From: Candidatus Doudnabacteria bacterium
GTDB lineage: Bacteria; Patescibacteriota; Doudnabacteria; UBA920
Direction of reading: 5' to 3'
DNA length: 64,000 nucleotides
Assembly (NCBI GenBank): GCA_023245895.1
Contig: JAHFJJ010000001.1
Coordinates: 7,621-71,620, forward strand
The notes under the pieces were generated by a model. The model was not told where the DNA came from, did not search any database, and saw nothing but the letters and a program-made list of their open reading frames with translations. Both the position numbers and the translations under genes were made by a program. Shown piece by piece: positions 1 to 64,000 of this stretch. Within the stretch, counting starts at the first letter, position 1. Every line of letters starts with the position of its first letter.

Positions 1-1
1 C

Positions 2-838
2 ATTCCGCTGGTGTTTATAAATGTCCTTGACCTTGTCGGCGTAGGACAAGAAGGCGACGCAATCAGCGAAACCTATAAAAACTTATTAAAAGGTTTGGGT
101 GATGTAGTAAAACAGGCAAAAATTGTCGCGCTAAAAGGCGAGACGGCGCAAATGGGAATCTTTATTAATTCCGAAATAGCTGATTCCAAAACTAAATTCA
201 ACTGGTCCGGCACAATGATAGGCGCTTACCATCCGGATAAAATGATAACCGGAAAAACTTTACAGGAAGGTCAGGTAATTATCGCCCTTAAGGAAAACGG
301 CTTTAGGTGCAACGGCATAAGCAGCGTGCGCCAAGCTTTAAAAGAAAAATTTGGAAATGAATGGTATAAAAATCCTGAAGCCGCGGAAAGTCTTAAACAA
401 GCCGCCGCTCCTTCCGTGCTTTACGATATGTTAATAAATACTTTGCACGGCTGGTTTAACCCTCATTTTAAAGCCGAAATTACTATCCACTCTGTCATCC
501 ACCTTTCCGGCGGCGGCATAAAAGAAAAATTGGCAAAAGACGTTATTTTCCCCCGCGGACTTTCGGCTGAACTTACGGAACTTTGGGAGCCGCCCCAAAT
601 AATGAAAGAGTGCGCGGCCTGGCACAATATTAGCGATGAAGAGTTTTATGAAGTCTGGAACGGCGGGCAGGGGATGTTGCTTATTATAGATGAAAAAGAT
701 GTCGATTTGTGCTTAAAAAGAGCGGCCGAATTTTCAGTCCAGGCAAAAATTTGTGGTAAAATAACCAAGGAAACAAACCCGCAAGTATTAATATCTTCAC
801 AATTCACCAAAGGCAAAAGCATTATTTACGATGGATAA
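2..838 (+). CDS. purM: Phosphoribosylformylglycinamidine cyclo-ligase (AIR synthetase), C-terminal part; the 5' end lies outside the window
   Basis: The C-terminal domain matches the PurM pattern: LSGGGI glycine motif, FxW...G.....EE.Y..WN.GQGM....D, then a lysine-rich end. The ORF track starts at GTG 11, but the frame is open back to the window edge. It overlaps purC by 8 nt, as in an operon. Confidence 0.7.
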   Translation: MPLVFINVLDLVGVGQEGDAISETYKNLLKGLGDVVKQAKIVALKGETAQMGIFINSEIADSKTKFNWSGTMIGAYHPDKMITGKTLQEGQVIIALKENGFRCNGISSVRQALKEKFGNEWYKNPEAAESLKQAAAPSVLYDMLINTLHGWFNPHFKAEITIHSVIHLSGGGIKEKLAKDVIFPRGLSAELTELWEPPQIMKECAAWHNISDEEFYEVWNGGQGMLLIIDEKDVDLCLKRAAEFSVQAKICGKITKETNPQVLISSQFTKGKSIIYDG

Positions 839-1796
839 ATCTATAATTGAACAAAACATAAATAAGGTCATAGAAAAAACTGATTTCAAAAATTTGGGCG
901 AGCGCCGCCAGGGCAAGGTGCGCGACATTTACACCCAGCCTGACAAAATAATTTTGGTATCAACCGACAGGTATTCTGCTTTTGACAGGAATTTGGCGCT
1001 AGTCCCCTTCAAGGGCCAGGTGCTGACCCAAACCAGCAAATGGTGGTTTGAAAAGACGGCTGATATAATCCAAAACCATCTCATTAGTTCGCCGGACCCA
1101 AATGTGGTGGTGGTAAAAAAATGCAGCGTGATCCCAATCGAAATGGTTGTAAGGGGCTATATAACCGGCGTGACCGGAACCGCGCTTTGGACGCTTTACC
1201 AAAACGGCCAGAGGAATTTTGGGGATTTTGTTTTGCCGGACGGCATGAAAAAAAACCAAAAGTTAGACAAGCCTGTCCTAACCCCTACTACAAAATCCGA
1301 CGACCACGATGCGCCTCTCACCACCAAAGAAATACTTGAACAGCAAATAGTGCCGAAAGAATTGTGGAAACAACTCGCAGACACCGCTATAAAATTATTC
1401 ATCCGCGGACAGGAACTGGCCCTTAAACAGGGATTAATTTTGGTAGATACCAAATACGAATTCGGCTTGGACGAAAACGGCAAACTAATGTTGATAGACG
1501 AAATCCATACGCCGGATTCTTCCAGGTACTGGCAGGCTGATTCCTATCAAGCCCGCATAGACGCCGGCCAGGAACCGCAGAACTTTGACAAAGAATTCTT
1601 GCGCCTGTGGTTTAAAGCCAACTCCAACCCCTACGAAGACAAAGAACTCCCCAAAGCCCCGACGGACATGATTGTCGAGCTCTCCGCCCGATACATCCAA
1701 ATTTACGAACAAATTACCGGCCAGAAATTCGAGGCGGACTTAAATACCCCTGTTTTGCAAAGGATAGAAAAGAATTTAAAGAACTACCAGCTGTAA
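831..1796 (+). CDS. purC: SAICAR synthetase, long form of about 320 aa
   Basis: GKVRDIY...LVSTDRYSAFD is the classic SAICAR synthetase signature. The length fits the long eukaryote/Bacteroidetes-type form. It sits between purM and purB. Confidence 0.85.
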   Translation: MDKSIIEQNINKVIEKTDFKNLGERRQGKVRDIYTQPDKIILVSTDRYSAFDRNLALVPFKGQVLTQTSKWWFEKTADIIQNHLISSPDPNVVVVKKCSVIPIEMVVRGYITGVTGTALWTLYQNGQRNFGDFVLPDGMKKNQKLDKPVLTPTTKSDDHDAPLTTKEILEQQIVPKELWKQLADTAIKLFIRGQELALKQGLILVDTKYEFGLDENGKLMLIDEIHTPDSSRYWQADSYQARIDAGQEPQNFDKEFLRLWFKANSNPYEDKELPKAPTDMIVELSARYIQIYEQITGQKFEADLNTPVLQRIEKNLKNYQL

Positions 1797-1808
1797 ATAA
1801 GCTCCGGA

Positions 1809-1836
1809 GTGTAGCGTGCCCATTTATGGGCGATCT
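1809..1836. repeat. REP half-site gtgtagcgtgcccatttatgggcgatct, flanking the RAYT on the left
   Basis: Hairpin gccca-tttat-gggc. The same unit recurs at 3720, 8133, 8781 and 20927. It is the inverted partner of the unit at 2266-2291. Confidence 0.7.
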
Positions 1837-1847
1837 AAGATCTAAAT

Positions 1848-2261
1848 ATGGATGGAAGAAAAAAAATTAGGCTAAAGAATTATGACTACAAAAGTAACGG
1901 CTACTACTTTATTACAGCTGTTTCCAAATTAAGAGAAAATATATTTTTAGGCAAAGAATACTTAGTTGAGGTGGAACTAAAAGACCTGCAAAGTAAAACT
2001 CCCGGAGTAAATCTTGATTATTTCGTAATAATGCCGAACCATATTCATGCTATACTAATTTTACAAAATTGCGATTTGCATTTAGGAGAGATAATTAGAA
2101 GGCTTAAGGCCAAAGTATCGTATAGCTTCGGACAGAACGTTTGGCAAGCCAATTACTACGAGCATGTAATTAGAAATGAGACAGCACTTACAAAAATTAG
2201 AGAATATATCATTAACAATCCGCAAGAGCTTTTATTAAAATTCGATAATTTCTATAAATAA
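1848..2261 (+). CDS. IS200/IS605-family Y1 (HuH) transposase, REP-associated (RAYT-like)
   Basis: HuH motif MPNHIHAIL. A tyrosine-bearing C-terminal segment ANYYEHVIRNE. The 137 aa size is typical of TnpA(IS200). It is flanked at 12-40 nt on each side by inverted REP units. Confidence 0.8.
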   Translation: MDGRKKIRLKNYDYKSNGYYFITAVSKLRENIFLGKEYLVEVELKDLQSKTPGVNLDYFVIMPNHIHAILILQNCDLHLGEIIRRLKAKVSYSFGQNVWQANYYEHVIRNETALTKIREYIINNPQELLLKFDNFYK

Positions 2262-2265
2262 CTGG

Positions 2266-2291
2266 GACGCCGATAAATCGGCACGCTACAG
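2266..2291. repeat. REP half-site, right flank of the RAYT
   Basis: gacgccgataaatcggcacgctacag is the near reverse complement of the left unit, with compensating loop changes (cat/gat, ggg/cgg). Confidence 0.7.
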
Positions 2292-2340
2292 CTCCCCCCT
2301 CAAGGGGGAGAACGAAAAGTAAAAGTTAGATAATAATCCC

Positions 2341-3723
2341 ATGCCACTATCATCTATCAGTCCCATTGACGGCCGCTACGCCAAACAAACCAAACCGCTG
2401 GTTGAATTTTTCAGCGAACAGGCTTTAATGCGCTACCGCCTTATTGTTGAAGGCGAATATTTAATCGCGCTGTCGGAACTAAAACTCAAGCTTAGGAAAT
2501 TATCTGACAAAGAAAAAAAACTTATCCGCTCCCTTTATAAATTGCCAACAACCGATGCGCAAATTATTTCTGATATTGAACAGAAAGGCTACAAAAATAT
2601 CCCGGCAACCAACCACGACGTAAAAGCCGTGGAATACTTTTTAAAGTTAAAGCTGGAAAAAACTTCCCTAAAAAAAGTCTTGGAATGGGTGCATTTTGGC
2701 TTAACTTCTTACGATATAAATACTCCCGCCCGCGGCATGATGCTGGGCGATGCTTTGGAAGAAGTAATCTTGCCGAAAATTAATTTGGTAATCCAAAATA
2801 TTGAATCGTTAGCGAAAAAACATAAAAGCCTGCCCATGCTTTCGCGCACCCACGGCCAGCCTGCCTCCCCCACCACTTTTGGCAAGGAGATGGCTGTTTT
2901 TTCCACGAGATTAAAAAAACAATTGGCTGTTCTGAAAAATACAAAAATCTCGGTAAAACTCAGCGGCGCCACCGGCAACTTTAACGCCCATGTGGCGGCT
3001 TACCCAAAAGTTGACTGGATAAAATTTGCCAAAAATTTTATTAACAGCGCCAATAAAAACAGAATCCTCAAACTGGAATTAAATTTGCCCACTACCCAAA
3101 TAGACCCGCATGACAGCGAAGCGGAAATTTTTGACTGTTTGCGCCGTATGAACAGCATTTTAATTGGCTTTAACCAGGACATGTGGCGCTACATTAGCGA
3201 CGAGTGGGTTGGCCAAAAAGCCGTAAAAGGCGAAGTCGGCTCCTCTGCCATGCCGCATAAAATCAACCCCATAAATTTTGAAAACAGCGAAGGCAACTTA
3301 GGCCTGGCCAATGCTTTGTTAAACCATTTTTCGATGAAATTGCCAATCTCGCGACTGCAAAGGGATTTATCAGATTCCACAGTAGAAAGAAACTTTGGTT
3401 CAGCCCTGGCTTACAGCCTAATTGCTTACGAAAATTTACTAAAAGGACTGTCCCGAATTGAGGTAAATAAATTTAAGATGGCGCAAGATTTAAAAGCCCA
3501 TCCCGAAGTCATTGCCGAAGCCATTCAAACAGTCTTGCGCAGGGAAGGCGTAAAAATGCCTTACGAAAAACTTAAAGAACTTACTCGCGGCGAAAAAGTT
3601 ACGCTCAATGATATGCATAAGTTTGTTGATGGTTTAGATGTAAGCGATAAAGTTAAAAAAGAGCTAAAAAAGTTTACCCCGGAAAATTATACCGGATTAG
3701 CAAATAAACTGGCCTTGATGTAG
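2341..3723 (+). CDS. purB: Adenylosuccinate lyase
   Basis: Fumarate-lyase family signature GSSAMPHKINPINFENSEGN. N-terminal SPIDGRYA. 460 aa. Confidence 0.9.
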   Translation: MPLSSISPIDGRYAKQTKPLVEFFSEQALMRYRLIVEGEYLIALSELKLKLRKLSDKEKKLIRSLYKLPTTDAQIISDIEQKGYKNIPATNHDVKAVEYFLKLKLEKTSLKKVLEWVHFGLTSYDINTPARGMMLGDALEEVILPKINLVIQNIESLAKKHKSLPMLSRTHGQPASPTTFGKEMAVFSTRLKKQLAVLKNTKISVKLSGATGNFNAHVAAYPKVDWIKFAKNFINSANKNRILKLELNLPTTQIDPHDSEAEIFDCLRRMNSILIGFNQDMWRYISDEWVGQKAVKGEVGSSAMPHKINPINFENSEGNLGLANALLNHFSMKLPISRLQRDLSDSTVERNFGSALAYSLIAYENLLKGLSRIEVNKFKMAQDLKAHPEVIAEAIQTVLRREGVKMPYEKLKELTRGEKVTLNDMHKFVDGLDVSDKVKKELKKFTPENYTGLANKLALM

Positions 3724-3773
3724 CGTGCCCATTTATGGGCGATCTTAGACGCCGATAAATCGGCACGCTACAC
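3720..3773. repeat. REP doublet (two inverted units with a 3-nt spacer) overlapping the purB stop codon
   Basis: gtagcgtgcccatttatgggcgatct-tag-acgccgataaatcggcacgctacac. The TAG stop of purB is the TAG inside the terminal GTAG of the REP. Confidence 0.8.
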
Positions 3774-3775
3774 GA

Positions 3776-3808
3776 AACAACCCCGGCAAGCCGGGGTTGT
3801 TTTTTTAA
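3776..3808. terminator. Bidirectional rho-independent terminator between purB (+) and the DinB gene (-)
   Basis: aaacaaccccgg-caag-ccggggttgttttttt. A 10-bp GC-rich stem with a T-run on the plus strand and an A-run on the other side. Confidence 0.75.
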
Positions 3809-3815
3809 ATTTGTA

Positions 3816-4316
3816 TTAGTTAGCTTCAGCAGGCTTGTGCTCGCCGTCCCAGGGTTCATCCGCGCTCGGGCCGTAAATGGAAGGCACCAAACCTCCGGCC
3901 AAACGGATGTAAACGCTAAACTGGCCGCGGTGGTGAATGGAATCCATCATCATAAAACCAAACACATCCATAGCGCGGATTTTCATTCCCGCAAAATCCA
4001 CAATTTGGTTGGTTTGCTCTTCGCTCGCCGACTTTATGGCATCCATAGAAGCTTTGTGGTTTTTTTCCAGCAGCGTCAGAATTTCACCCATGGTGGCAGG
4101 GACTTTGTTGTCGTAAACCGAAAAATCTATTTTGCCGTTAAGCGCGTCTGTATTCACTCTTTCTTCCAGGGCAAAATTGTACGCCAGCTCGCCCGCGCTT
4201 TTGGATTTTTCGTGCGGTTTAAAGCTTAGCTTGTCTGCCGGAAAAGCCTTAAGCACGCGGACTGTAGTCTGGTACTCTCTTTCTTTGACATTTAAAAACA
4301 TTTCTTTTTCGTTCAT
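3816..4316 (-). CDS. DinB/YfiT-like (DinB_2) family protein
   Basis: Conserved HHRGQ histidine triad region. The C-terminal GPSADE tail is shared with the paralog at 29470-29970. Confidence 0.7.
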   Translation of the reverse strand: MNEKEMFLNVKEREYQTTVRVLKAFPADKLSFKPHEKSKSAGELAYNFALEERVNTDALNGKIDFSVYDNKVPATMGEILTLLEKNHKASMDAIKSASEEQTNQIVDFAGMKIRAMDVFGFMMMDSIHHRGQFSVYIRLAGGLVPSIYGPSADEPWDGEHKPAEAN

Positions 4317-4540
4317 AAATCTCCTTTAGTCGCCTATGAGCGATCTAATTAATTTTATCTGGATAGTTATTATATCACAAATTTTCCCTGCTAACTTTAG
4401 ACAAAATTTGGTAACATTTCACAACCCTGAGTAAAGTCATAAATTTGCCAGTATTTGATGGACACCTTCTCTGAATTTCTTAAAGATTTCCGAGAAGGTG
4501 CCCATCTGACTTGGTCCTTTGAACTGTTACAAATTTGCTA

Positions 4541-4569
4541 TTGACAATTGGGCGGGTTATGTGTATTAT
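4541..4569 (+). promoter_or_regulatory. Sigma-70-like promoter: TTGACA, 17-nt spacer, TATTAT
   Basis: TTGACA at 4541-4546 and TATTAT at 4564-4569, 68 nt upstream of ATG 4637. A GAGG Shine-Dalgarno sits 8 nt before the ATG. Confidence 0.5.
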
Positions 4570-4636
4570 TTGGATACCTGTGCAACATTTCTAGACAGGA
4601 TAATGTTCACGTTCCAAAACTCAAAGTGAGGAAAAT

Positions 4637-5074
4637 ATGTTGAAGATCAGACTCTTCCTGCCACTGTTGCTCGTCTTGATTATCGGGACGGCAACTTCCG
4701 CTTTCGCGAACACGAGCCCCCCTGAAGCGCTGACAGTGGACTCCGCGGCGGTTCTGAACCAACTCCAGGTCAACGGCACGGCGAGTTACGCCGCTGGCAT
4801 GGAGAATTCCCTTTATATATTTGCTGCTTCGAACAACGGCGCGTCCCCGGGTCACCTTTTGAACCTTACCCTGGCGAACGTCAACGCGAATAGCATGCCC
4901 GACATGAACCTGGCCAACGGCGCTTCGCCCGGCTTTAACATCATTACGATGGCGACGAATACGGCTCCACACGACATAGCCCAAAACGTCGCGGCGAATC
5001 TGCAAACCCTATCGCGGCACCAAGTGGAGGCCACCTCCTCCGCCACGGTGACGTTCGGCAACATCCAGGGCTAA
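4637..5074 (+). CDS. Secreted hypothetical protein with a signal peptide, Ala/Asn/Thr-rich; visibly higher GC than its flanks
   Basis: N-terminal MLKIRLFLPLLLVLIIGTATSAFA looks like a signal peptide. Codon usage is GC3-rich, unlike the neighbours. It has its own promoter and terminator. Confidence 0.5.
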   Translation: MLKIRLFLPLLLVLIIGTATSAFANTSPPEALTVDSAAVLNQLQVNGTASYAAGMENSLYIFAASNNGASPGHLLNLTLANVNANSMPDMNLANGASPGFNIITMATNTAPHDIAQNVAANLQTLSRHQVEATSSATVTFGNIQG

Positions 5075-5087
5075 CTGCGTAACGGCC

Positions 5088-5128
5088 TACGGCCCCTGTG
5101 CATGAGCATAGGGGCCGGTTTCTTTTTT
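5088..5128 (+). terminator. Rho-independent terminator
   Basis: cggcccctgtgcatgagcataggggccgg followed by tttcttttttt. Confidence 0.7.
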
Positions 5129-5159
5129 TACCACGCCAAATGGCGTGTTTTTTGTTGGG

Positions 5160-5170
5160 CATGGTATAAT
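5160..5170 (+). promoter_or_regulatory. Extended -10 element TGGTATAAT upstream of cyoA
   Basis: TGnTATAAT sits only about 12 nt before ATG 5182. That implies a very short leader, or another promoter further upstream. Confidence 0.3.
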
Positions 5171-5181
5171 GAAAATATCAA

Positions 5182-6072
5182 ATGACACGCCGAAACAAAA
5201 TAAAACTGGCTATTTTTATTGCCGTTGACGCCTTACTGGTGGGTTTTTCACTCTGGATGATGGCAAGGCCGGAGTTCCACTTTGGCAACTTTGCCGTACT
5301 CAACCCTAAGGGCATTATTGCGCTAAAGGAACGCGGGCTAATGTTTACATCTGTTTTGTTGATGCTGTTTGCCGTAGTCCCGGCATATTTTCTTTTATTT
5401 TACTTTTCTAAAAAATATAGCGCTAAAAATAATTCCCAAAACAAATATTCGCCAAATTTGGAAAGCAACCTAATTGGCGCGCTTATTTGGGTAGTCCCGA
5501 GTGTTGTTATTTTTATTATTGCGGGAATTATTTGGAAAAGTACCCACGACCTTGACCCATACAAACCCATTGAGTCAAACATAAGACCTTTAACAATACA
5601 GGTTGTGGCACTAAGATGGAAATGGCTGTTTATTTACCCGGAGCAAAACATTGCGACTGTAAATTTTATTGAGTTCCCAAAAGACACGCCTATTAATTTT
5701 GAACTAACTTCAGACGGACCAATGAGTACCTTTTGGATTCCCCAGTTAAGCGGCCAAACCTACGCTATGGCCGCTATGAGCACCAAACTCCACCTAATGG
5801 CAAACGACACCGGAGAATTCAACGGCTTGTCTTCGGAAATAAACGGACAGGGATACTCGGGGATGCGTTTTGTGGCTAAGGCTACATCACAAAATGATTT
5901 TGAAGCCTGGGTGGAATCCATAAAAAAATCCCCGGATATTCTCAACGAAGACCAATATAACGAACTCGAAAAACCGAGCGAAAATAATCCGCGGGCCTAT
6001 TATTCAATGGTGGAAGAAAGTTTGTATAATAACATTATGATGAAGTATATGATACCTGATAAAGCCAAATAG
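5182..6072 (+). CDS. cyoA: Cytochrome bo3 ubiquinol oxidase subunit II
   Basis: FWIPQLSGQTYAMAAMSTKLHLMANDTGEFNGLSSE...GYSGMRF matches the E. coli CyoA C-terminal domain. The CuA Cys/His ligand motif is absent, which marks a quinol oxidase rather than a cytochrome c oxidase. The N-terminus is lipoprotein-like. Confidence 0.85.
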   Translation: MTRRNKIKLAIFIAVDALLVGFSLWMMARPEFHFGNFAVLNPKGIIALKERGLMFTSVLLMLFAVVPAYFLLFYFSKKYSAKNNSQNKYSPNLESNLIGALIWVVPSVVIFIIAGIIWKSTHDLDPYKPIESNIRPLTIQVVALRWKWLFIYPEQNIATVNFIEFPKDTPINFELTSDGPMSTFWIPQLSGQTYAMAAMSTKLHLMANDTGEFNGLSSEINGQGYSGMRFVAKATSQNDFEAWVESIKKSPDILNEDQYNELEKPSENNPRAYYSMVEESLYNNIMMKYMIPDKAK

Positions 6073-8136
6073 ATGTCTCTACTTTTTGGAAAACTTACAT
6101 TAGCCGCCCTGCCCCACGAATGGTTCACCATCGCGGGAACGGTTTCAATGATGTTAGGCGGCCTTGGCGTTGCGCTTTTTTTGACCTACTACAAGCGCTG
6201 GAAATGGCTGTGGACAGAATGGCTGACATCTACCGACCCTAAAAGAATTGGCATTATGTATTTTGTGGTGGCTTCTTTAATGCTGGCCAGGGGCGCTCTG
6301 GACGCGGGCATGATATGGCTACAGCAGGCGCTTTCAGTGGGCAGCTCCCACGGCTACTTAAGCGCCGACCACTTCCAGCAAATTTTTACGGCCCACGGCG
6401 CAATAATGGTCTTTTTTGTTACCATGGGTTTTTTGTCCGGACTAATTAACTACATAATGCCCCTGCAAATTGGCGCGCGCGACGTGGCATCGCCTTTGCT
6501 TAACACTTTAAGCTTTTGGCTTTACGTTGCCGGCGCGGTTTTAATAAATTTGTTTTTCGTGTTCGGCGGGGAATTCGCGGCAACCGGATGGCTGTCCATT
6601 GCCCCGCTTTCGGGCATTGAGTTTTCCCCCGGCGTAGGCGTGGACTACTGGATATGGAGTTTGCAAATTTCCGGCTTGGGCAGTTTGCTTGCGGGCGTGA
6701 ACTTTATTGTCACCATTTTAAAAATGCGAGCGCCGGGCATGACTTTAATGCGCATGCCAATGTTCGTTTGGACATCCCTCTCCAGCATGGTGCTGGTAGT
6801 TTCTGTTTTTCCAATTTTGGCCATGACTTTAATCCTTTTAACTTTAGACCGCCAATTCGGTACGCATTTTTTTACCTCGGGTTTTGGCGGCAACCCCATG
6901 CTTTATACCAACCTTATTTGGTCGTGGGGGCATCCGGAAGTTTATATTTTAATGATACCCGCCTTTGGCGTTTACTCCGAAGTCGTATCTACCTTTAGCC
7001 AGAAAAAATTATTCAGCTACAAGTCTTTGGTTGTCGCGGCCATTCTAATTACTTTGCTTTCGGTTTTGGTCTGGCTTCATCACTTCTTTACCATGGGCGC
7101 GGGCGCTAATGTTAACGCCTTTTTCGGAATTATGACCGGCGTAATTGCGATTCCAACCGGCGTGCAGGTTTTTACCTGGCTGGCCACAATGTACAAAGGA
7201 AAAATTAACTTTAAACAGCCCATGCTCTGGTTTGTTGGCTTTATCTGCACCTTTACCTTGGGCGGAGTGGCCGGAGTCATGCTTGGAATTCCGGGGATTG
7301 ATTTTCAGGTGCACAACAGCCTGTTTTTGGTTGCCCACTTCCATACCATGGCCATAGGCGGAGCGCTGTTCGGGATTTTTTGCGGCATTACCTACTGGTT
7401 CCCCAAAATTACAGGTTTTATGCTAAACGAACGGCTTGGCAAATACGCCTTCTGGTCTTGGATAGTCGGCTTTTTTGTTTCCTTTATGCCGCTCTACATT
7501 TTAGGTTTTATGGGCGCGCCCAGGAGGCTTGACCACTACGATGCATCGTTGGGCTGGCAATGGTTGTTTATAGTCGCGGGTTTTGGATTTTTAATTATTT
7601 GCTTAGGCGCGGCTTTGCAGGTTTTACAAATTATAGTAAGCGTTATACAAAGAAAAGAAAGTATGGATGTTACCGGAGACCCCTGGAACGGTAGGACTTT
7701 GGAGTGGGCAACGTCTTCTCCTCCCCCTGTTTACAATTTTGCAATTATACCCGAAGTTAGGGATCGCGATGCTTTCTGGGATATGAAACAATACGCTGTC
7801 ATTGCGAGAAGTGCAGCCGACGAAGCAATCTTATCCGAGAGTAGATTGCCGCGCCCCTCGGATGCACTCGGGGCTCGCAATGACACACAAAAAATTACTT
7901 ACAAAGATATAGTGATGCCAAAAAACACCGCCATTGGCATCTACATTTCCGCCTGCACCTTCTTTTTTGGCTTTGCTTTTGTTTGGCACATTTGGTGGCT
8001 GGTTATTGCAAGTGCAATAGGCGCAATCGTATGCTTAATTGTCAGGTCGTTCGATGAAGAAACTGAATATGTTATTACTGCGGTGGAAGTTGAAAAAATA
8101 GAAAGCATAAATAAATCTTCTACGTTCCCGATGTAG
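6073..8136 (+). CDS. cyoB: Cytochrome bo3 ubiquinol oxidase subunit I, with an in-frame palindromic-element insertion near the C-terminus
   Basis: Haem-copper oxidase subunit I with 12 or more TM helices and the motifs WFFGHPEVYI-like (GHPEVYILMIPAFG) and HFHTMAIGG. The C-terminal IVMPKNTAIG...VWHIWWL matches the CyoB tail. An extra segment of about 27 aa is encoded by the repeat at 7798-7886. Confidence 0.9.
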   Translation: MSLLFGKLTLAALPHEWFTIAGTVSMMLGGLGVALFLTYYKRWKWLWTEWLTSTDPKRIGIMYFVVASLMLARGALDAGMIWLQQALSVGSSHGYLSADHFQQIFTAHGAIMVFFVTMGFLSGLINYIMPLQIGARDVASPLLNTLSFWLYVAGAVLINLFFVFGGEFAATGWLSIAPLSGIEFSPGVGVDYWIWSLQISGLGSLLAGVNFIVTILKMRAPGMTLMRMPMFVWTSLSSMVLVVSVFPILAMTLILLTLDRQFGTHFFTSGFGGNPMLYTNLIWSWGHPEVYILMIPAFGVYSEVVSTFSQKKLFSYKSLVVAAILITLLSVLVWLHHFFTMGAGANVNAFFGIMTGVIAIPTGVQVFTWLATMYKGKINFKQPMLWFVGFICTFTLGGVAGVMLGIPGIDFQVHNSLFLVAHFHTMAIGGALFGIFCGITYWFPKITGFMLNERLGKYAFWSWIVGFFVSFMPLYILGFMGAPRRLDHYDASLGWQWLFIVAGFGFLIICLGAALQVLQIIVSVIQRKESMDVTGDPWNGRTLEWATSSPPPVYNFAIIPEVRDRDAFWDMKQYAVIARSAADEAILSESRLPRPSDALGARNDTQKITYKDIVMPKNTAIGIYISACTFFFGFAFVWHIWWLVIASAIGAIVCLIVRSFDEETEYVITAVEVEKIESINKSSTFPM
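7798..7886. repeat. Palindromic element family B (gtcattgcgag...ctcgcaatgac) lying in frame inside cyoB
   Basis: Perfect 11-bp terminal inverted repeat, gtcattgcgag at 7798-7808 against ctcgcaatgac at 7874-7884, with nested internal stems. Near-identical to the intergenic copy at 25249-25324. It translates as AVIARSAADEAILSESRLPRPSDALGARNDT, which has no counterpart in E. coli CyoB. Confidence 0.75.
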
Positions 8137-8186
8137 TTAGCCCATTTATGGGCTGTCTATAACAGCTGATAAATCAGCTAACTACA
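8133..8186. repeat. REP doublet (variant) overlapping the cyoB stop codon
   Basis: gtagttagcccatttatgggctgtct-ataac-agctgataaatcagctaactac. The cyoB TAG stop is the GTAG of the REP. Confidence 0.75.
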
Positions 8187-8198
8187 AAACAACAAACT

Positions 8199-8786
8199 AT
8201 GCAAAAACCTGATTTACAAATAACCCAACACAATGACAGCAAAACCATCCTCGGATTTTGGGTCTATTTAATGACGGACTTAATTATGTTCGCTGTGCTG
8301 TTCGCGACTTACGCCGCGCTTAAAACCAGCACCTTTGGCGGCCCCGGCCCAAGCGAACTTTTCAGCCTAAACGGAGCTCTTGCTGAAACGTTGATATTAC
8401 TTACCAGCAGTTTTACCTGCGGACTGGCTATGCTCGCGGCGCATCGCCAAAATAAAAACCAAACCATTATTTGGTTTCTGGTTACACTGGCTCTTGGCCT
8501 AACTTTCCTTGGCCTGGAATTAAAAGAATTTTCACAGCTTATTGCCGAAGGCCATACCTGGCAAAAAAGCGCGTTCTTGTCATCATTCTTTGCGCTCGTC
8601 AGCACTCACGGTTTGCATATTGCAATTGGCTCGCTTTGGATAGTTGTCGCCATAAAACAAATTTACTCGCGCGGACTTACACCTTTTATTACTTCCAAAC
8701 TCACCCGCCTAAGCCTCTTCTGGCACTTTTTGGATATTGTCTGGATTTTTATTTTTACGATTGTTTATTTAATGGCGAAAGTGTAG
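8199..8786 (+). CDS. cyoC: Cytochrome bo3 ubiquinol oxidase subunit III
   Basis: 195 aa with 5 TM helices. HGLHIAIG and FWHFLDIVWIFIF are typical of subunit III. It sits in the cyoABCDE order. Confidence 0.85.
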   Translation: MQKPDLQITQHNDSKTILGFWVYLMTDLIMFAVLFATYAALKTSTFGGPGPSELFSLNGALAETLILLTSSFTCGLAMLAAHRQNKNQTIIWFLVTLALGLTFLGLELKEFSQLIAEGHTWQKSAFLSSFFALVSTHGLHIAIGSLWIVVAIKQIYSRGLTPFITSKLTRLSLFWHFLDIVWIFIFTIVYLMAKV

Positions 8787-8808
8787 CGTACCGATTTATC
8801 GGCGAACT
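8781..8808. repeat. Single REP unit overlapping the cyoC stop codon
   Basis: gtgtagcgtaccgatttatcggcgaact. The TAG stop of cyoC lies within its GTAG. Confidence 0.7.
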
Positions 8809-8810
8809 AA

Positions 8811-8945
8811 GCAAAACTGCGGAGCCTTCTCCCCTGGCAAGGGGAGATGTCATGAGTGCATCCGAATGACAGAGAGGTCGAAACCGAGGAACACCTCATC
8901 TGTCCCTCAGATGCATTCGGGACATCTTCTCCTCAAGGAGAAGAG
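8811..8945. repeat. Cluster of three hairpins between cyoC and cyoD
   Basis: tctcccctggcaaggggaga, then a degenerate family-B core (gagtgcatccgaatgaca ... gatgcattcgggac), then tcttctcctcaaggagaaga. The ORF-track N-terminal extension of the cyoD ORF (8856) is encoded entirely by these hairpins. Confidence 0.55.
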
Positions 8946-8972
8946 GGTACACAAGGAATTGCAAACAAAAAT

Positions 8973-9311
8973 ATGGCAACATTCAAATCCTACATCACCG
9001 GCTTCATATTCTCCATCGCCTTAACCCTAATGGCCTATTTCGCCGTGGCCAACCACGCGCCTAATATACTGCCAATAATCCTAACCCTTGCCATAATCCA
9101 ACTATTCGTCCAGTTAATATTTTTCCTGCACGTCGGCAAAGGCTCAGACAGAATCTGGAACCTGGTAGTTTTATTTTCCACCGTCGGCATTGTGTTAATT
9201 CTGGTCTTAGGCTCAATTTGGATAATGGGGCATTTAAATTACAACATGACGCCCGGACAAGTACAGGAATTTATTTTAAAAGATGAAAGCTTAATGCCGG
9301 ATATGAAATAA
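8973..9311 (+). CDS. cyoD: Cytochrome bo3 ubiquinol oxidase subunit IV
   Basis: From MATFKSYITGFIFSIALTL it runs to about 113 aa with 3 TM helices, the size of E. coli CyoD. I prefer this start over the track start at 8856, which reads through the hairpin cluster. Confidence 0.6.
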   Translation: MATFKSYITGFIFSIALTLMAYFAVANHAPNILPIILTLAIIQLFVQLIFFLHVGKGSDRIWNLVVLFSTVGIVLILVLGSIWIMGHLNYNMTPGQVQEFILKDESLMPDMK

Positions 9312-9321
9312 CCGCTTATGT

Positions 9322-9424
9322 GTCATTGCGGGGAGTCCCGCCCTTTTTGCATAAAAGGGCGGGACGACGTGGCAATCCCTTACCTCGGATAAAAAGATTG
9401 CTTCGGTGCTACTGGCAATGACAA
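9322..9424. repeat. Composite palindromic element (family B ends, gtcattgc...gcaatgaca) between cyoD and cyoE
   Basis: Terminal inverted repeat tgtcattgc/gcaatgaca. Internal hairpins gtcccgccctttt-tgcat-aaaagggcgggac and gcaatc...gattgc. Confidence 0.65.
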
Positions 9425-9427
9425 AAA

Positions 9428-10318
9428 TTGCTTATGTTCAAAACCTACTACAAATTAGCCAAACCCGGAATTATTTACGGCAATGCCATAAATGCGATTG
9501 CCGGGTTTTTACTTGCCTCGCAGGACGGTTACGATTTTAGACTGTTAATGATAACCCTAATCGGTATTTCCTTGATAGTCGCCTCGGCCTGCGTTTTCAA
9601 CAACATTTGGGACGCGGAGATTGACGCCAAAATGGAACGCACCAAAAACCGCGCCATGGCAGTAAAATCCATAACAAAATCCAACGCGGCTGTTTACGGC
9701 GGCTTGCTTTTCATGCTGGGAGCAACTATTCTCCACTATCACATAAACGATGCCGCGCTCTTTGCCGCGTCTTTTGGTTTTTTAGTTTATGTATTCCTTT
9801 ATACCCCGCTCAAACGCCATACAATTTACGCCACGCAAATTGGCGCGGTTGCGGGAGCCATGCCCGCCGTTGCCGGATACACTGCCATAACGAATAATTT
9901 TGACCTTGGGGCCGGAATATTGTTTTTAATTATAGCCCTCTGGCAAATGCCCCACTTTTACGCCATAGCCATTTACAGGATGGATGAATACGCCGCGGCC
10001 GGTGTCCCCGTCCTTTCGGTTAAAAAAGGCATAAATTTTACCAAAATAAGTACTTTAATTTATTTAATAGCCTTTACTGCTTCTACCAGCTTACTAACGG
10101 TATACGGCTTGACCGGCTACCTTTATTTGGCGGTAATGTTGTTATTAGGCTTAATCTGGCTCTACAAAGGCGTAAAAGGACTTTCCGCCAGAGGCGGATC
10201 CGCCTTTGGCGGAAAAGTTGCTGACGATATTCTGTGGGCAAAAAAGATGTTCCGGTTATCGCTTATTATAATTTTGGCCTTTTGTGTTATAATTCCTATA
10301 GATAAATTTTTCAAATGA
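9428..10318 (+). CDS. cyoE: Protohaem IX farnesyltransferase (haem O synthase), carrying a 28-nt palindrome in frame
   Basis: UbiA-family polyprenyltransferase with about 9 TM helices and NxxxDxxxD (NNIWDAEIDAKMERT). It is the last gene of the cyo operon. Residues SARGGSAFGG are encoded by the palindrome at 10185-10212. Confidence 0.9.
   Translation: MLMFKTYYKLAKPGIIYGNAINAIAGFLLASQDGYDFRLLMITLIGISLIVASACVFNNIWDAEIDAKMERTKNRAMAVKSITKSNAAVYGGLLFMLGATILHYHINDAALFAASFGFLVYVFLYTPLKRHTIYATQIGAVAGAMPAVAGYTAITNNFDLGAGILFLIIALWQMPHFYAIAIYRMDEYAAAGVPVLSVKKGINFTKISTLIYLIAFTASTSLLTVYGLTGYLYLAVMLLLGLIWLYKGVKGLSARGGSAFGGKVADDILWAKKMFRLSLIIILAFCVIIPIDKFFK
10185..10212. repeat. Palindrome ccgccagaggcggatccgcctttggcgg inside the cyoE reading frame
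   Basis: The same 28-nt palindrome occurs intergenically at 10839-10866 as a perfect palindrome, and inside rpoD at 53916-53943. Confidence 0.7.
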
Positions 10319-10575
10319 TTTTAGTCTTCCACATAATAATAGCCTTAATAAGCCTCATGCAAACCGGATATGTATTTTTCCGTCCATCCGACTCCGGCCT
10401 TAAAGTTTCTTATGCCTTGGTTATTTTTACCCTAATTAGCGGTTTTGGCTTAGTGCTAAGCAAACCCGCAAACATGACTCAAGCCTGCGTAACCGGTTTG
10501 ATTTACCTTGGCTTTGTTTCTTTCGGAGTTGTTTCAGCAAGATACAGGCTGGCAAAAGCAAAAATAAATCCATAA
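10315..10575 (+). CDS. Small hypothetical membrane protein (2-3 TM helices) overlapping the cyoE stop
   Basis: Hydrophobic 86 aa ORF whose start overlaps the cyoE stop by 4 nt. No recognisable motif. Confidence 0.3.
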   Translation: MILVFHIIIALISLMQTGYVFFRPSDSGLKVSYALVIFTLISGFGLVLSKPANMTQACVTGLIYLGFVSFGVVSARYRLAKAKINP

Positions 10576-10584
10576 ATAAAAAAA

Positions 10585-10612
10585 TACCTCCGTCAGTCAC
10601 GGGGGTATTTTT
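10585..10612. terminator. Bidirectional terminator hairpin
   Basis: atacctccgtcagtcacgggggtat flanked by an A-run and a T-run, between convergent genes. Confidence 0.55.
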
Positions 10613-10622
10613 TTATTGAGCG

Positions 10623-10817
10623 CTATTTTTTGTTTAAAAATTTGGCCGCTTGATAGGCTAAGAAAAGCGCTACCGGCGCCCCTATCCAGCTCACCCACAA
10701 AGGTACTACAAAAGTGGAAATTTTTACCTGCCAACCATTAAGCAGGCGAAGCACATGGACTATGGCGATGACGGTAAAAATAACCGAAATTGTTTGCAAA
10801 TATATTTTTTGTTTCAT
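10623..10817 (-). CDS. Small hypothetical membrane protein, 64 aa with 2 TM helices
   Basis: Hydrophobic ORF between the terminator and the perfect palindrome at 10839. Confidence 0.3.
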   Translation of the reverse strand: MKQKIYLQTISVIFTVIAIVHVLRLLNGWQVKISTFVVPLWVSWIGAPVALFLAYQAAKFLNKK

Positions 10818-10838
10818 TAGTTTATAAGATTAATTTTC

Positions 10839-10866
10839 CGCCAAAGGCGGATCCGCCTTTGGCGGA
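10839..10866. repeat. Perfect 28-nt palindrome ccgccaaaggcggatccgcctttggcgg, the intergenic copy
   Basis: Its reverse complement is identical to itself. Same family as 10185 and 53916. Confidence 0.75.
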
Positions 10867-10975
10867 AATATTTAATATACTGATTATAACATACTTTACC
10901 AAACCTGGCACATTTCCCTGATGCCTGTCAGATACATATTGGCATAAGCCATTAATTTTATATTATTATACCCCT

Positions 10976-12205
10976 TTATTTCGGATTATTTTCTGCCGTG
11001 AGCCTTATTTTACGCGAAATAAGGAAACAAATTAAAATTAAAACCGCGCCGGCTAAGAACGCGTAATTTATGGCAAGCAAAGCAACCGCTCCCCCGGCCA
11101 AAGGCCCGACTATCTGCCCAAGGCTCATATAAGAAAAATTAACTCCCATAATCTCCCCCTGTCTCTGGGGCTCGGTTTCCAAAGAAAGTACAGTTGAGGA
11201 TAAAGTTTGAATTATAGAGTTAGACAGTCCCATAATTATAGAAGCTATAATAAGGCCGGTTAAGGTTTTAACAAAAAACAAAAGTGTGAAAGACGCTGTT
11301 AAAGTAAACAGCGCGAGAGTAAAAGCAGTAAGCACTCCCAATTTTTTACTTACCCTTGGCACTAGGAACAGCTGGCTAACCAGGCCAATGGCCCCGAACA
11401 TCACAAAAACCAAAGATACTCCCTTTGAAGTCAGGCCGATAATTTTTAAAGAAAAAGGCTGGAAAGCAAAAATAAACATACCAAAGGCAAAGGCCCACAA
11501 AAAGGTTATTAAAAGCGTGGAGCCGACCCGTTTGTCAAAAAGCGTTTTGCCCAGCTTTTTAAAGTCAAAAAGTTTCTTATGTTCCACTTGGCCAATATGG
11601 GGGTTGGTTTCGTCTAAAAGCGTAAAAGCCAAAATTACGGCAATAACGGAAATTATGCCGGCTATGATGAAAGGCAGGCTCATGGAGATTCCTACGGTCA
11701 GGGCGGAAATGGCCGGGCCGGCTATAAAACCTATGCCAAAGCACGCGCCAATAATCCCAAAACCTTTGGCTCGGTCCTGTCCCTCAATGGAGTCTGAAAT
11801 CACGGCCTGGGCCACGGGAAAGTTGCCCGCGGTCAAGCCATCCAAAGCCCGGGCCAAGAACAAGAACAGGGCGCTGGGGGCGAAAGCCATAATAAAGAAA
11901 GACACGGCTGTGCCTATTAGCGAAATAATCAGCAAAGGCCTTCTTCCATACCTGTCCGAAAGCATGCCAATTACCGGCGTAGATATAAATTGGCAAATGG
12001 AAAAAACAGAAAACAGGATGCCATTTTCAAAATCCGAAAGCCCGTATTTTACAGAATACGGATATAAAATAGGGATTACAATCCCGTAACCCAAAGCGCC
12101 CACCAAAGTAACCGCAGCAATTACTATAAGCCGTTTGTTGTTTTTAATCATAGGTTTCATTTTAGCAAAAAATCCCGGTTTTGCCAATGAAGCTCCCCGC
12201 GGCAA
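10976..12205 (-). CDS. MFS transporter, drug:H+ antiporter-like, 12 TM helices
   Basis: MFS motif A GMLSDRYGRRPLL, 12 predicted TM segments, 409 aa. Confidence 0.8.
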   Translation of the reverse strand: MPRGASLAKPGFFAKMKPMIKNNKRLIVIAAVTLVGALGYGIVIPILYPYSVKYGLSDFENGILFSVFSICQFISTPVIGMLSDRYGRRPLLIISLIGTAVSFFIMAFAPSALFLFLARALDGLTAGNFPVAQAVISDSIEGQDRAKGFGIIGACFGIGFIAGPAISALTVGISMSLPFIIAGIISVIAVILAFTLLDETNPHIGQVEHKKLFDFKKLGKTLFDKRVGSTLLITFLWAFAFGMFIFAFQPFSLKIIGLTSKGVSLVFVMFGAIGLVSQLFLVPRVSKKLGVLTAFTLALFTLTASFTLLFFVKTLTGLIIASIIMGLSNSIIQTLSSTVLSLETEPQRQGEIMGVNFSYMSLGQIVGPLAGGAVALLAINYAFLAGAVLILICFLISRKIRLTAENNPK

Positions 12206-12276
12206 GCCCTTTTACAAGCTCTTGCACATACTATCCTCTGCTTTGTGTGGATAACCTCCCACTAGAATAAATTTAG

Positions 12277-12942
12277 TCATAATTTTTTTAATAACTCTAA
12301 AGTTACCTCTCTAAGACTGCCGACTACTATGTCAGCCCTGGCGAAATTGTGGTCTTTAGTATAAATATTCGGAATGGCTATGGCTTTCATCCCGGCGTCT
12401 TTGGCAGAAATTATTCCGACATCTGTATCTTCTAAAACTATACATTCTTCCGGCTTTACTCCTATTTCTTTAGCGGTATGAAGGTAAATATCGGGATAAG
12501 GCTTACCCCTTCTTCCTTCCGCGGGCCCGACAATAGTACGGAAGTGGTGCTTAACCTTTAACTTTTCCAAAACTAAGTGCAGGAATGTTTCATTCCTATT
12601 GGAAGCCAGCGCGATTATTAATTTGTTTTCTTGGAGTAACGCAATAAGTTCGATAAACCCCGGAAATGCTTTAATTTCCTCCTCTTCCACCATTTTCTGC
12701 CAGTAGGCCCGCTTTTTATCCCGCACAATATCAGCATCTATTGGCAGATTATATTGTTTCTTAAAATTTTCATAATAAGTTTTTGCTTCCACAGCCCCTC
12801 CAATCTTATGCAACAAGCCGTTTTCATAGAGCTCGGCCTTTATTCCATATTCATTAAGCAGCTTTTCAAAAGAACGGGATTCTATAATCTCTGTATCAAG
12901 GATAAGTCCGTCCATGTCAAAAATCACAGCTTTGTATTTCAT
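12277..12942 (-). CDS. HAD-superfamily hydrolase, beta-phosphoglucomutase/phosphatase-like
   Basis: N-terminal AVIFDMDGLILDTE (the DxD motif of HAD subfamily IA). A C-terminal ...DTDVG... region. Confidence 0.75.
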   Translation of the reverse strand: MKYKAVIFDMDGLILDTEIIESRSFEKLLNEYGIKAELYENGLLHKIGGAVEAKTYYENFKKQYNLPIDADIVRDKKRAYWQKMVEEEEIKAFPGFIELIALLQENKLIIALASNRNETFLHLVLEKLKVKHHFRTIVGPAEGRRGKPYPDIYLHTAKEIGVKPEECIVLEDTDVGIISAKDAGMKAIAIPNIYTKDHNFARADIVVGSLREVTLELLKKL

Positions 12943-13403
12943 AACTTTTTTTTATAAAAAATTACTTCCAAAGGCCAGCCTTCGGTTGCCCTTCTTACTT
13001 CTGTAAACCCATATTTTTGGTAAAATTTTTGGGCTACAACCTGTTTAACAGTCGTATCAAGCACCAAATCCGTAAACCCCAACTGCCTTGCCCTGTCTTC
13101 TAATTTTTTCAGCATGATTTTACCTAATCCCTGGCCTTGCAGTTCAGGCAGCACCCTCATTCTTTTAATCTCGGCCGTTGTTGTAGAAATTTTTTTAAGC
13201 GCGCCCATTACAACCAGCCTGCCCTCCATAAACCCAACCAAAAACTCGCCTCCCTGCAAATACACCTCAGGGATTTTATCCAAGTCCCCGTCCCACTTGC
13301 CGCTTTTATAAAACGCCCCGGCAGACTTTAATGCCGCCTCATGAAGATTCTTTACCTGTTGCTTGTCAGCATCATCGTATTGGCGAAAAATAATTTTGTC
13401 CAT
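12939..13403 (-). CDS. GNAT family N-acetyltransferase
   Basis: Acetyl-CoA binding motif VLPELQGQGLGKIMLKKLEDRARQLG (Q/RxxGxG/A). Its stop overlaps the HAD gene start by 4 nt. Confidence 0.8.
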   Translation of the reverse strand: MDKIIFRQYDDADKQQVKNLHEAALKSAGAFYKSGKWDGDLDKIPEVYLQGGEFLVGFMEGRLVVMGALKKISTTTAEIKRMRVLPELQGQGLGKIMLKKLEDRARQLGFTDLVLDTTVKQVVAQKFYQKYGFTEVRRATEGWPLEVIFYKKKL

Positions 13404-13422
13404 AGTTCATTATTTATAAAAT

Positions 13423-14544
13423 TTACTGAAACTGAATATAAACCGGGATGGGAGTAAGTTTCAAGAGTTGCTGGGGTGTTAACATCCCGCCGCCCACAAC
13501 GTCGTTTTTATAAAAAAGTTTAAAGCCCGTGAATTGGATTGGCTCTTTATATACATACTGCTGGTAAGTATTTAGCTTGGCGCCCTGTCCGCCAAAGCCG
13601 TCCATGTCCATAACAATTTGGACTTCGGGAAGAGGCTGGATTTTTTTTGCGTTGGTGACCATTGCCTGGGTAAACCGGTGGACTATGAGAACTTTGGGCG
13701 TGAGGTTGTTATCGCGGACAATTTTTGCAAGATACTCCGCGGCAAAATTAAAATCAGCCGCGTCCAAAGTCCCTATTACGGTGCCCGGCCTTTGGCCGTT
13801 ATGCATGGCAAACTCCGGGTCTATGCCCAAATGCACATTGGGAAGTTTTAAATACTTTTCCAAAAGCGGGACTTCTGTTTGGACATTGCTTTGCCCGACT
13901 TGGATGTCCAAAAATACCAAACCGTGGATTTTATCAGCCATTGCTAATACTTTTTTTATTTCCGACTCCGGCATCCTTGCTCTATATTTTCCGTCGCGCC
14001 CTCCACCGGCCTGCGCTACTACCACAATGTAATGAAGTGCAGGGATTACTGGCGTAGTCGGATCGGCCTCCTGCCATTTCTTTACTTCGCTTGATAGTTT
14101 ATCCAGCATGACATCTTCGGTATACTCGCCCAGCACGCCCATGCCCTTTGAATATAAATTTCCGTAATAAGCCACTATCCGGTTAAAAGGCAAAAGCGCC
14201 CCGTAATTTGGGTAAACGGTTTTTACCGGCCATAGTAGGTTTTCCTTGCTCCCTCTCCCTATGGGAGAGGGCCGGGGTGAGGGTTCTGTGGACGTAGCAG
14301 TTGATGATGCGACTACAGGATTATTCGCTATCTGCTCTAACTTTAAATCATAAGCCACAAAATCCAGTTTAGGCGGTTCGGGAACGGGCGTTACTGTTTC
14401 CGCTGATTTAACCTGTCCGGGTTTTTGCATAACCGCAATTTTAGGATGGCTAAAAATCTTAAACTTCAAATAAAACCCTGCACATACCAAAACCGCCGCA
14501 GCCGTGATAAACCAAAAAACTTTATTTTTAAGCACATTTTTCAT
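13423..14544 (-). CDS. Membrane-anchored hypothetical protein with a Pro/Ser/Thr linker, carrying a short palindromic element in frame
   Basis: An N-terminal TM anchor followed by a large extracytoplasmic domain of unknown family. Residues SPRPSPIGRGS are encoded by the hairpin ccctctccctatgggagagggccggggtgaggg at 14251-14283. Confidence 0.45.
   Translation of the reverse strand: MKNVLKNKVFWFITAAAVLVCAGFYLKFKIFSHPKIAVMQKPGQVKSAETVTPVPEPPKLDFVAYDLKLEQIANNPVVASSTATSTEPSPRPSPIGRGSKENLLWPVKTVYPNYGALLPFNRIVAYYGNLYSKGMGVLGEYTEDVMLDKLSSEVKKWQEADPTTPVIPALHYIVVVAQAGGGRDGKYRARMPESEIKKVLAMADKIHGLVFLDIQVGQSNVQTEVPLLEKYLKLPNVHLGIDPEFAMHNGQRPGTVIGTLDAADFNFAAEYLAKIVRDNNLTPKVLIVHRFTQAMVTNAKKIQPLPEVQIVMDMDGFGGQGAKLNTYQQYVYKEPIQFTGFKLFYKNDVVGGGMLTPQQLLKLTPIPVYIQFQ
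14251..14283. repeat. Hairpin element ccctctccc-tatg-ggagaggg-ccggggtgaggg inside an ORF
   Basis: A related element, cccctctcttttcaaaagagaggggcggggtgag, lies intergenically at 56216-56250 immediately upstream of dnaG. Confidence 0.6.
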
Positions 14545-14609
14545 GTATTTACAGTATACGCCAAAATTAAAAAGCGCCCAAACGGACGCTTTTTAATTTA
14601 GCTCAAGCT

Positions 14610-15008
14610 TTATTTCGGCATGGACGCCGGGTCCGGCTGAATAACCCCAAAAATATTGCCCTCCGGGTCTTTGCGGTAGGCGAGCAAACCAACCCCAGGA
14701 ATATCCATTTTTTCCGTAGCAATAGTCCCGCCGGCTTTTTCTATTTTGGCAAGGGTCTCGTCTATACTACTTACCCCAATGGTGCAGACAAACGCGTTAA
14801 CGGCCGCGCCTTCTTTGGGCAAGTCGCCTTTGCGCAAAACCATGCCGCCGTTAATACCCATATCTCCGGGTTTGCCGCTTACCAAAACGCGGTAGCCACC
14901 AAATGCCTCGCCCATGGCAGACACTTCCCAGCCAAAACAATCCTGGTAAAATTTTTGCATTGCATCCATGTCTTTGGCATGGATTTCAAAATGTACGACA
15001 CGATTCAT
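14610..15008 (-). CDS. VOC (glyoxalase/bleomycin-resistance/dioxygenase) family protein
   Basis: 132 aa. HFEIHAKDMDAMQKFYQDCFGWEV is typical of PF00903 proteins. Confidence 0.7.
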   Translation of the reverse strand: MNRVVHFEIHAKDMDAMQKFYQDCFGWEVSAMGEAFGGYRVLVSGKPGDMGINGGMVLRKGDLPKEGAAVNAFVCTIGVSSIDETLAKIEKAGGTIATEKMDIPGVGLLAYRKDPEGNIFGVIQPDPASMPK

Positions 15009-15072
15009 GGTAATTTCCTTTCTTTTTTAATATTAATTTTTCCTATATAATACTTATAAATAAGGAGGTCTT

Positions 15073-15336
15073 ATGGCATCTGTCCTATATAGCGCGGAAG
15101 CGCTTGCGGGAAGGCTGGACCGGCTTTTTCCGACCGGAGGCAGGGAAGAAAAAATTGAGCCAATACGGGATGACTGCGATGAGTTGGCTGAATTGATTAC
15201 CGAGGTCTGGGATTCTTTGCCGCAAACTTTGCAGAAACGCATTCAAGACATTGAACTGGAAGTATGCAAACGGGAGCCTTTCGCCCTGCGCATCCTGCCT
15301 TGGGTAACAATCGAAATCCTTGATGACCTTGGGTAA
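15073..15336 (+). CDS. Hypothetical small acidic protein
   Basis: Strong Shine-Dalgarno AAGGAGG 6 nt upstream of the ATG, and a terminator directly after it. Confidence 0.5.
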   Translation: MASVLYSAEALAGRLDRLFPTGGREEKIEPIRDDCDELAELITEVWDSLPQTLQKRIQDIELEVCKREPFALRILPWVTIEILDDLG

Positions 15337-15344
15337 CCCCCACC

Positions 15345-15379
15345 CTAACTAGGGCACGTTAAACCGTGCCCTGATTTTT
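15345..15379 (+). terminator. Rho-independent terminator
   Basis: agggcacgttaaaccgtgccct followed by gatttttt. Confidence 0.65.
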
Positions 15380-15897
15380 TATCCCTGGGATGCTTTTTCC
15401 AAATCCGCGATTATTATCTTTTTCATTTTCAGCATGGCTTGCATTACTCGGCCCGACTTCTCCTTGTCCGGGTCGCTTAAAAGCTCGCCCAGTATCTTCG
15501 GGGTAACCTGCCAGCCAAAACCATATTTGTCCGAAAGCCAGCCGCATTGGGATTCCTTTCCGCCGCCCGTAATAAATTTATCCCAAAAATGGTCAACTTC
15601 TTCCTGAGTTTCGCATTCAATAAGCAGCGAAACTACTCCGCCTTTTGGAAAAACGCCCGGACCGCCGTCTAAAGCCATAAACCTTTGCCCTTCCAGTTCA
15701 AAAATCGCGGTTATAACCTTGCCCGATACTTCCTTTGGCCAAGGCGGATTTGGGATGTTCTCCGGATATTTTTGCATGCTTACCACCCTAGAGCCGCCTT
15801 TACTTTTTGGCGCGCTGTTAAAAAGTGACACATAGAAGTTAACGCCCTCTTCACAATCTTTCTCAAACCATAAACATGGGGTGATTTTTTGAACCAT
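15379..15897 (-). CDS. VOC-superfamily protein of the PhnB/YjdN type
   Basis: The N-terminal ITPCLWF motif is characteristic of this family. 172 aa. Confidence 0.65.
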   Translation of the reverse strand: MVQKITPCLWFEKDCEEGVNFYVSLFNSAPKSKGGSRVVSMQKYPENIPNPPWPKEVSGKVITAIFELEGQRFMALDGGPGVFPKGGVVSLLIECETQEEVDHFWDKFITGGGKESQCGWLSDKYGFGWQVTPKILGELLSDPDKEKSGRVMQAMLKMKKIIIADLEKASQG

Positions 15898-16132
15898 AAA
15901 AATTCCTTAATTGGCTCTACTAGATACTTAAATTTACGAAAATACAAAATCTAAGGTTTAAAGCTTTAGTATTTTATTTTAAGTTTCGCCTGCCTGCGGT
16001 AGGCAGGTATTTAGTAGAAAAATTTAATAATTATTTTATATGATTTATTGTAGCAAAATTTTGGCTTTTGTAAAAAGTAAAACGTTAATTTTTAATTATT
16101 GTTCTTATAATACTGCTAAGCCCTTACCAACA

Positions 16133-16351
16133 TGAGCCCAAAAACCTCTGTCATCCCGGAATTTTTTGGCACGTCCGACGTAGCTTTAGCGAAGTTGGAA
16201 GGGCTGTAAAAATATCCCTGCCTACCGCAGGCAGGCGGGATCCAGAACTTGGCTTATATACTGGATCCCGGCTCTCGGATGTCGTACCTTCGGTAGATCT
16301 GCCGTAGGCACGACATTCGGCCGGGATGACAGACTAAGGGTTTTTGGGCTC
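16133..16351. repeat. Composite nested palindrome of about 220 nt, MITE-like or a structured RNA
   Basis: Outer inverted repeat gagcccaaaaacc/ggtttttgggctc. Inner inverted repeat ctgtcatcccgg/ccgggatgacag. Internal pairs cgggatccag/ctggatcccg and cctgcctaccgcaggcagg. The last unit also occurs in opposite orientation at 15991-16010. Confidence 0.55.
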
Positions 16352-16367
16352 ACGTCTTACCAGCCAA

Positions 16368-16410
16368 ACAAAAGCGCAACCCCAACCATTGAAGGTCGTG
16401 GTTGCGCCTA
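16368..16410 (-). terminator. Terminator for the membrane-protein gene at 16448-17017
   Basis: On the minus strand it reads gcgcaacc...ggttgcgc followed by ttttgttt. Confidence 0.5.
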
Positions 16411-16447
16411 CGAAATACGCTTTGCTCTAAAAGACCCAACCGGAAAG

Positions 16448-17017
16448 CTATATTTTGCCTTTAAAAAAAGCGTTAATCTCGCGCTCTATTTCCTTGAGCG
16501 ACTCGCTAAACTTTTCTTCGCGCGAATCTACCTGCTTGGACATAAGCCAAGGCCATACGCATATTCCGGGCGCGCCGACCAAAACAGCCAGTACTAAGGA
16601 TTCCCAGTCTGCGAGCCGAAACCCCAGATAAATCCCATATAAGATTGTAAATCCGGAAGCCGTCCATAAGCCTGCCATAGCCAGCTGTTGCCATAAGGCA
16701 AGCTCCCCAAAGGGAACTTTTCTGTTGGCCGTCGGGGCGCGCGCGGGCATTGGCGTTTTCTCCTGGCGGATAGCCTCCTTTAAGGCTTGTGTTAAATCAG
16801 TCCTCTCTACCGGGGACACGGAAAGCAAGAACGCTGCCCCCATTAAAACAAACGCGACGGAAATATCCAGGTAGCTGGCAAACTCTCTCCAAAAAGCGCT
16901 AATAGGACGGTTGGTTTCATGCAGGATAAGTCCGAACATAAGTGTGACCGCGCAAAAGACCAGTAAAAGTCCTAAACGGCGCCTGCTGGAACCTTTTAAG
17001 AGCAAAAGTTTCTTCAT
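16448..17017 (-). CDS. Hypothetical integral membrane protein with 4-5 TM helices; higher GC than the flanks
   Basis: Hydrophobic 189 aa ORF with an Arg-rich N-terminus. Its GC-rich codon usage resembles the neighbouring island. Confidence 0.45.
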   Translation of the reverse strand: MKKLLLLKGSSRRRLGLLLVFCAVTLMFGLILHETNRPISAFWREFASYLDISVAFVLMGAAFLLSVSPVERTDLTQALKEAIRQEKTPMPARAPTANRKVPFGELALWQQLAMAGLWTASGFTILYGIYLGFRLADWESLVLAVLVGAPGICVWPWLMSKQVDSREEKFSESLKEIEREINAFFKGKI

Positions 17018-17250
17018 GTGCCCTCCTTATTTGATTCTAAATTATATCAATTAGGATGAATGTATGCAATCTTTAATATAATCTGTCAATTATTTTTAAC
17101 GAAATAATAATTAAAATTACCTTTAAATTAAAGCAAAAATTATTATTAATTTATATTATTCAAAATTAATTTACTATATTTGGTTGTATAAGTATATTAC
17201 TTAAGCCACTCAATTAAGGGCGGTAAATACAACCACAAAAAGAGGAAAAA

Positions 17251-18924
17251 ATGACCAATAGCGCGAGTCCGACAGGCAACGTTATTCTGCTTAACCGTTT
17301 CCAGTTCTGCCACGTTCGCAATAAGAACAACGGCGACATCCTGCTCCACGAGGGTGAGCCGAAACACGGCAAGCGCCTCCAGCTGGAAAGCCATGAAGAA
17401 GTGGTGGGAGTCTGGGAAAAAATCCGGGTGCCCGACCATAAGTACGCCGTAGTCCTCAACCCTTTCAGCGCCGCGACAGGTGACATTATTCCGGGCGACC
17501 GTGAAATCCGCCCCGGGCCGGCGGAATTCTCCCTGCATCCCGGGGAGGCCTTAGAAGGCATTGAAGATGAGATAGTTTTGGCCGACGACGAGGGGCTGCT
17601 GCTTAGGGCGGAAAAAGATTCTCCGCATCCCCTGGCCGGCGAGCAATCTTTTCCCGCCGAAGCCATGCTAAAAGCGGGCCAGGAAATCCTGATTAAAGGA
17701 GAGCGGCGGTACATTCCGCACAAACACATTCGGATAAAAGAAAAAAGGAAGTCCATACCGCTCTCGTCCAAAAACGGGAAGTATGTCCAAAACAGCGACA
17801 CGGGCAAAGTCCGGCTGGTCCGCGGCGAATGCGACTTGTTTTTGGAGCACAACGAATCGCTTTGGAACAAAACCTTGACCCGCGAGGAGGCACAAGCATT
17901 GGGCTACGAAGAACAAACCACGCCAAACCAAAGCCGCGTGCTGGTAGCTGAACCCCGCCAGCGCAAGGACCTATCCGACGCCATTGTGGTTGACCTTGAA
18001 GCCAACGAAGCCATTGCCATTTACAACGGCAATACCGAGCGGGTGGTATTCGGCCCCGATGCCGTTTTCCTGGAACCGCACGAGCGGCCAAAGGTACTGT
18101 TTATTTCCGGAGGCGTGCCGGTCAGGCCCAACGCGCTGAGGATTGCCATCCTCAAAATGGGTCCGGATTTTATTCACGACCAGCTTACAGTAAGAACCAA
18201 AGACAACGCGACGTTGGCCATAGACGTCAACTTCCGCTGGCGCTTCCAAATTGACCGCGAGCATCCGTACAGGCTGTTCGCCCTCAAAGACTTTGTGGGC
18301 TTTGTGGCCCAAACCTTGTCTTCGGAAATCCGCGAGGAAGCTGCCAAACACACCTTTGAGGACTTCCACTCCAAGGCCGCGGAACTGGTAAAGCAAACTT
18401 TGTTCAACGGCCAAAGCAGCCGCCTGTTCACGGAAAACGGCCTGGAAATTTTTGGCATTGACGTGGAAGGCATTGTGCCTGAAGACCCGGAAATCAAAAA
18501 GAAACTGGCCGATGCCATCAAGACCAACGTGGACATTTACACGCAACGCGTAAAGGAGGAGGCTGAACTGGAAAGCGCCCGCCGGCTAATTGACGGCCGG
18601 GAAAAAAACGAGAAAGCAAGGCAAAACTTAATTACCCTGGAAATTGCCAATAGCCGCACGCTGACTATTGAACAGGCAAAAATTAAGGGTGAAGCTGCGG
18701 TTGCCTTTGCCGAATCCGAAGCCCAAGCCGTGGAAATCCGGACCAAAGCCGAACGGGAAGCCGAGATACTGAGGCTAAAAGACCTTACCGGCATTTTGTC
18801 GGGAGACGGCGGCAAGGCCTACATTGAACTGGAACGGGCCAGGGCATTGCGCGAAACCGACAAGGTGGTAGTTCCAACCGATTCCAAGCTGGTTTTAGGG
18901 CTGGAAAAATACCTGAACGAATAA
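17251..18924 (+). CDS. Major vault protein (MVP) homolog, a shortened bacterial version: about three MVP repeats, the shoulder domain and part of the cap helix
   Basis: Collinear similarity to eukaryotic MVP, written as window sequence / human MVP. MVP repeats 7-9: HKYAVVLNPF / HNYCVILDPV; DEGLLLRAEK / QQGLLLRALQ; KNGKYVQNSDTGKVRLVRG / NEGIYVQDVKTGKVRAVIG. Shoulder domain: VVFGPDAVFLEPHERPKVLFISGGVPVRPNALRIAILKMGPDF / [43 protein letters not shown], and DFVGFVAQTLSSEIREEAAKHTFEDFHSKAAELVKQTLF / [39 protein letters not shown]. A coiled-coil cap-helix region follows. The human sequence is quoted from memory. Confidence 0.75.
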   Translation: MTNSASPTGNVILLNRFQFCHVRNKNNGDILLHEGEPKHGKRLQLESHEEVVGVWEKIRVPDHKYAVVLNPFSAATGDIIPGDREIRPGPAEFSLHPGEALEGIEDEIVLADDEGLLLRAEKDSPHPLAGEQSFPAEAMLKAGQEILIKGERRYIPHKHIRIKEKRKSIPLSSKNGKYVQNSDTGKVRLVRGECDLFLEHNESLWNKTLTREEAQALGYEEQTTPNQSRVLVAEPRQRKDLSDAIVVDLEANEAIAIYNGNTERVVFGPDAVFLEPHERPKVLFISGGVPVRPNALRIAILKMGPDFIHDQLTVRTKDNATLAIDVNFRWRFQIDREHPYRLFALKDFVGFVAQTLSSEIREEAAKHTFEDFHSKAAELVKQTLFNGQSSRLFTENGLEIFGIDVEGIVPEDPEIKKKLADAIKTNVDIYTQRVKEEAELESARRLIDGREKNEKARQNLITLEIANSRTLTIEQAKIKGEAAVAFAESEAQAVEIRTKAEREAEILRLKDLTGILSGDGGKAYIELERARALRETDKVVVPTDSKLVLGLEKYLNE

Positions 18925-18948
18925 AGCCCCGGTTCGCTACAATATGTT

Positions 18949-18990
18949 AAGTCAAGCGTGCGTTCAAACTTGGACGCACGCTTATTTTTA
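18949..18990 (+). terminator. Rho-independent terminator after the MVP gene
   Basis: aagcgtgcgttcaaacttggacgcacgctt followed by atttttat. Confidence 0.65.
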
Positions 18991-19224
18991 TATTTTCATT
19001 ATCTTATGGTCAGGATGTACGCAAACATAACAGTCGGCAAAAGAAAAGGCGAACAAATTAAGGTCTGCTTACTTCCGCTACTGCGCTAAAACACGCGCGT
19101 CCAAAATTTTAAGGACGCGCGGTTTTTTTATAAGTTGATTCTTAAATGAATCAACTCCGAACCTTAATTGGTGTTGGCGGTTTAAATTTAATTTTAAAAT
19201 AAATTTATTGCTTCTATTTTGGTA

Positions 19225-19572
19225 TTATGGTTTAAAAATTTTCCATTTCCCGTCTTTAAATACCGCTGCCGATGTTCCGCCTACGGGTACGCCATTTTCA
19301 TAATAAGTTACATGGATTTCGGTTGTAGAACTTTCGCGTTCCGGGTAGCGGCCTTTTCTTAAATAATCATAGCCTATTGTTTCTCCCGCCCCCTCACCCG
19401 GTACTTCAACATCCAATAAATAAAGGCCTTTTTCGTCTTCACGTTTTTTGGTTTCTTTATACTCTCTCCCTTGTCCTATTAACTCCCTAAACACCGAATG
19501 CACTTCTTCCGCGCTGGGAATATGCTCCGGATTCATTTCATGTACATTTCTTTCTTCTTCTGTCATAAACAC
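19225..19572 (-). CDS. Hypothetical protein, 115 aa
   Basis: ORF with no recognisable motif, inside the higher-GC island. Confidence 0.4.
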   Translation of the reverse strand: MFMTEEERNVHEMNPEHIPSAEEVHSVFRELIGQGREYKETKKREDEKGLYLLDVEVPGEGAGETIGYDYLRKGRYPERESSTTEIHVTYYENGVPVGGTSAAVFKDGKWKIFKP

Positions 19573-19648
19573 ATAATAGCATATAAAACTTTAATATATA
19601 AAAAGGGTAGCGAAACAGAATGTCTCGCTACCTGTAGAACCGAGCAAG

Positions 19649-20737
19649 CTACTCGGCGCTTAATGCTGTTCTGGAACGCAAAAAAAGTGTTGCGCTCCAG
19701 AGTTGTTCAAGCGCGCCGTACCCTTTGCCGGTGGCCGGGTCGTACCACTCGCGGAAGCCTTTAAGGCCGCTAAGTTTCCTAAACTGGTCTTCGGCCATAC
19801 CGCGCTCGCCTATCTTAAGGAGCGCTAGGATTGAGAAGCCAACAACAAAAGGCCAGACCACAACGCCATCGGTAATTTCCACAACCGCCTTCTCTTCTTG
19901 CGAGGTTGGGTTATGCCGGCACTGTATGGTAACGCCGTACGCTGTGTCAACCGAACGGAAACTTTCCGCTAAGCTGCCATAGCGTTCTTTTGGCGCCACA
20001 TCGTAAAGAATTGCGAAAGCGCCGCCGAGAGGGTCAAACCGTGAACTGCCCGGGTAGTCCAAATAACCGTTGCCCGTCCAAAACCTTTCGTTTATCCGTT
20101 TCTTAAGCTGTTCCGCTTTTGCCCGCTCTCCCATTAGCCGGTAAGCGTGGTACATAAGACAGTTGTTGGTTAAAAGCGGCTTGTTGCCCAACTCCAAATG
20201 CATGGTGTCGCGCCAATCACAGCCCAAAACCAAACCGTCTTTTATGAGGTTTTTCTCAATGTAGGCAAGGGCCCGTGTAATGCGCGAAGCATACTTTGCC
20301 AGCAAAGTCCCATCTCCGGTCCGGTTCGCGTACTCGTGCATTCCAATAATGTAAAGGATTTCCGAGTCCCTGGTTCCGGGCGTAAGGTTCCAAAGCTGGC
20401 CTTTTAGGAATCGGCCTAGCATAAACGCCAGCTTCTTGTCCCGCCAGCTCTTTTTGAGCTTTTCAAAAAGAAACGGTCTTGTTTGGTCAAGAAAGAGAAT
20501 TGGGATTTGACCCTTTGAGCGCTGTCGCTTAGAAAGGTTATTGAGATGAGTTTTGACTATTTCCTTCTGGCCCGATTCAATCAGCGCCGGCATAATCGCA
20601 ATAACAAAGTCACGCGTCCAGCATTGGAAACGATACCGCGTGGGATCGGCCCAAACGCCTTTAGTGCCAATGCACCTCTGTAGGATTGCGGTTGCTGTCC
20701 TAACTTTTCCGTATACGGAATCCACCAATTTCATCAT
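19649..20737 (-). CDS. Six-hairpin (alpha/alpha-toroid) glycoside hydrolase-like protein, GDE_C/GH63/GH100-like
   Basis: 362 aa. Trp/Tyr-rich segments (CWTRDF, GCDWRDTMH, FWTGNGYLDYPG) resemble the glycogen-debranching C-terminal and neutral-invertase type toroid glycosidases. Weakly supported. Confidence 0.4.
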   Translation of the reverse strand: MMKLVDSVYGKVRTATAILQRCIGTKGVWADPTRYRFQCWTRDFVIAIMPALIESGQKEIVKTHLNNLSKRQRSKGQIPILFLDQTRPFLFEKLKKSWRDKKLAFMLGRFLKGQLWNLTPGTRDSEILYIIGMHEYANRTGDGTLLAKYASRITRALAYIEKNLIKDGLVLGCDWRDTMHLELGNKPLLTNNCLMYHAYRLMGERAKAEQLKKRINERFWTGNGYLDYPGSSRFDPLGGAFAILYDVAPKERYGSLAESFRSVDTAYGVTIQCRHNPTSQEEKAVVEITDGVVVWPFVVGFSILALLKIGERGMAEDQFRKLSGLKGFREWYDPATGKGYGALEQLWSATLFLRSRTALSAE

Positions 20738-20926
20738 AAAGCCTCGCTTTCTGTTGGTACTTTCAGGCGTTCATTCGTATGTCCTTAGCGTCTTGCCGAA
20801 TGCTTTTTTTCATACGGTCCTCCTATAAACTATAACAACTAAAAATATCACAAAAGGCCTGTTTTGTAAAGGATTTGGGCTTTCCCCGCATAGGGGGTAT
20901 CGGTGCACAAGAACGAGCCACAAAGA

Positions 20927-20978
20927 GTAGTTGCCTGATTTATCAGGCCCTTGGAGGCTCGATAAATCGAGCAACTAC
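20927..20978. repeat. REP doublet (variant) in the intergenic region of the GC-rich island
   Basis: gtagttgcctgatttatcaggc-ccttggag-gctcgataaatcgagcaactac. Same gtag...ctac termini and ttatc/gataa loop logic as the REPs at 3720 and 8133. Confidence 0.7.
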
Positions 20979-21002
20979 AGGAAAAATATTAATAAAATTA
21001 AA

Positions 21003-21047
21003 AAAAGAAACGTACGTTACCATCGGTTAAGATGGACGTACGTTTAA
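21003..21047 (-). terminator. Terminator for the gene at 21084-21638
   Basis: On the minus strand: aaacgtacgtccatcttaaccgatggtaacgtacgttt followed by cttttttt. Confidence 0.6.
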
Positions 21048-21083
21048 TGGTGTTTGTGGTTGAGCCGCCAATCAGGTCTGTTG

Positions 21084-21638
21084 TTAACCACCTATTGGAC
21101 TTACCGCTAGCGAGCTGGTGGTCATCAAAGTATTGATTGCGTCCACGTCCGCCATTGGAATGCCGTTGGCCAAGATTGTCGTGCCACCAGTGCTATAGGT
21201 GACAGTTTTCAAAGGACCAACCCCTGTTTCCTCCGCCCTCTCCGAAGCCAACTGCCTAATTCTGGTCAAGTTTTCAGCTATGACCCTGCGGCCTTCGGGC
21301 GTTAATAGTTGCTCAGCCGTGGCTGGAGACCCAAGCACGTCAAGGCCGCGGAATGAAATACTGCGGGAGCCAAAAAACTCTTCGCAGAATTGCTTCAGTT
21401 TCAGCTCCTCGCTTTCGCCAACCTTAACCTGAATGTGGTAGCCGGCGGGATGTTCGTAGTAGCTGTCAACTGGCCGAAAGCGGTGAACTCCTTCCATTGA
21501 GTCGCCAAGAGCAAAAGCCTTGCCAAACGCTTCCATGAACTTCCACTCAAACCCCAACGGAACTACAATGTCCCAGCGGACATCACGCTTGTAGACAATC
21601 GCCCGCCTCGTCTCGCTATTACCAGACGGTGAACTCAT
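21084..21638 (-). CDS. Hypothetical protein, 184 aa
   Basis: ORF with GC-rich codon usage. No motif recognised. Confidence 0.4.
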   Translation of the reverse strand: MSSPSGNSETRRAIVYKRDVRWDIVVPLGFEWKFMEAFGKAFALGDSMEGVHRFRPVDSYYEHPAGYHIQVKVGESEELKLKQFCEEFFGSRSISFRGLDVLGSPATAEQLLTPEGRRVIAENLTRIRQLASERAEETGVGPLKTVTYSTGGTTILANGIPMADVDAINTLMTTSSLAVSPIGG

Positions 21639-21802
21639 GCTAATACCTCCTTCGTGACTCTTAACTTATTACTCCCAAGCGTTGCCAAGAGATTCTGCAT
21701 AATATCAAGAAAACCCGGACTTGTCCAGGTTAAAATTTATTATTAAAAAAAGAAGCGTGTGCTGTTGCTGGCTAAGGCCAACAACACACGCTTCCAAAGT
21801 TC

Positions 21803-22678
21803 TCAGTCCCGTTCCAGGACTTCCACCGTGTCGCCGACACGAATGTAGCCGGGTCCCCGGTGATTAAAGTTGCGTCCAAAGAACAGAGCGCTTTGCTTAG
21901 CCGGATCCATAATGCCAATGTGGCGGCCTCGCCTGTACTGCCCCCAAGTCGCGCTCGGCTCCTTTAGCCGCACTGCGGTTTCCTGGTTAGTGCAGGGTAA
22001 GGGGCAGCGTTCACAGAGCGTCATTCCATCCAGCACTATGCCGCTGTCGCCGCCTATCTTTACAACTTTCATATGGTCTTCGGCATGCGGCTCGCCGCCG
22101 CTGAACACAAAATTCGGGCGGAAACGGTTAACAGGCAGGCTTCCCTGGCCTTTGTTGGCCAAGCGCTCATTGAGTCCGTCAATAGAAGCCTGCTCTAATC
22201 CCATTAACGGATAAGCGTCGCCAAACCCTACCTGCGCTGTGCCCTGCTTAGCCTTCCGAAAAAAATCGTCAGCAATGCGCACAAGGCGATATTTGCCCGG
22301 TCGTTCCTGGCTCAGAAAGCTGCTAAACCAATCGGCAAGATGGTTGCCCATATCGTAGGCGCGGATGCCAGTAGTATTCCAAACCTGGACCACGACCTCT
22401 TGCTGTTGCATAGATGGATGGGCATAAACCGTCCGGCGGCCGGGGGCGGTAATAAAAATAGTGTCCGTGTCCTCTATCCACGTCCTAACCTTGCACAGGC
22501 TTTTGACTTCAATGCCAAGGCCTTTGGCTTTGCGCTGGGCCGCGAACATGCCGATGTTGGCATCTATAATCATATACTCGCGGTCGTGTTCAATGCCTCG
22601 CGGGCCGACCCGTGCCTCTGAAAGCCGAATGCCGCCGCACGATTTTATTGGGTAGCAATACAATTCGCTAATATGCAT
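21803..22678 (-). CDS. MOSC domain protein (MOSC_N beta-barrel plus MOSC), YcbX/mARC-like
   Basis: N-terminal LYCYPIKSCGG is the hallmark of the MOSC N-terminal beta-barrel. A C-terminal conserved Cys region (CERCPLPC). 291 aa. Confidence 0.75.
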   Translation of the reverse strand: MHISELYCYPIKSCGGIRLSEARVGPRGIEHDREYMIIDANIGMFAAQRKAKGLGIEVKSLCKVRTWIEDTDTIFITAPGRRTVYAHPSMQQQEVVVQVWNTTGIRAYDMGNHLADWFSSFLSQERPGKYRLVRIADDFFRKAKQGTAQVGFGDAYPLMGLEQASIDGLNERLANKGQGSLPVNRFRPNFVFSGGEPHAEDHMKVVKIGGDSGIVLDGMTLCERCPLPCTNQETAVRLKEPSATWGQYRRGRHIGIMDPAKQSALFFGRNFNHRGPGYIRVGDTVEVLERD

Positions 22679-22828
22679 CCTCCTGCTCCTTTCTTCTCTG
22701 ATGTGTATTTCAAAGACCCTGTATCATATCAAAAAATCCTGGCACTTGTCCAGGATAAAATTGAAAGTATTGTGTAAAAAAATAATACCCCGCGTTACTC
22801 GTCCGTTAGGACTTTCGCGCGGGCTCGG

Positions 22829-23446
22829 TTATGGACACCAGTGCTCACTGCACTCGCTATACGATACGCCGGAATGGTGCTTTACAAGGTCATCAATAAA
22901 TTCCCGAATGGTCGGGGGTATTTTGGGAAGTTTTTCGTCCGGAACTTGGTACTTAACCTCGCCGGAACTCATATCCAGGTCAACATCGCAAGCAACCCAA
23001 AACTTGCCCCACAGGCGGCGCAGGGACTGGGTATTAAGCGGGAGCAACTCAAGCTTAATCCCTTCCTGTATCTTCTTTGCGTCGTCCTCGGCAATCTCAA
23101 GCACTTCCGAAAGGGCCCTGTAAAATTTTGTCCTCGCATAATCCCGAGTCCAAGCAACATCTGTAACTTCACAACCGCACGGCAGGCACTGCCCGCGCTT
23201 GAGTTGTTGCATTTGCTCCATCCGCTCGCCGTAATTGCTGGGTTTCTCAAATTGGACGGTCATACGCGCCCGGAGTTTCGGAAGGTGGCTAGTCCACCCA
23301 AACATTCTTTCATGACACTGTTCACACACTTCAACGTGGCCGTCAATCTGCTCCGTGCGTTCACGAATAAATGTGTAAAAATCATAGTGGCGTTGCTGTA
23401 TGAGGGCATGAATATCTTCTGCATTAGCTTCACCGGTTTCCGTCAT
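22829..23446 (-). CDS. Hypothetical Cys/His-rich protein, 205 aa
   Basis: Several CxxC/CxC motifs (CEQCHE, CLPCGCE, ECSEHWCP) suggest metal binding. Confidence 0.4.
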   Translation of the reverse strand: MTETGEANAEDIHALIQQRHYDFYTFIRERTEQIDGHVEVCEQCHERMFGWTSHLPKLRARMTVQFEKPSNYGERMEQMQQLKRGQCLPCGCEVTDVAWTRDYARTKFYRALSEVLEIAEDDAKKIQEGIKLELLPLNTQSLRRLWGKFWVACDVDLDMSSGEVKYQVPDEKLPKIPPTIREFIDDLVKHHSGVSYSECSEHWCP

Positions 23447-23574
23447 AATTCCTCCTCAGGATATAAATTTTAACATTATAACATTATTAAAACAAACCTA
23501 TGTAAATTTGACTTAACATTGACTTAAGCCCCTAAACCGGCTATACTTTTTAATCAAACAAAGGGAGGACTTAT

Positions 23575-23895
23575 ATGTCGGAAAGGAAAGTGCCTGAATT
23601 AAAGGTGGGCTCGAGATTTAAGTTTTCTCGGGGGAAAACAATTTATACTGTAACGGAAATTTTTGTTCAAAGAGAAGATTTTGTCGAAATCGAAGTGGAA
23701 GACAATCAAGAACCCGATAAATGTATACAATGGATGTTCGACCTGACAGACCATACTGGGATTAATATATACAAAATATTTGTATATTCAATAGATAAAC
23801 TTGGGTTAAGCCTAGATCAGGTCAAAGATTGGGAACAGACGCACGCAGTTGGAACGGCATCCTTCAATTTTGATGGAGAAGAATTTTTACTATAG
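23575..23895 (+). CDS. Hypothetical protein, 106 aa
   Basis: Strong Shine-Dalgarno AAAGGGAGG 7 nt upstream of the ATG. Confidence 0.5.
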   Translation: MSERKVPELKVGSRFKFSRGKTIYTVTEIFVQREDFVEIEVEDNQEPDKCIQWMFDLTDHTGINIYKIFVYSIDKLGLSLDQVKDWEQTHAVGTASFNFDGEEFLL

Positions 23896-24241
23896 GGCAT
23901 CGACGAATTTGAGGATTACAAAAAATTATCTTTTTCTTCCTCAAAAATAAGCAAGGGATGTATTAACATCCAATGGTCCACTAAAGAAGATGCTGAATTC
24001 GTAGAACACATCGTATATCCTTTTAAAGTAGACATGAGACTCGAAACCTTCCAAAACCTATTCCAGCTTTTATCGGAGTAAGCATGCCTTTCACCAGACA
24101 CCTTTGGTCCGACTAGGCAAAATTAATAAACTCAGATCCTACGACGCAAGCGAGCGGTGGGTCCTGGGTTTTTTCTTTATTTTAACTCCCATTTGCCCAA
24201 CAAAAAATACTAGCTTTTCGCCAGCGTTTTTTAGTTTTGAT

Positions 24242-24637
24242 TTACGCTTGCTTTCTCGCAATATTTACCATCCACCTTATACCAAATTTGTCGCCCCAGG
24301 GAGCCGGTACCAAAGGCTGTTCTACTTTTCCGCCGGCAGACAGTTTATCCCAGTAACCTTGAAGTTCGACTTCTTCATCCCCGCTTAAAGAAATGGAAAT
24401 GTTGGTACCGGGCTTATATTCCCATTCTTTGGGAGTATCAGATGCCATAAGCGTTATTCCGTTATCCGCGACCAGCATGGCGTGCATAATTTTATTTTCT
24501 TCGCTTGGATCGTGCGGCATACCGCCTTCTTTAAAAGTACTCATGGTAAGCTTGCCGCCTAAAGCAGAACTATAAAACTCCATTACTTCCTTGGCTTTGC
24601 CGTCAAAATTTAAGTACGGGTTCAGTTTGTTGTTCAT
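24242..24637 (-). CDS. VOC-family protein of the PhnB type
   Basis: N-terminal PYLNFDGKAKEVMEFYSSALGG is the characteristic PhnB/3-demethylubiquinone-9 methyltransferase-like signature. Confidence 0.7.
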   Translation of the reverse strand: MNNKLNPYLNFDGKAKEVMEFYSSALGGKLTMSTFKEGGMPHDPSEENKIMHAMLVADNGITLMASDTPKEWEYKPGTNISISLSGDEEVELQGYWDKLSAGGKVEQPLVPAPWGDKFGIRWMVNIARKQA

Positions 24638-24702
24638 ATATTTTTATAATTAATTATTTTCTCTCATGATTATAACATATATTTAATAACAATAATAATA
24701 TA

Positions 24703-24731
24703 TTGACAAACGATAAATAGTAGTATACGAT
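24703..24731 (+). promoter_or_regulatory. Sigma-70-like promoter: TTGACA, 17 nt, TACGAT
   Basis: 32 nt upstream of the DUF2975 gene start at 24763. Confidence 0.4.
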
Positions 24732-24762
24732 ATTAATATCAAGAATTAAGCAATCAATCTTT

Positions 24763-25242
24763 ATGAAAAAAACCTCAACAATATTTCTTCAGGTAGTCAT
24801 TGTGGCTCTTGGCATTGTTGCGCTTGCCCTTTTGCTTTGGGAACCTCAAATCGAGGGCAGGAACGCGCATGCTACGCTCTTTGAGATTTACTTTAAAGAT
24901 CCATTTCTGGCTCTTGTCTACATAGGGTCTATTCCTTTTTTCATAGCACTCTACCAAGCATTCAAGTTGCTGGGGTACGTAAGGCAAAATAAGACATTCT
25001 CCCAGGCAACTGTAAAAGCTCTGCGTACTATAAAATATTGCGCGCTGGCTATAATTGGTTTTGTTGTGGTAGAAGAAATTTTTATTATGCTCAACCATGG
25101 TAGTGATGATCCTGCAGGCGGGGTTTTTATGGGTGTTCTCATTACCTTCGGTTCAATCGTCATTGCCACCGCGGCGGCGATGTTTCAACGGATTTTGCAA
25201 AATGCCGTGGAAATAAAATCGGAAAACGATTTAACAGTTTAG
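24763..25242 (+). CDS. DUF2975-family membrane protein, the partner of a YozG-like HTH regulator
   Basis: 159 aa with 4 TM helices. The typical pairing has a small XRE HTH gene immediately downstream. Confidence 0.6.
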   Translation: MKKTSTIFLQVVIVALGIVALALLLWEPQIEGRNAHATLFEIYFKDPFLALVYIGSIPFFIALYQAFKLLGYVRQNKTFSQATVKALRTIKYCALAIIGFVVVEEIFIMLNHGSDDPAGGVFMGVLITFGSIVIATAAAMFQRILQNAVEIKSENDLTV

Positions 25243-25248
25243 TAACAT

Positions 25249-25324
25249 GTCATTGCGAGGAGTGCAGCCGACGAAGCAATCTTATCTAAGGAAAAGATCG
25301 CTTCGGATGCACTCGCGATGACAT
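25249..25324. repeat. Palindromic element family B, the intergenic copy
   Basis: gtcattgcgaggagtgcagccgacgaagcaatcttatc...gatcgcttcggatgcactcgcgatgacat. Roughly 90 % identical to the copy inside cyoB. Confidence 0.75.
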
Positions 25325-25347
25325 GGAAGAGAATAATCAAAAATATT

Positions 25348-25551
25348 ATGGCAATAATAATAAATATAGATGTCATGCTGGCCAAAAGGAAAATGAGCGT
25401 CACCGAACTTACGGAAAAGGTCGGCATAACCATGGCCAACATTTCGATTTTAAAAAATGGCAAAGCAAAAGCCATCCGCTTTTCCACCCTGGAAGCAATT
25501 TGCAAAGCTTTAAATTGCCAACCTGGGGATATTTTAGAATTCAAAAGATAA
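25348..25551 (+). CDS. XRE-family HTH transcriptional regulator, YozG-like
   Basis: MAIIINIDVMLAKRKMSVTELTEKVGITMANISILKNGKAKAIRFSTLEAICKALNCQPGDILEF is a near-consensus YozG. I moved the start to ATG 25348, because the track start at 25318 lies inside the repeat. Confidence 0.8.
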   Translation: MAIIINIDVMLAKRKMSVTELTEKVGITMANISILKNGKAKAIRFSTLEAICKALNCQPGDILEFKR

Positions 25552-25602
25552 TTAAAAAACAGTGGGTTATCTACCCACTGTTTTTTAATCTCTGATGATT
25601 AT

Positions 25603-26484
25603 TTAGACAAATGATCCGGTTTTTACTTCTCCCGCTCTTTCGTAGTTGGCTACAATAACTCCGCTGGGTGTAACTTTGCTATCAGTTAATTTGAATGCGA
25701 CGGGAATTGTGCCTCCTGCCTGCCGCGTCCGGCCGGCTTTCCACTCACGTTTTAACCATTTTCGGCCAAATCCTGTCTTCAAATCATGCTCACGCTTTAC
25801 TGCCAGTTCACGAGTAATATACTCCTCATAATGGATTATCTCTATAGGCTTACGCAGTTTTGTGTGTTCAGCACCATAGCCGGCTGCATGCTGATTCCAA
25901 CGCTCTGATAGGTCTTGGGTTTGGCCAATATATATCGATCCATCATCACAGAGTATCGCATATACAAAAAATAGATTCGGCCGCGGCGCAGGCAGGTCGG
26001 CAAATAGGCGCTTACCCGAGCCTAAGGTTACAGGAAAAGTTTTTAGCAGTAATTCATCTACCAAATCGTGTTTCAAAAGCGTTTGGATGAGGTTAGCGCT
26101 GCCCCAGACTTTTAAGTCAGGCCCGTCTTGGGCTTTGAGTTTTTTAATTTCCTCTACAATGTCGTCTTTTATAATAATGGAGTTTTTCCAGTCAGCTTTT
26201 GTAAGCGTATTTGAAACTACATACTTGGTGGCTTCGTTAATGCCGGGCCAGCCTTCTTCGTGCTGTGGCCAATAGTTAGAAAATATGTCAAAAGTTTTTC
26301 TGCCCAGGAGCAAATCGGAAGGCTGTTTCATTTGCTCGCCCATTATTTTGCCGGCTACTTCATCAAAATAAGGAAAAGTCCAGCCGCCATACTTAAAGCC
26401 GCCCGAAGTATCTTCTTCCGGTCCGCCCGGCGCCTGCATTACGCCGTCTAAACTAATAAAACTAAGGACAATAATTTTTCTCAT
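25603..26484 (-). CDS. RibD_C/DHFR-like (YwjB-type) reductase-family protein with a GIY-YIG nuclease domain inserted in frame (aa 172-258)
   Basis: The N-terminal 171 aa (IIVLSFISLDGVMQAPGGPEED...GSGKRLF) and the C-terminal 35 aa (TIPVAFKLTDSKVTPSGVIVANYERA) together make a normal RibD C-terminal-domain protein. Between them sits a complete COG2827-type GIY-YIG domain (FFVYAILCDDGSIYIGQTQDLSERWNQHAAGYG...REHDLKTGFGRKWLKRE), encoded at about 25711-25971. Confidence 0.65.
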   Translation of the reverse strand: MRKIIVLSFISLDGVMQAPGGPEEDTSGGFKYGGWTFPYFDEVAGKIMGEQMKQPSDLLLGRKTFDIFSNYWPQHEEGWPGINEATKYVVSNTLTKADWKNSIIIKDDIVEEIKKLKAQDGPDLKVWGSANLIQTLLKHDLVDELLLKTFPVTLGSGKRLFADLPAPRPNLFFVYAILCDDGSIYIGQTQDLSERWNQHAAGYGAEHTKLRKPIEIIHYEEYITRELAVKREHDLKTGFGRKWLKREWKAGRTRQAGGTIPVAFKLTDSKVTPSGVIVANYERAGEVKTGSFV

Positions 26485-26721
26485 ATTTTCGCATTATTAA
26501 TTACGTTTAGACCCTCTATTGAACATTGCTTGGATTAATGGGCTTACTAATTTGTCTGTGAAAAAGGTATCAGGTATCTTTTCTTATTTAAGTTGGGCTG
26601 ACGGATGTTACTTTCCGGCCGCAAGGAGTATGCAGGCTTGGCCGGCGCGGGTTTTAGTGCCTGCCGATTGTTTGACTGAGTCTATCCAGGTAACAAAGTC
26701 CCAAAGTCGGGACTGACTGCT

Positions 26722-27063
26722 TTATTTAGTCCTGAACGGCCGTTGATTAACTTCTTTAAGGATTCTAAGTGTGGCGTGTACCGAGAGGTTATCGCTTGGT
26801 AAAAGTATTAGTTTATCGCCTAATTGGTTGAGCAGCCGGCTTAAAAACTCATCGGCCCAAGACGGCGACAGTGTTAATATGCCGGAAAAATCTATTTCCA
26901 GTTCTTCGTCTTTAGGTAGCCCCCGTAAAGTAGTTTGAAAAGCCTTAAAAGCCTCGCTGCCCAATTCACGCGATATTAAGGTTTTACCAAATTTTTCCAG
27001 TTGCAATTTCATAGTAAGTATTAAATTATTTCCATTTTTTAAAATTCTATTTTTGCCAAACAT
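26722..27063 (-). CDS. DUF4325/STAS-like small protein
   Basis: 113 aa, co-directional with the upstream GHKL ATPase gene and overlapping it by 25 nt. The SpoIIAA-like fold call is weak, made from pattern only. Confidence 0.4.
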   Translation of the reverse strand: MFGKNRILKNGNNLILTMKLQLEKFGKTLISRELGSEAFKAFQTTLRGLPKDEELEIDFSGILTLSPSWADEFLSRLLNQLGDKLILLPSDNLSVHATLRILKEVNQRPFRTK

Positions 27064-27758
27064 CCCCGTACAATGTTCTGCCCGCGTGTAACGCGAAATA
27101 GCTTATCTGTTCCTTGCATGCGCACCTCCGCGTCCCCGCTGGTAAAAAATAAGTCCAGCGGCTGCTCGATTACCACTTCACGGACAAGCTTAAGCCCGTT
27201 GCCGCGTTTTTCCGGCGCGCGTCCGGAGATGAATTCGGTAAACGCGACCTTCACCGCCTCAACATGGCTTGGAAGCTCAGGGCGAACTTGGCGCAAAGTT
27301 TCTAAAATACCCAAACCTCTGTCGGCAAGTACAACAATACCCTTAGCAAGATCGTAACCAAAAAAAATTCCTGCCGTGTCCGGCCATTTACCCAAGTTAT
27401 GGGCAAACGAATTATCGCCAATCTCTCCGGTAATTAAAGTAACCAAGGAATATAACTTTTCAAATCCAGGCTTTTGCATAAGTTCGTATTCCATTTTTGT
27501 GAGCCTTGCATTAAAAATGGAACTTGTTGGACAATAAAACACATTGGGAAACTCGACACCTTCCGAAATCCACTCGGAGGCAAATTTCATCATATCGCTG
27601 GCAAATATTTCTAAGTCTTTTTCTCGATAATAACGATGGCTGCCGCCGTCTTTTTTTATAGCTACCAATTTACCGCTCTCGTCCCAACGGCGTAGTGTAT
27701 TCAAAGAAACCCCAAGATATTGGGATGCCTGGCTAATTGTGAGTAATTTTTCTTCCAT
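27039..27758 (-). CDS. MerR/excisionase-type HTH fused to a GHKL (HATPase_c) ATPase domain
   Basis: N-terminal LTISQASQYLGVSLNTLRRWDESGKL is an HTH_17/MerR-like motif. The C-terminal half has the GHKL N-box and G-boxes (GEIGDNSFAHN; LADRGLGI; RGNGLKLV). Confidence 0.55.
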   Translation of the reverse strand: MEEKLLTISQASQYLGVSLNTLRRWDESGKLVAIKKDGGSHRYYREKDLEIFASDMMKFASEWISEGVEFPNVFYCPTSSIFNARLTKMEYELMQKPGFEKLYSLVTLITGEIGDNSFAHNLGKWPDTAGIFFGYDLAKGIVVLADRGLGILETLRQVRPELPSHVEAVKVAFTEFISGRAPEKRGNGLKLVREVVIEQPLDLFFTSGDAEVRMQGTDKLFRVTRGQNIVRGCLAKIEF

Positions 27759-27960
27759 ACAAACATACTATCACAATATTAAAATCTACACAAGTATAGT
27801 ATAAATCTACCCAAAAAGATGATAATCTACTCATTAATTAGCTAAAATACATACTAACCTAACATAATATTGAACATACATGTATACCGTATGTACATAT
27901 ATTATTCATAAAAATAAGGTAAAATTTGTTAAAACAATGAGGCAATGTCCCATTTTTATG

Positions 27961-28278
27961 TTATTTTTTAGATCGCCTATTAAGTGCCCATTGTACCGAA
28001 GGGCTCACAGACTTATCTGCGCGATGCATACAGCCCAGCCAGCAACACGGACGGCGCATGCCTTCTTTGAGTTCACTGACCACTCTTTTAACATGGTCCT
28101 TCCTGGTCTCTTCTTTCTTGACGAAGGTAGTCCAGCAAATCCACTCATTGCGAGCTAATGGAGTAATGTCCTGCCACAATGCCAAAGCTTTAGCATCGGA
28201 AGCCAGGGCTTTTTTTAAGTCCGTGGGCATTGTGTGCACTGTGCCAGAGGAGATTTTTTTAGTTAGTTTGGTATCCAT
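27961..28278 (-). CDS. YdeI/OmpD-associated family protein
   Basis: 105 aa with the pattern LARNEWICW...ETRKDHVKR typical of this family. Confidence 0.55.
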   Translation of the reverse strand: MDTKLTKKISSGTVHTMPTDLKKALASDAKALALWQDITPLARNEWICWTTFVKKEETRKDHVKRVVSELKEGMRRPCCWLGCMHRADKSVSPSVQWALNRRSKK

Positions 28279-28283
28279 TTATA

Positions 28284-28748
28284 TTACTGACTAATTAATA
28301 CTAATTTACCTTCTGGTTTAGTCCAGTCTGTCCACCGCCACCAAGTTGGAATAAAAACAAACTTCACATAATTTGGTCCGTGGGCCTTATCCTTCTTTTC
28401 AGGAAACTTCCCATGATAAATTTTTTCATACAAATCTGCTTCGTTACCTTTTATTAATCTTGCTATCCCATCCATTTGAAAAGTTTTCATATCTGCCTCA
28501 TTTGTCCCAATTACAACAGATGCCCTGGTTTCTTCCCTTCCGAAAAGGGCCTCGCTTTTCCTATAAGTTTTATTTGTCTCAAAGAAAAACATTAATGGAT
28601 TGTCCTGATGGGCAAAATGAACCGCGGCCGCGTGCGGTGAGCCGTCCATCATTTCTACTGACAACACGCAAACTCGCTGGGATTTAATATAATCAAGTAT
28701 TTCTCGGTTCATATAAAAATAAGCAGGGTTAGTTAAACCTAGAGCCAA
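28284..28748 (-). CDS. Pyridoxamine 5'-phosphate oxidase-like FMN-binding protein
   Basis: 154 aa in a split-barrel pattern (VCVLSVEMMDGSPHAAAVHFAH..., ...ETRASVVIG). Confidence 0.55.
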   Translation of the reverse strand: MALGLTNPAYFYMNREILDYIKSQRVCVLSVEMMDGSPHAAAVHFAHQDNPLMFFFETNKTYRKSEALFGREETRASVVIGTNEADMKTFQMDGIARLIKGNEADLYEKIYHGKFPEKKDKAHGPNYVKFVFIPTWWRWTDWTKPEGKLVLISQ

Positions 28749-28998
28749 AAAATAGAGCTGAGCACAAAATATTCATTATAAAAAACAAGGCCAGAATAAC
28801 CCATGGATTCTTTTGGGGAGTTGTATTTTTATAGACATAATAAATTATTAGCGTACCAATAATGGTGTATATAATCCAAGCCATTATTGCGGTAGGGATA
28901 GATAGGCTCTTGGTAGTTGCATCAAAAAGAAAAGACGTGGCTATTCCTAACATTACACTAACATAGTACATTCTTGAGCTGCTGCCTAAATTTGGCAT
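28729..28998 (-). CDS. Small membrane protein, 3 TM helices
   Basis: Hydrophobic 89 aa ORF overlapping the start of the upstream gene. Confidence 0.3.
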   Translation of the reverse strand: MPNLGSSSRMYYVSVMLGIATSFLFDATTKSLSIPTAIMAWIIYTIIGTLIIYYVYKNTTPQKNPWVILALFFIMNILCSALFFGSRFN

Positions 28999-29054
28999 AT
29001 TTTGTGATTTTACTTAATAAAAGAAGTAAAAGGGACCAAGAGCTTTTACTTTGC

Positions 29055-29462
29055 CTAATTATCTGAATTTTGGTTGATTCCTTTTTGGAGACTTAAAAAT
29101 TTTGTAACAATTTTATTTAACAACGGCCATTCCTTCCACTCTCCGGAGTTGGCTACCCTATTTATTCCTATAACTATTAAAAGCAGGACTGCGCTTATTA
29201 CGGTTTTAAAAATAAATAAAGGGCTGATAGAAACAACTTGATTGGCTATTTCGGTCCGAAAAATAAAGTAGACACCTATAAAAAATAAAATACCCGCTAC
29301 TAAATCAAAAAACTGTGAGAAAGGACGGTCTTTACTAACAACCCCATCTTCCGGTCTCCAGGCTGTATGACCAAAAGTATTACCTAACCAATATAACAAC
29401 AGGCTAATTGTTGCTGTGAGAATAAAAGGAATGAAAATAAAAAATTTAAACAACCTATTCAT
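29055..29462 (-). CDS. Membrane protein, 4 TM helices
   Basis: Hydrophobic 135 aa ORF. Confidence 0.35.
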   Translation of the reverse strand: MNRLFKFFIFIPFILTATISLLLYWLGNTFGHTAWRPEDGVVSKDRPFSQFFDLVAGILFFIGVYFIFRTEIANQVVSISPLFIFKTVISAVLLLIVIGINRVANSGEWKEWPLLNKIVTKFLSLQKGINQNSDN

Positions 29463-29469
29463 ATATTAC

Positions 29470-29970
29470 TTAAAAGTTTCCCTCGTCTGCCGAAGGCCCA
29501 TACAAGGAAGGGACGGGGAGGTTATTGAGCCTCATATATACGGTTAACTGGCCGCGGTGGTGGACCGAGTGGTTTATGGTGGAGCCGATAAAATCTTTAA
29601 TAGGCATGCTCATAAGCACTTTGCCGCCGGCTTTGAGCTCAAAGGGCTCTACTATGTCTTGGTCGGAAATATTTTGCAGGGCTTTTTTTGCTGCCTGCAT
29701 ATTTTCGTCAAAATGGTTAACCAAGTCCGCGGTTACTTTTAAGTCTATATGCTTCCAGGTGGCAAAATCTATTTCCCCGCCGCTGGCCATTGTGGCAATC
29801 CACTTGGGCACTTCCGCCACAAGCAACGCCAAATAACCCATAGCCATAGACTTTTCGTGCGGCTTATACTGGAACAAACTTTCCGGAATCCTCTCCAAAC
29901 ATTTCCTGCTGGCCGCTGCCTCTGCCTCCAGCTCTGCTAAAAACATTTGCCCTATTGTTGTATTATTCAT
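29470..29970 (-). CDS. DinB/YfiT-like (DinB_2) family protein, a paralog of 3816-4316
   Basis: HHRGQ motif. The C-terminal SLYGPSADE is almost identical to the other copy. 166 aa, the same length. Confidence 0.7.
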   Translation of the reverse strand: MNNTTIGQMFLAELEAEAAASRKCLERIPESLFQYKPHEKSMAMGYLALLVAEVPKWIATMASGGEIDFATWKHIDLKVTADLVNHFDENMQAAKKALQNISDQDIVEPFELKAGGKVLMSMPIKDFIGSTINHSVHHRGQLTVYMRLNNLPVPSLYGPSADEGNF

Positions 29971-29981
29971 GTTACCCCTTT

Positions 29982-30413
29982 CTATATATTATTTTTTTGA
30001 TGAATTTTTTTTCTATGCATATATACAGTTTTTATTAGCGAGGCCAGCACTTTCTCGTTTACATCGGAAAGGCGGTTTATGTACAGGCAGCCTCCGCCTC
30101 TTTTATGCTTTCCTAATTTAGCCAAAAGCGCCGGGTCTTCCTGCTTCCACGCCAAAATATAAAGAGTCAGGTTTTGCTTACGGGGTGAAAAACCCACCAA
30201 AAACCAGTCGCCCTCCTGCGCGCTTTTCTCGGATTTATAATGGTATTTCCCAAAGCCCACCATACTCGTCCCCCACATTACCGGTTTTTCGCCGGTAATT
30301 TTTTTAAAAAGTTTAAGCAATGTAAGGGCGTCTTTGCGCTTTTCGTCCGGCTTTATGGAGTTTATAAATTTTAAAACGCTCTCTTTGGTTGCCTTTGTTT
30401 TTAGTTCTGCCAT
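29982..30413 (-). CDS. DUF1801 (YdhG-like) family protein
   Basis: 143 aa with the pattern VLKFINSI...ALTLLKLFKKITGEKPVMWGTSMVGFGKYHYKS. Confidence 0.55.
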   Translation of the reverse strand: MAELKTKATKESVLKFINSIKPDEKRKDALTLLKLFKKITGEKPVMWGTSMVGFGKYHYKSEKSAQEGDWFLVGFSPRKQNLTLYILAWKQEDPALLAKLGKHKRGGGCLYINRLSDVNEKVLASLIKTVYMHRKKIHQKNNI

Positions 30414-30435
30414 AAAATTTGCTTTGTAAATTTTA

Positions 30436-30478
30436 CTCCGACCTGTTCCGACTGAAACGTCGGAACAGGTCGGAGTAA
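30436..30478. repeat. Perfect 19-bp-stem hairpin tactccgacctgttccgac-tgaaa-cgtcggaacaggtcggagta
   Basis: It lies between divergent genes. It is too long and GC-balanced for a simple terminator, so a recombination or operator site is possible. Confidence 0.5.
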
Positions 30479-31245
30479 GTACTAAATTTAATTATATAAT
30501 CATAATAACCCAAGGCGCTAGGCTTTGTCGAGGTCGCCTGCCTGCCTAACCCCCAGGATGCGCGGGAACACGTAAAATTTTCTATTATATACCTTTTGTG
30601 CTATACTCGTATTATGAAGAATAAAAAATATCTAGCTTTTGCAGGTTGTATGTTTTTGGGGATGGGCATAGGCGCTCTGTTGGGTGATACCGGCGCGGGC
30701 ACGCTCATTGGTATGGGCGCGGGCTTTCTTGCCAGTCTTTTCGTGAAATAGGAACGAACCCTTACTCATAAAACATTTGGAATGTAAAAACCACCATGAG
30801 CTTGTCGAATGGTGATTTTTGTTGGCTCAGCACTATAGAAAGCGTTGGAACTATTTGGAAAAGAAAATTAGACTTCTTTTGTCAGCTCCCATTTCCGATT
30901 ACGAACTGTATAAACTTTTTTCCATTGAACCCCAACTGCACCTTGGGGCGCCTCAACGTCGCCTTTATGATTATAATAGTCCTCAGTGCCTTTGCTTTCG
31001 TCGCGTCGCAAAATAACAGTATGTTGATCGCCTTCTTTTGAACCAAATCCGTCTTAGGATAACTCCCAGTTGAATACAGGCTCCTTTGCTGAACCTTGCC
31101 AGCCTGCTTCGGTTAAATAGTGATTTGTATCTAAACCGGAAAAATCGGGCGTTTCTTTTTCGTTCATATTTTTATAAAATAAATTTATTTAACTTTTTCT
31201 GCAACTTAATTATAGCATAAACAGGTCCGAGCTTCTACTTCCCCG

Positions 31246-31282
31246 AATTAAAATCCACCAATGTTTATTGGTGGATTTTAAT
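31246..31282. promoter_or_regulatory. 36-nt palindrome attaaaatccaccaat-gttt-attggtggattttaat upstream of the Fic-like gene
   Basis: A perfect 16-bp inverted repeat about 140 nt upstream of a TATAAT (31423-31428) and ATG 31442. Candidate operator or att-like site. Confidence 0.4.
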
Positions 31283-31441
31283 GGCTCCGAGCGGCACGAG
31301 AACTTAGAACCGTTATTTTAAGCGGATGGAAATCTTATAAAATGGACATGGCAGTAAAAATAATCAGAAAGGGTCTGTAAGCTTACTAGGCCAAGCCCCA
31401 ATTATGACCTTCCAATTAATTATTGCTATAATCGTATCAAT

Positions 31442-32530
31442 ATGATACGATATAAGTACTTAAATGATACGAAAATGACTACTATATCAACAAAACAGCA
31501 AACTATTATAGGTATCTTCCTTGAAAAAGGAGGTATACAATCATCCGATGTCTATGAAGAAGTCACCAAACTTGGAGAAAAAACTTCACTAGTAACGGTA
31601 AAAAGGATGCTGTCTGAAATGGCCAGTGAAGGTATTTTGGAAGTTTCCGGCTCCGGAAGGTCAACCGGCTATCATATTAGTCCTAAAGGTCGAGTGTTTG
31701 CCGAAATAAATTCCAAAGAATATATTTCTGCGGAACCTGATAAGCGGTTTGGCTTAAGCCGTTATAATTTTGACTTGTTGTCATCCATTCCCGAGGAGAT
31801 TTTTACAGATGAAGAATTAAAACGATTGAAAAACGCTACTATTGAATATGAAAAAAGAATAACGGACTTGCCAGCGGCAATCCAAAAAAAAGAAATGGAA
31901 CGGCTGATCATTGAGCTATCTTGGAAATCATCACGGATAGAAGGCAATACCTATACTCTCTTGGATACCGAGAAGTTGATTCTGGAAAACAAGGAAGCAC
32001 CTGGTCATAGTAAAAAAGAAGCGCAAATGATACTCAACCATAAAGATGCTTTTAACTACATTCACAAAAACTCCGCCCAATTTAAAACTTTGACCCGAAA
32101 AAATCTTGAAGAACTACACGCTATCTTGGTGAAAGATTTAAGTGTGGGACTGGGACTGCGAAAAAAACCGGTGGGAGTTACAGGTTCCAAATATTTACCC
32201 TTGGATAATATCCACCAGATTACAGAAGCAGTGGAAAACCTTTCGGCCACTGTAACGCGTATAACCACTCCTTATGCCAAGGCCTTGGTTGCCTTATTGG
32301 GTATTAGTTATATCCAACCGTTTGAAGACGGCAACAAAAGGACATCCCGGCTTATGGCTAATGCCTTACTTCTTTCCCATTCCCTTGCCCCGCTTTCGTA
32401 TAGGAGTGTTGATGAAAATGAATACCGCGAAGCCGTGTTGGTATTTTATGAATTGAATTCTCTTGTACCGATGAAAAAAATATTCATCAATCAATATGAG
32501 TTTGCTACCCAAAATTACGCGGTAAAATAA
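31442..32530 (+). CDS. Fic/Doc-family protein with a non-canonical motif (QPFEDGNKRTSR)
   Basis: N-terminal winged-helix-like region plus a Fic core. The motif position reads QPFEDGNKR. Canonical Fic is HPFx(D/E)GNGR and Doc is HxFx(D/N)(A/G)NKR, so it is Doc-like (NKR) with the catalytic His replaced by Gln. Confidence 0.7.
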   Translation: MIRYKYLNDTKMTTISTKQQTIIGIFLEKGGIQSSDVYEEVTKLGEKTSLVTVKRMLSEMASEGILEVSGSGRSTGYHISPKGRVFAEINSKEYISAEPDKRFGLSRYNFDLLSSIPEEIFTDEELKRLKNATIEYEKRITDLPAAIQKKEMERLIIELSWKSSRIEGNTYTLLDTEKLILENKEAPGHSKKEAQMILNHKDAFNYIHKNSAQFKTLTRKNLEELHAILVKDLSVGLGLRKKPVGVTGSKYLPLDNIHQITEAVENLSATVTRITTPYAKALVALLGISYIQPFEDGNKRTSRLMANALLLSHSLAPLSYRSVDENEYREAVLVFYELNSLVPMKKIFINQYEFATQNYAVK

Positions 32531-32531
32531 A

Positions 32532-34703
32532 TTAAATCTTTACAAGTTTGTTATAATAGCGTTTCCGCTGTTTAAATTGCCTTTCAAGAAAGGCGATTTT
32601 TTTGTCTTCGTAATCAATAATGGTTTTTTGGTTATTCTTGCCTCGCATGCGGCCAATATATTGGATTAGTTTTCCTTCAAAAGAAAATGGAAAAGCAATT
32701 ATCAAACAGTCAATGCTTGGGATGTCCAGCCCTTCACCAAAAAATTGGCCAGTTGAAAGAATTGCTTGGTAATGGCCGGTTTGGATTTGTTTCAGTTTGA
32801 TTGTTCGTTTGGCGTTGGAATCCTCACCTGATATGGTAATAGTTTCGCATAGGCCTTTGAGATAAAGACTTAAAATTTCCAAGTGATCACGTCGTTCCGA
32901 CAAAAACAAGACTTTTTTGCCTTGGCTGGTTTGTTCCTGAATGTCTTTGACTATCATCTGGTTGCGGTTAGTATCAAAACAAATAAGTTTGGCCAAGAGT
33001 TGAAAGTTGTCAGTGGTGAACTTGAAAGGAACTTCCAGGTTGGTTTCTCGGACAATGATTTGCGTGTTGACTGATTTGTAAGCTGCCGCAGCCGTTTCAG
33101 CTATTATTTCCAGTGCATACTCCATTTGGGCGATGATGTCTCCAATGAACATATAAATTAAGGGCTCATCGTTATGCTTCCGCTTGGGCGTAGCAGTAAG
33201 GCCATAAATGTATTTGGGATTAAGCTGGCTGATAACCTCGCGGAAAGTCTTGGCAGGAATATGGTGACATTCATCTACAATTATCGTACCGAATTTGTTT
33301 TGCAGTTCGGCAAAATTGCCAATTCGTACTAAAGTTTGCATCATGGCTATTGTAATTTCCTCGCCGGTCTTTTTCTTAACAGAATAGTATTGCCCAATGT
33401 CCTTTTTAGGAATTCCCAAAAACGATTGCGTACGTTCAACCCATTGGTCAAGCAATTGCTTGCGATGAACTAAAATTAAGGCCGGCAGTTTTCTTTTGGC
33501 GATAACCTCCAGACCTATTATAGTTTTGCCACTACCGGAAGGTGCGACAATAACGCCGCTATCAGCTTCCAAGGCCTTTGCTACAATCGGCTTCTGCTCA
33601 GGTAAGAGCTTAATGTTGCTCGTAAACTTTACCTCCGGTATTTGCGGTCGTTGGTCTTTAATTTGATAAGCAATTCGGTTATCATGCAAAAAAGAAATTA
33701 GCTGATTTAAAAATCCCCGCGGCAATAAAACATCATCGCCATCTTCCTCAAGCAATTTAAAGAACTTTTGGACTTTGTGAACGGATTTGCCTAACCGTTT
33801 CTTGGTTAAGTATTCCGTGCTAATAAAATTGAGCTTTTCTTTCAAAAAATGGATAAGCTGAGGGGTGAGCTCAGAGCGATTTAAAATAATTTTGCTGTTT
33901 AAAGTTAATCTGACCGATGAAACACCTAACGCTTCCGACACAAAGCTAACGGGCTTGTTAAATACGTTTGAATAAGCTGTTTCAAGTTCCACACCTGTGT
34001 GCTTATATATCGTTTGCAAAAAAGCCCATTGATCGGGATAGGGCTTAAAAGTTTCAGGATCTAAAAATAACGTATTGCTTAGCCGAACAGCTTGGCCTTG
34101 CAGAGGAATGGCAATAAGGTTACCAAACCCCTCTTTGGCTAAACTGTCTTGGTTTGGAAAAAGTCTGTCAAAGCTGACTTCCTTATCAAATTCCGAAAGT
34201 TTTAACACCCGGCGGATTATTTCCAAAATTATTTGTCGGCTCTTATAGCAAGGGTATGGGCTTCCAAAAAATATCCAAACATGCCCGCCGTTGCCTGAAC
34301 GGGATCGTTCAAGATAGGGGTGGAGGCCAACCTTTAGGCATTCGTCAATAAAATTTTTGCAATCCTGTTGCCAAGTACTGCCGTCAAAATCAGCGGCGAT
34401 AAAATACGAAGTATTATCTTGCAGAATTGGGTAAATACCAATAGCACTTGCACCAATTAAATGTTTTCTAACAATATCCGGTGTTAAGGGTATTAATTTT
34501 TTATCTTTAAAGTCCTTGAAGGCCCCACCCTTAAGTTTAAAATTATTGTAAGCTGTCCAATTGACGTCGTAAGCCGGACTATAGTTGCCTTGGCCATTCT
34601 TCTCCCAGTACTTGGCATACACATCTGTTCTGCCGCGAAAGAGCGACTGGTATAAATTCAGCTGTTCTTCAGTAATACTCTGTATCATATATTTAAATTC
34701 CAA
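32532..34703 (-). CDS. PrimPol (archaeo-eukaryotic primase-like) domain fused to an SF2 DExH helicase
   Basis: N-terminal AEP motifs: FIAADFDGSTW (the DxD motif) and SRSGNGGHVWIFF (sGxGxH). C-terminal helicase motifs: VIVAPSGSGKT (Walker A), IIVDECHH (motif II), GLTATP (III), LDIPSIDCLI (V) and QYIGRMRG (VI). 723 aa. Confidence 0.7.
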   Translation of the reverse strand: MEFKYMIQSITEEQLNLYQSLFRGRTDVYAKYWEKNGQGNYSPAYDVNWTAYNNFKLKGGAFKDFKDKKLIPLTPDIVRKHLIGASAIGIYPILQDNTSYFIAADFDGSTWQQDCKNFIDECLKVGLHPYLERSRSGNGGHVWIFFGSPYPCYKSRQIILEIIRRVLKLSEFDKEVSFDRLFPNQDSLAKEGFGNLIAIPLQGQAVRLSNTLFLDPETFKPYPDQWAFLQTIYKHTGVELETAYSNVFNKPVSFVSEALGVSSVRLTLNSKIILNRSELTPQLIHFLKEKLNFISTEYLTKKRLGKSVHKVQKFFKLLEEDGDDVLLPRGFLNQLISFLHDNRIAYQIKDQRPQIPEVKFTSNIKLLPEQKPIVAKALEADSGVIVAPSGSGKTIIGLEVIAKRKLPALILVHRKQLLDQWVERTQSFLGIPKKDIGQYYSVKKKTGEEITIAMMQTLVRIGNFAELQNKFGTIIVDECHHIPAKTFREVISQLNPKYIYGLTATPKRKHNDEPLIYMFIGDIIAQMEYALEIIAETAAAAYKSVNTQIIVRETNLEVPFKFTTDNFQLLAKLICFDTNRNQMIVKDIQEQTSQGKKVLFLSERRDHLEILSLYLKGLCETITISGEDSNAKRTIKLKQIQTGHYQAILSTGQFFGEGLDIPSIDCLIIAFPFSFEGKLIQYIGRMRGKNNQKTIIDYEDKKIAFLERQFKQRKRYYNKLVKI

Positions 34704-35556
34704 AACAATTTACGGCTTCATCCTTAAACCAATTTATAAATTGGGACATACTATCATGGGCTATTAAATCTTTGGCGTCGAAAGTAAAGAGTTGTCCGTA
34801 CCTAGAGAAATAAATTGCAAGTTTGTTTACCTCGCATTTGCCAGGGGTATCCCCAATGCCACCAATTTTATGCAGTAAATAATAACCGGCTAACTGATGA
34901 AGCATTGGTCTGTCAAATTTTAAGTATTTCGTTGTTTTGATGTCAATCAGGATATCGTCGACGAGCAAATCAGCATCCGCGCCGCCGACTAAATTAGAAG
35001 CATGTCCAAAAGTAGGATTAAGCAAACATATGTTTTTTGCGGCAAATATCTCTGGCTTAACCAAATGGATTAAATTTTCAAGATCGGTTACATCTCCCTG
35101 ATCAACAACGCCAAAGTTCCGATCAAGTCGGCCTTCCCTATAAATTTTATCAAGCTGGGCAAGGAGGATGGCGCTCTTAATGATTCCTTTTGTAATCTGG
35201 CCTGATTTAAGATAATCAGCATAAAGTTGTTTGGCCTCATTTAGAATTGCCAATCCTTTATTGTAAGTTTTTTCATACCAAGAGCGACCAAAAATGGAAT
35301 ATGATGTTCCCCATCCAAAGGTTTCGGGAATCTGCTTTACTGCCTGTTCGGCAACCCAGGTTTTAATTATAGCGTTTGGGTTTAAGCGCTTTAAATAGAA
35401 CCGCAGCAGATAATCAAAAGCCGTGCCGACCAGCATATAGTTTTGGGTAAGCGGAGGGGCTAGCAAAGCAGTTTGACAATTGAAATCCGGCAACATGAAT
35501 GTTTCCTGAAATTTTTCCCGCACCTGCTTTACTTTAATGAATGAAGTAAGGCTCAT
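34693..35556 (-). CDS. PD-(D/E)xK nuclease-like hypothetical protein, upstream of and overlapping the PrimPol-helicase
   Basis: GGADADLLVDDILIDIKTTKY fits the D...(D/E)xK restriction-endonuclease-fold motif. Weakly supported. Confidence 0.4.
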   Translation of the reverse strand: MSLTSFIKVKQVREKFQETFMLPDFNCQTALLAPPLTQNYMLVGTAFDYLLRFYLKRLNPNAIIKTWVAEQAVKQIPETFGWGTSYSIFGRSWYEKTYNKGLAILNEAKQLYADYLKSGQITKGIIKSAILLAQLDKIYREGRLDRNFGVVDQGDVTDLENLIHLVKPEIFAAKNICLLNPTFGHASNLVGGADADLLVDDILIDIKTTKYLKFDRPMLHQLAGYYLLHKIGGIGDTPGKCEVNKLAIYFSRYGQLFTFDAKDLIAHDSMSQFINWFKDEAVNCFGI

Positions 35557-35718
35557 TAAGGTATTTTAGCCTAAATAAAGCGGTTTATGCAAAAGGCCCA
35601 TTCCGCTATTTTTTGTTTTTTTATACAGGGTTTATTTTTTGTGGTATAATAAAAGCACTTAGTTTGCCTGAGCAAAACAAAACCAAAAATTTAATCTGCT
35701 TAAGCCACACTCTTCTAT

Positions 35719-35907
35719 ATGGAACCCCTAAGAGAAAATTTTTTAAAGACTTACGCCAATACCCCTATTAACTTGCGAGGAGATATAATTTTGGTTTTGG
35801 ATAAATTGGGACCGGTTAGTTGGAACGCGGCCTATATTGAAGTTGAACAAAAGTCAGAAATATCGGAAACAATTTTAAAAGAACTTAAGGCCCTGGATTT
35901 AATTTAA
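35719..35907 (+). CDS. Small hypothetical protein, 62 aa
   Basis: ORF only. Confidence 0.25.
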   Translation: MEPLRENFLKTYANTPINLRGDIILVLDKLGPVSWNAAYIEVEQKSEISETILKELKALDLI

Positions 35908-35911
35908 AACT

Positions 35912-36160
35912 ATGCAAAAAGAAACTCAAGAAAACTTGAAAAAAGAACGCGAGTTAGTTATAGCGCGTTTAGAAGTTATGTCGCCGGAATTGCATTTTTC
36001 CAGCGGTCATAGTTTTCAAAATTTCTCCAGGGACGAAATTATTGCCCAAATTAAGGAAGGTACCAATGTTGGAGCAGAGTTTGTTAAAACAGAAATGGAA
36101 TTCTTAAGAGCCTTAAAAGACGGTAAGTTACTAAAAAGTTTAATACCTGATCAAACATAG
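35912..36160 (+). CDS. Small hypothetical protein, 82 aa
   Basis: ORF only, in a tightly spaced co-directional series. Confidence 0.25.
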   Translation: MQKETQENLKKERELVIARLEVMSPELHFSSGHSFQNFSRDEIIAQIKEGTNVGAEFVKTEMEFLRALKDGKLLKSLIPDQT

Positions 36161-36814
36161 ATGTCTAGAATTCTTATTGTAACCAACCCATGCGACGATA
36201 AGGTTACTGAATATCTGGATACTTGGTCGGAAAAAGCAATTAATCTGGCTAAAGCTCAGCCAGATACTTTTGTTTATGAGCTGCGCGGGGGAAAGGCAAA
36301 CAGAGAAGACTTTGTTAAGGTTATAGAAGAAAAGCAGCCGCAACTTATTCTATTTAACAGTCATGGCAACCACGATTCTATTACCGGCTTTAATCAAGAC
36401 GTGCTCGTTCGGTGCGGTGAAAATGAACACCTATTAAAAGACAAAATAATCCATGCAATGTCTTGCAACGCGGGTAAAACGCTTGGACCGGAAGCCATAA
36501 AAATTGGAGGCGTGGCATATATAGGTTATAAAGAAGAGTTTAAGCTCACCCATCTTAACAAAAATACTAAAGCCGAACAGTTGCGAGATGAGGTCGCCCA
36601 GTTTTTCTTGGAGCCTGCCTATGAAGCCATAATAGCTCTTGTCGAAGGAAGCACAGTTGAAGAAGCTTTCAACCGTTCACGAAAAATGTGCGCAGATAAT
36701 TTAACTTCTTTAATAACCAGCAATTCTCCCAGTTTAAACTCCAGCGTTGCCAGTCGCTTATACCATAACTACCAGCATCAAGTTTATTTGGGAAATGGCG
36801 CAGCCACGTTCTAA
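36161..36814 (+). CDS. Hypothetical protein with a possible caspase-like His-Gly...Cys dyad
   Basis: LILFNSHGNHDSITG (His-Gly) followed about 40 aa later by IIHAMSCNAGKT (Cys) recalls the C14/CHAT-type protease dyad spacing. Speculative. Confidence 0.3.
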   Translation: MSRILIVTNPCDDKVTEYLDTWSEKAINLAKAQPDTFVYELRGGKANREDFVKVIEEKQPQLILFNSHGNHDSITGFNQDVLVRCGENEHLLKDKIIHAMSCNAGKTLGPEAIKIGGVAYIGYKEEFKLTHLNKNTKAEQLRDEVAQFFLEPAYEAIIALVEGSTVEEAFNRSRKMCADNLTSLITSNSPSLNSSVASRLYHNYQHQVYLGNGAATF

Positions 36815-36838
36815 TTTAACTCATTTCAAAACAGGCTC

Positions 36839-38257
36839 TTGGAAATACATACGCCGGGACAAATTTTTAGAAACACTCCGTACGATAAATTTATTTTGAA
36901 CCTTTCGTGCAGCCAAGCTAAGCTGGAAAATGACAACAAAGGAGTAGATGTAAAGCGCGGACTTAGAAAGAAAATTGCAGCAGGTATGACCATTGGCTTG
37001 GTACCGGAAGGTTATGTAAATTCCAAATATGCAGCCAGGGGCACAAACGTGGCGTTAAAAGATTCAGAGCGTTTTCCTTTGGTCCGCAAAATGTGGGACT
37101 TAATGCTTACAGGAAATTATACACCGCAACAAATTTTAAAAATTGCAAACAGAGAATGGGGTTATAAAACAATTCAGCGGCACAAAATTGGTGGCAAATC
37201 TTTATCTCGTAGTGCAATCTACCAAATGTTTAAAAATCCATTTTATTATGGTTCTATATTTCTTCGTAAAGCTGACGAAGTACATCCGGGCACTCACGAG
37301 CCAATGGTTACCAAAGAAGAATTTGACCGCGTCCAATTTTTGCTCCGCAGCAAGGGCTTAAAATCCGCGCCTCATACAAAAGAGTTTGCCCATACCGGAC
37401 AAATTGTTTGCCAGGAGTGCGGCTGCCAAATTACAGCAGAAGAAAAAAATAAATTCGTCTGCACCAATTGCAAACAAAAGTTCACCCATTCCTTTAAAGG
37501 TAATAAAGCGGCCTGCCCGTACTGCGGTACTTTAATTGCTAACATGGAAAAGCCAAAAAGCTACCATTATGTTCACTACCGCTGCACCAAACGCAAGAAC
37601 ACTGAAACTTTCCGCTGCTCTCAATCCAGCGTTAGTGAAAAAGACTTGGAAGGCCAGGTTAAAAACTTCCTAGCGACAATAAGCATAAACCCCAAATATC
37701 TGGAATGGGGCCTTAAGCATTTAAACGAAAACAAACCAAAAGAAGCCGTAACAGAGGAGGCTATAGCTCAAAATGCAGAAAAGGCATTAGCCGGCATAGA
37801 GAAAAAACTCGGTGGTTTAATTGATATGCGCGCTGCGGGAGAAATTAGCGAGGAGGAATTTAGCAAACGCAGGCAAGCGGCTCTAAATGAAAAGGAGCTG
37901 ATGGAAACAATTTTAAAAAAGAATAAACGCGATGACAGCCAAGGCACTAACAAAGCAAAAGAAACTTTAACATTTGCCGAGCGCGCCTTAAGAGAATACG
38001 AAAATGGCGACAAAAGAAAGAAACACGAGATATTAAAGACCTTAAGTTCGGAACTAAAGCTAAACAACAAAACACTTCTTATACATGCGCAGAAACCTTC
38101 TATAATTCTAACTCAATCTCTTGTGGCCGTACCTGAAGCAAAAGCAGGGTTAGGAACCGTAGAACCCACTATAAACAAAAGACGAACTGCGTCTTTCGAC
38201 GTCGTTCGTCCTTCGTGGCTCGGGAGCTGGGATTCGAACCCAGAACCAATCGATTAA
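36839..38257 (+). pseudogene. Large serine recombinase lacking the N-terminal catalytic (resolvase) domain: recombinase domain, zinc ribbon and coiled coil only
   Basis: It carries the recombinase-domain motif (YQMFKNPFYYGSI), a CxxC...CxxC zinc beta-ribbon (CQECGC...CTNC...CPYCG) and a coiled-coil tail. No Ser-containing resolvase domain or alpha-E helix appears upstream. Its 3' end runs into tRNA-Asn, the expected att site. Confidence 0.65.
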
Positions 38258-38290
38258 CAGTCGATTGCTCTACCGTTGAGCTACTCCCGA
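38216..38290 (-). tRNA. tRNA-Asn (anticodon GTT), CCA encoded
   Basis: The cloverleaf reads out by hand: acceptor tcgggag/ctcccga, D-arm gctc-aacggta-gagc, anticodon stem atcga/tcgat with loop ctGTTaa, T-arm ctggg-ttcgaat-cccag, discriminator G then CCA. 75 nt. Confidence 0.85.
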
Positions 38291-38526
38291 ATATTTTCGT
38301 CAAGCCATTTGCGGCCTTGACCAGACTTTAAGAATTTTTCTCTTCTTAAGGCCTCGTTTTTTGTCGCAAACATCTCTTGATGGATTAATATCCAAGGCTT
38401 GTTATGTCGAGTAAAGATGTTAGTCCCATTGTTATGTTCGGCAAGGCGCGCTTCCGCAGATTTTGAGCTGGAGCCGACATAGCGTTTGCTATTCCTTTGG
38501 CTTTTTAACACATATACGCGGAACAT
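38281..38526 (-). CDS. GIY-YIG nuclease (COG2827/Slx1-URI-like), free-standing; its last 3 codons overlap the tRNA-Asn 5' end
   Basis: 81 aa. YVLKSQ...RYVGSS...RLAEHNNG...KPWILIHQEMFATKNEALRREKFLKSGQGRKWLDEN. It is a paralog of the domain inserted in the DHFR-like gene. Confidence 0.75.
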   Translation of the reverse strand: MFRVYVLKSQRNSKRYVGSSSKSAEARLAEHNNGTNIFTRHNKPWILIHQEMFATKNEALRREKFLKSGQGRKWLDENIRE

Positions 38527-38538
38527 ATTTTTACAGTC

Positions 38539-38599
38539 TCCGCCGGAGGCGGACCAGCCTCTGGCTGGGATTGCTCTACCGTTGAGCTACTCCCGAATA
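38539..38599. repeat. Palindrome ccgccggaggcggaccagcctctggctgg, followed by a 31-nt duplicate of the tRNA-Asn 5' half
   Basis: 38569-38599 (gattgctctaccgttgagctactcccgaata) is identical to 38263-38293, which covers tRNA nt 1-28 plus 3 flanking nt. The GIY-YIG gene lies between the two copies. Confidence 0.75.
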
Positions 38600-38682
38600 A
38601 GATTATTACGATAAAACTCCTGTATATATTAACAGATTATAAAATTTCTATCAAGCAATTCTATCAAGCAGGGTATTAAACA

Positions 38683-38715
38683 AAATAAACGCCCCGCCAA
38701 TGGGGACGCTTATTT
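38683..38715. terminator. Bidirectional terminator hairpin
   Basis: aaacgccccgccaatggggacgctt flanked by an A-run and a T-run. Confidence 0.5.
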
Positions 38716-38731
38716 TTTAACTAAAATTAAA

Positions 38732-39019
38732 TTAAACTGTCTGGCGCAAAGCCCGGACTATGGCTATTAGCACTATGGCGCCCAGTAGCGCGACCAGGAA
38801 GCTGTAAAGGTTAAAACCGCTTATTCCGTTCTGACCAAAGAAGCTCATTAGCCAACCCCCTACTACCGCTCCAATTATCCCGACCACAACATTCATAAAC
38901 GAGCCTTGCTCGGCGTCGGTCTTCATTACGAGCGAAGCCACCCAGCCGACCAGCGCGCCAAAAATAATCCAAAGAATAATTCCCATACCCAGTATATCAA
39001 CTTTCAATTCCAACCGCAT
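38732..39019 (-). CDS. GlsB/YeaQ/YmgE-family stress membrane protein (transglycosylase-associated)
   Basis: 95 aa. ILWIIFGALVGWVASLVM...VVGIIGAVVGGWL is the family pattern. Confidence 0.75.
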   Translation of the reverse strand: MRLELKVDILGMGIILWIIFGALVGWVASLVMKTDAEQGSFMNVVVGIIGAVVGGWLMSFFGQNGISGFNLYSFLVALLGAIVLIAIVRALRQTV

Positions 39020-39124
39020 AAAGCGAATGGAGTTTAGATAAATTATAAAATTTAGCCTGCTTACACCCAGCTACAATATTGAAAGTTGTATTACTGGGCA
39101 TAAATTTTATTATTAATGATTAAA

Positions 39125-39328
39125 TTAATTAGAAGGTTTGCTGACATTCACGTCAATCCTGTCAGGCACGTTTATGTTGGTGCCGGAATTCCGCTCCCGC
39201 AAAGCGGGCAGGCCATAGGCGAAAAACAGGAAGACAAGCACAGCCGCCAGGATAATACCGATTATTAGTCCCGCGCTGCTGCCGCTATCACTGGCGTTTT
39301 GCGGCGGATTGTTTATTATAGTTGGCAT
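39125..39328 (-). CDS. Small single-pass membrane protein, 67 aa
   Basis: Hydrophilic Ser-rich N-terminus followed by 1 TM helix. Confidence 0.3.
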   Translation of the reverse strand: MPTIINNPPQNASDSGSSAGLIIGIILAAVLVFLFFAYGLPALRERNSGTNINVPDRIDVNVSKPSN

Positions 39329-39362
39329 ATGTTTATTTGTTATTAATTATCTAATATAAGGC

Positions 39363-39506
39363 CTAGTCCCTATCCCTTAAAACTTCAGCCTCCTCGCGGT
39401 GGCCGGCGGCCTTGTCCTGCTCCTCCGCGGCAGCGGCATCGTGCTCCCGCGCCGCGTTCTCTTCAGCCTGGGCCGCGTCGTTGTCGGCCTGGTTGGTATC
39501 TGCCAT
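39363..39506 (-). CDS. Small acidic Ala/Glu-rich protein, 47 aa; an alternative frame to the track ORF 39377-39568
   Basis: MADTNQADNDAAQAEENAAREHDAAAAEEQDKAAGHREEAEVLRDRD, with aaaggga 7 nt upstream of the ATG. I cannot decide from sequence whether this frame or the track frame is real. Confidence 0.25.
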   Translation of the reverse strand: MADTNQADNDAAQAEENAAREHDAAAAEEQDKAAGHREEAEVLRDRD

Positions 39507-39632
39507 ATAATTTCCCTTTCATAAAGATTGCGCCGCCCGCCCGCTTGGGCCTGACTAAGGCGAGACAAGCCAAACCTTATTTATTAACTATTCCGTCCCC
39601 GCCATTTATAACGCTTATTTTTGGAAAATGAT

Positions 39633-39992
39633 TCAACTAAAAGCTAATTTTTGCTTGGCCTTTTCTACCACCTCACGCAAACTCCAGTTATAAGGCAGGT
39701 GTTCGTCCAGCCCCATGGAGTACTGCGTGAATATTTCTCGGTCCCGGAAGCTGTTGAGGAATAAAGCCGGCAGCTTCCTTGCCCAGCTCTGCCTGCGGAT
39801 TTGATTTACCGCCGGCTGCCCTTCTTCTTCGGCCACATCCACTACCACTAAGTCCGGATGCCGGCTCTGCGCGACTTTTACCGCTGCCTGTCCGCTGGAA
39901 GCGGTTAGCACCTCAAAACCCTCGGTCTTAAATTTTTGTACCCAGGCCTTTTCCAGGCTCGCGGTATCTTCTATTACTAATATTTTTGCCAT
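39633..39992 (-). CDS. Response regulator receiver (CheY-like) domain protein
   Basis: ILVIED near the N-terminus, the phospho-acceptor region DLVVVD, 119 aa. It lies directly downstream of the GGDEF-EAL gene. Confidence 0.65.
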   Translation of the reverse strand: MAKILVIEDTASLEKAWVQKFKTEGFEVLTASSGQAAVKVAQSRHPDLVVVDVAEEEGQPAVNQIRRQSWARKLPALFLNSFRDREIFTQYSMGLDEHLPYNWSLREVVEKAKQKLAFS

Positions 39993-40065
39993 TTTGGCTC
40001 CTTTTTTAATTTTAATTATTTTTTACGCCGGCCTTACGACTTAGCCGGCATCAAAATATTTCTAT

Positions 40066-40150
40066 AAAAACAAAAACCGAACAAACATTTGTCCGGTTTC
40101 GCCATTGGCCTCCCCGCAGCTTTAAGGCGACCATATAATAAGCTGCGGAT
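40066..40150 (-). ncRNA. Conserved structured element, copy A: hairpin with conserved loop ATTATaTGGTCGCCTTA plus palindrome ccgGacaaatgtttgttcgg
   Basis: A second copy sits at 44333-44458. Loop and palindrome are conserved between copies, while the flanking stem differs with compensatory changes (gcagctt/aagctgc against ctgaaagtt/aactttcag). Confidence 0.4.
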
Positions 40151-40167
40151 TTAGGGCTTACAGAATA

Positions 40168-42480
40168 TTAAATTTTTACCGGTTCCTGCGCGGGTTCTTT
40201 TTTCGGCAACAGCTTTTTTGCTTCCAGCCAGCCGGCGACTGCTTCAGGCGCCATAGGCGGGGAAATATAATAGCCCTGCGCCGCGTCGCATCCCAGGCCT
40301 GCCAAAAAATTAAATTGCTGGTCAGTCTCCACGCCTTCGGCAATGACTTTTAAATTCAAGGTGCGGGCCATAGAAACAATGGTGCGCACAATACCCGCGT
40401 CCTGTTCATTTACAATGCACTGCCTGACGAAAGAACGGTCAATTTTAAGGTTATGGATAGGAAAGCGCTTTAAATAACTTAAGGAGGAATAGCCCGTCCC
40501 AAAATCATCTATGCTAATCCTAACGCCCATTTTCTTAAGCTGTTTCAAATTATGGCTTGTGGTTTCCAGGTTGCTCATTGCAACGCTCTCGGTAATCTCT
40601 ACTTCCAGGTTGCCCGCATCCATGGCGGATTCTTGCAAAATACGCGCCAGCTGCTCAAGGAATTCGCTGTCGGCAAAGCTTTGGGCTGAAAGATTAACAG
40701 CCATCCGGAACTGCGGAAAACCCATAGCCTCCCAGTCTATATATTGCCGGCAGGTCGCTTTTAAGGCATATTCGCTAAAGCGTAAAATTAAACCGGTTTC
40801 TTCGGCCAGGGGAATAAATTCCGCCGGCGAAAGTAATCCTTTAACCGGATGCTGCCAGCGGGCCAGGGCTTCCATAGCCATGAGTTTTCCGGTTTTCAAA
40901 TTTACAATCGGCTGGTAATAAAGCGACACTTGATTTTCGGCCAGAGCGCGGCGGAGGTCATTTTCCAAAGCCAGTTTTTCAGAGGCGTGGGTGTCCGAGG
41001 ATGGGTTATAGAGGCTGTAACAGTTGCGGCCTTTTTCCTTGGCGCGGTAGAGGGCCATATCCGCGTGCTTTTTTAGTTCATGAGTATCGTGGCCGTCGTA
41101 AGGGTAAATAGCAATACCAATGCTGACCGAAGGGTGGAATGTATGCGCGCCCAGCTGTACCGGTATGCTACTGGCTTTTAGGATTTTTTCCGCGACCTTT
41201 ACCGCCTCGCCTCCGGAATGTATTTCGTTCAATAAAATTAAAAACTCATCCCCCCCAAAACGCGCAATAGTGTCCTCCGCCCTCAGACAGGACTTAAAAC
41301 GCGTGGCCGCTAATTTTAGCACGGTATCGCCCACCGAATGGCCCAGTGTGTCATTAATGCTTTTAAAGCGGTCCATGTCCAAAAACATTATTGCCATTTT
41401 CCTGTTATGCCGCTTAGCCGCTTCTATGGCTTGTTCAACCCTAATACCGAATTGCTTGCGGTTGGGCAGGCCGGTTAGGGAATCATGGTAGGCCTGGTGT
41501 AAAATGGTCTGTTCTGAAAATTTGCGTTCGGTAATGTCGCGCAGGTTGGCCACAATACTGCCTACGCCGGGATGGTCCATCATGTTAACCAATGTCGCTT
41601 CCAGCCAGCGCACGGAACCGTCGCTATGCCAAAAACGGAACTCAAGCGTTTTGGAGCTTTGGGGGACCTGCAAAATTTCAGTGCTATGGGAACGTAAAAG
41701 CGGCAGGTCTTCTTCTAAAACCAACTCGGTAATTTTTTTGTTAATTAAATCGGCCGATTTGTATCCGGACACCTTTGCGGCCGAAGGAGTCATGTCTAAA
41801 ATTTGCCCCTCGGGAGAAATAAGGGCAATAATGTCATAGCTGTTTTCAACCAGGGCCTGGAAACGGGATTTTTGGTTTTCGGCTTCCAGCCTGGCGGCCT
41901 GTTCGCTGGCCAACAAACGGTATATGGTAATGGCCTGGGCGGCACTATGACCAATTAAAACACAAAGGTCTTTTTCATCATCCGTGAATTCGTGTACGTT
42001 GTTGTAGCAAATGTTGAAAGTGCCGTAATTAGTATTTTTATATGCAATGGGAATTGCCACAAAACCTTTAATGTAGGGCTTGAGCTCAGATACCAGCTTG
42101 TCCCATTGTGTATAATCCGACATATAAATAGGCATTTTGTCGTCAAATGCCTTTTGTGTAATGCCGTCTGTCCTGGGCGGGGTCGGTTCAAAAGGAGTAC
42201 GCGGGTCTTTATAGAGCAGCCTAAATTCTTTTTCAGTACTGTCTTTAAAAAAAGAAAAGCCGTAATTGGCGTTTAAAATATCAACTGTAACGTCAGTAAA
42301 ATTTTGTACGATTTGCCTCTCGTTGGCCGCGCCGACAGATTTAAGGACAGCCTGGTTTAACCTATTAAAATTTTTCTTAATGTTTTCTTGCATAAAGTTA
42401 AAGGAAAGGGGCTTGCTGGAGGAATGGGAAATTCCCCCAGCAAGTGTAGCGTAGGCTATTGGAACACCAACAAACGGCAC
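40168..42480 (-). CDS. GAF/PAS sensor protein with GGDEF and EAL domains (c-di-GMP turnover)
   Basis: RFGGDEF with an upstream LDMDRFKSIND GGDEF core. EAL motifs EALARWQHP and the DDFGTGYSSL region. Central PAS segment. 770 aa. Confidence 0.85.
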   Translation of the reverse strand: MPFVGVPIAYATLAGGISHSSSKPLSFNFMQENIKKNFNRLNQAVLKSVGAANERQIVQNFTDVTVDILNANYGFSFFKDSTEKEFRLLYKDPRTPFEPTPPRTDGITQKAFDDKMPIYMSDYTQWDKLVSELKPYIKGFVAIPIAYKNTNYGTFNICYNNVHEFTDDEKDLCVLIGHSAAQAITIYRLLASEQAARLEAENQKSRFQALVENSYDIIALISPEGQILDMTPSAAKVSGYKSADLINKKITELVLEEDLPLLRSHSTEILQVPQSSKTLEFRFWHSDGSVRWLEATLVNMMDHPGVGSIVANLRDITERKFSEQTILHQAYHDSLTGLPNRKQFGIRVEQAIEAAKRHNRKMAIMFLDMDRFKSINDTLGHSVGDTVLKLAATRFKSCLRAEDTIARFGGDEFLILLNEIHSGGEAVKVAEKILKASSIPVQLGAHTFHPSVSIGIAIYPYDGHDTHELKKHADMALYRAKEKGRNCYSLYNPSSDTHASEKLALENDLRRALAENQVSLYYQPIVNLKTGKLMAMEALARWQHPVKGLLSPAEFIPLAEETGLILRFSEYALKATCRQYIDWEAMGFPQFRMAVNLSAQSFADSEFLEQLARILQESAMDAGNLEVEITESVAMSNLETTSHNLKQLKKMGVRISIDDFGTGYSSLSYLKRFPIHNLKIDRSFVRQCIVNEQDAGIVRTIVSMARTLNLKVIAEGVETDQQFNFLAGLGCDAAQGYYISPPMAPEAVAGWLEAKKLLPKKEPAQEPVKI

Positions 42481-43247
42481 TTGTCGTCTTGGTTCTCCAA
42501 TACCGGGCCTGAGTCATGGACCAGGCGCATGGGCTGTAGGTGCGTCTGGTAGCTTAGAGTATGCCAGTGCCAAGCCCCAGGGCTTGCAGGGCGGTCTTGC
42601 GGCCTGTCGTTTTCAAACAGTTCAGTTATGGCCAAAATACCTTCCGGCTTAAGCAGGGACTTAACCGATGCCAGGGTCAAAACCCTTTCCTCATTTGGTA
42701 CCCTGTGCAGTCCGCGGATAGCTACGACCGCGTCCACCATGCCTAGCAACACTCCGTGCCTTGCGAGTTCGTCAGCGACTAAATGGACCGGAGTATGAAG
42801 GACCTGGGCGTTGGGGAAAGAATCGCGATGTTTGGCCAGCTCTCTTTTCAAATCGGCTACTACGCTCTCGGCATAGTCAACCAAAAACAGCGTACCATTT
42901 AGGCCTGCCATTGTGGCCAATTCCAGCCCAAAGTCCATACCCGCGCAAAGATAGACAACAACGCCGGCATCCAACTTGGACATAACCAGTTCACTACGGG
43001 CAAGGGAAGCTGTAAGCTGGTCATGGAATTTTTGGTTGGCAACCAGATGCTCAGCAATCAGCTCCCGTTGCGAACCGGTGTCTCCCATGTAGTAGGCCTG
43101 CATAATGGCTTCCCGCTTGGGAGCGCGGGCAACAAAAAAATCCGGGCAATGAAGCGCGTCTCTGCAAAAAGCGTACCATTGGCTCCAGGCATCAGCATCG
43201 GTCAGTACAGGCACCTGTTGCAAGCTCAGACCTGGATGATCTTTCAT
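42456..43247 (-). CDS. Putative class I SAM-dependent methyltransferase-like protein; higher GC
   Basis: VVYLCAGMDFGLELATMAGLNGTLFLVDYAE resembles methyltransferase motif I and post-I. It overlaps the start of the GGDEF-EAL gene by 25 nt. Weakly supported. Confidence 0.4.
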   Translation of the reverse strand: MKDHPGLSLQQVPVLTDADAWSQWYAFCRDALHCPDFFVARAPKREAIMQAYYMGDTGSQRELIAEHLVANQKFHDQLTASLARSELVMSKLDAGVVVYLCAGMDFGLELATMAGLNGTLFLVDYAESVVADLKRELAKHRDSFPNAQVLHTPVHLVADELARHGVLLGMVDAVVAIRGLHRVPNEERVLTLASVKSLLKPEGILAITELFENDRPQDRPASPGAWHWHTLSYQTHLQPMRLVHDSGPVLENQDDKCRLLVFQ

Positions 43248-43368
43248 TTGTCCTCCAACACTAATTGAAATCTATTCGCAAGCCTAAGCTTGCGGACTAT
43301 GAGTATTATAATCAAAGGCCAATAATACCACAAACCCAAAACTCCCCCTCACCACCCTTAAAAAACCT

Positions 43369-43614
43369 TTAATTATGCGGGAACCGGTTTAAAGAACGGC
43401 CAATATGGATGATTGCCACCGCGCCCGTTAGCGCTACTAATAGCGTATAAGTGGTGTACCCCGCCGCGCCAGGCATGCCGATAGCGCTAATTAAAGAACT
43501 GCTGGCCAGGGCGCCAACTATGCCCATGGCAATGTCCCAGCGGCGGTTTTGCGAAGGCTTGGAAACCAGCCAACCCACAATGCCGCCAAAAAACATTAAA
43601 ATTAAAATATCCAT
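43369..43614 (-). CDS. GlsB/YeaQ/YmgE-family stress membrane protein, second paralog
   Basis: 81 aa. FFGGIVGWLVS...AMGIVGALASS. Confidence 0.7.
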   Translation of the reverse strand: MDILILMFFGGIVGWLVSKPSQNRRWDIAMGIVGALASSSLISAIGMPGAAGYTTYTLLVALTGAVAIIHIGRSLNRFPHN

Positions 43615-43945
43615 AAATCTTCCTTTCTTAAAAATTAATCTTCTGATTACTCAGCGTACAATCAGCGTCCCTGTCATTACCTAGACTTCGCTCGGAGTGA
43701 CGCTGATCCTCCTAAGGCGGACTAATGGGTCAGCGAATAATCAGCGGTCATAAGATTCAAGCGCCTGGATTTTTGAGCCCCGCCAAAAGCAGGAGCTGTG
43801 TAACTGTGCAAGCCCGGTAGAGCAACGTTACAAGCTATTTATTAAAAAACCAAAAAAATATCAAACGTTTTTTAACTACCACAGTAGAATAAAGCAACTA
43901 ATTGTAACGTGATTCTACCGGGCAAGCGCATAAATCCTAAATAAT

Positions 43946-44112
43946 ACTATGGCCCCGCAATAAAGGTTTCCCACCGCAAGCAGCGGGGTATTGGAACCTA
44001 TATTAGCTCCTCGGCTCGCTCGGCTGCAAGCAGCCGGACTCGCTCTACGTCGCTAATAAAGCTAGAAGATTTCCCGCTTTTCCTCCAAGTCCCTCCGAAC
44101 TTGCGGGGCCAT
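43946..44112. ncRNA. Candidate structured RNA of about 165 nt, closed by a 12-bp terminal helix
   Basis: tggccccgcaa at the 5' end pairs with ttgcggggcca at the 3' end. Internal hairpins cccaccgcaagcagcggggt and cggctgcaagcagccg. It sits in a roughly 1 kb non-coding gap with no ORF. Identity unknown. Confidence 0.25.
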
Positions 44113-44133
44113 ATTAACAGTCAAAATTAAGCC

Positions 44134-44230
44134 CTATTCATTATCTTGGCTCATGTCTCCTTGTCCTCGATGGTCAGCCTGGCCAGACTTGCCTTGCTGG
44201 TTACCTGCCTGGTTATTGTAAATCTGCATA
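44134..44230 (-). CDS. Small Gln/Gly-rich protein of 31 aa with a strong RBS, KGG/stress-peptide-like
   Basis: GGAGAGGGG sits 8 nt upstream of the ATG. The product is MQIYNNQAGNQQGKSGQADHRGQGDMSQDNE. Confidence 0.3.
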
Positions 44231-44332
44231 TTTCTCACCCCTCTCCAAATATCTAATTAATTTTACCTAAATAACCTATCCGCTTCGTTTTGTTTTTGCC
44301 CCGGCAAAAGCCCAGGGGTTTTAGGAAGCGAA

Positions 44333-44458
44333 AAAACAAAAAATCCGAACAAATGTTTGTTCGGTTTCGCCATTGGCCTTGGCCGCCTAAATTTTATTGG
44401 CAATAAAATTTTGGTGGCCTAGCTGAAAGTTTAAGGCGACCAGATAATAACTTTCAGG
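44333..44458 (-). ncRNA. Conserved structured element, copy B, with an extra internal hairpin
   Basis: ccgaacaaatgtttgttcggtttcgccattggcc and ctgaaagtt-taaggcgaccagataat-aactttcag. See copy A. Confidence 0.4.
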
Positions 44459-44605
44459 TTACAGGCTAACAATTTATATGAAATTTTTGCTTTCTTTACT
44501 AAAGATACTCCTGTTTAAAAAAAGTGTCAAGCAAGATTTTTGCTTTTTCTTTAGGGGGATTTTTTGTTTATCCACAAAAAATAAGCGCTATGTTTAAATC
44601 GGCTT

Positions 44606-45853
44606 TTAAAAAACCAGCGTTGAAAAATAATCCTCTAAAGTTTCCGCGCGTCGAATGAGCTTATGGCTTCCGTCTTTACACAAAAGCAATTCAGCGGAAC
44701 GCAGCTTGCCATTATAATTAAAACCCATGGAGTGGCCGTGCGCGCCGGCGTCGTGAATTACTAAAATGTCTCCAATTTCTATTTTGGGAAGCCTTCTTCC
44801 CACACAGAACTTATCGTTATTCTCACATAAAGACCCTACTACATCATACACTTGAGTTTGGGGCTGGGCTTCTTTGCCTAAAATGCTAATGTGGTGGTAA
44901 GCCCCGTACATGCCGGGCCGCATTAAATTCGCCATGCACGCGTCCACGCCAACGTAGTCTTTATAAGTATGCTTTTCATGTACTACCCGCGTAACCAAAT
45001 AACCATAAGGGCCGGTAACCATGCGGCCCGATTCCGTAAAAATTTTAAGCGGCGGCAAATTGTTGTTAATAATTTTTGCTTCATACATTGAGCGGATGCC
45101 GGCAGACCATTTTTCCAAATCCACGGCCTGCTCTTCCGGTTTATAAGCTATACCAATGCCGCCTCCCAAATTTATAAACTCAAAAGTTATATTTAATTTC
45201 CCGGAAATTTCTACAACCAAATCTAAAACCGCCTCGGCTGTTTCGGCCAAAGCCTCCAGCCTAAGTTCATTGGAAACCACCATGGTATGAAGGCCAAACC
45301 TTTTTACGCCTTTGTCCCTCATTATCCTGTAACCCTCTAAAAGCTGTTCTTTGGTCATGCCGAACTTGGCCTCAGTCGGATCGCCGATAATTGAATTGCC
45401 AACGCTTTTCCTAAAAGGACCCGGATTAAAGCGAAAGCTTATTATTTCAGGCACAGGCAAGACAGATTCCAGCATAGGTATGTGGGAAATATCATCTAAA
45501 TTTATTATGGCTTTTAATTCAGCGGCCTTTGTAAACTCTTCCAAAGAAGTATTGTTGGATGTAAACATAATACCCTCTCCCCTCATGCCACACCTTTCGG
45601 CTAACACCAATTCCGCAAGTGAGCTGCAATCTACTCCCATGCCCGCCTGTTTTAAAAGGCTGATTATGTGCGGATTCGGCAAAACTTTTACCGCGAAATA
45701 ATTTTTATACGCTGACGCCCAAGAAAAAACCCCATACAACCTTCGGGCATTATCTAAAATCGCTTTTTCGTCGTAAATATAAAAAGGCGTTGGATAAGTT
45801 CTAACAATCTGTTCAATTTCTTTTTTGCCAAACGGCAATTGTTTATTGTCCAT
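44606..45853 (-). CDS. lysA: Diaminopimelate decarboxylase (Orn/DAP/Arg decarboxylase family 2)
   Basis: N-terminal TPFYIYDE. A TIM-barrel PLP region with the conserved Lys (YAVKVL?N). C-terminal ...GAYG/CEN.D.. pattern (VVGSLCENNDKF). 415 aa. A carboxynorspermidine decarboxylase cannot be fully excluded. Confidence 0.7.
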   Translation of the reverse strand: MDNKQLPFGKKEIEQIVRTYPTPFYIYDEKAILDNARRLYGVFSWASAYKNYFAVKVLPNPHIISLLKQAGMGVDCSSLAELVLAERCGMRGEGIMFTSNNTSLEEFTKAAELKAIINLDDISHIPMLESVLPVPEIISFRFNPGPFRKSVGNSIIGDPTEAKFGMTKEQLLEGYRIMRDKGVKRFGLHTMVVSNELRLEALAETAEAVLDLVVEISGKLNITFEFINLGGGIGIAYKPEEQAVDLEKWSAGIRSMYEAKIINNNLPPLKIFTESGRMVTGPYGYLVTRVVHEKHTYKDYVGVDACMANLMRPGMYGAYHHISILGKEAQPQTQVYDVVGSLCENNDKFCVGRRLPKIEIGDILVIHDAGAHGHSMGFNYNGKLRSAELLLCKDGSHKLIRRAETLEDYFSTLVF

Positions 45854-45930
45854 AAATTTTTATATAGATAAGAATAGTGGCGGGGATTGGCAGTCTCCCC
45901 GCCGGTATACCACATTCCTTACTACCTCCT

Positions 45931-47250
45931 TCAATTTTGTTTAGGATAGAACTTCCTAAACTTTCCGTAAATTGCCCGAATCGCGTTTTGCCACTGGCTT
46001 TCATCAACCCCAACTATTACGTTAGCCTGCCGAAAGTCCTGGCTAATCATACGAACCTTAATTCCCTCGTTAGCCAAAGCTTCTGCAATGTCAGCTAGGC
46101 TACGAGTATAGTTGGCCATACCGAATCCCACAATAGTAACTAAAGCAATCCCATTAGAAACTTCCACGGGATTTCCGGGGGTTATGGCCTGCAGCCGCTC
46201 AAGCACTCTATCTGTTTTATCACAAAGTTTATCCTTATGAACGACTACAGATAAAGTATCAGTCCCGGTCGGAAAATGCTCTACTGAAACTCCGAGGTCG
46301 CGGAAAACGCAAAATACGCTGGCGGCAAAACCCGTTTGGTCATGAAGACCCGGCATAGCCAAATTAAAACGTACGAACCCTGCCTTGCCCGCTATGCCCG
46401 CAACAACTTCTGGTCCAGGCTCTCTCTCAAACCGGATTATGCTGCCAAGGTCATTGGGTTTGTTGGTGTCGGCTATGCGTATTTGGACGCCTCTTACCCT
46501 TGCCGGCTCAATCGCGTCTGCGTGCAAAACACTAGCCCCTAAATAAGCAAGCTCCCGTATTTCACGGAAAGTAATGCTCCGAATTATAGCGGCATCTGGT
46601 ACAATCCTGGGGTCGGCTACCCTCAACGGTGTATCGGACCAATTCTCATACAAATCTGCGGCAAGAGCTCCGGCCACAATTGCGCCGGTAATGTCCGATC
46701 CGTTCCTTGGAAAGGCCTTTACTGCTTCTCCCTGTCTACCATAGAAGCCGGGAACAATATATCCATTGGACCCATTGCAACGCTCCGCAATTTTTTCGTA
46801 AGTTACAGGGTGGACTTGGCCGTGGTGGCCAAAAAAGATGAGCTGGTCTGCGTCGACAAACTCGAAATCCATGTATTGTGCCATAAGCAGCCCGCAAAGG
46901 TACTCGCCCCGGCTGACCACGAAGTCGTAAGTTGCCTTCTTTGACCGGATTTGCTTTTCAATCGTGGCAAAATACGCCGGAAGATCAAGCCTCAACTTCA
47001 GGTCCGCAGCAATTTCCACAAAACGCTCCGTAACAGCCTTCCATGGTCCTGACCAGTCTTGACTGACCCTTCTTGAGTCCCAAACTTTAACAAGGAAATC
47101 CGTTACCTTGTCCGGATGCGCCTCATCTTTGCCCGGGGCTGACACCACTATAAACCGACGACTTGGATCATCCCGGACAATTGCGGCAATTTTCCTAAAC
47201 TGTACTGCGTTGGCAGTCGACGACCCTCCAAACTTGCATACTTTCTTCAT
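45931..47250 (-). CDS. lysC: Aspartate kinase
   Basis: N-terminal KFGGSS, an amino-acid kinase fold, C-terminal ACT-like regions. 439 aa. Adjacent to lysA. Confidence 0.8.
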   Translation of the reverse strand: MKKVCKFGGSSTANAVQFRKIAAIVRDDPSRRFIVVSAPGKDEAHPDKVTDFLVKVWDSRRVSQDWSGPWKAVTERFVEIAADLKLRLDLPAYFATIEKQIRSKKATYDFVVSRGEYLCGLLMAQYMDFEFVDADQLIFFGHHGQVHPVTYEKIAERCNGSNGYIVPGFYGRQGEAVKAFPRNGSDITGAIVAGALAADLYENWSDTPLRVADPRIVPDAAIIRSITFREIRELAYLGASVLHADAIEPARVRGVQIRIADTNKPNDLGSIIRFEREPGPEVVAGIAGKAGFVRFNLAMPGLHDQTGFAASVFCVFRDLGVSVEHFPTGTDTLSVVVHKDKLCDKTDRVLERLQAITPGNPVEVSNGIALVTIVGFGMANYTRSLADIAEALANEGIKVRMISQDFRQANVIVGVDESQWQNAIRAIYGKFRKFYPKQN

Positions 47251-47385
47251 TCCTTAATCCTCCTTAAAAATTTCTGCCTTAGCGGCATTTGGCTGAGGGT
47301 TTACTTAAGCCCGCAAACAAATTCCGCCAATCATCCGCCTCAGGCGGACTATCTTCTATAATATAAATTAAGATAAATAGAAAAA

Positions 47386-47420
47386 CGCCACCCGGCTGGG
47401 GTGGCGCTTTAAAGTTTTTA
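47386..47420. terminator. Bidirectional terminator
   Basis: aaaaacgccaccc-ggct-ggggtggcgcttt flanked by an A-run and a T-run. Confidence 0.65.
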
Positions 47421-47589
47421 GACAAACTAAAGCATTACCGCCTCAAACGGGTGGAAATGCTCTTCTTAGCGAATTGTGAGAATTGCGCGTTCATCTTATT
47501 TTTTATTCCTGGCGATTAAAGTGGGCAAAGCTAAAAGAATAAATCCTAAGACTACTACAGCAATGGTTAAATATCCTATTAACATATTT

Positions 47590-47808
47590 TTATTTAGCCT
47601 TAATTAATACCAAACTACAAACAAAACAAAAAATAGCAACAAGGATTCCAAAGAACAAGAGCAATATATTAAACCTGTCAAAAATGGCGGGTAAGACTAT
47701 GGAAGCTATGCACACTAGGCCTAAATCTGCAGTAATATCGGACAATTTTTGCAGTTGTTCAGAAGACAAACGTATGTCTTTGTATTTATTATACCTTATT
47801 CGGAACAT
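47590..47808 (-). CDS. Small membrane protein, 72 aa with 2 TM helices
   Basis: Hydrophobic ORF. Confidence 0.3.
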   Translation of the reverse strand: MFRIRYNKYKDIRLSSEQLQKLSDITADLGLVCIASIVLPAIFDRFNILLLFFGILVAIFCFVCSLVLIKAK

Positions 47809-47823
47809 ATGTCAAATGTAACT

Positions 47824-49338
47824 CTAAATTGAATTTAAGTCAACCGTCTCATCAATCCGAATTTGCGAAACAAAATCAGGAATATGGGAGACCATTAACA
47901 TTGCGCCTTGGTATTCGTCCAATGCTTTGGCGATGATGGGAAGATGGCGGAAGTTTATGTGGTTGGTGGGTTCATCTAATATCAGCAACCCCGGTTTCAT
48001 TAAGACTAACCTGCAAAAAGATAGTAACCCTTTTTGCCCTTCGGACAAAGCGGCAATCGGATGGTCTAAAAGTTTGCCGTCGATTAAAAAGCCCGCAGCG
48101 GTGGCGCGTAAATGGTGCTCGTCAAACTTTTCCATAACTTCTTTTAGCGCGTCAAAGGCTTTTTGTTCAAAGTCAAAATTGCTGAAGTCCTGTTTGTAGT
48201 AGCCTATTTTTATGCCTTTGGCGATTGCGAAACCATCAGAAGTTAAGGGATTCCTCGGCTCGGATGCACTCGCCTCGGAATGACGGGGAAAGGTGGAAGC
48301 GATTTTTTCAAGTAAAGTTGATTTGCCAATGCCATTAGGTCCGCTGATGATGATATGGGTATTTTTGCGGACGACCAACTCCAGCTCTTTTGTTATCGGC
48401 TGATGATTTTTGAGCGCCGATATTGAATTGAATTCCATTATCTTTCCGTCAAAAAATTTATCAAACTCCTGGCAAGGCATAACAAATTCGCGGATGGTTC
48501 TGTCTTCCTGCCTAACTTCCACAATATTTTCCTCGGCTTCTTCCGCCGCCTCGCGCATGCGTTTGGCAACCGCGCGAAGCTTGCCGCCTTTGTGGGCAAA
48601 AACTTCCGCCTGGCTTCGCTTTTCTTTAATTTCCATTTGCATACGCGCGTTCTGCAAATTTTCTCTCTCTATTCGATTTTTAATTTCTTCAACTACATCG
48701 TAATAGTTGCCGGAATACTGTTCAACCTTATGAGTAAAGACATCTAAATACAAAACGCCGTCAGAAAAAGCGTTTAAAAAATCCGCGTCGTGGGAAATTA
48801 CAATTACGGTTTTTTCATACATCATTAAAAAACCGGTTAAATGCTCTATGCCCTGCTGGTCTAAATTGTTGGTGGGCTCGTCCAGCAAAAGAATGTCGGG
48901 ATTTTGGATTAAAGCGTGCGCCAAAAGCAACCTAGCCTGCTGTCCGCCCGATAAAGCTTTTACCTGCCTGTCCAAAGGCAAATCCACATTTACAACCTCA
49001 AAAACATCTTTAATCAGCTTGTCCAAATTATATTTCTTTTCCGTAAACGCCGTGGCAAAATAATCCCTGACGGTTAATTCCAAAACATCCAAAGGCATAA
49101 CCTGGCGCGCAATGGCAATACTGGCATCCCTTGGCGTGCGGTGAACATCTCCCGATGTCGGCTTAAGCTCGCCGGTTATCATTTTAAAAAGGGAAGATTT
49201 CCCCGCGCCGTTCTGTCCCATTAAAGTTATCCGGCTTCCGGTGCGCACGGAAAAACTCGCCTCATCTAAAATGTGCTTATTATGGCCGTATTCAAAACTG
49301 ACATCGGAAAATCTAAGTATGACGCTGTCGTTTGGCAT
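47824..49338 (-). CDS. ABC-F family ATPase (two ABC domains, no TM region), carrying a partial family-B palindromic element in frame
   Basis: Two Walker A motifs (GQNGAGKSSL; GPNGIGKSTL), two ABC signature motifs (LSGGQQ; LSEGQK) and D-loops. 504 aa. Residues FPRHSEASASEPRNPLTSD are encoded by 48252-48287, which matches the family-B core tcggatgcactcg. Confidence 0.85.
   Translation of the reverse strand: MPNDSVILRFSDVSFEYGHNKHILDEASFSVRTGSRITLMGQNGAGKSSLFKMITGELKPTSGDVHRTPRDASIAIARQVMPLDVLELTVRDYFATAFTEKKYNLDKLIKDVFEVVNVDLPLDRQVKALSGGQQARLLLAHALIQNPDILLLDEPTNNLDQQGIEHLTGFLMMYEKTVIVISHDADFLNAFSDGVLYLDVFTHKVEQYSGNYYDVVEEIKNRIERENLQNARMQMEIKEKRSQAEVFAHKGGKLRAVAKRMREAAEEAEENIVEVRQEDRTIREFVMPCQEFDKFFDGKIMEFNSISALKNHQPITKELELVVRKNTHIIISGPNGIGKSTLLEKIASTFPRHSEASASEPRNPLTSDGFAIAKGIKIGYYKQDFSNFDFEQKAFDALKEVMEKFDEHHLRATAAGFLIDGKLLDHPIAALSEGQKGLLSFCRLVLMKPGLLILDEPTNHINFRHLPIIAKALDEYQGAMLMVSHIPDFVSQIRIDETVDLNSI
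48252..48287. repeat. Partial family-B palindromic element inside the ABC-F ORF
   Basis: cctcggctcggatgcactcgcctcggaatgacg compared with the family-B right half cttcggatgcactcgcgatgaca. Confidence 0.55.
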
Positions 49339-49486
49339 GGAGTTAAAAAATCCCCGCCCGGGGATAAAATTTACCTATGTATTATACTTTTATTTTGTCG
49401 TCGCGTCAATGGATTGGAAGTCATTTTTTAAAAAACAATAGGGCAGAATCCTTACGGATCCCGCCCTTAAAGCTTTTCGATTCGGC

Positions 49487-50230
49487 CTACTGAACGAGTC
49501 GAGCAAAAGCCCCTTTGGATTTGGTTCTCATCTCTTCCAGGAAGACCCTGCTTGTCAGAGGTACATAACCATTTCGTGTCCTAACCCAGAGTTGTCCGAG
49601 GTCAGACATGCTGGCGCCCTGTTGCCCCATAAGCCTTACAGGAGTTTGCCTAGTCCTTCGCAGAAGTTTAAATGGAACGAAACGGCGGATTTGGCCTCCA
49701 ACGACAATCATCCCAATGTCGAATGCAAGCCACAGTTCGATTGACCCACTTAATCCACCGCATAATGCTTTTACTGCGGCTTCATACCTTTTTATGGGCA
49801 CAAAATTGAGGCCAGAAAGGAATCGCAGAAAATAGAGCTCCGTGTCACTCGGTCTTGCAGAGGCTTCGGTGTGCAGGGCGTGAACAGCCTGTTCAAAAGC
49901 GTTCACAACTCCGGCATTTCGATACTCTGTTAAGAGGCCGCCAAATTCCTTTTTAATCCTGACTCCCGGATCAGCCGCCTCCTTGACCGGCAGTACTTCA
50001 ACTTCCAAAATTTTTATCTCCAAATGAAGCTGAAGAACCGCGCTACAATGCGGGCAGTCCATGCACTCGCTGCGCTCAAAGTTTTCCTCTTCGGGGAGTC
50101 TTGGGCTGCGTATTTCAAATTCTTCCAACTTAAACGTTTTTCGGATTTGAACTTTTTTGAGAAAAGCCAGCTCGTTTTTGCAATTGGGACAAACCACCGA
50201 CTGACGAAAGGTAGTGTTTTGTTCGCTCAT
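49487..50230 (-). CDS. Hypothetical protein with an N-terminal zinc ribbon
   Basis: CPNCKN...CMDCPHC, a four-Cys ribbon. The C-terminal 150 aa have no recognised family. Confidence 0.4.
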   Translation of the reverse strand: MSEQNTTFRQSVVCPNCKNELAFLKKVQIRKTFKLEEFEIRSPRLPEEENFERSECMDCPHCSAVLQLHLEIKILEVEVLPVKEAADPGVRIKKEFGGLLTEYRNAGVVNAFEQAVHALHTEASARPSDTELYFLRFLSGLNFVPIKRYEAAVKALCGGLSGSIELWLAFDIGMIVVGGQIRRFVPFKLLRRTRQTPVRLMGQQGASMSDLGQLWVRTRNGYVPLTSRVFLEEMRTKSKGAFARLVQ

Positions 50231-50291
50231 GTTCCTCCTTTTGAAAGATTATACTACATTAAAAAGGAAGGGGTTGCAAATGGACGTATAA

Positions 50292-50325
50292 CAAAACAAC
50301 CCTGCTTTTAAAAAGCAGGGTTGTT
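50292..50325. terminator. Terminator hairpin
   Basis: aacaaccctgc-ttttaaaa-gcagggttgtt. Confidence 0.5.
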
Positions 50326-50545
50326 CATAAGTTTTAAATTTAGGATGTCTTAATGGCGGCTTTTAAATTGACCCGGGCTTTTTCCGCAGCCGTATGGAAG
50401 TCGTCCATGGCTTTTTTAACCGCCGCGTTGCGGGTCTGCGCCAAAGCACTAATTTGCGGACCGGCCTTTGTCTATAGCTTTGCGGTCAGCTACAAGCTGG
50501 GTTACGGCAGTTTTAATAAAGCGAGAAATTATAAGCTTTGTTTCA

Positions 50546-51001
50546 CTAAGCCAAATTCACTTCTTGGCCGCAAAAGGCGCAACGTTTGGCCAAAACAGGA
50601 ATTTCACTTAGGCACTCCGGGCATTTTTTTGTTTGCCCTGAACCGGAGGAATTTGATGACGACTGGTTCGGGGTGGTTGGGTCAGACTCTTTGCGGAGCC
50701 TGGCAAGGAAAAGGTTCATGGGCGTAATGACAAAAAAATAGACCACGGAGGCAATGAGTACAAAAGAAATTAGGGCGTTTAAAAAATCCCCGTACAAAAA
50801 TTGGCTGTCGTTTATGCTAAACGACAAATTGGAAAAATCCGAAGTATTTATAATCGCGCCGATGATTGGCGTTATTAAATCTTTAACCAGCGAATTCACT
50901 ACATTGGAAAACCCCGCGCCAATAACAACACCAACCGCCAAATCTATGGCATTACCGCGTAAAATAAATTTTTTAAACCCGCTTAATGTATCTTTTATCA
51001 T
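50546..51001 (-). CDS. mscL: Large-conductance mechanosensitive channel with a C-terminal zinc-ribbon extension
   Basis: The N-terminus GFKKFILRGNAIDLAVGVVIGAGF is a near-consensus MscL. A Ser-rich linker follows, then CPECLSEIPVLAKRCAFCGQ. Confidence 0.8.
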   Translation of the reverse strand: MIKDTLSGFKKFILRGNAIDLAVGVVIGAGFSNVVNSLVKDLITPIIGAIINTSDFSNLSFSINDSQFLYGDFLNALISFVLIASVVYFFVITPMNLFLARLRKESDPTTPNQSSSNSSGSGQTKKCPECLSEIPVLAKRCAFCGQEVNLA

Positions 51002-51130
51002 AATATCCTTAGCTTAATACTTATTACATAAAGAAGCAAGATCCAAGAATCAAGAAGCGGAAAAATTTAAATATTCAAACCTTGGTTCTTTTTTGGTTCT
51101 TGCAATCTTGATTCTTGGTTCTTATTATTG

Positions 51131-52468
51131 TTATTTACCCAAGTCAGCAATATCATCTTCATACTTCTTAGCCGTGGCCATTACACTATCCCCGTAAAAA
51201 CGGTACTTCACATTGGTGCCGCCGGAAAAATAGCGCATCGCAGCGTTCCACTCGCCCTGGTAAGTGCCGTCCGCGCCGCCGGCGCTAAGCTTAATGGCTG
51301 AAGCTAAAAACGCGTCGCGGATGTCCCAGGGGTTCGCGGCTTTGCCGGTTATGGCCGTCACTTTGTCTTTATAGCCCATCCAGGTAGATGGGATAAATTG
51401 CGCCGGCCCCATGGCTCCGCCCCAGCCCGACTGGTTGCCGTTCCTGTCTTTTAAAGGGCAAGACACCGGCGTCACTTCCGGGTCAAGCCCGAGCTCGGCA
51501 GTAATTTGCAAAAACGGCTGGATGTCGCGGTCGGGCTTCATTACAACTTTATAACTTTTGTTTGGCGGGTCGCCGGGACGGTTGCAGGTGCCTACGTTTT
51601 TGCCTAAGTTTGATTCTTGAGTAAGAATTGCCAGCAAAAATGCCGGCCTGATACCCGTAGATTGCTGGGCCCACTGCGCAATTTTAAGCGCCTCGCCAAA
51701 AGTAATTTGCGAACTAATACCTAAAAGCTGGTAAATGCGGCCCTGGATTTCCGCGGCCTGCCGCTTAGTATCGTTAAGCGTAATTTGGTAATCTGCCTCA
51801 CGGCCCTTAGTCTGCTGGAGCAAAACATTCTGCTGGCCAACAGTATCTGCAAGCTGGGCCTGTTGCAAAACTTTTATTGACAATAAATTTTCCGCGTCTT
51901 CCTGCTGGCCGGTCAGCTCTTCCTGTTGTTTGGCCAATGCAATGTTGGACTCTCTTATTTCCCCAACTAAGGCAGACAAATTTTCGGAGACTTTTTGGTA
52001 ATCGTAATAGGCGTTAAAGATGTCGGACAATTGTTTCTTGGAAACTACGGTGTATAAAAATGGGTAGGAATCACCTTCACTTATTCTCCTAATTACTTCC
52101 GCCACCTTAACTTTTAACTGCTGGGCGTGTTCAATATTTTGGCTAATGGACTGCTTGGTTTCATTAATTTGCCCGCCCAAAGCCGTGACTTGCAAATTAG
52201 TCTGCTTAATTTGCAAATTTAAAACGCTCTGCTGTTTTTTTAAAACTTTAATTTTATTGGCCAGGGTATTTTTTTCCGCCTGGGTCTGGGCCAATTGGCC
52301 CTGGAACAGGGCTATTTGGTTCTGGATTTCCAAAAGCTGTTGCTGCAATTGCGCCTGTTGGACAACTCTATCAGCTTGTTCGTCGGCAAAAATTGTTCCC
52401 GGATAACACAAAAAGCTTAAATAAGCGACTATAACAATACTTATAGAAAACTTTTTCCAAATTTCCAT
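51131..52468 (-). CDS. Secreted coiled-coil protein with a C-terminal lytic transglycosylase (SLT_2/MltB-like) domain
   Basis: Signal peptide, then about 200 aa of Gln-rich coiled coil. The C-terminal LAILTQESNLG ... GAMGPAQFIPSTW is the SLT catalytic-Glu and substrate-binding signature. Confidence 0.7.
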   Translation of the reverse strand: MEIWKKFSISIVIVAYLSFLCYPGTIFADEQADRVVQQAQLQQQLLEIQNQIALFQGQLAQTQAEKNTLANKIKVLKKQQSVLNLQIKQTNLQVTALGGQINETKQSISQNIEHAQQLKVKVAEVIRRISEGDSYPFLYTVVSKKQLSDIFNAYYDYQKVSENLSALVGEIRESNIALAKQQEELTGQQEDAENLLSIKVLQQAQLADTVGQQNVLLQQTKGREADYQITLNDTKRQAAEIQGRIYQLLGISSQITFGEALKIAQWAQQSTGIRPAFLLAILTQESNLGKNVGTCNRPGDPPNKSYKVVMKPDRDIQPFLQITAELGLDPEVTPVSCPLKDRNGNQSGWGGAMGPAQFIPSTWMGYKDKVTAITGKAANPWDIRDAFLASAIKLSAGGADGTYQGEWNAAMRYFSGGTNVKYRFYGDSVMATAKKYEDDIADLGK

Positions 52469-52825
52469 ATTTTAATCATACCATAAGTATACGAACCTAT
52501 AAACGATAAACCCCCTCGTCCTAAAATGGATGGAGGGGGTTTACCCTAAGGTAGCTTTTCCCATATGCGATTTTCTCGTTTTCTACTTAATTGTAGAGGT
52601 CAGGTTTAGCACCTGTAGGCTCTTCGCTGCTTTGGAAAAGCTACCTGTCCGTAACCTGTTAATCATCTATGGCGTTCCTTTCTAATTAAATGTTACGCCT
52701 GCTAAAATTCCGGGTCAAGCAAGTTATCCACTTTATCCGATTTTTTAGCGTAAGATGAAGCAAAAACAAAATTCCGCCCTTTTTTAAGGGTGGAATTTTG
52801 AACACGCCGCAAGCTATATATAAAA

Positions 52826-53020
52826 TTATTTTCTAGTTGCAGCAATGGCTGTTTGTAATTTTACTATCAGACTTTCAACAGTAGATCGCGAATTGGGATA
52901 TGCTTTAAAATAATTCACCAAAGATCTTTCTGTAAAGCCATTTAATCCCATTAGCTTAGTGTTTATATCTTCTACTAACTCTCTATCCATACTTTCTTGA
53001 GAAACTTGCGGATAATCCAT
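52826..53020 (-). CDS. Small hypothetical protein, 64 aa
   Basis: ORF only, downstream of rpoD. Confidence 0.25.
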   Translation of the reverse strand: MDYPQVSQESMDRELVEDINTKLMGLNGFTERSLVNYFKAYPNSRSTVESLIVKLQTAIAATRK

Positions 53021-53041
53021 ATAATTAATCCTTTTTTAAAT

Positions 53042-54361
53042 TTAATAATCTCTTAATTTATTTATATCAATATGCTCCCTTATCCTTTCAAGGGCTTTTG
53101 ATTCAATTTGCCTAATGCGTTCCCTGGTAACTCCGAATTCTTCACCCACTTCTTCCAAGGTATGGGTTACGCCGTCTTCCAGGCCAAAGCGCATTTTTAA
53201 AATTTTCTGTTCGCGCGGGTCTAAGTCATTCAAAATTCCGCCCACGTATTCTTTTAAAATTTGCCTGCCGGCCACTTCATTTGGCTTGGTGGTTTCTTCG
53301 TCTACTATAAAGTCGCCCAAAGATGAGTCTTCACCGTCATCTTCCCCTACCGGCGAGTCTATGGAAACCGTTTCCTGCGAGATTTTTTTAAGATGGTAAA
53401 CTTTTTCAACCTCAATGCCCATTTCCGCGGCAATTTCTTCGGGCAAAGGTTCGCGGCCTAAATCTTGAACCAATGATCTTTCTGCCTGGGCATATTTATT
53501 CAAAGTTTCCACCATGTGGACCGGGATGCGGATAGTACGGGACTGGTCAGCCAGCGCGCGGGTAATGGCTTGTCTTATCCACCACGTGGCGTAAGTAGAA
53601 AACTTATAGCCCTTTCGCCAGTCAAACTTTTCCACGGCCCTGAACAAACCCAGGTTGCCTTCCTGGATTAAATCCAACAGCCCCAAATTCCTGCCCATGT
53701 ATTTTTTAGCAATAGAAACTACCAAACGCAGGTTGGCTTCGGTAAGTTTTTTTCTCGCGGCCACATCGCCTTTGGTAATCCTTTTGGCCAGCTCCACCTC
53801 TTCTTCGCCTTTGAGCAAAGACACTTTGCCAATCTCGCGCAAATACATTTGAATGCTGTCGTCGTAAATGTCGCCCAGGTCAAAGGCGTCCACCATGTCA
53901 TCCGACTTTTTTCTGCCGGAGGTAGATCCGCCTTTGGCGGACTTTTTGCCCTTGCCTTTTACCGCTGTTTCATCATCCGCAGGCGCCTTGTTCTGCTCCC
54001 AAACGCTGGCTACTTCCTGGTCAACAATTTCAATGCCGCGCTTTTCCAACTGCTCCATTACATTTTCCAAACCCTGTATGTCGTCTTCAAAATAAGGGAT
54101 GCTATGCAAAATTTCCGCTTCCGTAACAAAACCGCGCTCACTGGCTTTTTCCATGAGCTTCTTTAAAAGTTTTTCCGTGTCCACCACCGGCTGCTTCAAC
54201 GGCAAAGCCCCCTGCACGGGCTTTGCGGCCGCGCGCTTGGCTTTTGCCTTAAGGCGCATTTTTATGGCCTTCTTATGCTGATTGTTTTGCTTGCGCTTAA
54301 CAACCTTCTGCTTCTTTGCGCCCTTCGCAGATTTTTTAATTGCCTTTTTTTTCTTAGCCAT
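53042..54361 (-). CDS. rpoD: RNA polymerase primary sigma factor (sigma-70), short form with a Lys-rich N-terminus; contains the GGATCC-palindrome element in frame
   Basis: Region 2 [40 protein letters not shown]. Regions 3 and 4 present, including [20 protein letters not shown]. It follows dnaG, the macromolecular-synthesis operon order. 53916-53943 encodes [11 protein letters not shown]. Confidence 0.9.
53916..53943. repeat. GGATCC-centred palindrome family, a copy inside the rpoD N-terminal low-complexity region
   Basis: ccggaggtagatccgcctttggcggac compared with the perfect palindrome ccgccaaaggcggatccgcctttggcgg at 10839. Confidence 0.6.
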
Positions 54362-54454
54362 ATATAAAGGATATTTATGGATATTAGGATATTAATAGAT
54401 ATTGAATTTGTAGATATTTGACAATATCCAATATCAATAAATATCTACTAATAC

Positions 54455-56215
54455 CTAAAGATGATTCTCAAATACTGCTCTCTCTTTTAACAAATTAGCA
54501 AAGGTTAGATTTAATTCATCAACTCTTAGTTTATTGCCGGCGGTTTCCGCGGCCTTAATGTCGGACTGCAAAGCCTGCTGTTGGCGTTTTAAGGAATTAA
54601 CTTTGAGCAATGCGAAAGATTTTTCTAAAATTCTCCTTAATCTGTCAGTCTCTCCGCCCAGTTCGTCCAGTTGTGATTCTACCATAAAAAGCACTTCTTT
54701 GGCTAGTGTTGTCTGTCGCGCTGATGCGGCTTGTTCTCCCCCTGCAATTAGCTGGCTTACTGCCTTACCAACCTCAGGATCCTCAAAATCTTGCGCCTGG
54801 ATTTTGCCCAAAATTGCAGCCAAAAAATCCGGCAAAAACAGCAACCCCCCCAAAACTTCCTTTTGCAAAAGCAGCCCCGGCGCAACTTTTTGGGCCTGTG
54901 ATATACTATCCCCTATACCCTGTACCCTCAACCCTCCCTTTATCTGGTCCCGAATAACCTTTTCCGAAATTAAAAACCTGGTGGCAATATTATGCACGTA
55001 ATGGTCCTGCTCTAACGGGTCGCTCACAAAGCCTAAAAACGGTACCACCTCTTTACTCAAATATAATTTTTGCTCTACCGAACCCTGTTTAAAATTGTTT
55101 TCGGCTAAATCTATGTAGTAATCCAAAAACCAAATAGCTTCGCTGATGGCTTTTTCCCAAAGCCCCGGAGATTTTTTTATTAGTTCGTCGGGGTCCTTAA
55201 CATTTTTAAGGATGATGAGTTTTAAACGGAAGCCATTCTTCAAAGCCAGCTCCCCGGCGCGTCGGCTGGCAGTCTGACCCGCGGCGTCACTGTCAAAACA
55301 AAACTTTAAATTTTTTGTCAGGCGCCCTAGTTGCTGGAGCTGTTGTTCTGTCAAAGCCGTGCCGCTGGATGCCACGGTGTTTGCAAAGCCAGCCTGGTGA
55401 GCCGCAATGCAATCCATTTGTCCCTCGACAATGACCGCTTCATCTTTTTTGCGAATAGCGTCTTTGGCAAAATTCAGCCCGAACAAAATTTTGCTTTTGT
55501 TGTAAATGGCGGTTTCAGGGCTATTAACATATTTCGCGGACTTACCATCATCGCGCAAAATTCTGGCAGAGAAACCAACGGTCTCACCAAAATAATTATA
55601 AATGGGAAAAGTTACGCGCCCACGGAATCGGTCGTACATTTGTCCGCGTTCATTTTTGGCCGACACTCCGGCTTTTACCAGCTCGTTGATGTTAACTTTT
55701 TTAGTTGCCAAAGCTTTTTCCAAAGCGTGAAAATCATCAGCCGCAAAACCAATTTCCCAGTTTTTTATTGTCGCCTCGCTAAGTCCGCGCGTTTTTAAAT
55801 ACTCCAAAGCTTCCGCGCCGCCTTTGCTTAATAAGACCTGATGATAGTAACGCGCGGCAAAAGCGTTTATCCTTAACAATAATTCTTTTTCATCCTGCTG
55901 ATACTGGTCAACCGGCTTATAGGTTGGCAACTTCACCCCCGCTTTGTCAGCCAAAATTTTCAGCGCGTCCCTAAATTCCAAATTCTCATATTTTCTCACA
56001 AAACCAAAAACATCCCCGCCCTCGCCGCAGCCAAAGCAATGCCAAATCTGCTTTTGCGGGCTTATGATTAAAGACGGTGACTTCTCATTATGAAAAGGGC
56101 AAGGCGCCTTAAAATTGACGCCGGCCTTCTTAAGTTGAATATAACCGCCGATGATATCCGCAATATTCAGCCTATCCTTAATCTCTTGTAATACCGGATC
56201 GTTCATAGGTTTCAA
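54455..56215 (-). CDS. dnaG: DNA primase
   Basis: Zinc-binding CPFHNEKSPSLIISPQKQIWHCFGCGEGGDVFGFV. A TOPRIM region (EGQMD...D.D..G). 586 aa. Immediately upstream of rpoD. Confidence 0.9.
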   Translation of the reverse strand: MKPMNDPVLQEIKDRLNIADIIGGYIQLKKAGVNFKAPCPFHNEKSPSLIISPQKQIWHCFGCGEGGDVFGFVRKYENLEFRDALKILADKAGVKLPTYKPVDQYQQDEKELLLRINAFAARYYHQVLLSKGGAEALEYLKTRGLSEATIKNWEIGFAADDFHALEKALATKKVNINELVKAGVSAKNERGQMYDRFRGRVTFPIYNYFGETVGFSARILRDDGKSAKYVNSPETAIYNKSKILFGLNFAKDAIRKKDEAVIVEGQMDCIAAHQAGFANTVASSGTALTEQQLQQLGRLTKNLKFCFDSDAAGQTASRRAGELALKNGFRLKLIILKNVKDPDELIKKSPGLWEKAISEAIWFLDYYIDLAENNFKQGSVEQKLYLSKEVVPFLGFVSDPLEQDHYVHNIATRFLISEKVIRDQIKGGLRVQGIGDSISQAQKVAPGLLLQKEVLGGLLFLPDFLAAILGKIQAQDFEDPEVGKAVSQLIAGGEQAASARQTTLAKEVLFMVESQLDELGGETDRLRRILEKSFALLKVNSLKRQQQALQSDIKAAETAGNKLRVDELNLTFANLLKERAVFENHL

Positions 56216-56250
56216 CCCCCTCTCTTTTCAAAAGAGAGGGGCGGGGTGAG
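56216..56250. repeat. Hairpin element cccctctcttttcaaaagagaggggcggggtgag directly upstream of dnaG
   Basis: Same family as the in-frame element at 14251-14283. Confidence 0.55.
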
Positions 56251-56304
56251 TTCTTTTGAGATATTCTTACCCTATTTTAGCTGTATTTCCAATATTCCAC
56301 TATA

Positions 56305-56334
56305 TTGACAGTATAGTCAATTTTATGCTATAAT
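56305..56334 (+). promoter_or_regulatory. Sigma-70-like promoter: TTGACA, 18 nt, TATAAT
   Basis: Consensus hexamers 160 nt upstream of ATG 56497. The leader contains two small hairpins. Confidence 0.5.
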
Positions 56335-56496
56335 ATAAGGTTAAATTAAATAATTGATTATTGTGAAAATTAGCCCATTTTTACGGCAATTTCCCGTTTA
56401 ATCAATTCTTTATAGGAATTGAACGTTCTTTGTCCGACCACTTAATCGTGGCCGGAAATTCAAACCTGCCCAAATGGGCAAACAAAAGAGGGAAAA

Positions 56497-57330
56497 ATGA
56501 AAGAAGAAAATAATATTGGAAACGCGTCCGACCAAACCGACTCCCCTGCATCTTCAGAGTCTACTCAAGAAGTCAGACTCGTGGAAGAAACTTCGGGATT
56601 AATTGCGTCACCAACACCGGTTGACAGCGAGACCCAAAAACCGCAAGAAAAAACGGGCAAAGATATCGTGCTCGTGTCTCAAGATCGCACAATCTTCAAA
56701 TCCGTCTACGCCTTGGAGGTCACCGGCCGAAGAGTGCAGTCGGTCTCCGGAATCCTTCACTGGAAGCCGGAGACTCTTATCAGAAGAATTAAAACGGCCC
56801 TTCCGGCAGTGGTTGAACAGCAGCTCTACCTTCATGTAGGCGGAGATTTCCGGATTCAACCGGAATCTTTGGCGAAGTTGCTGAGGAGTTTTCTGGGAAG
56901 CTATGAACTGCAACCCGACGATTTCTTCAGTGTTTCTGTCGGTAACAACCTCGTCAAAAACAAGTTTGCCGACGTTGCCGACTTTCTGGAAGGCGCGCTG
57001 ACCTTGCTCGACAAAGTTTCAATCGACTACGCTGGTTTTACCATGAGCATGGAAGACGCGGCGGAATTGGTAAAGACTTACGGCCCAGAGGGCGCAGAGT
57101 CAATAATCGATTCAATCGCGGCCAACATCGACCATATTGCCCCACGGCTGAATGCTGAAAACCGTTCTTTCGAACGCGCAATGGGCATTGCCATCGGGTT
57201 CCTGGTAGACGTAATCATTCCGGACAACCGTTCTTCACCGGCGGTTCTGGATATGCTTGAATACTTTCAAGACACTGACGGCCTCCTACGCGCGCAAATG
57301 CGCAGGGCCACCGGAAAGGACGAAGAATGA
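56497..57330 (+). CDS. Hypothetical protein, 277 aa; higher GC
   Basis: Acidic, Ser/Thr-rich N-terminus. It overlaps the downstream J-domain gene by 4 nt. Confidence 0.4.
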   Translation: MKEENNIGNASDQTDSPASSESTQEVRLVEETSGLIASPTPVDSETQKPQEKTGKDIVLVSQDRTIFKSVYALEVTGRRVQSVSGILHWKPETLIRRIKTALPAVVEQQLYLHVGGDFRIQPESLAKLLRSFLGSYELQPDDFFSVSVGNNLVKNKFADVADFLEGALTLLDKVSIDYAGFTMSMEDAAELVKTYGPEGAESIIDSIAANIDHIAPRLNAENRSFERAMGIAIGFLVDVIIPDNRSSPAVLDMLEYFQDTDGLLRAQMRRATGKDEE

Positions 57331-58457
57331 GCGACTTCACACGCGAGCTTCGAAGACAGTTCGAAGCCAAGCCCGTATGGGGCGACATAAATCCGCTGGT
57401 TGTTATGGGGCTGACCGAAGCTATTCTGGATTTGGAAGTTTCTGAAGACCAGTTGCACAAGATAGTCCGCAGTTTCGCCCGCCAACTTTCTGCCCAAGTT
57501 CACCCCGACAAAGCCCCTAACCAAGAAGTTACGGAGCGGCAAAAAAGCATTATTGCCGCCTTTGACTTCATTGACGATGAGGAAACTTTCCGGGTCGCTT
57601 TGAAAGACTTTAGGAATCTCAAAGCTGAGGATAGGAAAGAAAACCAAGCTCTTCGCCAAACTATCGCTGCCCTTCGCCGCCAACTTACTAGTCATGCAGA
57701 AGAGATGAATAGATTTGCGGACATTAGAAGGCAAATTACTGAAGAACGCTCCGCCTTCGAAAGAACAAAACTTGAAGATCCGGCCATGGTCCCAATTCTG
57801 GAGGAAAAAATTGAAAGATTCAACCAGGTGATCAGCGCACAAGAGCGGCGTATTGGGCATTCTGAAGAGATTCAAAAGCAATGGAGACGCAGGCATGCCG
57901 ATTCGCTCCGTTACATTATTAACCTAGGAGAAAGAGAGGAAAACCAACCTGGGGCAATTTTTGTGTACGACACGAAGTGGGCGGCCATTGCATCGCTCCC
58001 CGATATCGATTCGCCTTGGGTAGGAAAGCGACAAGAAATGGAGGATGTAGCACAAGCTGCAAAATCGATAGGAATCGCAGACAAGGAGATTACGCAGATA
58101 AAGGAAGCTTGGCAAAGGTATTACAATGATAACCAATTAGCAAGAAAGAGTCAGAACCATCGGCTAAGCCTCATCCAACTAAACACTGGAAAGCCCTCGC
58201 TGGTTATTGGTCAAAAGACCGCCGTATGGGGTGGCAACTTAATTGGCTCATTGGATCCTAAAGCCCTTCCTACGATGGGAAGAGGTTGGCTGGAATTCTC
58301 GCTGCAATATGAGAAGGTGATAAACACACTCACACCTTATCTCGCACCGGGCAATCTGCTGGTTTCCGTCTTTAAGAAAAGAGGTGATTCTCACCTGGAC
58401 ATTACTTGCCCAGCATTCAAGTTCACTACAAAGAAAATCATCATCGCTGTAGGTTAA
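57327..58457 (+). CDS. J-domain (DnaJ-like HPD motif) protein with a long coiled-coil and C-terminal domain of unknown function
   Basis: LHKIVRSFARQLSAQVHPDKAP reads as J-domain helix II followed by the HPD loop. No Gly/Phe region and no zinc-finger region, so it is not a DnaJ/CbpA orthologue. Confidence 0.5.
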   Translation: MSDFTRELRRQFEAKPVWGDINPLVVMGLTEAILDLEVSEDQLHKIVRSFARQLSAQVHPDKAPNQEVTERQKSIIAAFDFIDDEETFRVALKDFRNLKAEDRKENQALRQTIAALRRQLTSHAEEMNRFADIRRQITEERSAFERTKLEDPAMVPILEEKIERFNQVISAQERRIGHSEEIQKQWRRRHADSLRYIINLGEREENQPGAIFVYDTKWAAIASLPDIDSPWVGKRQEMEDVAQAAKSIGIADKEITQIKEAWQRYYNDNQLARKSQNHRLSLIQLNTGKPSLVIGQKTAVWGGNLIGSLDPKALPTMGRGWLEFSLQYEKVINTLTPYLAPGNLLVSVFKKRGDSHLDITCPAFKFTTKKIIIAVG

Positions 58458-58738
58458 CGACGTTTCCAGGCTGCGCGAAGCCAAAACAACAATCCGAGAC
58501 AAAGTATCGCGCTACTTTGTCTCTTTTCCAAAGCTTGTGATTCCGATCATGAATTTTGGAAAACAACTATCGACAAAACCAAATAAAAATGATATTCTAT
58601 GCAAAGCCACTTTAAAAGGACTCCCGAAAATCCACCTGAGAATTTTATTAAGGGATTTTTGGGAAAGAGGAGCAACTGCGGAGGGCGAGAGGCGATTCGC
58701 TTTAGCGAATCCCGAAAGCCCGAAGCAAGTTGCGACGA

Positions 58739-58828
58739 GGAAGCGTCGCATAGTGGTCTAGTGCACGCGCTTGGAAAGCGCGCAACCTGTCAAAGGGTTC
58801 GGGAGTTCGAATCTCCCCGCTTCCGCCA
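58739..58828 (+). tRNA. tRNA-Ser (anticodon GGA), CCA encoded
   Basis: Acceptor ggaagcg/cgcttcc, D-arm gcat-agtggtcta-gtgc, anticodon stem cgcgc/gcgcg with loop ttGGAaa, a long variable arm aacc-tgtcaaag-ggtt, T-arm gggag-ttcgaat-ctccc, discriminator G then CCA. 90 nt. Confidence 0.75.
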
Positions 58829-58835
58829 CAAAAAA

Positions 58836-58866
58836 CCAATCACAGATGTGATTGGTTTTTTGTGTC
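58836..58866 (+). terminator. Rho-independent terminator after tRNA-Ser
   Basis: aaccaatcacagatgtgattggtt followed by ttttgtgt. Confidence 0.7.
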
Positions 58867-58895
58867 CCGAGCGAAGTCGAGGGGCAAAAAATATG

Positions 58896-61361
58896 TTATT
58901 TCCCCAATTTATCTTCTACCTTCTTTATATTCATACTGGCTTTCAAAACTGTATCTGGATTTAACGATATCGAATCTATGCCGAGGCCGACTAAAAATTC
59001 CCCAAAATCCGGGAAGTCAGATGGCCCTTGGCCGCAAATGCCTACCTTAAGGCCGCGGTTGTGGGCTTCAGGGATGAGGATGGATATTAGTTTTTGCACA
59101 GATTTGTTGCGTTCGTTGCCAATGTGGGCGATGAGTTTGCTGTCGCGATCAAGTCCGAGCGTCAGTTGGGTTAAGTCGTTGCTGCCGATTGAAAATCCGT
59201 CAAAAATTTCCGCGAACTCGTCTACCTGCAAAATATTGGAAGGAATTTCGGCCATCACCCAAACTTCCACGCCTTCCACAAGGTCTCCATTTTTCTTTTT
59301 CTTCCTGTCATCAGCCGATATTCTTTTCAGGCCATGATAATTTAATATCTCAATTACTTTTTTTCCTTCTTCCGGCGTGCGGCAGAACGGCACCATAACG
59401 CTTAAATTCCACAAGCCCATTTCTTCGCGGATTTTTTTTACGGCTTCCACTTCCAAAGAGAACGCCTTTTCAAATTTGGAATCGTAATAGCGGCTAGCCC
59501 CGCGCCAGCCCATCATGGGATTTTCTTCAATGGGTTCGTATAATTTACCGCCAACTAATCCCGCGTATTCATTACTCTTGAAATCGGAAAATCTTAGCAG
59601 GACATCGTACGGATAAAAAGCGGAAGCCAGCTGGGCAACGCCGTAAGCAAACTTTTCGGAATAATACTGCACCTTGTCTTTATAGCCAGCGGTTAAACTG
59701 TCTATTTGCTGCTTAACTTTCTCATCCGTAAGCTTGTCATAATCAATGAGCGCGTTAGGGTGGATTTTAATAAAGTTGGAGATAATAAATTCCACGCGCG
59801 CAAGGCCTACGCCCTTGTTGGGCAAAAAAGAATAGTTAAAAGCCAATTCCGGGTCGGCGGCTATCATTTTAATATCTGTTTTGGGCGGCTGGAAATTGGT
59901 CAGGTCGGTTTTGTTGATTCTAAATTTCAGCAAGCCTTCGTAAACCTTGCCGACTTCGCCTTCGGCGCAGGATACGGTAATTTCCATGCCGTCCTTAATT
60001 ACTTCCGTGGCATTGCCGCAACCCACGACCGCCGGAATACCAAGCTCGCGCGAGACAATAGCCGCGTGCGATGTCCTGCCCCCCGCGTTAGTAACAATCG
60101 CGGACGCAATTTTCATAATCGGTTCCCAGTCCGGGTCCGTAATTTCCGTAACCAAAACTTCGCCCTTTTTAAATTCGCTAAGCTGTCCGGCATTGCGTAT
60201 ATAGCGGGCCTTGCCCTGGCCAATCTTGGCGCCCACCGCGGCCCCTTGAGCGATGATGTTACCCTTTTCTTCCATCACAAATTCTTCCAAAACATTTCCT
60301 TCTTTACGCGCCTGCACGGTTTCCGGCCTGGCCTGCACAATAAAGAGTTCTTTTGTTACTCCGTCGTAAGCCCATTCAATGTCCATTGGCCTTTGGTAGT
60401 GCTCCTCTATAATTACCGCCCACTTGGCCAATTTTAAAATCTGTTCATCGTTTAAAGTCCAGGCGTGCCTGTCTAAAGGGTCGACCGGCAATTCTTGTGT
60501 AGGTTCAGATGACCCCGCGGGGGTATAGACCAGCTTTTTCTCTTTGCTGCCTAAGCGTTTGCTAATTATGGACTTAAAGCCTTTTTTTAAAGTTGGCTTA
60601 AAAACTTTAAACTCATCCGGCGTAACCACGCCTTTAACCACAAACTCGCCAAGGCCCCAGGAGGCGTTAATTAAAACTAAATCTTTAAAGCCGCTTTCCG
60701 TATCCAGTGTAAAAATTACGCCGCTTGAGCCGCGGTCACTGCGCGCCATTTTTTGCACAGCCACGGAAAGTGCAATGTTAAAGTGGTCATAATTCTTGTC
60801 CTGCCTGTAAGAAATAGCCCGGTTGGTAAAAAGCGAGGCGAAAGCTTTTTTTATTGATTCCAGCAATTCGTGGTCGCCGCGCACATTTAAATAACTCTCC
60901 TGCTGTCCGGCAAAAGAAGCATCGGGCAAATCTTCCGCGGTTGCGGATGAACGGACAGCCACATCCAAATCCGCGGGCGAAAGTTTGAGTTTTTCCCCTA
61001 ACTGGCCAAAAGCTACTTTAATTTCCATTTCTAAATCTGCCGGAAACGGGGCCGATAAAATCAGCTCCCGCACTTGTGCGCCTTTTTCTTCCAAGTGTTT
61101 TATATTGTGCGTGTCCAAACCTGCCAAGGCGTCCTTAATTTTTTGGTCAAGGTTATTTTGCTTTATAAAATAATTATAGGAATAAGCGGAAACGGCAAAC
61201 CCAAAAGGAACAGAAATTTTTTCCCCGGGAAACAGCTTGCTCTCGGCGCCGGTTAAATTACGGTACATTTCCCCCAAATTCGCGTTCTTGCCTCCAACCA
61301 AATTCACATCTTCTTTGCCAATCTCGTCAAACCAAAAAATGAACTGATCTTCTTTTGCCAT
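58896..61361 (-). CDS. ppsA: Phosphoenolpyruvate synthase (pyruvate, water dikinase)
   Basis: N-terminal VNLVGGKNANLGEM. A central phospho-His domain (GGRTSHAAIVSRELGIPAVVG). A C-terminal PEP-utilising TIM barrel. 821 aa. Confidence 0.85.
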   Translation of the reverse strand: MAKEDQFIFWFDEIGKEDVNLVGGKNANLGEMYRNLTGAESKLFPGEKISVPFGFAVSAYSYNYFIKQNNLDQKIKDALAGLDTHNIKHLEEKGAQVRELILSAPFPADLEMEIKVAFGQLGEKLKLSPADLDVAVRSSATAEDLPDASFAGQQESYLNVRGDHELLESIKKAFASLFTNRAISYRQDKNYDHFNIALSVAVQKMARSDRGSSGVIFTLDTESGFKDLVLINASWGLGEFVVKGVVTPDEFKVFKPTLKKGFKSIISKRLGSKEKKLVYTPAGSSEPTQELPVDPLDRHAWTLNDEQILKLAKWAVIIEEHYQRPMDIEWAYDGVTKELFIVQARPETVQARKEGNVLEEFVMEEKGNIIAQGAAVGAKIGQGKARYIRNAGQLSEFKKGEVLVTEITDPDWEPIMKIASAIVTNAGGRTSHAAIVSRELGIPAVVGCGNATEVIKDGMEITVSCAEGEVGKVYEGLLKFRINKTDLTNFQPPKTDIKMIAADPELAFNYSFLPNKGVGLARVEFIISNFIKIHPNALIDYDKLTDEKVKQQIDSLTAGYKDKVQYYSEKFAYGVAQLASAFYPYDVLLRFSDFKSNEYAGLVGGKLYEPIEENPMMGWRGASRYYDSKFEKAFSLEVEAVKKIREEMGLWNLSVMVPFCRTPEEGKKVIEILNYHGLKRISADDRKKKKNGDLVEGVEVWVMAEIPSNILQVDEFAEIFDGFSIGSNDLTQLTLGLDRDSKLIAHIGNERNKSVQKLISILIPEAHNRGLKVGICGQGPSDFPDFGEFLVGLGIDSISLNPDTVLKASMNIKKVEDKLGK

Positions 61362-61418
61362 GTTTATATTTTAATAATCATAAAATATTATACCAATTTT
61401 AGATACTTTAATAAATTA

Positions 61419-61452
61419 GCCTCAATAATTCACGGCCGTGAATTATTGAGGC
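61419..61452. promoter_or_regulatory. Perfect 34-nt palindrome gcctcaataattcacggccgtgaattattgaggc covering the stop of the PaaX-like gene
   Basis: Exact self-complementarity. It shares the core ttcacggccgtgaa with the second palindrome at 62003-62036. Confidence 0.6.
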
Positions 61453-62009
61453 TTTCTGATTTTGTTCAAATCAAATCTTTTTCTTAGCTCCTCATCATTA
61501 TCCATTTCATCGACTTTAATAATCCTTATATAATTCATTAGACCGCTTTGCTGCAGATAGCCTATAGCCTCTCTGTTTAAAGGATAAGGGTTAATAAAAA
61601 CGCTGGCTTGAAGCTTTACAAAATTATTTCTTTTTAAAAGGCCTCGTAATTGATCTCGTTTATCTCTAGCCTCTTCTGGTACATCAAAAATTACAATCCT
61701 CCATTTTCCATCCCAATGATTGCTTTTACTGATACTTGCCTTTACAAAAAGTTTTTCCAATTCACCTTTGCTAGTTAAGGCAAGAAAATTGTTACTTCCT
61801 TTTTTAGCTACCTTTACCAATCCTTTACTTTTCATTCGGCGTATAGATTCATAACAACTTTTCTTGCTTGCCCCTTTAAGTTGATTTCGACGCCAGCTAT
61901 CCGTGTGCTCTAAAGGCCATTGGAAAAAGCCCGTCGATTCACCTATAGCTGTTAATAATATACTGCTTAATGACCCGTATTTATTGCTCATAAATTTATT
62001 ATACCTCAT
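61443..62009 (-). CDS. PaaX-family-like transcriptional regulator
   Basis: WDGKWRIVIFDVPEEARDKRDQLRGLLKRNNFVKLQASVF matches the PaaX C-terminal-domain pattern. The N-terminal part is winged-helix-like. Its start and stop codons lie inside the two flanking perfect palindromes. Confidence 0.5.
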   Translation of the reverse strand: MRYNKFMSNKYGSLSSILLTAIGESTGFFQWPLEHTDSWRRNQLKGASKKSCYESIRRMKSKGLVKVAKKGSNNFLALTSKGELEKLFVKASISKSNHWDGKWRIVIFDVPEEARDKRDQLRGLLKRNNFVKLQASVFINPYPLNREAIGYLQQSGLMNYIRIIKVDEMDNDEELRKRFDLNKIRKPQ

Positions 62010-62036
62010 TATTTCACGGCCGTGAAATAATGAGGT
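62003..62036. promoter_or_regulatory. Perfect 34-nt palindrome acctcattatttcacggccgtgaaataatgaggt covering the start codon of the PaaX-like gene
   Basis: Exact self-complementarity, about 85 % identical to the palindrome at 61419. Confidence 0.6.
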
Positions 62037-62043
62037 TATTTAA

Positions 62044-63309
62044 TCAAAATAAACTTGTTTGTTTAGGTTTTTTGAATAATTTTTCTTTTTCGTCCTGCTC
62101 ATATATACGAATTTTTCCGAACACTCCGTCGTAGCCGCCTTCTATGTGAACGTTGCCTTCCCGAACACGCAGAATCGATGTCGATATCTCCGGAGTAGCT
62201 ATTTTGGTAATTCTTTCCTTATCAAAATCTAGTAGAATTTCAAATTCCGGATATTTGGCCACCATTTGCTCATACATTGCTAAAACTTTTTTGCTTTGCG
62301 TACCCACTTCCATAGTATCAGCAATAATTTCTTCCAAAGGGATAACATTTTTAAACGGCACGGCTCTTGATGGGGCAAAACCCAATTCCCTGTCGGCTAA
62401 CTCGTCAACACGGTTTAAAACCCCCACAAGCAGCTTTTTGCCGCAGACCGGACAAATACCTTTTAGTTTTTTAGTCTGCGCTGGCAGGCAGGAAAATTTG
62501 CAGTCACGGTGGCCGTCCAAATGGTATTTTCCTTCTTCGGGAAAAAACTCTAAAGTGTATAAAAATTCTTTAGGGTTTTTACTGTAAAGCACTCTGATAA
62601 TTTCGGAATAAGATAGTTTTTCAGGATTAATTTCAAAAACATTTGCTTCCCTGCCAATCTTCCTTAAAGAATGCGCGTCAGAGTTGGAAGTAAGTGAATA
62701 CTTGTCCAAACCCGAAATTTGCCAGTTCATTTTTGGGTCCGAAGAAAGGCCCGTTTCAATTGCCTTAATATACTTTGCCTGGTCGCCGAAAGCTTCCTCT
62801 ATAGAATTAAAACCGGAAAGCGAACCAAACACCCCAAAATGCGGCGTCCAGGCGTGGGCGGGGATGACTTCGGTTTCCGCAGATGCTTCTTTTACTATCT
62901 TTACTAACTCGTCGCAGTGAATGCCCATAATCGGCCGGCCGTCGGCTTTTAGGTTTGCGCCGCGCTTTTCCAGGCCGCTGATAATTCTATCCACGGCCTC
63001 AAAATTCGGGGCAAAAATCATATTATGGACCCGCCGGACTTTCTCTCCCTGCTTATATATAGAGGAGACTTCGGATGTCAGCATAAAGTAAGCCCGTGCC
63101 GATTTATCTTTCAATTGGTATAACCCAGGCCTTACTTCTTCAAGAGCCTCTTTTAATTCCATTAGCCATTTTGGATGCGTAAAATCTCCGGTGCCAATTA
63201 CCTGTATGCCTTTTTTATCCGCCCAGTGGCCAATATTTTTTGGGTTTAAATCCTGCGAGCAGGCCCTGGAATATTTACTGTGAATTTGGAGGTCGGCTAT
63301 CACGCGCAT
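62044..63309 (-). CDS. PHP-domain protein with a zinc finger, endonuclease Q (TIGR00375)-like
   Basis: N-terminal ADLQIHSKYS (a PHP metal-binding His pair) and other His/Asp ligands (HAWTPHFG; SDAH). A CPVCG zinc finger. 421 aa, the size of EndoQ. Confidence 0.55.
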   Translation of the reverse strand: MRVIADLQIHSKYSRACSQDLNPKNIGHWADKKGIQVIGTGDFTHPKWLMELKEALEEVRPGLYQLKDKSARAYFMLTSEVSSIYKQGEKVRRVHNMIFAPNFEAVDRIISGLEKRGANLKADGRPIMGIHCDELVKIVKEASAETEVIPAHAWTPHFGVFGSLSGFNSIEEAFGDQAKYIKAIETGLSSDPKMNWQISGLDKYSLTSNSDAHSLRKIGREANVFEINPEKLSYSEIIRVLYSKNPKEFLYTLEFFPEEGKYHLDGHRDCKFSCLPAQTKKLKGICPVCGKKLLVGVLNRVDELADRELGFAPSRAVPFKNVIPLEEIIADTMEVGTQSKKVLAMYEQMVAKYPEFEILLDFDKERITKIATPEISTSILRVREGNVHIEGGYDGVFGKIRIYEQDEKEKLFKKPKQTSLF

Positions 63310-63333
63310 AAGTTATCTGTTATAATGATTGCT

Positions 63334-64000
63334 ATGAATAATCAGGATTATTTAAAAATTGCTATACAAGCCGCTAAAGCCTGCGGTCCTATGTTTAAAA
63401 AAACTTTTGGGAATGCCCCAGGTGTTACAAGCAAGAATAACGACCCGGCCAACTTGGTTACCGAAACGGACAAGGCTATTGAACTGAAAATTAGGAAGAT
63501 GCTTAATAAAAATTTCCCATCACACAAAATTATCGGCGAAGAGTTCTCAAAGGACGTTGTAGGGAAAAAAGATTTTGTTTGGGCCATTGACCCAATAGAC
63601 GGCACCACCAACTACATTCATGGCCTTCCTTTTTGCTGTATTTCTATAGGCTTGTGGGATGGCCAAGGGCCTTTAGTAGCGGCCCTTTACAACCCACTTT
63701 TAAAACAACTGTTTACCGCCATTCGCGGCAAAGGCGCCTGGCTTAACCAAAAGCCTATTAAGACATCAAACCAAAAAAAACTTAAAGATGCTTTTGGCGC
63801 GCTTGGCTGGATGAATATGGACGACGGCATAAAATTGTTTGCCGATATAGTTAAAAATTCCCGCAGGCCCCGGGTGCTGGCCAGTTCTGCTCTGCAAATT
63901 TGCCTGGTCGCTTCGGGGAATTTGGACTATTACGCGACTACCGATGTAAAAATTTGGGATTTTGCCGCGGCTGTGCTTGTCTTAACTGAAGCCGGCGGCC
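63334..64000 (+). CDS. Inositol monophosphatase-family protein (SuhB/IMPase-like); the 3' end lies outside the window
   Basis: WAIDPIDGTTNYIHGLPFF is the IMPase metal-binding signature, with the upstream EE..G motif (IGEEF). The frame is open to the window edge. The track ORF 63348-63611 on the opposite strand is antisense to it. Confidence 0.75.
   Translation, partial: MNNQDYLKIAIQAAKACGPMFKKTFGNAPGVTSKNNDPANLVTETDKAIELKIRKMLNKNFPSHKIIGEEFSKDVVGKKDFVWAIDPIDGTTNYIHGLPFCCISIGLWDGQGPLVAALYNPLLKQLFTAIRGKGAWLNQKPIKTSNQKKLKDAFGALGWMNMDDGIKLFADIVKNSRRPRVLASSALQICLVASGNLDYYATTDVKIWDFAAAVLVLTEAGG

What the first reader, a model, noticed from the sequence alone, without database searches (positions are those of the whole stretch)
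30400..38300. Decayed integrative island at tRNA-Asn: Doc-like Fic with a His-to-Gln motif, PrimPol-SF2 helicase, PD-(D/E)xK nuclease, caspase-like ORF and a catalytically headless serine recombinase
The 3' end of tRNA-Asn abuts a large serine recombinase gene that retains the recombinase domain, zinc ribbon and coiled coil but has no resolvase catalytic domain. That marks an immobilised element. Upstream lie a PrimPol-helicase fusion (plasmid/ICE-type replication initiator) co-transcribed with a PD-(D/E)xK-like nuclease, three small unknown ORFs, and a possible His-Gly...Cys protease-like protein. A Fic-fold protein carries QPFEDGNKR, which is the Doc kinase-type NKR motif but without the catalytic His, so it is probably inactive or repurposed. 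Long perfect palindromes (30436-30478 and 31246-31282) lie near the presumed left side. The cargo resembles a defence or addiction module set.
Basis: partly seen in the sequence, partly recalled or inferred. Interest (0 to 1): 0.65.

Follow-up and report, generated by a model that had tools for sequence, protein, structure and literature searches.

The report
Decayed tRNA-Asn island carrying IEE-type PrimPol-helicase
This stretch of a candidate-phyla-radiation bacterial genome is the immobilised remnant of a mobile island inserted next to a tRNA-Asn gene. It carries several stand-alone conflict or repair genes, chiefly a relative of the E. coli "IS-excision enhancer". It is a good example of a known kind of region, not a new kind of system.

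Summary
tRNA-Asn (38216-38290, -) overlaps the 3' end of a large-serine-recombinase (LSR) ORF. That ORF keeps the recombinase and zinc-ribbon domains but lacks the first 108-134 residues, which hold the catalytic domain, and no copy of that domain exists elsewhere in the 64 kb.

Intact relatives of this LSR overlap tRNA 3' ends in the same way in other Patescibacteria. Three other genomes show an LSR remnant near the same helicase gene, two of them beside a tRNA. The "decayed integrative island" reading is therefore supported.

- **PrimPol-SF2 helicase:** it is not a plasmid-type replication initiator. It is a full-length homologue of E. coli O157 IEE (34% identity, E=2e-136; Pfam AEP-TOTE 3e-77), here in an operon with a RecB/Cas4-fold nuclease.
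- **Fic motif:** QPFxDGNKR is the conserved signature of a large Fic subfamily, not a decay lesion.

No distal att repeat and no TOTE core genes were found. Verdict: an ordinary mosaic island with some uncharacterised families.

The parts
38216..38290 (-). tRNA-Asn (GTT), intact and without an intron; this is the right-hand boundary (integration target) of the island
   Evidence: ARAGORN; Rfam RF00005 at 74.6 bits, full length. The 3' part plus 46 nt of downstream flank is 85% identical to the L084 tRNA-Asn region.
38176..38198 (-). Terminator-like hairpin 18 nt downstream of the tRNA 3' end, lying inside the 3' end of the recombinase ORF
   Evidence: Consensus scan; the block is conserved with L084.
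36839..38257 (+). 5'-truncated large serine recombinase ORF of 472 codons. The recombinase domain, zinc ribbon and C-terminal region are kept. The catalytic resolvase domain (about 108-134 residues) is missing.
   Evidence: Pfam; NCBIfam XisF from model position 103. Full-length homologues align from their residue 109-135, starting at window 36833. Weak match to the A118 integrase C-terminal domain 4KIS.
36161..36814 (+). 217-aa caspase-fold (clan CD-like) cysteine protease candidate; third gene of a three-gene cassette
35912..36160 (+). 82-aa protein of unknown function; second gene of the cassette
   Evidence: Conserved together with its neighbours in L033, L089, L090 and L091. No Pfam, NCBIfam or PADLOC hit.
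35719..35907 (+). 62-aa protein of unknown function; first gene of the cassette. A promoter-like site lies at 35622-35650.
   Evidence: Co-conserved across the same loci. Nucleotide homology to L089 spans exactly 35718-36799. Promoter scan.
34693..35556 (-). 287-aa RecB/Cas4-like PD-(D/E)xK nuclease, directly upstream of the PrimPol-helicase gene on the same strand and abutting it
32532..34703 (-). IEE-family PrimPol (AEP)-SF2 helicase. The likely start is the ATG at 34688, giving 718 aa.
   Evidence: PF22548 at 3e-77 plus ResIII and Helicase_C. BLASTP to E. coli IEE ECs_1305: 34% identity over 750 aa, E=2e-136. Catalytic residues conserved. The exact 718-aa product is on record.
31442..32530 (+). 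362-aa protein with a winged-helix domain and a Fic domain, from the QPFxDGNKR subfamily. It is convergent with the helicase gene and ends 1 nt from it. Whether it belongs to the island is not shown.
   Evidence: Pfam Fic at 1e-12; PADLOC SoFic at 3.6e-18. Motif conserved in 106/150 cluster representatives. Adjacent to the helicase gene again in L002, with Bles03 inserted between them.
31247..31282 (.). Perfect 16-nt-arm palindrome flanked by A and T tracts (terminator-like), outside every block of homology
   Evidence: Nucleotide homology to L002 ends at 31423.
30433..30478 (.). Perfect 20-nt-arm palindrome 20 nt upstream of the DUF1801 gene; no demonstrated link to the island
   Evidence: dG -39.6 kcal/mol, z -9.7.

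Best explanation
Window 32.5-38.3 kb is the immobilised remnant of a genomic island that a large serine recombinase (LSR) once integrated at the 3' end of tRNA-Asn in a Patescibacteria (CPR) genome.

**Why it cannot move.** The LSR gene sits in the position typical of this family: convergent with the tRNA, with its own 3' end overlapping the tRNA 3' end. It has lost its promoter and its first 108-134 codons, which hold the Ser-nucleophile catalytic domain. The truncation lies in a 33-nt interval (36800-36832) at the end of an independently mobile three-gene cassette made of two small proteins and a caspase-fold Cys protease. Arrival of the cassette, or a deletion linked to it, most likely beheaded the recombinase. 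The island can no longer excise on its own.

**What it carries.** The main cargo is a two-gene operon: a RecB/Cas4-fold nuclease followed by an IEE-family PrimPol-SF2 helicase.

**How the operon probably works (inferred).** This follows E. coli IEE, a Mn-dependent polymerase that joins 3' overhangs through >=4-bp microhomology and needs both of its domains to do so. I infer that the nuclease resects DNA ends 5'->3' to expose 3' tails, and that the PrimPol-helicase then pairs and extends them. The expected outcome is microhomology-mediated joining or template switching on broken or replicating mobile DNA, for example IS or element intermediates.

**The other genes.** The neighbouring Fic gene belongs to a conserved non-canonical subfamily (Gln replaces the catalytic His, Lys the second Gly). 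It is a separate stand-alone gene whose place inside the island is unproven.

**Shown versus inferred.** Shown: domain and fold identities, the truncation, the tRNA geometry, and the recurrence of these modules elsewhere. Inferred: the order of events, the nuclease/IEE cooperation, and any defence role.
For: **LSR truncation.** The catalytic domain is absent from the ORF and from the whole window.

**Same LSR family at tRNA 3' ends elsewhere.**
- Intact copies overlap tRNA 3' ends convergently in L070 (tRNA-Val) and L006 (tRNA-His).
- Both ORFs read through the tRNA T-arm as '..DSN..', as the window ORF does.

**Closest analogues of the window island.**
- L013: tRNA-Val, then an LSR fragment, the nuc287 homologue and the IEE homologue, then a 21-nt repeat of the tRNA 3' end.
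- L084: tRNA-Asn, then the last 60 aa of the same LSR, 7.5 kb of different cargo, and an IEE gene 82% identical at nucleotide level.
- L093: a recombinase fragment, then nuc287 and IEE.
- L006: the island runs from tRNA-His and the LSR through a restriction-modification pair, a LexA-like repressor and a SMODS-like gene to the IEE homologue. Housekeeping purine-synthesis genes follow.

**IEE identity.** BLASTP to E. coli IEE gives E=2e-136. IEE itself hits PF22548 at 1.7e-98. IEE biochemistry is described in PMC9943667, and iee lies in the integrative element SpLE1 (bioRxiv 10.1101/2023.06.07.543989).

**Cassette autonomy.** The three genes recur as a unit in unrelated contexts. Cassette homology ends at 36799 and LSR homology starts at 36833.

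**Composition.** GC is 37-42% across 31-38 kb against 47-49% to the right.
Against: - No distal att copy or flanking direct repeat is detectable, so the left boundary is undefined.
- Low GC continues leftwards to about 27 kb.
- The Fic-IEE adjacency recurs in a Jacksonbacteria genome next to a different tRNA, tRNA-Gln, with no LSR. One simple ancestral insertion does not explain this.
- The 472-codon recombinase ORF is still open. The truncation is therefore either recent, or the remnant has a function I cannot see.
- Cooperation between the nuclease and IEE rests only on adjacency in four loci and on analogy. Most IEE homologues lack this nuclease.
- No empty-site genome was found to show the state before insertion.
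Confidence: 0.6

Rival explanations
1. There was never a single island. The region is a chromosomal hotspot beside tRNA-Asn where unrelated small modules landed independently: the IEE gene, the nuclease, the caspase cassette, Fic and GIY-YIG. The recombinase fragment is just one more dead visitor and did not deliver the rest.
For: - Each module occurs alone in unrelated contexts: the cassette, Fic, the nuclease next to ruvB, and IEE next to restriction-modification genes.
- Homology to other genomes stops at gene borders.
- A separate GIY-YIG insertion sits at the tRNA 5' side.
- No att repeat was found.
Against: An LSR or LSR remnant near an IEE homologue recurs in five independent loci, four of them beside a tRNA (L006, L013, L070, L084, and L093 without a tRNA). 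Unrelated landings are unlikely to produce this. This rival partly overlaps the best explanation, which already accepts later accretion of the cassette.
Confidence: 0.22
2. One reading: the PrimPol-helicase is the replication initiator of the island. It would be a plasmid/ICE-type Rep that replicates the excised circle, and the nuclease would help process the origin.
For: - AEP-helicase fusions do serve as replicases in some plasmids and viruses (general knowledge).
- The gene is the most constant member of these islands and often lies at their edge.
- E. coli iee lies just downstream of a gene with a DUF3987 domain.
Against: - The protein is orthologous in architecture to IEE, whose tested activities are polymerase/MMEJ and IS-excision enhancement, not origin-specific priming (PMC9943667).
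- No full-length homologue occurs in 50,697 phage records.
- Only 96 of 72,556 plasmid records carry one. Among the 15 best listed, all are 47-570 kb apart from one 1.4-Mb record.
- Close homologues (81-89% identity) sit singly in chromosomal contexts with no other element genes.
Confidence: 0.1
3. The locus is a TOTE conflict system, as the Pfam name suggests, with the AEP-helicase as its enzymatic arm and Fic, the nuclease or the protease as effectors.
For: - PF22548 'AEP-TOTE' hits at 3e-77.
- The commonest neighbours of the family are toxin-like genes: Fic in 20/80 loci, plus AbiE, HepT and SLFN-HATPase genes.
Against: - The components that define TOTE, a TPR-OB(CSD) protein and a TBP-domain protein (definition quoted in PMC12458937), are absent from the window.
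- They are also absent from the common neighbour families I scanned.
- E. coli IEE hits the same Pfam model, so the model marks the AEP family, not the system.
Confidence: 0.05

Closest known systems
[not shown]
   Same: - Collinear full-length homology: 34% identity over 750 aa, E=2e-136.
- Same Pfam set: PF22548, ResIII and Helicase_C.
- Catalytic DxD, His and Asp, and the Walker A Lys, are all conserved.
- Both genes lie in islands beside a tRNA gene: SpLE1 at serX (from my own knowledge) and tRNA-Asn here.
   Different: - 718-723 aa against 786 aa.
- Found in Patescibacteria, a phylum not listed among the reported hosts (bioRxiv 10.1101/2023.06.07.543989).
- Here it forms an operon with a RecB/Cas4-like nuclease, which is absent in E. 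coli.
- The island uses a serine recombinase, whereas SpLE1 encodes a gene annotated 'integrase' (ECs_1299).
- IS-excision activity is untested here.
TOTE (TPR, OB, TBP, Effector) conflict systems (Aravind, Iyer & Burroughs 2022, as cited in PMC12458937)
   Same: The AEP domain belongs to the Pfam family named after these systems.
   Different: No TPR-OB and no TBP component is present here or in the usual neighbourhoods. I could not read the original description because the paper is not held.
Integrative elements of the large-serine-recombinase type (A118/phiC31-type integrases, XisF, SCCmec Ccr)
   Same: The recombinase domain, zinc ribbon and C-terminal region are present. The recombinase gene lies at the element edge.
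   Different: - The catalytic domain is deleted.
- The target is a tRNA 3' end, and the ORF reads into the tRNA. I also saw this geometry in the CPR relatives L070 and L006.
- From my own knowledge, tRNA targets are more typical of tyrosine integrases.
Clan CD cysteine proteases: SAVED-CHAT, gingipains, separase, metacaspases, Craspase TPR-CHAT
   Different: - Only 217 aa, with no sensor or partner domain.
- Sequence identity to solved structures is 10-17%.
- No Pfam model detects any family member.
- It always follows two small ORFs.
- Only 39 relatives were found among 5.8 billion sequences.
Fic/Doc (Fido) proteins: FICD/HYPE, SoFic, Doc of phage P1
   Same: It has a Fic domain (Pfam 1e-12; FICD 5.5e-11). 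It has Lys at the Doc-type position of the motif.
   Different: Gln replaces the catalytic His. This change is fixed across the subfamily (106/150 representatives). An N-terminal winged-helix domain is present. The activity is unknown.
RecB/Cas4/Dna2/MGME1-type PD-(D/E)xK exonucleases
   Same: The fold and the D...(D/E)xK...QxxxY motifs match.
   Different: - There is no Cas4-type four-Cys iron-sulphur cluster; only one Cys is invariant.
- A long N-terminal helical region is present.
- No Pfam model covers it.

Membership tests
[not shown]
   PF22548 at 3e-77, model positions 1-228 of 230. E. coli IEE hits the same model at 1.7e-98.
IEE family (AEP-TOTE PF22548 + SF2 helicase) | AEP catalytic residues equivalent to IEE D142, D144, H178 and D216 | tested here: met
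   AADFDG at 103-108, GNGGHVW at 137-143 and FDRLFPNQD at 178-186 align to the IEE motifs. They are invariant in 23 homologues.
IEE family (AEP-TOTE PF22548 + SF2 helicase) | C-terminal SF2 helicase with Walker A Lys, DExH, and motifs III and VI, collinear with IEE | tested here: met
   GSGKT, DECHH, TATP and QYIGRMRG are present. The alignment is collinear to IEE residue 773. ResIII and Helicase_C hit.
IEE family (AEP-TOTE PF22548 + SF2 helicase) | Enhances transposase-dependent IS excision; polymerase plus MMEJ activity | not testable with these tools
   These activities are known only for the E. coli protein (PMC9943667).
TOTE conflict system | TPR-OB (cold-shock domain) fusion protein in the operon | tested here: not met
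   No TPR or CSD hit in any ORF from 24 to 49 kb, nor in the common neighbour families I scanned.
TOTE conflict system | TATA-binding-protein (TBP) domain protein in the operon | tested here: not met
   No TBP hit.
Large serine recombinase (functional integrase) | N-terminal resolvase catalytic domain with the Ser nucleophile | tested here: not met
   No Resolvase hit. Homologues align only from their residue 109-135, and there is no match elsewhere in the window.
Large serine recombinase (functional integrase) | Recombinase domain and zinc beta-ribbon | tested here: met
   PF07508 at 5e-10 and PF13408 at 7e-6; A118 integrase C-terminal domain.
tRNA-targeting integrative island | tRNA gene at one boundary with the recombinase gene adjacent to it | tested here: met
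   The same geometry holds for intact relatives.
tRNA-targeting integrative island | Second att copy (a repeat of the tRNA 3' end) at the distal boundary | tested here: not met
   No copy with up to 3 mismatches. Local alignment gives no score above shuffled controls. No flanking repeat above background. From my own knowledge, serine integrases need little attL/attR identity, so absence is weak evidence.
Clan CD (caspase/CHAT/gingipain) cysteine protease | Caspase-hemoglobinase fold | tested here: met
   [not shown]
Clan CD (caspase/CHAT/gingipain) cysteine protease | Catalytic His-Cys dyad, each residue following a hydrophobic beta-strand | tested here: met
   H68 follows strand 62-66 and C102 follows strand 96-99. 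Both are invariant in 29 sequences. I did not check the structural superposition of the dyad residue by residue.
Clan CD (caspase/CHAT/gingipain) cysteine protease | Sequence membership of a curated family (Peptidase_C14, CHAT, C13, C25 and others) | tested here: not met
   No such Pfam hit at E<=1 for any of 29 members.
Fic/Doc (Fido) | Fic fold domain | tested here: met
   PF02661 at 9.9e-13; FICD at 5.5e-11.
Fic/Doc (Fido) | Catalytic His of the HxFx(D/E)GN(G/K)R motif | tested here: not met
   Residue 292 is Gln. The same Gln is present in 106/150 subfamily representatives.
RecB/Cas4-like PD-(D/E)xK nuclease | Fold plus the D, (D/E)xK and QxxxY motifs | tested here: met
   [not shown]

The most novel reading that the evidence does not exclude
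In Patescibacteria and their relatives, the IEE-family PrimPol-helicase may not be mere cargo. It may be the defining gene of a class of small tRNA-flanking mobile units that carry no integrase.

- **tRNA proximity:** in 6 of the 80 scanned genome loci, all labelled Patescibacteria/CPR in their record titles, its stop codon lies 83-190 nt from a convergent tRNA-Ser.
- **Flanking repeats:** in about 12 of 68 loci, imperfect direct repeats of 21-178 nt bracket units of 2.4-6.6 kb. In the tRNA-adjacent cases examined in detail, the repeats hold the last ~9-21 nt of the tRNA, in most cases plus downstream flank. The units are usually 3.3-3.9 kb and hold only IEE plus one partner gene (Fic, HepT and others).
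- **No recombinase:** no recombinase was detected in the ORFs scanned in and beside these units.

If the PrimPol-helicase itself drives insertion or turnover, through microhomology joining or template switching, with a RecB-like nuclease in some lineages, this would be a new mobility mechanism. The window would then hold a larger version that an LSR captured.
Probability: 0.12. Interest if true: 0.75.

Novelty: new member of a known kind. Interest (0 to 1): 0.4.

Why it matters
- **IEE reaches the CPR.** The IS-excision-enhancer family has been studied only in E. coli. Here it is shown to be abundant and highly conserved in ultra-small CPR bacteria: more than 8,000 relatives, about 60% identical across CPR lineages. 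In some lineages it pairs with a RecB-like nuclease.
- **A testable model.** That pairing suggests a two-protein end-resection and microhomology-joining module.
- **A new protease cassette.** The locus flags an uncharacterised three-gene cassette with a caspase-fold protease, found in CPR bacteria and one Nanoarchaeota (DPANN) record. It also flags a large Fic subfamily that lacks the catalytic His.
- **Overall.** None of this overturns current ideas. The region is a typical mosaic of mobile conflict genes.

Tried and rejected
1. **Distal att site.** I searched with pattern matches of the tRNA 3' end and junction allowing up to 3 mismatches. I also used local alignment against 24-32.6 kb with shuffled controls and a seed-and-extend repeat search between 30.4-32.6 and 34.7-38.3 kb. 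Nothing rose above background.
2. **Empty site in a relative.** A metagenome scan with the flanking GGDEF-EAL protein found no relatives.
3. **Split or displaced recombinase catalytic domain.** tblastn of three full-length homologues' N-termini against the whole window gave only noise. The 217-aa ORF is in the same frame as the recombinase ORF, but it is a protease, not a resolvase.
4. **TOTE membership.** The core components are absent. The original TOTE paper could not be read.
5. **Functional Fic-IEE link for the QPF subfamily.** Of the 80 QPF-Fic metagenome loci, 36 have >=2.5 kb downstream of Fic and 33 have >=2.5 kb upstream. Only L095 has a full-length IEE homologue nearby. I therefore treat the adjacency as specific to this lineage.
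6. **False-positive repeats.** Some repeat hits around IEE genes were artefacts: L017 reflects paralogous kinase genes and L059 reflects GIY-YIG-associated repeats. Both were discounted.
7. **Palindromes.** The Rfam hits on the palindrome at 30434-30478 are chance miRNA matches far below threshold.

Full report
**1. What is in the sequence**

The window region holds these features, from right to left.

- **tRNA-Asn(GTT), 38216-38290 (-)** (ARAGORN; Rfam 74.6 bits).
- **A 472-codon recombinase ORF, 36839-38257 (+).** Its last 42 nt overlap the tRNA 3' end.
- **Three tightly packed genes on the + strand:** 35719-35907 (62 aa), 35912-36160 (82 aa) and 36161-36814 (217 aa).
- **Two abutting genes on the - strand:** 34693-35556 (287 aa) and 32532-34703 (723 aa from a TTG start). 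The product on record starts at the ATG at 34688 and is 718 aa.
- **A convergent gene, 31442-32530 (+), 362 aa.** It ends 1 nt from the helicase stop codon.
- **About 1 kb of poorly coding DNA** with two perfect palindromes, at 30433-30478 and 31247-31282.

GC is 37-42% from 31 to 38 kb and 47-49% to the right of the tRNA. Low GC continues leftwards to about 27 kb. The closest named relatives of the helicase come from Candidatus Doudnabacteria and Jacksonbacteria, so the host is a Patescibacteria (CPR) bacterium.

**2. The recombinase is headless, and its family targets tRNA 3' ends**

- Pfam finds Recombinase and Zn_ribbon_recom but no Resolvase domain. NCBIfam XisF aligns only from model position 103.
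- Full-length relatives recovered from other loci begin with the canonical YARKS...RLSRN catalytic region. They align to the window only from their residues 109 (L028), 120 (L057) and 135 (L070), starting at nucleotide 36833. Their N-terminal parts (the first 125 residues) match nothing in the 64 kb (best E 0.3).
- Intact members of the family have the same geometry as the window ORF: convergent with a tRNA and overlapping its 3' end. In L070 the LSR (15682-17316) overlaps tRNA-Val (17256-17330). In L006 the LSR (2699-1080) overlaps tRNA-His (1015-1087).
- The window and L070 ORFs both translate the tRNA T-arm as '..DSN..'.

**3. Comparative support for a decayed island**

| Locus | Layout |
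|---|---|
| L013 | tRNA-Val, LSR fragment, homologue of the 287-aa nuclease, homologue of the helicase, then a 21-nt repeat (20/21) of the tRNA-Val 3' end 158 nt past the helicase stop |
| L093 | recombinase fragment, nuclease, helicase |
| L006 (island with intact LSR) | tRNA-His and LSR, TdeIII restriction-modification pair, LexA-like repressor, SMODS-like gene, then the helicase homologue; purine-synthesis genes follow |

In the window itself no distal att copy or flanking repeat is detectable. A search for an empty site in a relative found nothing. The left boundary is therefore undefined.

**4. The PrimPol-helicase is an IEE-family protein**

- The 723-aa ORF hits PF22548 'AEP-TOTE' (3e-77, full model), ResIII and Helicase_C.
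- It has more than 8,000 relatives. Identity is about 60% across CPR lineages and 41-50% in most Bacteroidota and other non-CPR loci (up to 57-61% in a few Bacteroidota, Chlorobiaceae and Ignavibacteria loci).
- BLASTP against E. coli O157:H7 IEE (ECs_1305, fetched from NC_002695) gives 34% identity over 750 residues, E=2e-136, collinear end to end. IEE hits the same Pfam model at 1.7e-98.
- The IEE catalytic residues D142, D144, H178 and D216, and the Walker A lysine (bioRxiv 10.1101/2023.06.07.543989; PMC9943667), correspond to AADFDG, GGHVW, FDRLFPNQD and GSGKT in the window protein.
- IEE is a Mn-dependent polymerase that joins 3' overhangs through >=4-bp microhomology and needs both domains to do so. 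It enhances transposase-dependent IS excision, and it lies in the integrative element SpLE1 (PMC9943667).

*Is it a replication initiator?* Probably not. There is no full-length homologue in 50,697 phage records. Only 96 of 72,556 plasmid records carry one, and among the 15 best listed these are plasmids of 47-570 kb plus one 1.4-Mb record. Homologues 81-89% identical to the window protein sit singly among restriction-modification or housekeeping genes.

*Is it a TOTE system?* TOTE is defined by TPR-OB, TBP and an effector (PMC12458937). No TPR-OB or TBP gene is present in the window or among the common neighbour families I scanned. The Pfam name marks the AEP family, not the system.

**5. The nuclease**

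- The 287-aa protein has no Pfam hit. It has 2,416 relatives in bacteria and archaea.
- D194, D196 and K207 are invariant, Q221 and Y225 are invariant or nearly so, and D205 lies at the (D/E) position of the (D/E)xK motif.
- It lies next to the IEE homologue in L004, L013, L093 and the window. This is rare among the 80 genome loci scanned (2 of them, L004 and L013). One distant homologue sits next to ruvB.
- *Inference:* a RecB-type 5'->3' resection enzyme would supply the 3' tails that IEE-type enzymes join. This is untested.

**6. The caspase-fold cassette**

- The 217-aa protein has only 39 relatives among 5.8 billion sequences. Nearly all full-length members are 216-219 aa and none has a Pfam hit.
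- H68 follows strand 62-66 and C102 follows strand 96-99. Both are invariant.
- The two small upstream genes are always present with it, in L033, L089, L090 and L091. The contexts are unrelated: a type I restriction-modification system with an OLD nuclease, housekeeping genes, and assorted small genes.
- Nucleotide homology to L089 spans exactly 35718-36799, and LSR homology begins at 36833. The break in the recombinase therefore lies in a 33-nt interval at the cassette's end. I infer that arrival of the cassette, or a deletion linked to it, removed the catalytic domain.

**7. The Fic gene**

- It has a Pfam Fic domain (1e-12) and an N-terminal winged-helix-like region. Its nearest solved relative is FICD.
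- The motif is QPFEDGNKR. An exhaustive HMMER search found 3,347 cluster representatives, and 106 of the best 150 carry Q...K in the motif. The Gln is a fixed feature of the subfamily, not a lesion.
- Among 80 metagenome loci with this subfamily, a full-length IEE homologue is adjacent in only one.
- The Fic-IEE adjacency recurs in a Jacksonbacteria genome (L002), with a Bles03 gene inserted between the two, next to tRNA-Gln and without an LSR.
- A different Fic subfamily, with the canonical HPFxDGNGR motif, is the commonest neighbour of IEE homologues. It occurs in 20 of 80 loci, and in 14 of these it lies directly upstream on the same strand.
- I cannot show that the window's Fic gene belongs to the island.

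**8. The palindromes**

Both are real and highly stable. They lie outside every block of homology and show no relation to the tRNA. Their role is open. The second is flanked by A and T tracts, like a bidirectional terminator.

**9. Verdict**

The individual assignments need sharpening: IEE family rather than a Rep protein; a conserved Fic subfamily rather than a dead copy; an autonomous protease cassette. The whole is a mosaic of known kinds of mobile conflict and repair genes. I rate the best explanation at 0.6 confidence and the finding at 0.4 interest.

The most novel reading left open comes from related loci, not from the window. In CPR genomes, IEE genes often end 83-190 nt from a convergent tRNA-Ser. 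They are often bracketed, together with a single partner gene, by direct repeats of 21-178 nt, and the ORFs I scanned in and beside these units showed no recombinase. This could mean that the PrimPol-helicase takes part in the units' own mobility. I give that 0.12.

Noticed in passing
window 38263-38293 and 38569-38599, around ORF 38281-38526 (-): A perfect 31-nt direct repeat, made of 3 nt plus tRNA-Asn positions 1-28, brackets two small hairpins and an 81-aa GIY-YIG gene (Pfam 6e-14). The gene's stop codon lies inside the tRNA 5' end. The layout looks like a mini-element inserted into the 5' part of the tRNA that restores the gene, the mirror image of integration at a tRNA 3' end. The same layout occurs at tRNA-Ser in L030 (36-nt repeat). 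Related repeats flank GIY-YIG genes in L084 and L059.
   Followed up: partly
window 25603-26484 (-): A single 293-aa ORF combines a RibD_C domain with a GIY-YIG domain. It is probably a second GIY-YIG mini-gene abutting or fused to a host gene.
   Followed up: no
window 40082-40170 (-): A c-di-GMP-II riboswitch-like element covers the full Rfam model at 41.8 bits, below the gathering score of 53.5 (E 2.8e-6). It lies between a GAF-PAS-GGDEF-EAL gene (40168-42480) and a response-regulator gene (39633-39992). It may be a divergent true riboswitch.
   Followed up: no
L021, L024, L030, L043, L057, L075 (genome loci with IEE homologues): In these loci the IEE homologue's stop codon lies 83-190 nt from a convergent tRNA-Ser. 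In L057, L043, L021, L026, L075, L080, L028, L053 and L035, imperfect direct repeats of 23-178 nt bracket units of 2.4-3.9 kb. In the tRNA-adjacent cases the repeats include the last ~9 nt of the tRNA plus downstream flank. Each unit holds only IEE plus a Fic gene or another small partner. The ORFs I scanned in and beside these units showed no Pfam recombinase domain. Control repeat scores reached at most 15, against 18-107 observed.
   Followed up: partly
L084:2130-2360 (Doudnabacteria GCA_031291995.1): The tRNA-Asn orthologue carries an insert of about 230 nt in the anticodon loop, and ARAGORN does not call the gene. This fits the group I introns at position 35/36 of Patescibacteria tRNA-Asn reported in PMC13011429. 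The window's tRNA-Asn has no intron.
   Followed up: partly
window 32574-32599 (+): A terminator-like hairpin followed by a T-run lies 44 nt after the Fic stop codon, inside the 3' coding end of the convergent helicase gene. The two genes' 3' ends therefore interlock.
   Followed up: no
L094:6001-6861: A 48%-identical homologue of the 287-aa nuclease sits directly upstream of ruvB and queA in a housekeeping context. Part of this nuclease family may therefore have a core recombination or repair role.
   Followed up: no
window 26722-27758 (-) and L002:20807-21818: A MerR-HTH gene paired with a DUF4325 (STAS-like) gene lies 3.7 kb from Fic in the window and 7.4 kb from Fic in the Jacksonbacteria locus. 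The two loci share a 99-nt stretch at 81% identity, but the pair is inverted in one relative to the other.
   Followed up: no

What the first reader, a model, noticed from the sequence alone, without database searches (positions are those of the whole stretch)
40066..40150. Two-copy structured element with compensatory stem changes around a conserved loop
At 40066-40150 and 44333-44458 there is a conserved block ggccaatggcgaaaccg(a/g)acaaa..tttgt(t/c)cgg, containing a 9-bp palindrome. It is followed by a hairpin whose loop ATTAT(A/C)TGGTCGCCTTA is conserved. The stem sequence is entirely different between the copies yet stays complementary (gcagctt/aagctgc against ctgaaagtt/aactttcag). Stem covariation with loop conservation is the signature of a functional RNA or a protein-recognised hairpin, not of a drifting repeat. 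Both copies sit just upstream of small minus-strand genes, the REC-domain gene and a 31 aa stress-peptide-like ORF.
Basis: seen in the sequence. Interest (0 to 1): 0.6.

Follow-up and report, generated by a model that had tools for sequence, protein, structure and literature searches.

The report
Two cyclic-di-GMP class II riboswitches
The two repeated hairpin elements are two copies of a known RNA sensor, the class II cyclic-di-GMP riboswitch. Each is coupled to a transcription terminator, and together they control a small signalling and stress operon in an ultra-small (Patescibacteria-like) bacterium. This is a solid but fairly ordinary find, with one unusual structural twist in the second copy.

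Summary
Both elements read on the minus strand.

- **Copy 1** (40066-40170) matches Rfam c-di-GMP-II-GAG (RF03169) at 44.8 bits, above its threshold of 40. It matches canonical c-di-GMP-II (RF01786) at 41.8 bits, below that threshold of 53.5.
- **Copy 2** (44331-44472) has the same aptamer, interrupted by a unique 39-nt hairpin (44381-44419). Rfam therefore misses it.

- The covarying hairpin is stem P2.
- The conserved loop carries GGUCGCC, which pairs as a pseudoknot with the conserved GGCG-AA-ACC.
- The "palindrome" plus U-run is an intrinsic terminator. Its 5' arm overlaps the pseudoknot and P1 3' strands. Ligand binding should therefore block termination, making an ON switch.

Support from relatives:
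- All P1, P1b and P2 pairs covary across 50 distinct sequences from Patescibacteria, Actinomycetota and Chloroflexia.
- A syntenic metagenome contig has the same two-riboswitch layout.
- The controlled genes are a small peptide, GlsB/YeaQ-type membrane proteins, a GAF-PAS-GGDEF-EAL enzyme and a REC protein.

Both copies keep the canonical AA bulge rather than the G of the GAG/GCG variants, so c-di-GMP is the likely ligand.

Verdict: a new member of a known kind, of moderate to low interest.

The parts
40066..40170 (-). Riboswitch 1, complete: aptamer plus terminator. It starts at the stop codon of the GGDEF-EAL gene (40168-40170) and lies 74 nt upstream of the REC gene start (39992).
   Evidence: Rfam RF03169 hit at 40082-40170, 44.8 bits against a threshold of 40. 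RF01786 scores 41.8 bits. Model R1 scores 122.3 bits.
40140..40149 (-). Copy 1, P2 5' arm (UCCGCAGCUU). It pairs with 40113-40122 (AAGCUGCGGG).
   Evidence: Sequence, MFE fold, covariation.
40123..40139 (-). Copy 1, P2 loop AUUAUAUGGUCGCCUUA. GGUCGCC (40126-40132) is the 5' strand of the pseudoknot.
   Evidence: It aligns to the conserved loop of both Rfam consensus sequences.
40095..40103 (-). Copy 1, pseudoknot 3' strand GGCG-A-AA-CC. The bulged AA is at 40097-40098 and is followed by G40094.
   Evidence: It is complementary to the loop. Comparison of the Rfam consensus lines shows compensatory differences between the families. L004:1070-1191 carries a U-A to A-U swap.
40155..40157 (-). Copy 1, P1b 5' strand GCC. 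It pairs with GGC at 40108-40110. P1 is UGU (40160-40162) with ACA (40090-40092).
   Evidence: MFE fold. L019 has ACC/GGU at this position.
40066..40100 (-). Copy 1, intrinsic terminator: stem GAAACCGGACAA/UUGUUCGGUUUU followed by UGUUUUU. Its 5' arm (40089-40100) overlaps the pseudoknot 3' strand and the P1 3' strand.
   Evidence: Terminator scan. Hairpin energy -14.2 kcal/mol, z -3.47.
44331..44472 (-). Riboswitch 2, complete: aptamer with an extra hairpin, plus terminator. It lies about 100 nt upstream of the 31-aa peptide gene (ATG at 44229).
   Evidence: Model R1 scores 111.7 bits, with the insert treated as an insertion. Rfam finds only fragments, 16.9 and 13.3 bits.
44449..44457 (-). 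Copy 2, P2 5' arm CUGAAAGUU. It pairs with 44423-44431 (AACUUUCAG). The loop is 44432-44448 and contains GGUCGCC at 44435-44441.
44381..44419 (-). Copy 2, extra hairpin GGCCACCAAAAUUUUAUUG-C-CAAUAAAAUUUAGGCGGCC. It is inserted between the P2 3' arm and the P1b 3' strand, and turns the kink-turn position into a three-way junction.
   Evidence: Inverted repeat I4. The fold is -19 kcal/mol. The insert is unique in the window and in all loci. L097 and L022 carry unrelated hairpins at the same site.
44363..44371 (-). Copy 2, pseudoknot 3' strand GGCGAAACC, with the bulged AA at 44365-44366. P1b is GCC (44464-44466) with GGC (44376-44378). P1 is UUGUU (44468-44472) with AACAA (44357-44361).
44331..44364 (-). 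Copy 2, intrinsic terminator: CCGAACAA-ACAU-UUGUUCGG followed by AUUUUUUGUUUUUU. Its 5' arm overlaps the CC of the pseudoknot and the whole P1 3' strand.
   Evidence: Terminator scan. Energy -10.2 kcal/mol.
44502..44530 (-). Promoter-like site TTGACA-17-TATCTT, about 25 nt upstream of copy 2. No such site lies upstream of copy 1.
   Evidence: Consensus scan, 10 of 12 matches. Relatives L071, L083, L096 and L097 have TTGACA/TTGACG plus a -10-like hexamer at the same distance.
44134..44229 (-). First gene under copy 2: the 31-aa peptide MQIYNNQAGNQQGKSGQADHRGQGDMSQDNE.
   Evidence: ORF list. The syntenic contig L080 has a 42-aa peptide with the same IYNN motif in the same place.
40168..42480 (-). 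GAF-PAS-GGDEF-EAL protein (770 aa). It is the last gene of the unit under copy 2 and sits directly upstream of copy 1.
   Evidence: Pfam: EAL 1.3e-81, GGDEF 1.8e-52, PAS, GAF_2. The GGDEF, RxxD, EAL and DDFGTGYSS motifs are visible in the translation.
39633..39992 (-). REC-only protein (119 aa), the first gene under copy 1. It is followed by 47-aa and 67-aa ORFs and a Transgly_assoc (GlsB/YeaQ/YmgE) gene at 38732-39019.
   Evidence: Pfam Response_reg 5.6e-10 and Transgly_assoc 8.6e-15.

Best explanation
Both elements are class II cyclic-di-GMP riboswitches, transcribed from the minus strand.

**Anatomy.** Each has an aptamer made of P1, P1b, P2 and a pseudoknot. In the pseudoknot, the P2 loop GGUCGCC pairs with GGCG-A...CC downstream, leaving two bulged adenines. 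Directly after the aptamer comes an intrinsic terminator.

**Mechanism.** The 5' arm of the terminator uses the same nucleotides as the 3' strands of the pseudoknot and P1.
- Without ligand, the terminator forms and transcription stops.
- With c-di-GMP bound, the pseudoknot and P1 hold those nucleotides and transcription reads through. This is an ON switch.

**Genes controlled.**
- Copy 2 has its own promoter. It gates a unit encoding a 31-aa peptide, a GlsB-like membrane protein, a methyltransferase-like protein and a GAF-PAS-GGDEF-EAL enzyme. The second messenger thus regulates an enzyme that makes and/or breaks it, which is a feedback loop.
- Copy 1 starts at the stop codon of that enzyme gene and has no recognisable promoter. 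It most likely acts as a second, intercistronic checkpoint gating the REC protein, two small proteins and a GlsB/YeaQ/YmgE protein. Those distal genes would then need read-through of two c-di-GMP-dependent terminators.
- Copy 2 carries an extra hairpin where canonical members have a kink-turn, giving a three-way junction.

**Shown:** family membership by score and architecture; covariation of P1, P1b and P2; overlap between terminator and aptamer; synteny.

**Inferred:** ligand identity; the ON direction; read-through from the upstream gene into copy 1; that copy 2 still binds ligand.
For: - **Rfam scores.** RF03169 scores 44.8 bits against a threshold of 40, E 1.6e-05. RF01786 scores 41.8 bits, E 5.2e-08 on the short stretch.
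- **Folding.** Unconstrained MFE folding recovers P2, P1b and the terminator in both copies, and the extra hairpin as a separate branch in copy 2.
- **Terminators.** Both are found by the consensus scan.
- **Covariation, close relatives.** In 9 close relatives, 87.6% of cells are paired, against 25-43% when partners are slid. 7 of 10 P2 pairs carry double changes.
- **Covariation, wide set.** In 50 distinct sequences, 89.1% are paired against 28-39% when slid. All 19 P1, P1b and P2 pairs carry double changes, and 0 of 500 shuffles reach the observed score.
- **Pseudoknot.** The three Rfam consensus lines differ by compensatory changes: GGGCAC/GUGC..CC against GGuCGCC/GGCGA..CC. L004:1070-1191 has GGACGCC/GGCGUAACC.
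- **Binding-site bulge.** The window has GGCGA-AA-CCG, like the canonical GUGC-AA-CCG. The GAG and GCG consensus sequences have GA and GC at these two positions.
- **Relative that passes canonical.** L013, with the same loop and pseudoknot strands, passes the canonical RF01786 threshold at 64.4 bits.
- **Gene context.** A GGDEF-EAL gene and a REC gene are under control. The same genes lie downstream of the riboswitch in relatives L019, L036, L080, L091 and L034.
- **Synteny.** Metagenome contig L080 repeats the whole layout, including the second riboswitch 2 nt after the GGDEF-EAL stop codon.
- **Precedent.** Ligand-bound c-di-GMP-II riboswitches are described as ON switches (PMC7583470).
Against: - No experiment and no transcript data exist for this organism.
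- Copy 1 fails the canonical RF01786 threshold (41.8 against 53.5). It passes only the variant model, whose defining G it lacks.
- Copy 2 fails every Rfam threshold.
- P1 is very short in copy 1 (UGU/ACA, 3 pairs). In the close subfamily it does not vary, so it is untested there.
- The kink-turn consensus (UGA ... GGA) is degenerate in this subfamily.
- The A-U pair that contacts one guanine of the ligand in the crystal structure (PMC7583470) may be the pair that is G-C here. This mapping is my own and is unverified.
- Pseudoknot invariance in my alignments is largely due to the search patterns used.
- Absence of a promoter before copy 1 rests on a simple sigma-70 consensus scan.
Confidence: 0.8

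Rival explanations
1. They are riboswitches of the c-di-GMP-II fold but with altered specificity, as proposed for the GAG/GCG variant families. They would sense another ligand (another cyclic dinucleotide, a linear dinucleotide such as pGpG, or something unrelated) rather than c-di-GMP.
For: - The best-scoring Rfam family is the variant RF03169, not the canonical one.
- The pseudoknot helix has G-C where the canonical has A-U, and U-A where the canonical has G-C.
- The third-strand triplet is AAU instead of AGU.
- The kink-turn is degenerate.
Against: - Both bulged positions are AA, as in the canonical consensus. The G that distinguishes the GAG and GCG consensus sequences is absent.
- L013, with identical loop and pseudoknot strands, passes the canonical model at 64.4 bits.
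- The regulated genes include a GGDEF-EAL enzyme in several lineages.
Confidence: 0.12
2. Copy 2 is a decayed riboswitch. The 39-nt hairpin insertion has broken the aptamer, leaving only a constitutive terminator or leader.
For: - Rfam models do not recognise copy 2.
- The insert is unique to this genome.
- It is flanked by a short direct repeat (AGGCCA), as an insertion event would leave.
- The syntenic copy in L080 has no insert.
Against: - Every aptamer element apart from the insert is intact. P2 carries compensatory rather than disruptive changes.
- The insert folds on itself as an independent branch and leaves P1b free to pair.
- Two other sequences (L097 and L022) carry unrelated hairpins of 5-6 bp at exactly this site, so the site tolerates a helix.
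- P1 is better in copy 2 (5 bp) than in copy 1.
Confidence: 0.15
3. It is not a ligand sensor at all. It would be a repeated intergenic element (REP/MITE-like), a protein-binding hairpin, or a small RNA that happens to carry a terminator.
For: There are two copies in one window with a palindrome, and the insert is flanked by a short direct repeat.
Against: - Copy 1 passes the Rfam threshold, with full-length alignment to an 86-position structured model.
- Covariation is found in three helices across three phyla.
- The orientation upstream of genes is fixed and conserved in relatives.
- The window holds no further copies.
Confidence: 0.03

Closest known systems
c-di-GMP-II riboswitch (Rfam RF01786; Lee et al. 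2010; crystal structure PDB 3Q3Z)
   Same: - P1-P1b-P2 architecture with a pseudoknot between the P2 loop and the 3' tail.
- Loop pattern AU.UGG.
- Two bulged adenines followed by CCG.
- Intrinsic terminator as the expression platform, with ON logic.
- Association with c-di-GMP turnover genes.
   Different: - The score is below the gathering threshold (41.8 against 53.5).
- The pseudoknot helix is GGUCGCC/GGCGA instead of GGGCAC/GUGC.
- The triplet before the pseudoknot strand is AAU, not AGU.
- The kink-turn consensus is degenerate, and in copy 2 it is replaced by a three-way junction.
- P1 is very short.
- The host is a Patescibacteria-like genome rather than Firmicutes.
   Same: - It is the best-scoring family for copy 1 (44.8 bits against a threshold of 40).
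- It has the same pseudoknot helix sequence, GGuCGCC/GGCGA.
   Different: - The model consensus has G at the first bulged position (GGCGA-GA-CCG). Both window copies have A (GGCGA-AA-CCG).
- The feature that appears to give the variant its name is therefore absent.
Tandem riboswitches giving a sharper response (PMC9481103: 59 doublets and 9 triplets of c-di-GMP-II)
   Same: Two aptamers of the same class, each with its own terminator, lie in one transcription direction. Distal genes would need both to read through.
   Different: Here the two are 4.3 kb apart, with four genes between them, one of which is a GGDEF-EAL enzyme. They do not sit side by side in a single leader.

Membership tests
c-di-GMP-II riboswitch, canonical (RF01786) | Covariance-model score at or above the curated gathering score (53.5 bits) | tested here: not met
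   Copy 1 scores 41.8 bits. Copy 2 gives a 13.3-bit fragment. The relative L013, with the same loop and pseudoknot strands, reaches 64.4 bits.
c-di-GMP-II riboswitch, canonical (RF01786) | P1, P1b and P2 helices in the family's order, supported by covariation | tested here: met
   Full-length alignment to the model. MFE folds. All 19 pairs covary in 50 sequences.
c-di-GMP-II riboswitch, canonical (RF01786) | Pseudoknot between the P2 loop and the 3' tail | tested here: met
   GGUCGCC is complementary to GGCGA..CC in both copies. Compensatory differences separate the Rfam consensus sequences. One U-A to A-U swap occurs in L004:1070-1191. Invariance elsewhere is due to ascertainment.
c-di-GMP-II riboswitch, canonical (RF01786) | Two bulged adenines in the pseudoknot 3' strand followed by CCG (from memory, ligand-contacting A69, A70 and G73 of PDB 3Q3Z) | tested here: met
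   The window has GGCGA-AA-CCG at 40094-40103 and 44362-44371. The canonical consensus is GUGC-AA-CCG. The residue numbering is recalled, not checked.
c-di-GMP-II riboswitch, canonical (RF01786) | Kink-turn between P1b and P2 (consensus UGA ... GGA) | tested here: not met
   Copy 1 has AAA ... GGA. Copy 2 has UAA ... CUA plus the inserted hairpin. Close relatives vary at these positions. PMC11260495 confirms that the crystal structure contains a kink-turn.
c-di-GMP-II riboswitch, canonical (RF01786) | Binds c-di-GMP and changes gene expression | not testable with these tools
   This needs binding and transcription assays. Only gene context (GGDEF-EAL, REC) speaks for it.
c-di-GMP-II-GAG variant (RF03169) | Covariance-model score at or above the gathering score (40 bits) | tested here: met
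   Copy 1 scores 44.8 bits. Copy 2 does not pass, at 16.9 bits for a fragment.
c-di-GMP-II-GAG variant (RF03169) | G instead of A at the first bulged position of the pseudoknot 3' strand (consensus UGGCGAGACCG) | tested here: not met
   Both copies read UGGCGAAACCG. The comparison with the GCG consensus UGGCGAGCCCG shows which positions carry the variant signature. That reading of the family name is my inference.
Rho-independent (intrinsic) terminator as expression platform | GC-containing hairpin followed by a U-run, overlapping the aptamer 3' strands | tested here: met
   One search finds stems at 40100-40073 and 44364-44345, each followed by T-runs. Energies are -14.2 and -10.2 kcal/mol. 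The overlap is read from the coordinates.

The most novel reading that the evidence does not exclude
These copies represent a Patescibacteria-centred structural subclass of the c-di-GMP-II riboswitch that current Rfam thresholds mostly miss.

- L019, L036, L083, L097, L022, L021, L023, L047 and window copy 2 all went undetected.
- In this subclass the kink-turn is replaced by a plain internal loop or by an optional third helix, giving a three-way junction.
- The subclass is deployed twice within one operon. This builds an autoregulatory c-di-GMP circuit (sensor, then GGDEF-EAL enzyme, then a second sensor, then a REC protein) in a bacterium with a reduced genome.

If true, c-di-GMP signalling and RNA-based sensing would be a conserved regulatory layer in this little-studied group.
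Probability: 0.45. Interest if true: 0.45.

Novelty: new member of a known kind. Interest (0 to 1): 0.3.

Why it matters
- **Regulatory annotation.** It gives a concrete annotation for an operon in an uncultivated, reduced-genome lineage: c-di-GMP would switch on a GGDEF-EAL enzyme, a REC protein and several GlsB/YeaQ-type stress membrane proteins. I found no paper in the searchable library linking Patescibacteria, c-di-GMP and riboswitches.
- **Caution on labels.** The family label returned by a routine Rfam scan (the GAG variant) is probably misleading about ligand specificity.
- **Detection gap.** A hairpin inserted at the kink-turn position hides real family members from standard models.
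- **Limits.** For riboswitch specialists this is an expected kind of find, not a new principle.

Tried and rejected
- **Rfam on copy 2.** In permissive mode it found only fragments. The cause is the 39-nt insert, not lack of homology.
- **The defining papers.** I tried to read the variant-defining paper (Weinberg 2017), the structure paper (Smith 2011) and the discovery paper (Lee 2010). None is held. The meaning of 'GAG' was therefore inferred from the three consensus lines.
- **Literature search by residue.** A search for A69/A70 returned noise.
- **Mobile repeat.** I considered that the copy-2 insert is a mobile repeat. It has no other copy in the window or in 99 loci.
- **More copies in the window.** I looked and found none.
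- **Allosteric ribozyme.** I considered a group I ribozyme or other known RNA in the 480-nt gap downstream of the peptide gene, as in the C. difficile allosteric ribozyme. Rfam gives no credible hit.
- **Strain variation.** I looked in identical-protein contigs (L100, L101). The riboswitch is 100% identical there, so this is uninformative.
- **Chance matches in the genome scan.** About half of the 68 matches are chance hits inside coding regions. These were set aside by the P2 test and by the model search.

Full report
**Observation.** The two regions were read directly. Both contain the conserved block, the palindrome and the hairpin with a conserved loop. The repeat finder returns them as two direct-repeat families: D1 (40106-40162 / 44415-44471) and D2 (40066-40111 / 44334-44379). 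It also finds a 22-nt inverted repeat at 44378-44422 that exists only in the second copy. The 17-mer GGCCAATGGCGAAACCG occurs exactly twice in the window, and the loop motif occurs exactly only at these two sites.
- The informative strand is minus.
- The stems share 5 of 9 positions and differ by 4 double compensatory changes, so they are not entirely different.
- Copy 2 carries a 39-nt hairpin insertion.

**Identification.** A whole-window Rfam scan at gathering thresholds gives one non-tRNA hit. It is 40082-40170 on the minus strand, family RF03169 (c-di-GMP-II-GAG riboswitch aptamer), 44.8 bits against a threshold of 40, E 1.6e-05, aligned over the full model. On the short stretch, the canonical c-di-GMP-II model RF01786 scores 41.8 bits, below its threshold of 53.5. 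Copy 2 gives only fragments of 16.9 and 13.3 bits.

- The covarying hairpin is P2.
- The conserved loop AU.UGGUCGCCUU matches the conserved loop of the family.
- The conserved block GGCCAAUGGCGAAACCG is the P1b 3' strand, the joining strand and the 3' strand of the pseudoknot.
- The palindrome CCGGACAAA/UUUGUUCGG followed by UUUUUGUUUUU is an intrinsic terminator. The consensus scan also finds it for both copies.

**Strand.** In copy 1 the terminator stem has a G.U wobble and P2 closes with U.G. On the plus strand both would be C.A mismatches. The U-runs follow the stems only on the minus strand. The downstream genes are also on the minus strand.

**Folding.** Unconstrained MFE folding of both leaders recovers P2, the 3-bp P1b (GCC/GGC) and the terminator. 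In copy 2 the inserted sequence folds as a separate branch, so P1b, P2 and the new helix meet in a three-way junction (z-scores -3.4 and -4.1).

**Relatives.** A scan of one genome per species with a loop-gap-pseudoknot pattern gave 68 loci. About half are chance matches inside genes. The rest have a P2 stem of 7-12 bp of unrelated sequence flanking the loop. They come from three groups:
- Patescibacteria: Dojkabacteria, Peribacteria, Saccharibacteria, and an unclassified 'Patescibacteria group bacterium CTOTU25981'.
- Actinomycetota, mostly Acidimicrobiales.
- Chloroflexia.

The window shares 66-77% nucleotide identity with contigs of CTOTU25981 over the GGDEF-EAL, GlsB and a cell-wall hydrolase gene. 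The host is therefore most likely a related Patescibacterium; this is an inference. A metagenome scan added close relatives.

**Covariation.**
- In an alignment of the 9 closest sequences (A2), 87.6% of cells pair, against 25-43% when the partners are slid. 7 of 10 P2 pairs and 2 of 4 P1b pairs carry changes on both sides.
- P1 (UGU/ACA) and the pseudoknot are invariant in that set, so they are untested there.
- A covariance model built from A2 finds only the two known sites in the window. These score 122.3 and 111.7 bits, by construction; the next hit scores 16.7 bits.
- The same model finds 52 sites in the fetched loci.
- On that alignment, with the pseudoknot added, 89.1% of cells pair against 28-39% when slid. 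All 19 P1, P1b and P2 pairs carry double changes, and no shuffle reaches the observed values.
- The alignment is fitted to the model, so it leans towards the structure. The size of the effect, and the P2 test that is independent of any model, make the conclusion safe.
- Pseudoknot invariance is due to my search patterns. One hit found by the model rather than by the pattern has GGACGCC/GGCGUAACC, a U-A to A-U swap at the pair next to the bulge.

**Which subclass, which ligand.** The three Rfam consensus lines read as follows at the pseudoknot 3' strand:

| Family | Consensus |
|---|---|
| Canonical (RF01786) | gGUGC-AA-CCG |
| GAG (RF03169) | GGCGA-GA-CCG |
| GCG (RF03170) | GGCGA-GC-CCG |
| Window, both copies | GGCGA-AA-CCG |

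The two variant families differ from the canonical family, and from each other, at the two bulged positions. Both window copies have the canonical AA, combined with the helix sequence typical of the GAG seed. This explains why the GAG model scores higher although its distinguishing G is absent.

From memory, these bulged adenines are the ligand-contacting A69 and A70 of PDB 3Q3Z. I could not read the structure paper or the variant paper, so this mapping is inference. A review confirms that the ligand sits in a triple helix, that one guanine forms a triple with an A-U pair, and that ligand-bound c-di-GMP-II switches are ON switches (PMC7583470).

L013, which has the same loop and pseudoknot strands as the window, passes the canonical threshold at 64.4 bits. 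Most of the closest relatives pass no threshold at all. I therefore assign the elements to the c-di-GMP-II class with c-di-GMP as the probable ligand, and I treat altered specificity as a live but minor rival.

**Mechanism.**
- In copy 1, the terminator 5' arm (40089-40100) overlaps the pseudoknot 3' strand (40095-40103) and the P1 3' strand (40090-40092).
- In copy 2, the terminator 5' arm (44357-44364) overlaps the CC of the pseudoknot and the whole P1 3' strand (44357-44361).
- Aptamer and terminator are therefore mutually exclusive, and ligand binding should prevent termination.
- This ON logic is inferred from the anatomy. It agrees with what is described for the class.

**Genes.** Pfam identifies a Response_reg protein downstream of copy 1. 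Between the copies it identifies a GAF-PAS-GGDEF-EAL protein with intact GGDEF, RxxD, EAL and DDFGTGYSS motifs, a weak methyltransferase match and a Transgly_assoc (GlsB/YeaQ/YmgE) protein. A second Transgly_assoc protein lies at the end of the cluster.

- Copy 2 is preceded by a promoter-like TTGACA-17-TATCTT. Relatives have similar hexamers at the same distance.
- Copy 1 begins at the stop codon of the GGDEF-EAL gene, with no promoter-like site upstream.
- Metagenome contig L080 shows the same order: riboswitch, a small N/Q/D-rich peptide sharing an IYNN motif, a GlsB-like gene, a 282-aa protein, GAF-PAS-GGDEF-EAL, then a second riboswitch 2 nt after the stop codon.
- In CTOTU25981 the two riboswitches are at separate loci. 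One precedes GlsB-like, a 295-aa protein and GGDEF-EAL. The other precedes GlsB-like, an 80-aa protein and REC.
- A script comparing downstream ORFs confirms that GlsB-type, REC and GGDEF-EAL genes recur.

The simplest reading is a c-di-GMP-activated operon with feedback on a c-di-GMP enzyme. Copy 1 would be an intercistronic second gate, so the distal genes respond more steeply. This resembles tandem riboswitches (PMC9481103), but with genes in between.

**The insert in copy 2.** The insert is unique and is flanked by AGGCCA on both sides. L097 (hairpin GUACG...CGUAC) and L022 (GUAAUA...UAUUAC) carry unrelated hairpins at exactly the same site, between the P2 3' arm and the P1b 3' strand. This is where canonical members have a kink-turn (PMC11260495). 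In the close subfamily the kink-turn consensus is degenerate. I therefore regard the site as permissive for an optional helix and copy 2 as probably functional. This is not shown.

**Novelty.** The class is known, and a routine Rfam scan labels copy 1. Three things are new:
- the host group; no paper in the library combines Patescibacteria, c-di-GMP and riboswitch;
- the mislabelling issue with the GAG model;
- the three-way-junction form that escapes detection.

I file this as a new member of a known kind, with an interest of about 0.3.

Noticed in passing
window 43640-44135 (minus strand): About 480 nt without a credible ORF lies between the 31-aa peptide gene and the GlsB-like gene, inside the unit controlled by copy 2. 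It folds strongly (MFE -172.7 kcal/mol, z -3.56) with long-range inverted repeats (43945-43960 / 44101-44116 and 43805-43833 / 43902-43930). It has no credible Rfam match, is absent from the syntenic contig L080, and is not repeated elsewhere. It may be an unknown structured RNA or an inserted element.
   Followed up: partly
window 36839-38599: tRNA-Asn lies at 38216-38290 (minus). An exact 31-nt copy of its 5' part sits at 38569-38599. The two flank an 81-aa ORF (38281-38526). Next to them is a 472-aa ORF (36839-38257, plus strand), which carries the Recombinase Pfam domain in an identical metagenome contig. This looks like the edge of an element integrated at a tRNA gene.
   Followed up: partly
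window 40030-40052 and 44288-44341 (minus strand): Both leaders contain a further GC-rich hairpin between the terminator and the ribosome-binding site: GCCGGC...GCCGGC in copy 1, and CCCCUGGGC...GCCGGGG within a longer imperfect inverted repeat in copy 2. Neither is followed by a U-run. Their role is unknown.
   Followed up: no
L041 4864-5181 and 7372-7642; L060 6844-7255; L067 1373-1787: Chloroflexia genomes carry two to three riboswitches of this clan in tandem, about 140 nt apart. Each has an extra small hairpin inside the P2 loop, after the pseudoknot strand.
   Followed up: no
window 39633-39992 (REC protein): The REC-only protein keeps the acidic pocket and the phospho-acceptor Asp, but reads DVAEEEG where receivers usually have D-x-x-M-P-x-x-D-G. 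It also lacks an obvious conserved Lys-Pro near the C-terminus, as does its homologue in L019. It may be an atypical or pseudo-receiver (read by eye).
   Followed up: no
L005 3685-4702: An Acidimicrobiales contig has three clan members within 1 kb. Two are labelled GAG although they read GGCGAAACC. One is labelled GCG although it reads GGCGAACCC. Rfam's variant labels therefore do not track the signature nucleotides.
   Followed up: partly

Follow-up and report, generated by a model that had tools for sequence, protein, structure and literature searches.

Class-C J-proteins set where Hsp70 acts, and to our knowledge few of the bacterial ones have known clients. They have only the J-domain in common and act as targeting factors (PMC8215388); mutation of the HPD motif abolishes J-domain function (PMC3486835). 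In class C (type III) proteins such as E. coli DjlA, HscB and DjlB/DjlC, which match PF00226 only, an HPD-containing J-domain is the sole DnaJ part, and what remains is a targeting region particular to each family (PMC8215388). J-proteins can also be encoded with a small helix-turn-helix (HTH)-type partner in one operon, as in CbpA–CbpM (PMC8215388), or by a virus, as with Rki (gene 057w of the T4-like phage RB43), which is class-C-like and acts via host DnaK (PMC3486835). In lambda O–P–DnaB, plasmid initiators and SV40 large T, a J-domain recruits Hsp70 to remodel a replication complex; replication of lambda, P1 and P2 requires DnaK/DnaJ/GrpE, and the virus-encoded J-domain of SV40 T antigen serves viral replication (PMC3486835).

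Here we describe a gene pair, A–B, from a Candidatus Doudnabacteria bacterium (GenBank assembly GCA_023245895.1, contig JAHFJJ010000001.1), in a stretch of 64,000 nucleotides that was analysed as a whole and that we call the window. B is a non-DnaJ class-C J-protein whose N-terminus is a divergent J-domain, A has no detectable relatives of known function, and the two genes are found together again in uncultured bacteria and a few phage-like contigs. As in DjlA, HscB and DjlB/DjlC, the J-domain is the only DnaJ part of B, and its expected role is likewise to bring Hsp70 to a client or place (PMC8215388). B differs from these in that its J-domain is divergent, scores below the Pfam threshold and follows a conserved 28-residue N-terminal extension, in the coiled coil and unmatched alpha/beta domain behind it, and in being always encoded directly 3' of one partner gene, usually with overlapping stop and start codons.

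A–B is like CbpA–CbpM in being a two-gene operon of a J-protein and a small dedicated partner, which binds its J-protein in the case of CbpM and would be expected to do so in that of A. However, the gene order is reversed, with A upstream of B, A is twice the size of CbpM, and CbpA is a class B protein with G/F and C-terminal domains that B lacks. A relationship of A to CbpM (MerR_2-like) was rejected, as hhalign of the A family against an E. coli CbpM sequence entered by hand gave a probability of 0.1%. Phage-like contigs carry short B variants that recall Rki, but Rki is a stand-alone ORFan without an obligate partner whereas B is always paired with A, and Rki is phage-borne whereas A–B pairs are mostly chromosomal, and searches of phage collections found no sequence related to them. 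The likeness to the lambda, plasmid and SV40 systems is one of context, as A–B often adjoins replication genes.

A self-contained two-gene operon

A and B are both real genes and form a self-contained operon with its own promoter, overlapping stop and start codons (a joint ATGA in the window locus) and its own terminator, likely the hairpin behind B (Table 1). The locus lies between dnaG (54455..56215, minus strand) upstream and tRNA-Ser(GGA) (58739–58828) downstream. A preliminary description had proposed just such a translationally coupled cassette between these two genes, behind a TTGACA-18-TATAAT promoter and with an acidic first protein, and our analysis agrees with it on each of these points. 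A 209-residue ORF on the opposite strand (57267..57896) was rejected as a gene because conservation tracks the plus-strand frames of A and B.

Table 1 Features of the A–B locus, in window coordinates
Feature	Position	Strand	Remarks
Sigma-70 consensus promoter, TTGACA-18-(TG)TATAAT	56305..56334	+	12/12 consensus match, TG extension
Leader of A–B, 162 nt	56335..56496	+	Folding prediction
Gene A	56497..57330	+	277 aa ORF
Most conserved segment of A, residues 73–135	56713..56901	+	Family alignment
Acidic helical C-terminal part of A, residues 136–250	56902..57246	+	Median pI 4.9; long helices
Gene B	57327..58457	+	376 aa, class-C J-domain protein; start codon overlaps stop of A
N-terminal extension of B, residues 1–28	57327..57410	+	Conserved, ahead of J-domain
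J-domain of B, residues 29–95	57411..57611	+	Profile, model and conservation
Coiled-coil hairpin of B, residues 96–200	57612..57926	+	Starts with invariant AEDRxE motif
C-terminal alpha/beta domain of B, residues 201–376	57927..58454	+	Ends ..PGxLLVS...CPAFKFTTKRIILAVG
Hairpin GAGACAAAGTATCG/CGCTACTTTGTCTC, then TTTT	58496..58527	+	38 nt 3' of B's stop; likely terminator

The window has two perfect TTGACA/TATAAT-type sites, whereas shuffled sequences lead one to expect 0.05. The promoter of the pair stands 162 nt 5' of A's ATG and thus implies a long leader, with a predicted minimum free energy of −40 kcal/mol (z = −2.86) and a predicted fold in which the Shine–Dalgarno region (GAGGGAA) pairs with a UUCCC stretch further 5'. 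A search of the leader and its flanks against Rfam returned tRNA-Ser as the sole match and none for the leader itself. The −35 box is enclosed by a TTGAC-N6-GTCAA palindrome (56305–56320), which also provides a second, weaker divergent promoter-like site pointing to dnaG.

One claim of the preliminary description did not hold, namely that the pair is compositionally distinct and of higher GC. Measured against 45 ORFs of the window (mean GC 0.452, s.d. 0.044), A has a GC content of 0.507 (z = 1.26) and B one of 0.472 (z = 0.46), and their GC3 z-values are 0.98 and −0.04, respectively; on these unremarkable values the idea of a compositional island was rejected.

The N-terminus of B is a divergent J-domain

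The profile searches with the N-terminus of B point solely to J-domains. Pfam DnaJ (PF00226) matched B with 21.8 bits (E = 2e-4), below its gathering threshold of 27.8, and independently matched 15 of 19 relatives of B (best E = 2.3e-5). Comparison by hhalign of the N-terminal profile with canonical J-domains, whose alignment was entered by hand rather than taken from a database, gave a probability of 95.6% (E = 1.3e-8), and all 32 PDB matches of the profile were J-domains (best E = 5.7e-4). In the AlphaFold2 (AF2) model, the HPD motif sits in a loop (residues 58–65) between helix II (40–57) and helix III (66–82); helix I is assigned to TEAILDL, and helix IV continues into the coiled coil. The model gives the helical hairpin that the preliminary description had anticipated from its helix II and HPD assignment, at a pLDDT of only 54–70 in the J region. 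The sole low-rmsd local matches of B in Foldseek were again J-domains (63 columns at 3.3 Å), at a non-significant level (E > 1).

The HPD motif (residues 59–61, nucleotides 57501–57509, within ARQLSAQVHPDKAP at residues 51–64) occurs in all 26 B-like proteins, among them the partners of very remote A relatives (E up to 5.7e-4). Conservation within the family is highest in the J region, whose mean pairwise identity is 0.62; the coiled coil has 0.27, the C-terminal domain 0.34 and residues 1–28 have 0.56, with F4, W18, N22-P23-L24 and G28 invariant in the core family. Basic residues R48 and R52 of helix II align with R22 and K26 of DnaJ, Q53 takes the position of DnaJ R27, RQ stands in place of KFK in helix III, and the QKRxxYD motif of DnaJ is absent from the J region of B.

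B belongs to class C because it is without the G/F region, the zinc finger and the DnaJ C-terminal domain. DnaJ_C (PF01556) and the zinc finger CXXCXGXG family (PF00684) had no match in B even at E ≤ 10 and none in its relatives (0 of 19), B contains a single cysteine, and the NCBIfam DnaJ equivalogs reached 17 bits against cut-offs above 330. Across NCBIfam, PADLOC and PHROGs, B returned only weak DnaJ and coiled-coil noise. Behind the J-domain, long helices are predicted at residues 85–147 and 152–199 and match coiled-coil structures, with poor conservation past the AEDRxE motif. The alpha/beta domain that follows is missing from the short B variants; Foldseek against the PDB gave no match with E < 1 for B, this domain included. 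The domain order that had been described for B, a J-domain without DnaJ G/F or zinc-finger regions followed by a coiled coil and a C-terminal domain, is therefore the one recovered here.

Protein A has a conserved helical core

A as a whole is acidic (pI 4.7), which is a point against the reading that we favour below. Its residues 1–62 are a disordered, acidic and lineage-specific extension, and from about residue 70 follows an all-helical conserved core (AF2 pLDDT of about 90) with C-terminal helices at 156–177, 185–209 and 225–246. The most conserved segment (residues 73–135) is basic across the family (median pI 9.8; 83% of members above 8) and has an HTH-like pattern, VQxxAxRLxWKPETxIxRI..ALP..EQQxYL...PES.AKLL, on the strength of which we infer that it may be the DNA-binding part of A.

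No match to A was found in Pfam, NCBIfam, PHROG, PADLOC or the PDB, and profiles of A built from 16 or 124 sequences retrieved nothing meaningful when run against PDB sequences. A Pfam scan of 124 family members found no consistent family, with DAO_C weakly in eight and single weak HTH matches, none significant (E at least 0.008, one member each); consensus sequences of the family gave only HTH_30 (E = 0.058). A showed no similarity to known DNA-binding families and, as a difference from the lambda and plasmid systems, none in sequence or fold to helicase loaders or initiators (lambda P, DnaC/DnaI, DnaA and DUF1376-type primosomal proteins).

A and B co-occur across varied genomic contexts

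As the preliminary description had suggested checking, we looked at co-occurrence elsewhere and found that A directly precedes B wherever the upstream sequence is retained, very distant pairs included. The stop codon of A overlaps or abuts the start of B in 15 of 17 junctions, and the Shine–Dalgarno sequence of B sits within the last codons of A. A conserved third gene was looked for across loci and none was found.

The module is found in Candidatus Saccharibacteria metagenome-assembled genomes, other uncultured bacteria and three phage-like contigs. Chromosomal neighbours with a role in replication are dnaG in the window, recR–dnaB, and a clamp-loader dnaX-type gene with tag, a link drawn after the fact from 3 of the roughly 10 chromosomal contexts; contexts unrelated to replication comprise ppsA/enolase, ftsW, cupin/ndk, toxin–antitoxin islands and terminase–portal. 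A search for Hsp70 and GrpE motifs in the window and the retrieved loci found none, dnaK included, so that the cognate Hsp70 of B is an assumption.

In the phage-like loci, one pair adjoins a DUF1376 'primosomal protein' and an HNH endonuclease, a second lies between integrase/YqaJ and a resolvase-like gene, and another lies between the terminase large subunit and portal genes, on the opposite strand. The last of these positions, and the phage-like early regions that hold the other two, would suit a phage-derived, moron-like cassette that hijacks or titrates host DnaK for proteostasis, heat-shock reprogramming or phage–host conflict rather than for replication, and so would the chromosomal copies in toxin–antitoxin-rich islands or next to PemK, the window copy's own consensus promoter and terminator beside a tRNA gene, neighbours that vary between lineages, and the precedent of Rki, a phage J-protein that can act via DnaK on sigma-32 (PMC3486835). 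We nevertheless consider such an origin unlikely. Most copies are flanked by housekeeping genes, without an integrase, and synteny is partly kept within sublineages, with ppsA adjoining A–B in the window and one further locus (L004) and the order dnaB–AB–cysS shared by two others (L003 and L017). Searches of viral sequences returned no match by tblastn of A and B against 50,697 GenBank phages, no relative in three scans of IMG/VR with B and A alignments, and in PHROGs only non-significant best matches to families of unknown function (E = 0.32 for A, 0.0088 for B). In PADLOC-DB, which covers defence and toxin–antitoxin systems, A had no match and B had only coiled-coil-type matches, to MkoC, LmuB and JetC over its helical region (E = 2e-4 to 0.12). 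The unremarkable composition of the window copy also speaks against a phage cassette.

Discussion

We lean, cautiously, towards A–B being a specialised Hsp70-targeting module that may act on a nucleoprotein complex of replication or recombination. The J-domain of B, with its invariant HPD, most likely docks on host DnaK and triggers ATP hydrolysis, and the coiled coil probably serves both to dimerise B and to hold its partner A, which would be either the client or a specificity subunit that takes DnaK to a defined assembly. Bound to A, B would then most likely guide DnaK either to A itself or to an assembly bound by A. What this target is can only be guessed, and we place it most probably among complexes of DNA replication or recombination because A–B recurs by dnaG, dnaB/recR and dnaX and in phage replication or recombination regions; the analogy would be the remodelling by DnaJ/DnaK of the lambda P–DnaB complex or of plasmid initiators.

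A more specific proposal, which we regard as quite unlikely, makes A a new replisome or origin-binding factor (for example one that operates or loads the helicase or assists an initiator) and B its private J-protein, calling host DnaK to release or activate A in lineages and phages without DnaC/P-type loaders. If true, A–B would do in bacteria and phages what the J-domain of large T antigen does in SV40, and a single operon would have the lambda P/DnaJ/DnaK step built into it.

It is very unlikely that A acts as an HTH-type transcription factor on its own operon, for example through the palindrome, with B tying its activity to the availability of DnaK, be it in a feedback circuit by chaperone titration as in HspR/DnaK or as a co-chaperone and its modulator as in CbpA–CbpM. 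The palindrome does overlap the −35 box, but divergent −35 boxes also account for it, and it is known from the window locus alone, the upstream regions of other A–B loci being different. Likewise, the basic, HTH-like segment of A and the weak HTH-family matches scattered over its members, one of them on this segment, are set against the lack of significance of every such match; operons of a J-protein and a small HTH-type partner exist, CbpA–CbpM being one (PMC8215388), but the A family shows no relation to CbpM. Finally, it is highly improbable that the J-like region of B is a structural relic without Hsp70 contact in a coiled-coil scaffold of unrelated function, a reading compatible with its sub-threshold Pfam score, low model confidence and helix II/III differences from DnaJ but opposed by an HPD that is invariant across very deep divergence, by the superior conservation of the J region and by the basic helix II residues shared with DnaJ.

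The finding of A–B overturns no current concept. The B family brings with it a built-in candidate client or adaptor in A, always co-encoded and nearly always translationally coupled, so that what B hands over to DnaK becomes a directly testable question. Neither A nor the C-terminal domain of B has an annotated or structural relative, and each is a candidate on which to define a new family. The presence of the pair in Saccharibacteria, other uncultured bacteria and phage-like contigs, and beside replication genes, may point to chaperone-assisted replication or to phage–host interaction in little-studied lineages.

Operon structure and expression signals

The genes A and B (coordinates in the table) constitute a self-contained two-gene operon, as their own promoter, a hairpin followed by TTTT 38 nt past B, and the layout of the flanking genes attest: dnaG and rpoD lie 5′ on the minus strand, and tRNA-Ser(GGA) lies 3′, followed by a PEP synthase gene on the minus strand. 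The promoter, 162 nt from the ATG of A, is unlikely to be a chance match, as the 64-kb window holds two perfect TTGACA/TATAAT sites against 0.05 expected from shuffles. Gene A is preceded by a good Shine–Dalgarno match (AGAGGGA), and its TGA overlaps the ATG of B in an ATGA junction. A translationally coupled cassette behind a consensus promoter, between dnaG and tRNA-Ser, is what the preliminary description had proposed, and this layout bears it out.

The 162-nt leader folds more stably than shuffled controls (z = −2.86), with the Shine–Dalgarno of A predicted to pair with a UUCCC stretch further 5′, and matches no Rfam family. A TTGAC-N6-GTCAA palindrome encloses the −35 box and also gives rise to a weaker divergent promoter-like site toward dnaG.

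On the dnaG side, the 3′ arm of a 12-bp inverted repeat holds, on the dnaG mRNA, the purine-rich, Shine–Dalgarno-like GAGAGGGGG, so the repeat could restrict translation of dnaG. The TTG at 56215 listed as the dnaG start is probably wrong: a publicly available annotation of the identical contig (L001) calls a 583-aa protein and does not use that TTG. A second inverted repeat, past tRNA-Ser, is probably a bidirectional terminator.

Features of the window and of related loci
Feature	Position	Strand	Description
Gene A	56497..57330	+	ORF, 277 aa
Gene B	57327..58457	+	ORF, 376 aa
A–B promoter	56305-56334	+	TTGACA-18-TATAAT with TG extension, perfect match
Second perfect site	47788-47815	−	TTGACA-16-TATAAT; directly 3′ of ABC-ATPase gene (47824..49338, −), upstream of aspartate-kinase-like gene (45931..47250, −)
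12-bp inverted repeat	56217-56241		Perfect, CCCCTCTCTTTT/AAAAGAGAGGGG; directly upstream of dnaG (minus strand, ATG at 56206)
27-nt inverted repeat	58818-58873		85% complementary; between 3′ ends of tRNA-Ser and convergent PEP synthase gene
GC-richer stretch	~16.4-23.4 kb		Genes GC 0.50-0.55, z up to 2.2
Vault-shoulder/SPFH protein gene	17251-18924	+	557 aa; Major Vault Protein shoulder and repeat domains, SPFH/Band 7 domain; in GC-richer stretch
Primase-helicase gene	32532-34703	−	723 aa; TOTE conflict-system archaeo-eukaryotic primase (AEP) fused to ResIII/DEAD helicase; low-GC stretch, 0.39-0.40
GAF-PAS-GGDEF-EAL gene	40168-42480	−	770 aa
PaaX-middle-domain (Cas2-like) gene	61443-62009	−	Lowest GC of window, 0.346 (z = −2.4), GC3 0.30
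A tail/Shine–Dalgarno overlap	L008:2190-2223, L014:1275-1305, L002:7970-8001, others		A/B junctions of related loci
A/short-B pair in phage-like contig	L031:1-5331		Opposite strand, between phage terminase large subunit and portal genes

B carries a divergent J-domain

Several independent lines agree that the N terminus of B is a divergent J-domain. Pfam DnaJ aligns to residues 36-86 (E = 2e-4) with 21.8 bits, below the gathering score of 27.8 bits by which Pfam defines membership, and 15 of the 19 family members match PF00226 independently (best E = 2.3e-5), with no other Pfam family recurring among the 19. A PDB search with a profile built on the first 104 residues retrieved 32 sequences at E ≤ 0.1, all of them J-domains (DNAJB1, DnaJ, CbpA and DNAJC5 included). 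In a comparison that is supportive, not rigorous, hhalign aligned this N-terminal profile of B to eight canonical J-domains with 95.6% probability (E = 1.3e-8); LDLGL of B falls opposite the helix I sequence ILGV, and both HPD motifs are in register. The helical hairpin on which the preliminary description had staked its reading appears in the AlphaFold2 model as helices 40-57 and 66-82 around the loop with H59-P60-D61, with a pLDDT of only 54-70 there; Foldseek aligns J-domains locally over 56-64 columns at 3.3-4.7 Å r.m.s.d., without statistical significance.

The HPD motif is invariant across the 19-sequence alignment and occurs in 26/26 B-like proteins, partners of extremely distant A relatives included. 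The N-terminal extension and J region are by far the best-conserved parts of B (mean pairwise identity 0.56 and 0.62, compared to 0.27 in the coiled coil and 0.34 in the C-terminal domain). A J-domain whose HPD histidine is mutated loses its function (PMC3486835), so conservation of this kind speaks for a J-domain that works. Neither a G/F region nor a zinc finger, both already missed in the preliminary description, nor a DnaJ C-terminal domain was found in B by Pfam and NCBIfam or in its 19 relatives by Pfam, and by the usual definition B is a class-C JDP (PMC8215388). Two long helices span residues 85-199, and the only structures they match are coiled coils, again as described; short variants of B (223-298 aa) keep the N-terminal extension, J-domain and coiled coil and lack the C-terminal domain.

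A is a helical protein that travels with B

Residues 1-62 of A form a disordered, acidic extension present only in the window copy, and its conserved core (roughly residues 70-250; pLDDT about 90) is all-helical plus one small beta hairpin. No match was found in Pfam, NCBIfam, PHROGs or PADLOC, nor among PDB sequences, where a profile of 124 sequences also drew a blank. Among 1.84 billion cluster representatives, a profile search found 129 relatives, 117 of them at E < 1e-10; the relatives measure 60-331 aa (most full-length ones about 200-280 aa), each matching as one single stretch. The segment best conserved family-wide, window residues 73-135, is basic (median pI 9.8) and is followed by an acidic helical part (median pI 4.9). 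It contains an HTH-like pattern, VQxxAxRLxWKPETxIxRI; as the HTH-family matches in the A family are scattered and weak, one mapping onto the basic segment and none being significant, we can only infer DNA binding by A.

In all retrieved loci whose upstream sequence is preserved, A lies directly 5′ of B; the co-occurrence check suggested in the preliminary description thus came out positive. This extends to four A relatives picked for distance from the window copy, P0143 (E = 2.7e-12), P0105, P0120 (E = 2e-19) and P0157 (E = 5.7e-4): the next downstream gene is B-like and its product bears the ENPL...G(L/F) extension in all four. In the three complete partners, an HPD J-domain and a coiled coil are also present, usually together with the C-terminal domain; the L030 partner ends after 52 residues, before the HPD. 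In 15 of 17 junctions the stop of A overlaps or abuts the start of B, and the Shine–Dalgarno of B is embedded in the last codons of A. Coupling of this kind is common for proteins that belong to a single complex, which A and B are inferred to form. No conserved third gene accompanies them across the loci examined.

Many A proteins end in a conserved ..LLKREGII tail encoded by the same bases as the GGAGG-like Shine–Dalgarno of B, so part of this conservation may reflect a constraint at the RNA level. The window A has no such tail and uses AAGGA as the Shine–Dalgarno of B instead.

Distribution and genomic context

The genomes with A–B matches are MAGs, and three carry the label Candidatus Saccharibacteria. 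The closest A to the window copy (55%) is in a genome with RND efflux genes, its pair amid toxin–antitoxin genes. Chromosomal neighbours vary by lineage: dnaG/tRNA-Ser/ppsA in the window, and elsewhere ppsA-AB-enolase; recR-dnaB, AB, cysS; AB-dnaX-tag; ftsW, AB; HTH gene-AB ... recG; cupin-AB, ndk; and AB, PemK toxin. Three phage-like contigs carry short-B pairs, one adjoining a DUF1376 ‘primosomal protein’ and an HNH endonuclease, another between integrase/YqaJ and an HNH/resolvase-like gene. The third (L031) is moron-like in placement, which is unusual for a replication-related module. No copies were found in IMG/VR or GenBank phages.

Composition of the window

The pair is real and the central interpretation of the preliminary description is right; what fails is its claim of higher GC, with A at 0.507 (z = 1.26) and B at 0.472 (z = 0.46) against 45 window ORFs (mean 0.452, s.d. 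0.044). The truly GC-shifted island is the ~16.4-23.4 kb stretch, not the J-protein pair. Elsewhere, the window encodes a GAF-PAS-GGDEF-EAL protein; cyclic-di-GMP signalling would be unusual for a reduced Saccharibacteria genome, so the window may derive from a different lineage than most of the MAGs with homologues.

Possible function

Put most cautiously, B is a class-C J-protein working with A. In the mechanism we propose, the coiled coil would dimerise or scaffold B, B would be bound to A, and its HPD J-domain would recruit host DnaK, which would then act on A or on an assembly recognised by A. Of about 10 independent chromosomal contexts, 3 have a replication gene as the immediate neighbour (p about 0.004, a rough, post-hoc estimate), and two phage copies lie in replication/recombination regions. 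The most likely target, if with weak support, would thus be a nucleoprotein complex of replication or recombination. Precedents are the J-domain of the SV40 T antigen and the part played by DnaJ/DnaK when lambda, P1 and P2 replicate (PMC3486835).

By analogy with Rki, the J-protein of T4-like phage RB43, A–B would fit equally well as a mobile accessory cassette manipulating host DnaK, consistent with the terminase–portal insertion, the toxin–antitoxin neighbourhoods and its own promoter. In a third reading, drawn solely from the palindrome at the promoter and the HTH-like, basic segment of A, A would be an HTH protein that regulates its own operon and is tied in its activity to DnaK via B. A relationship of A to CbpM, the modulator in the CbpA–CbpM operon, was tested and ruled out.

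We detected no relatives of known function for A or for the C-terminal domain of B. A–B is a previously unannotated, rare yet widely scattered two-gene module on the class-C J-protein theme. Nothing in it contradicts current understanding; what it provides is a clean pair of J-protein and partner, open to testing, from lineages that are poorly known.
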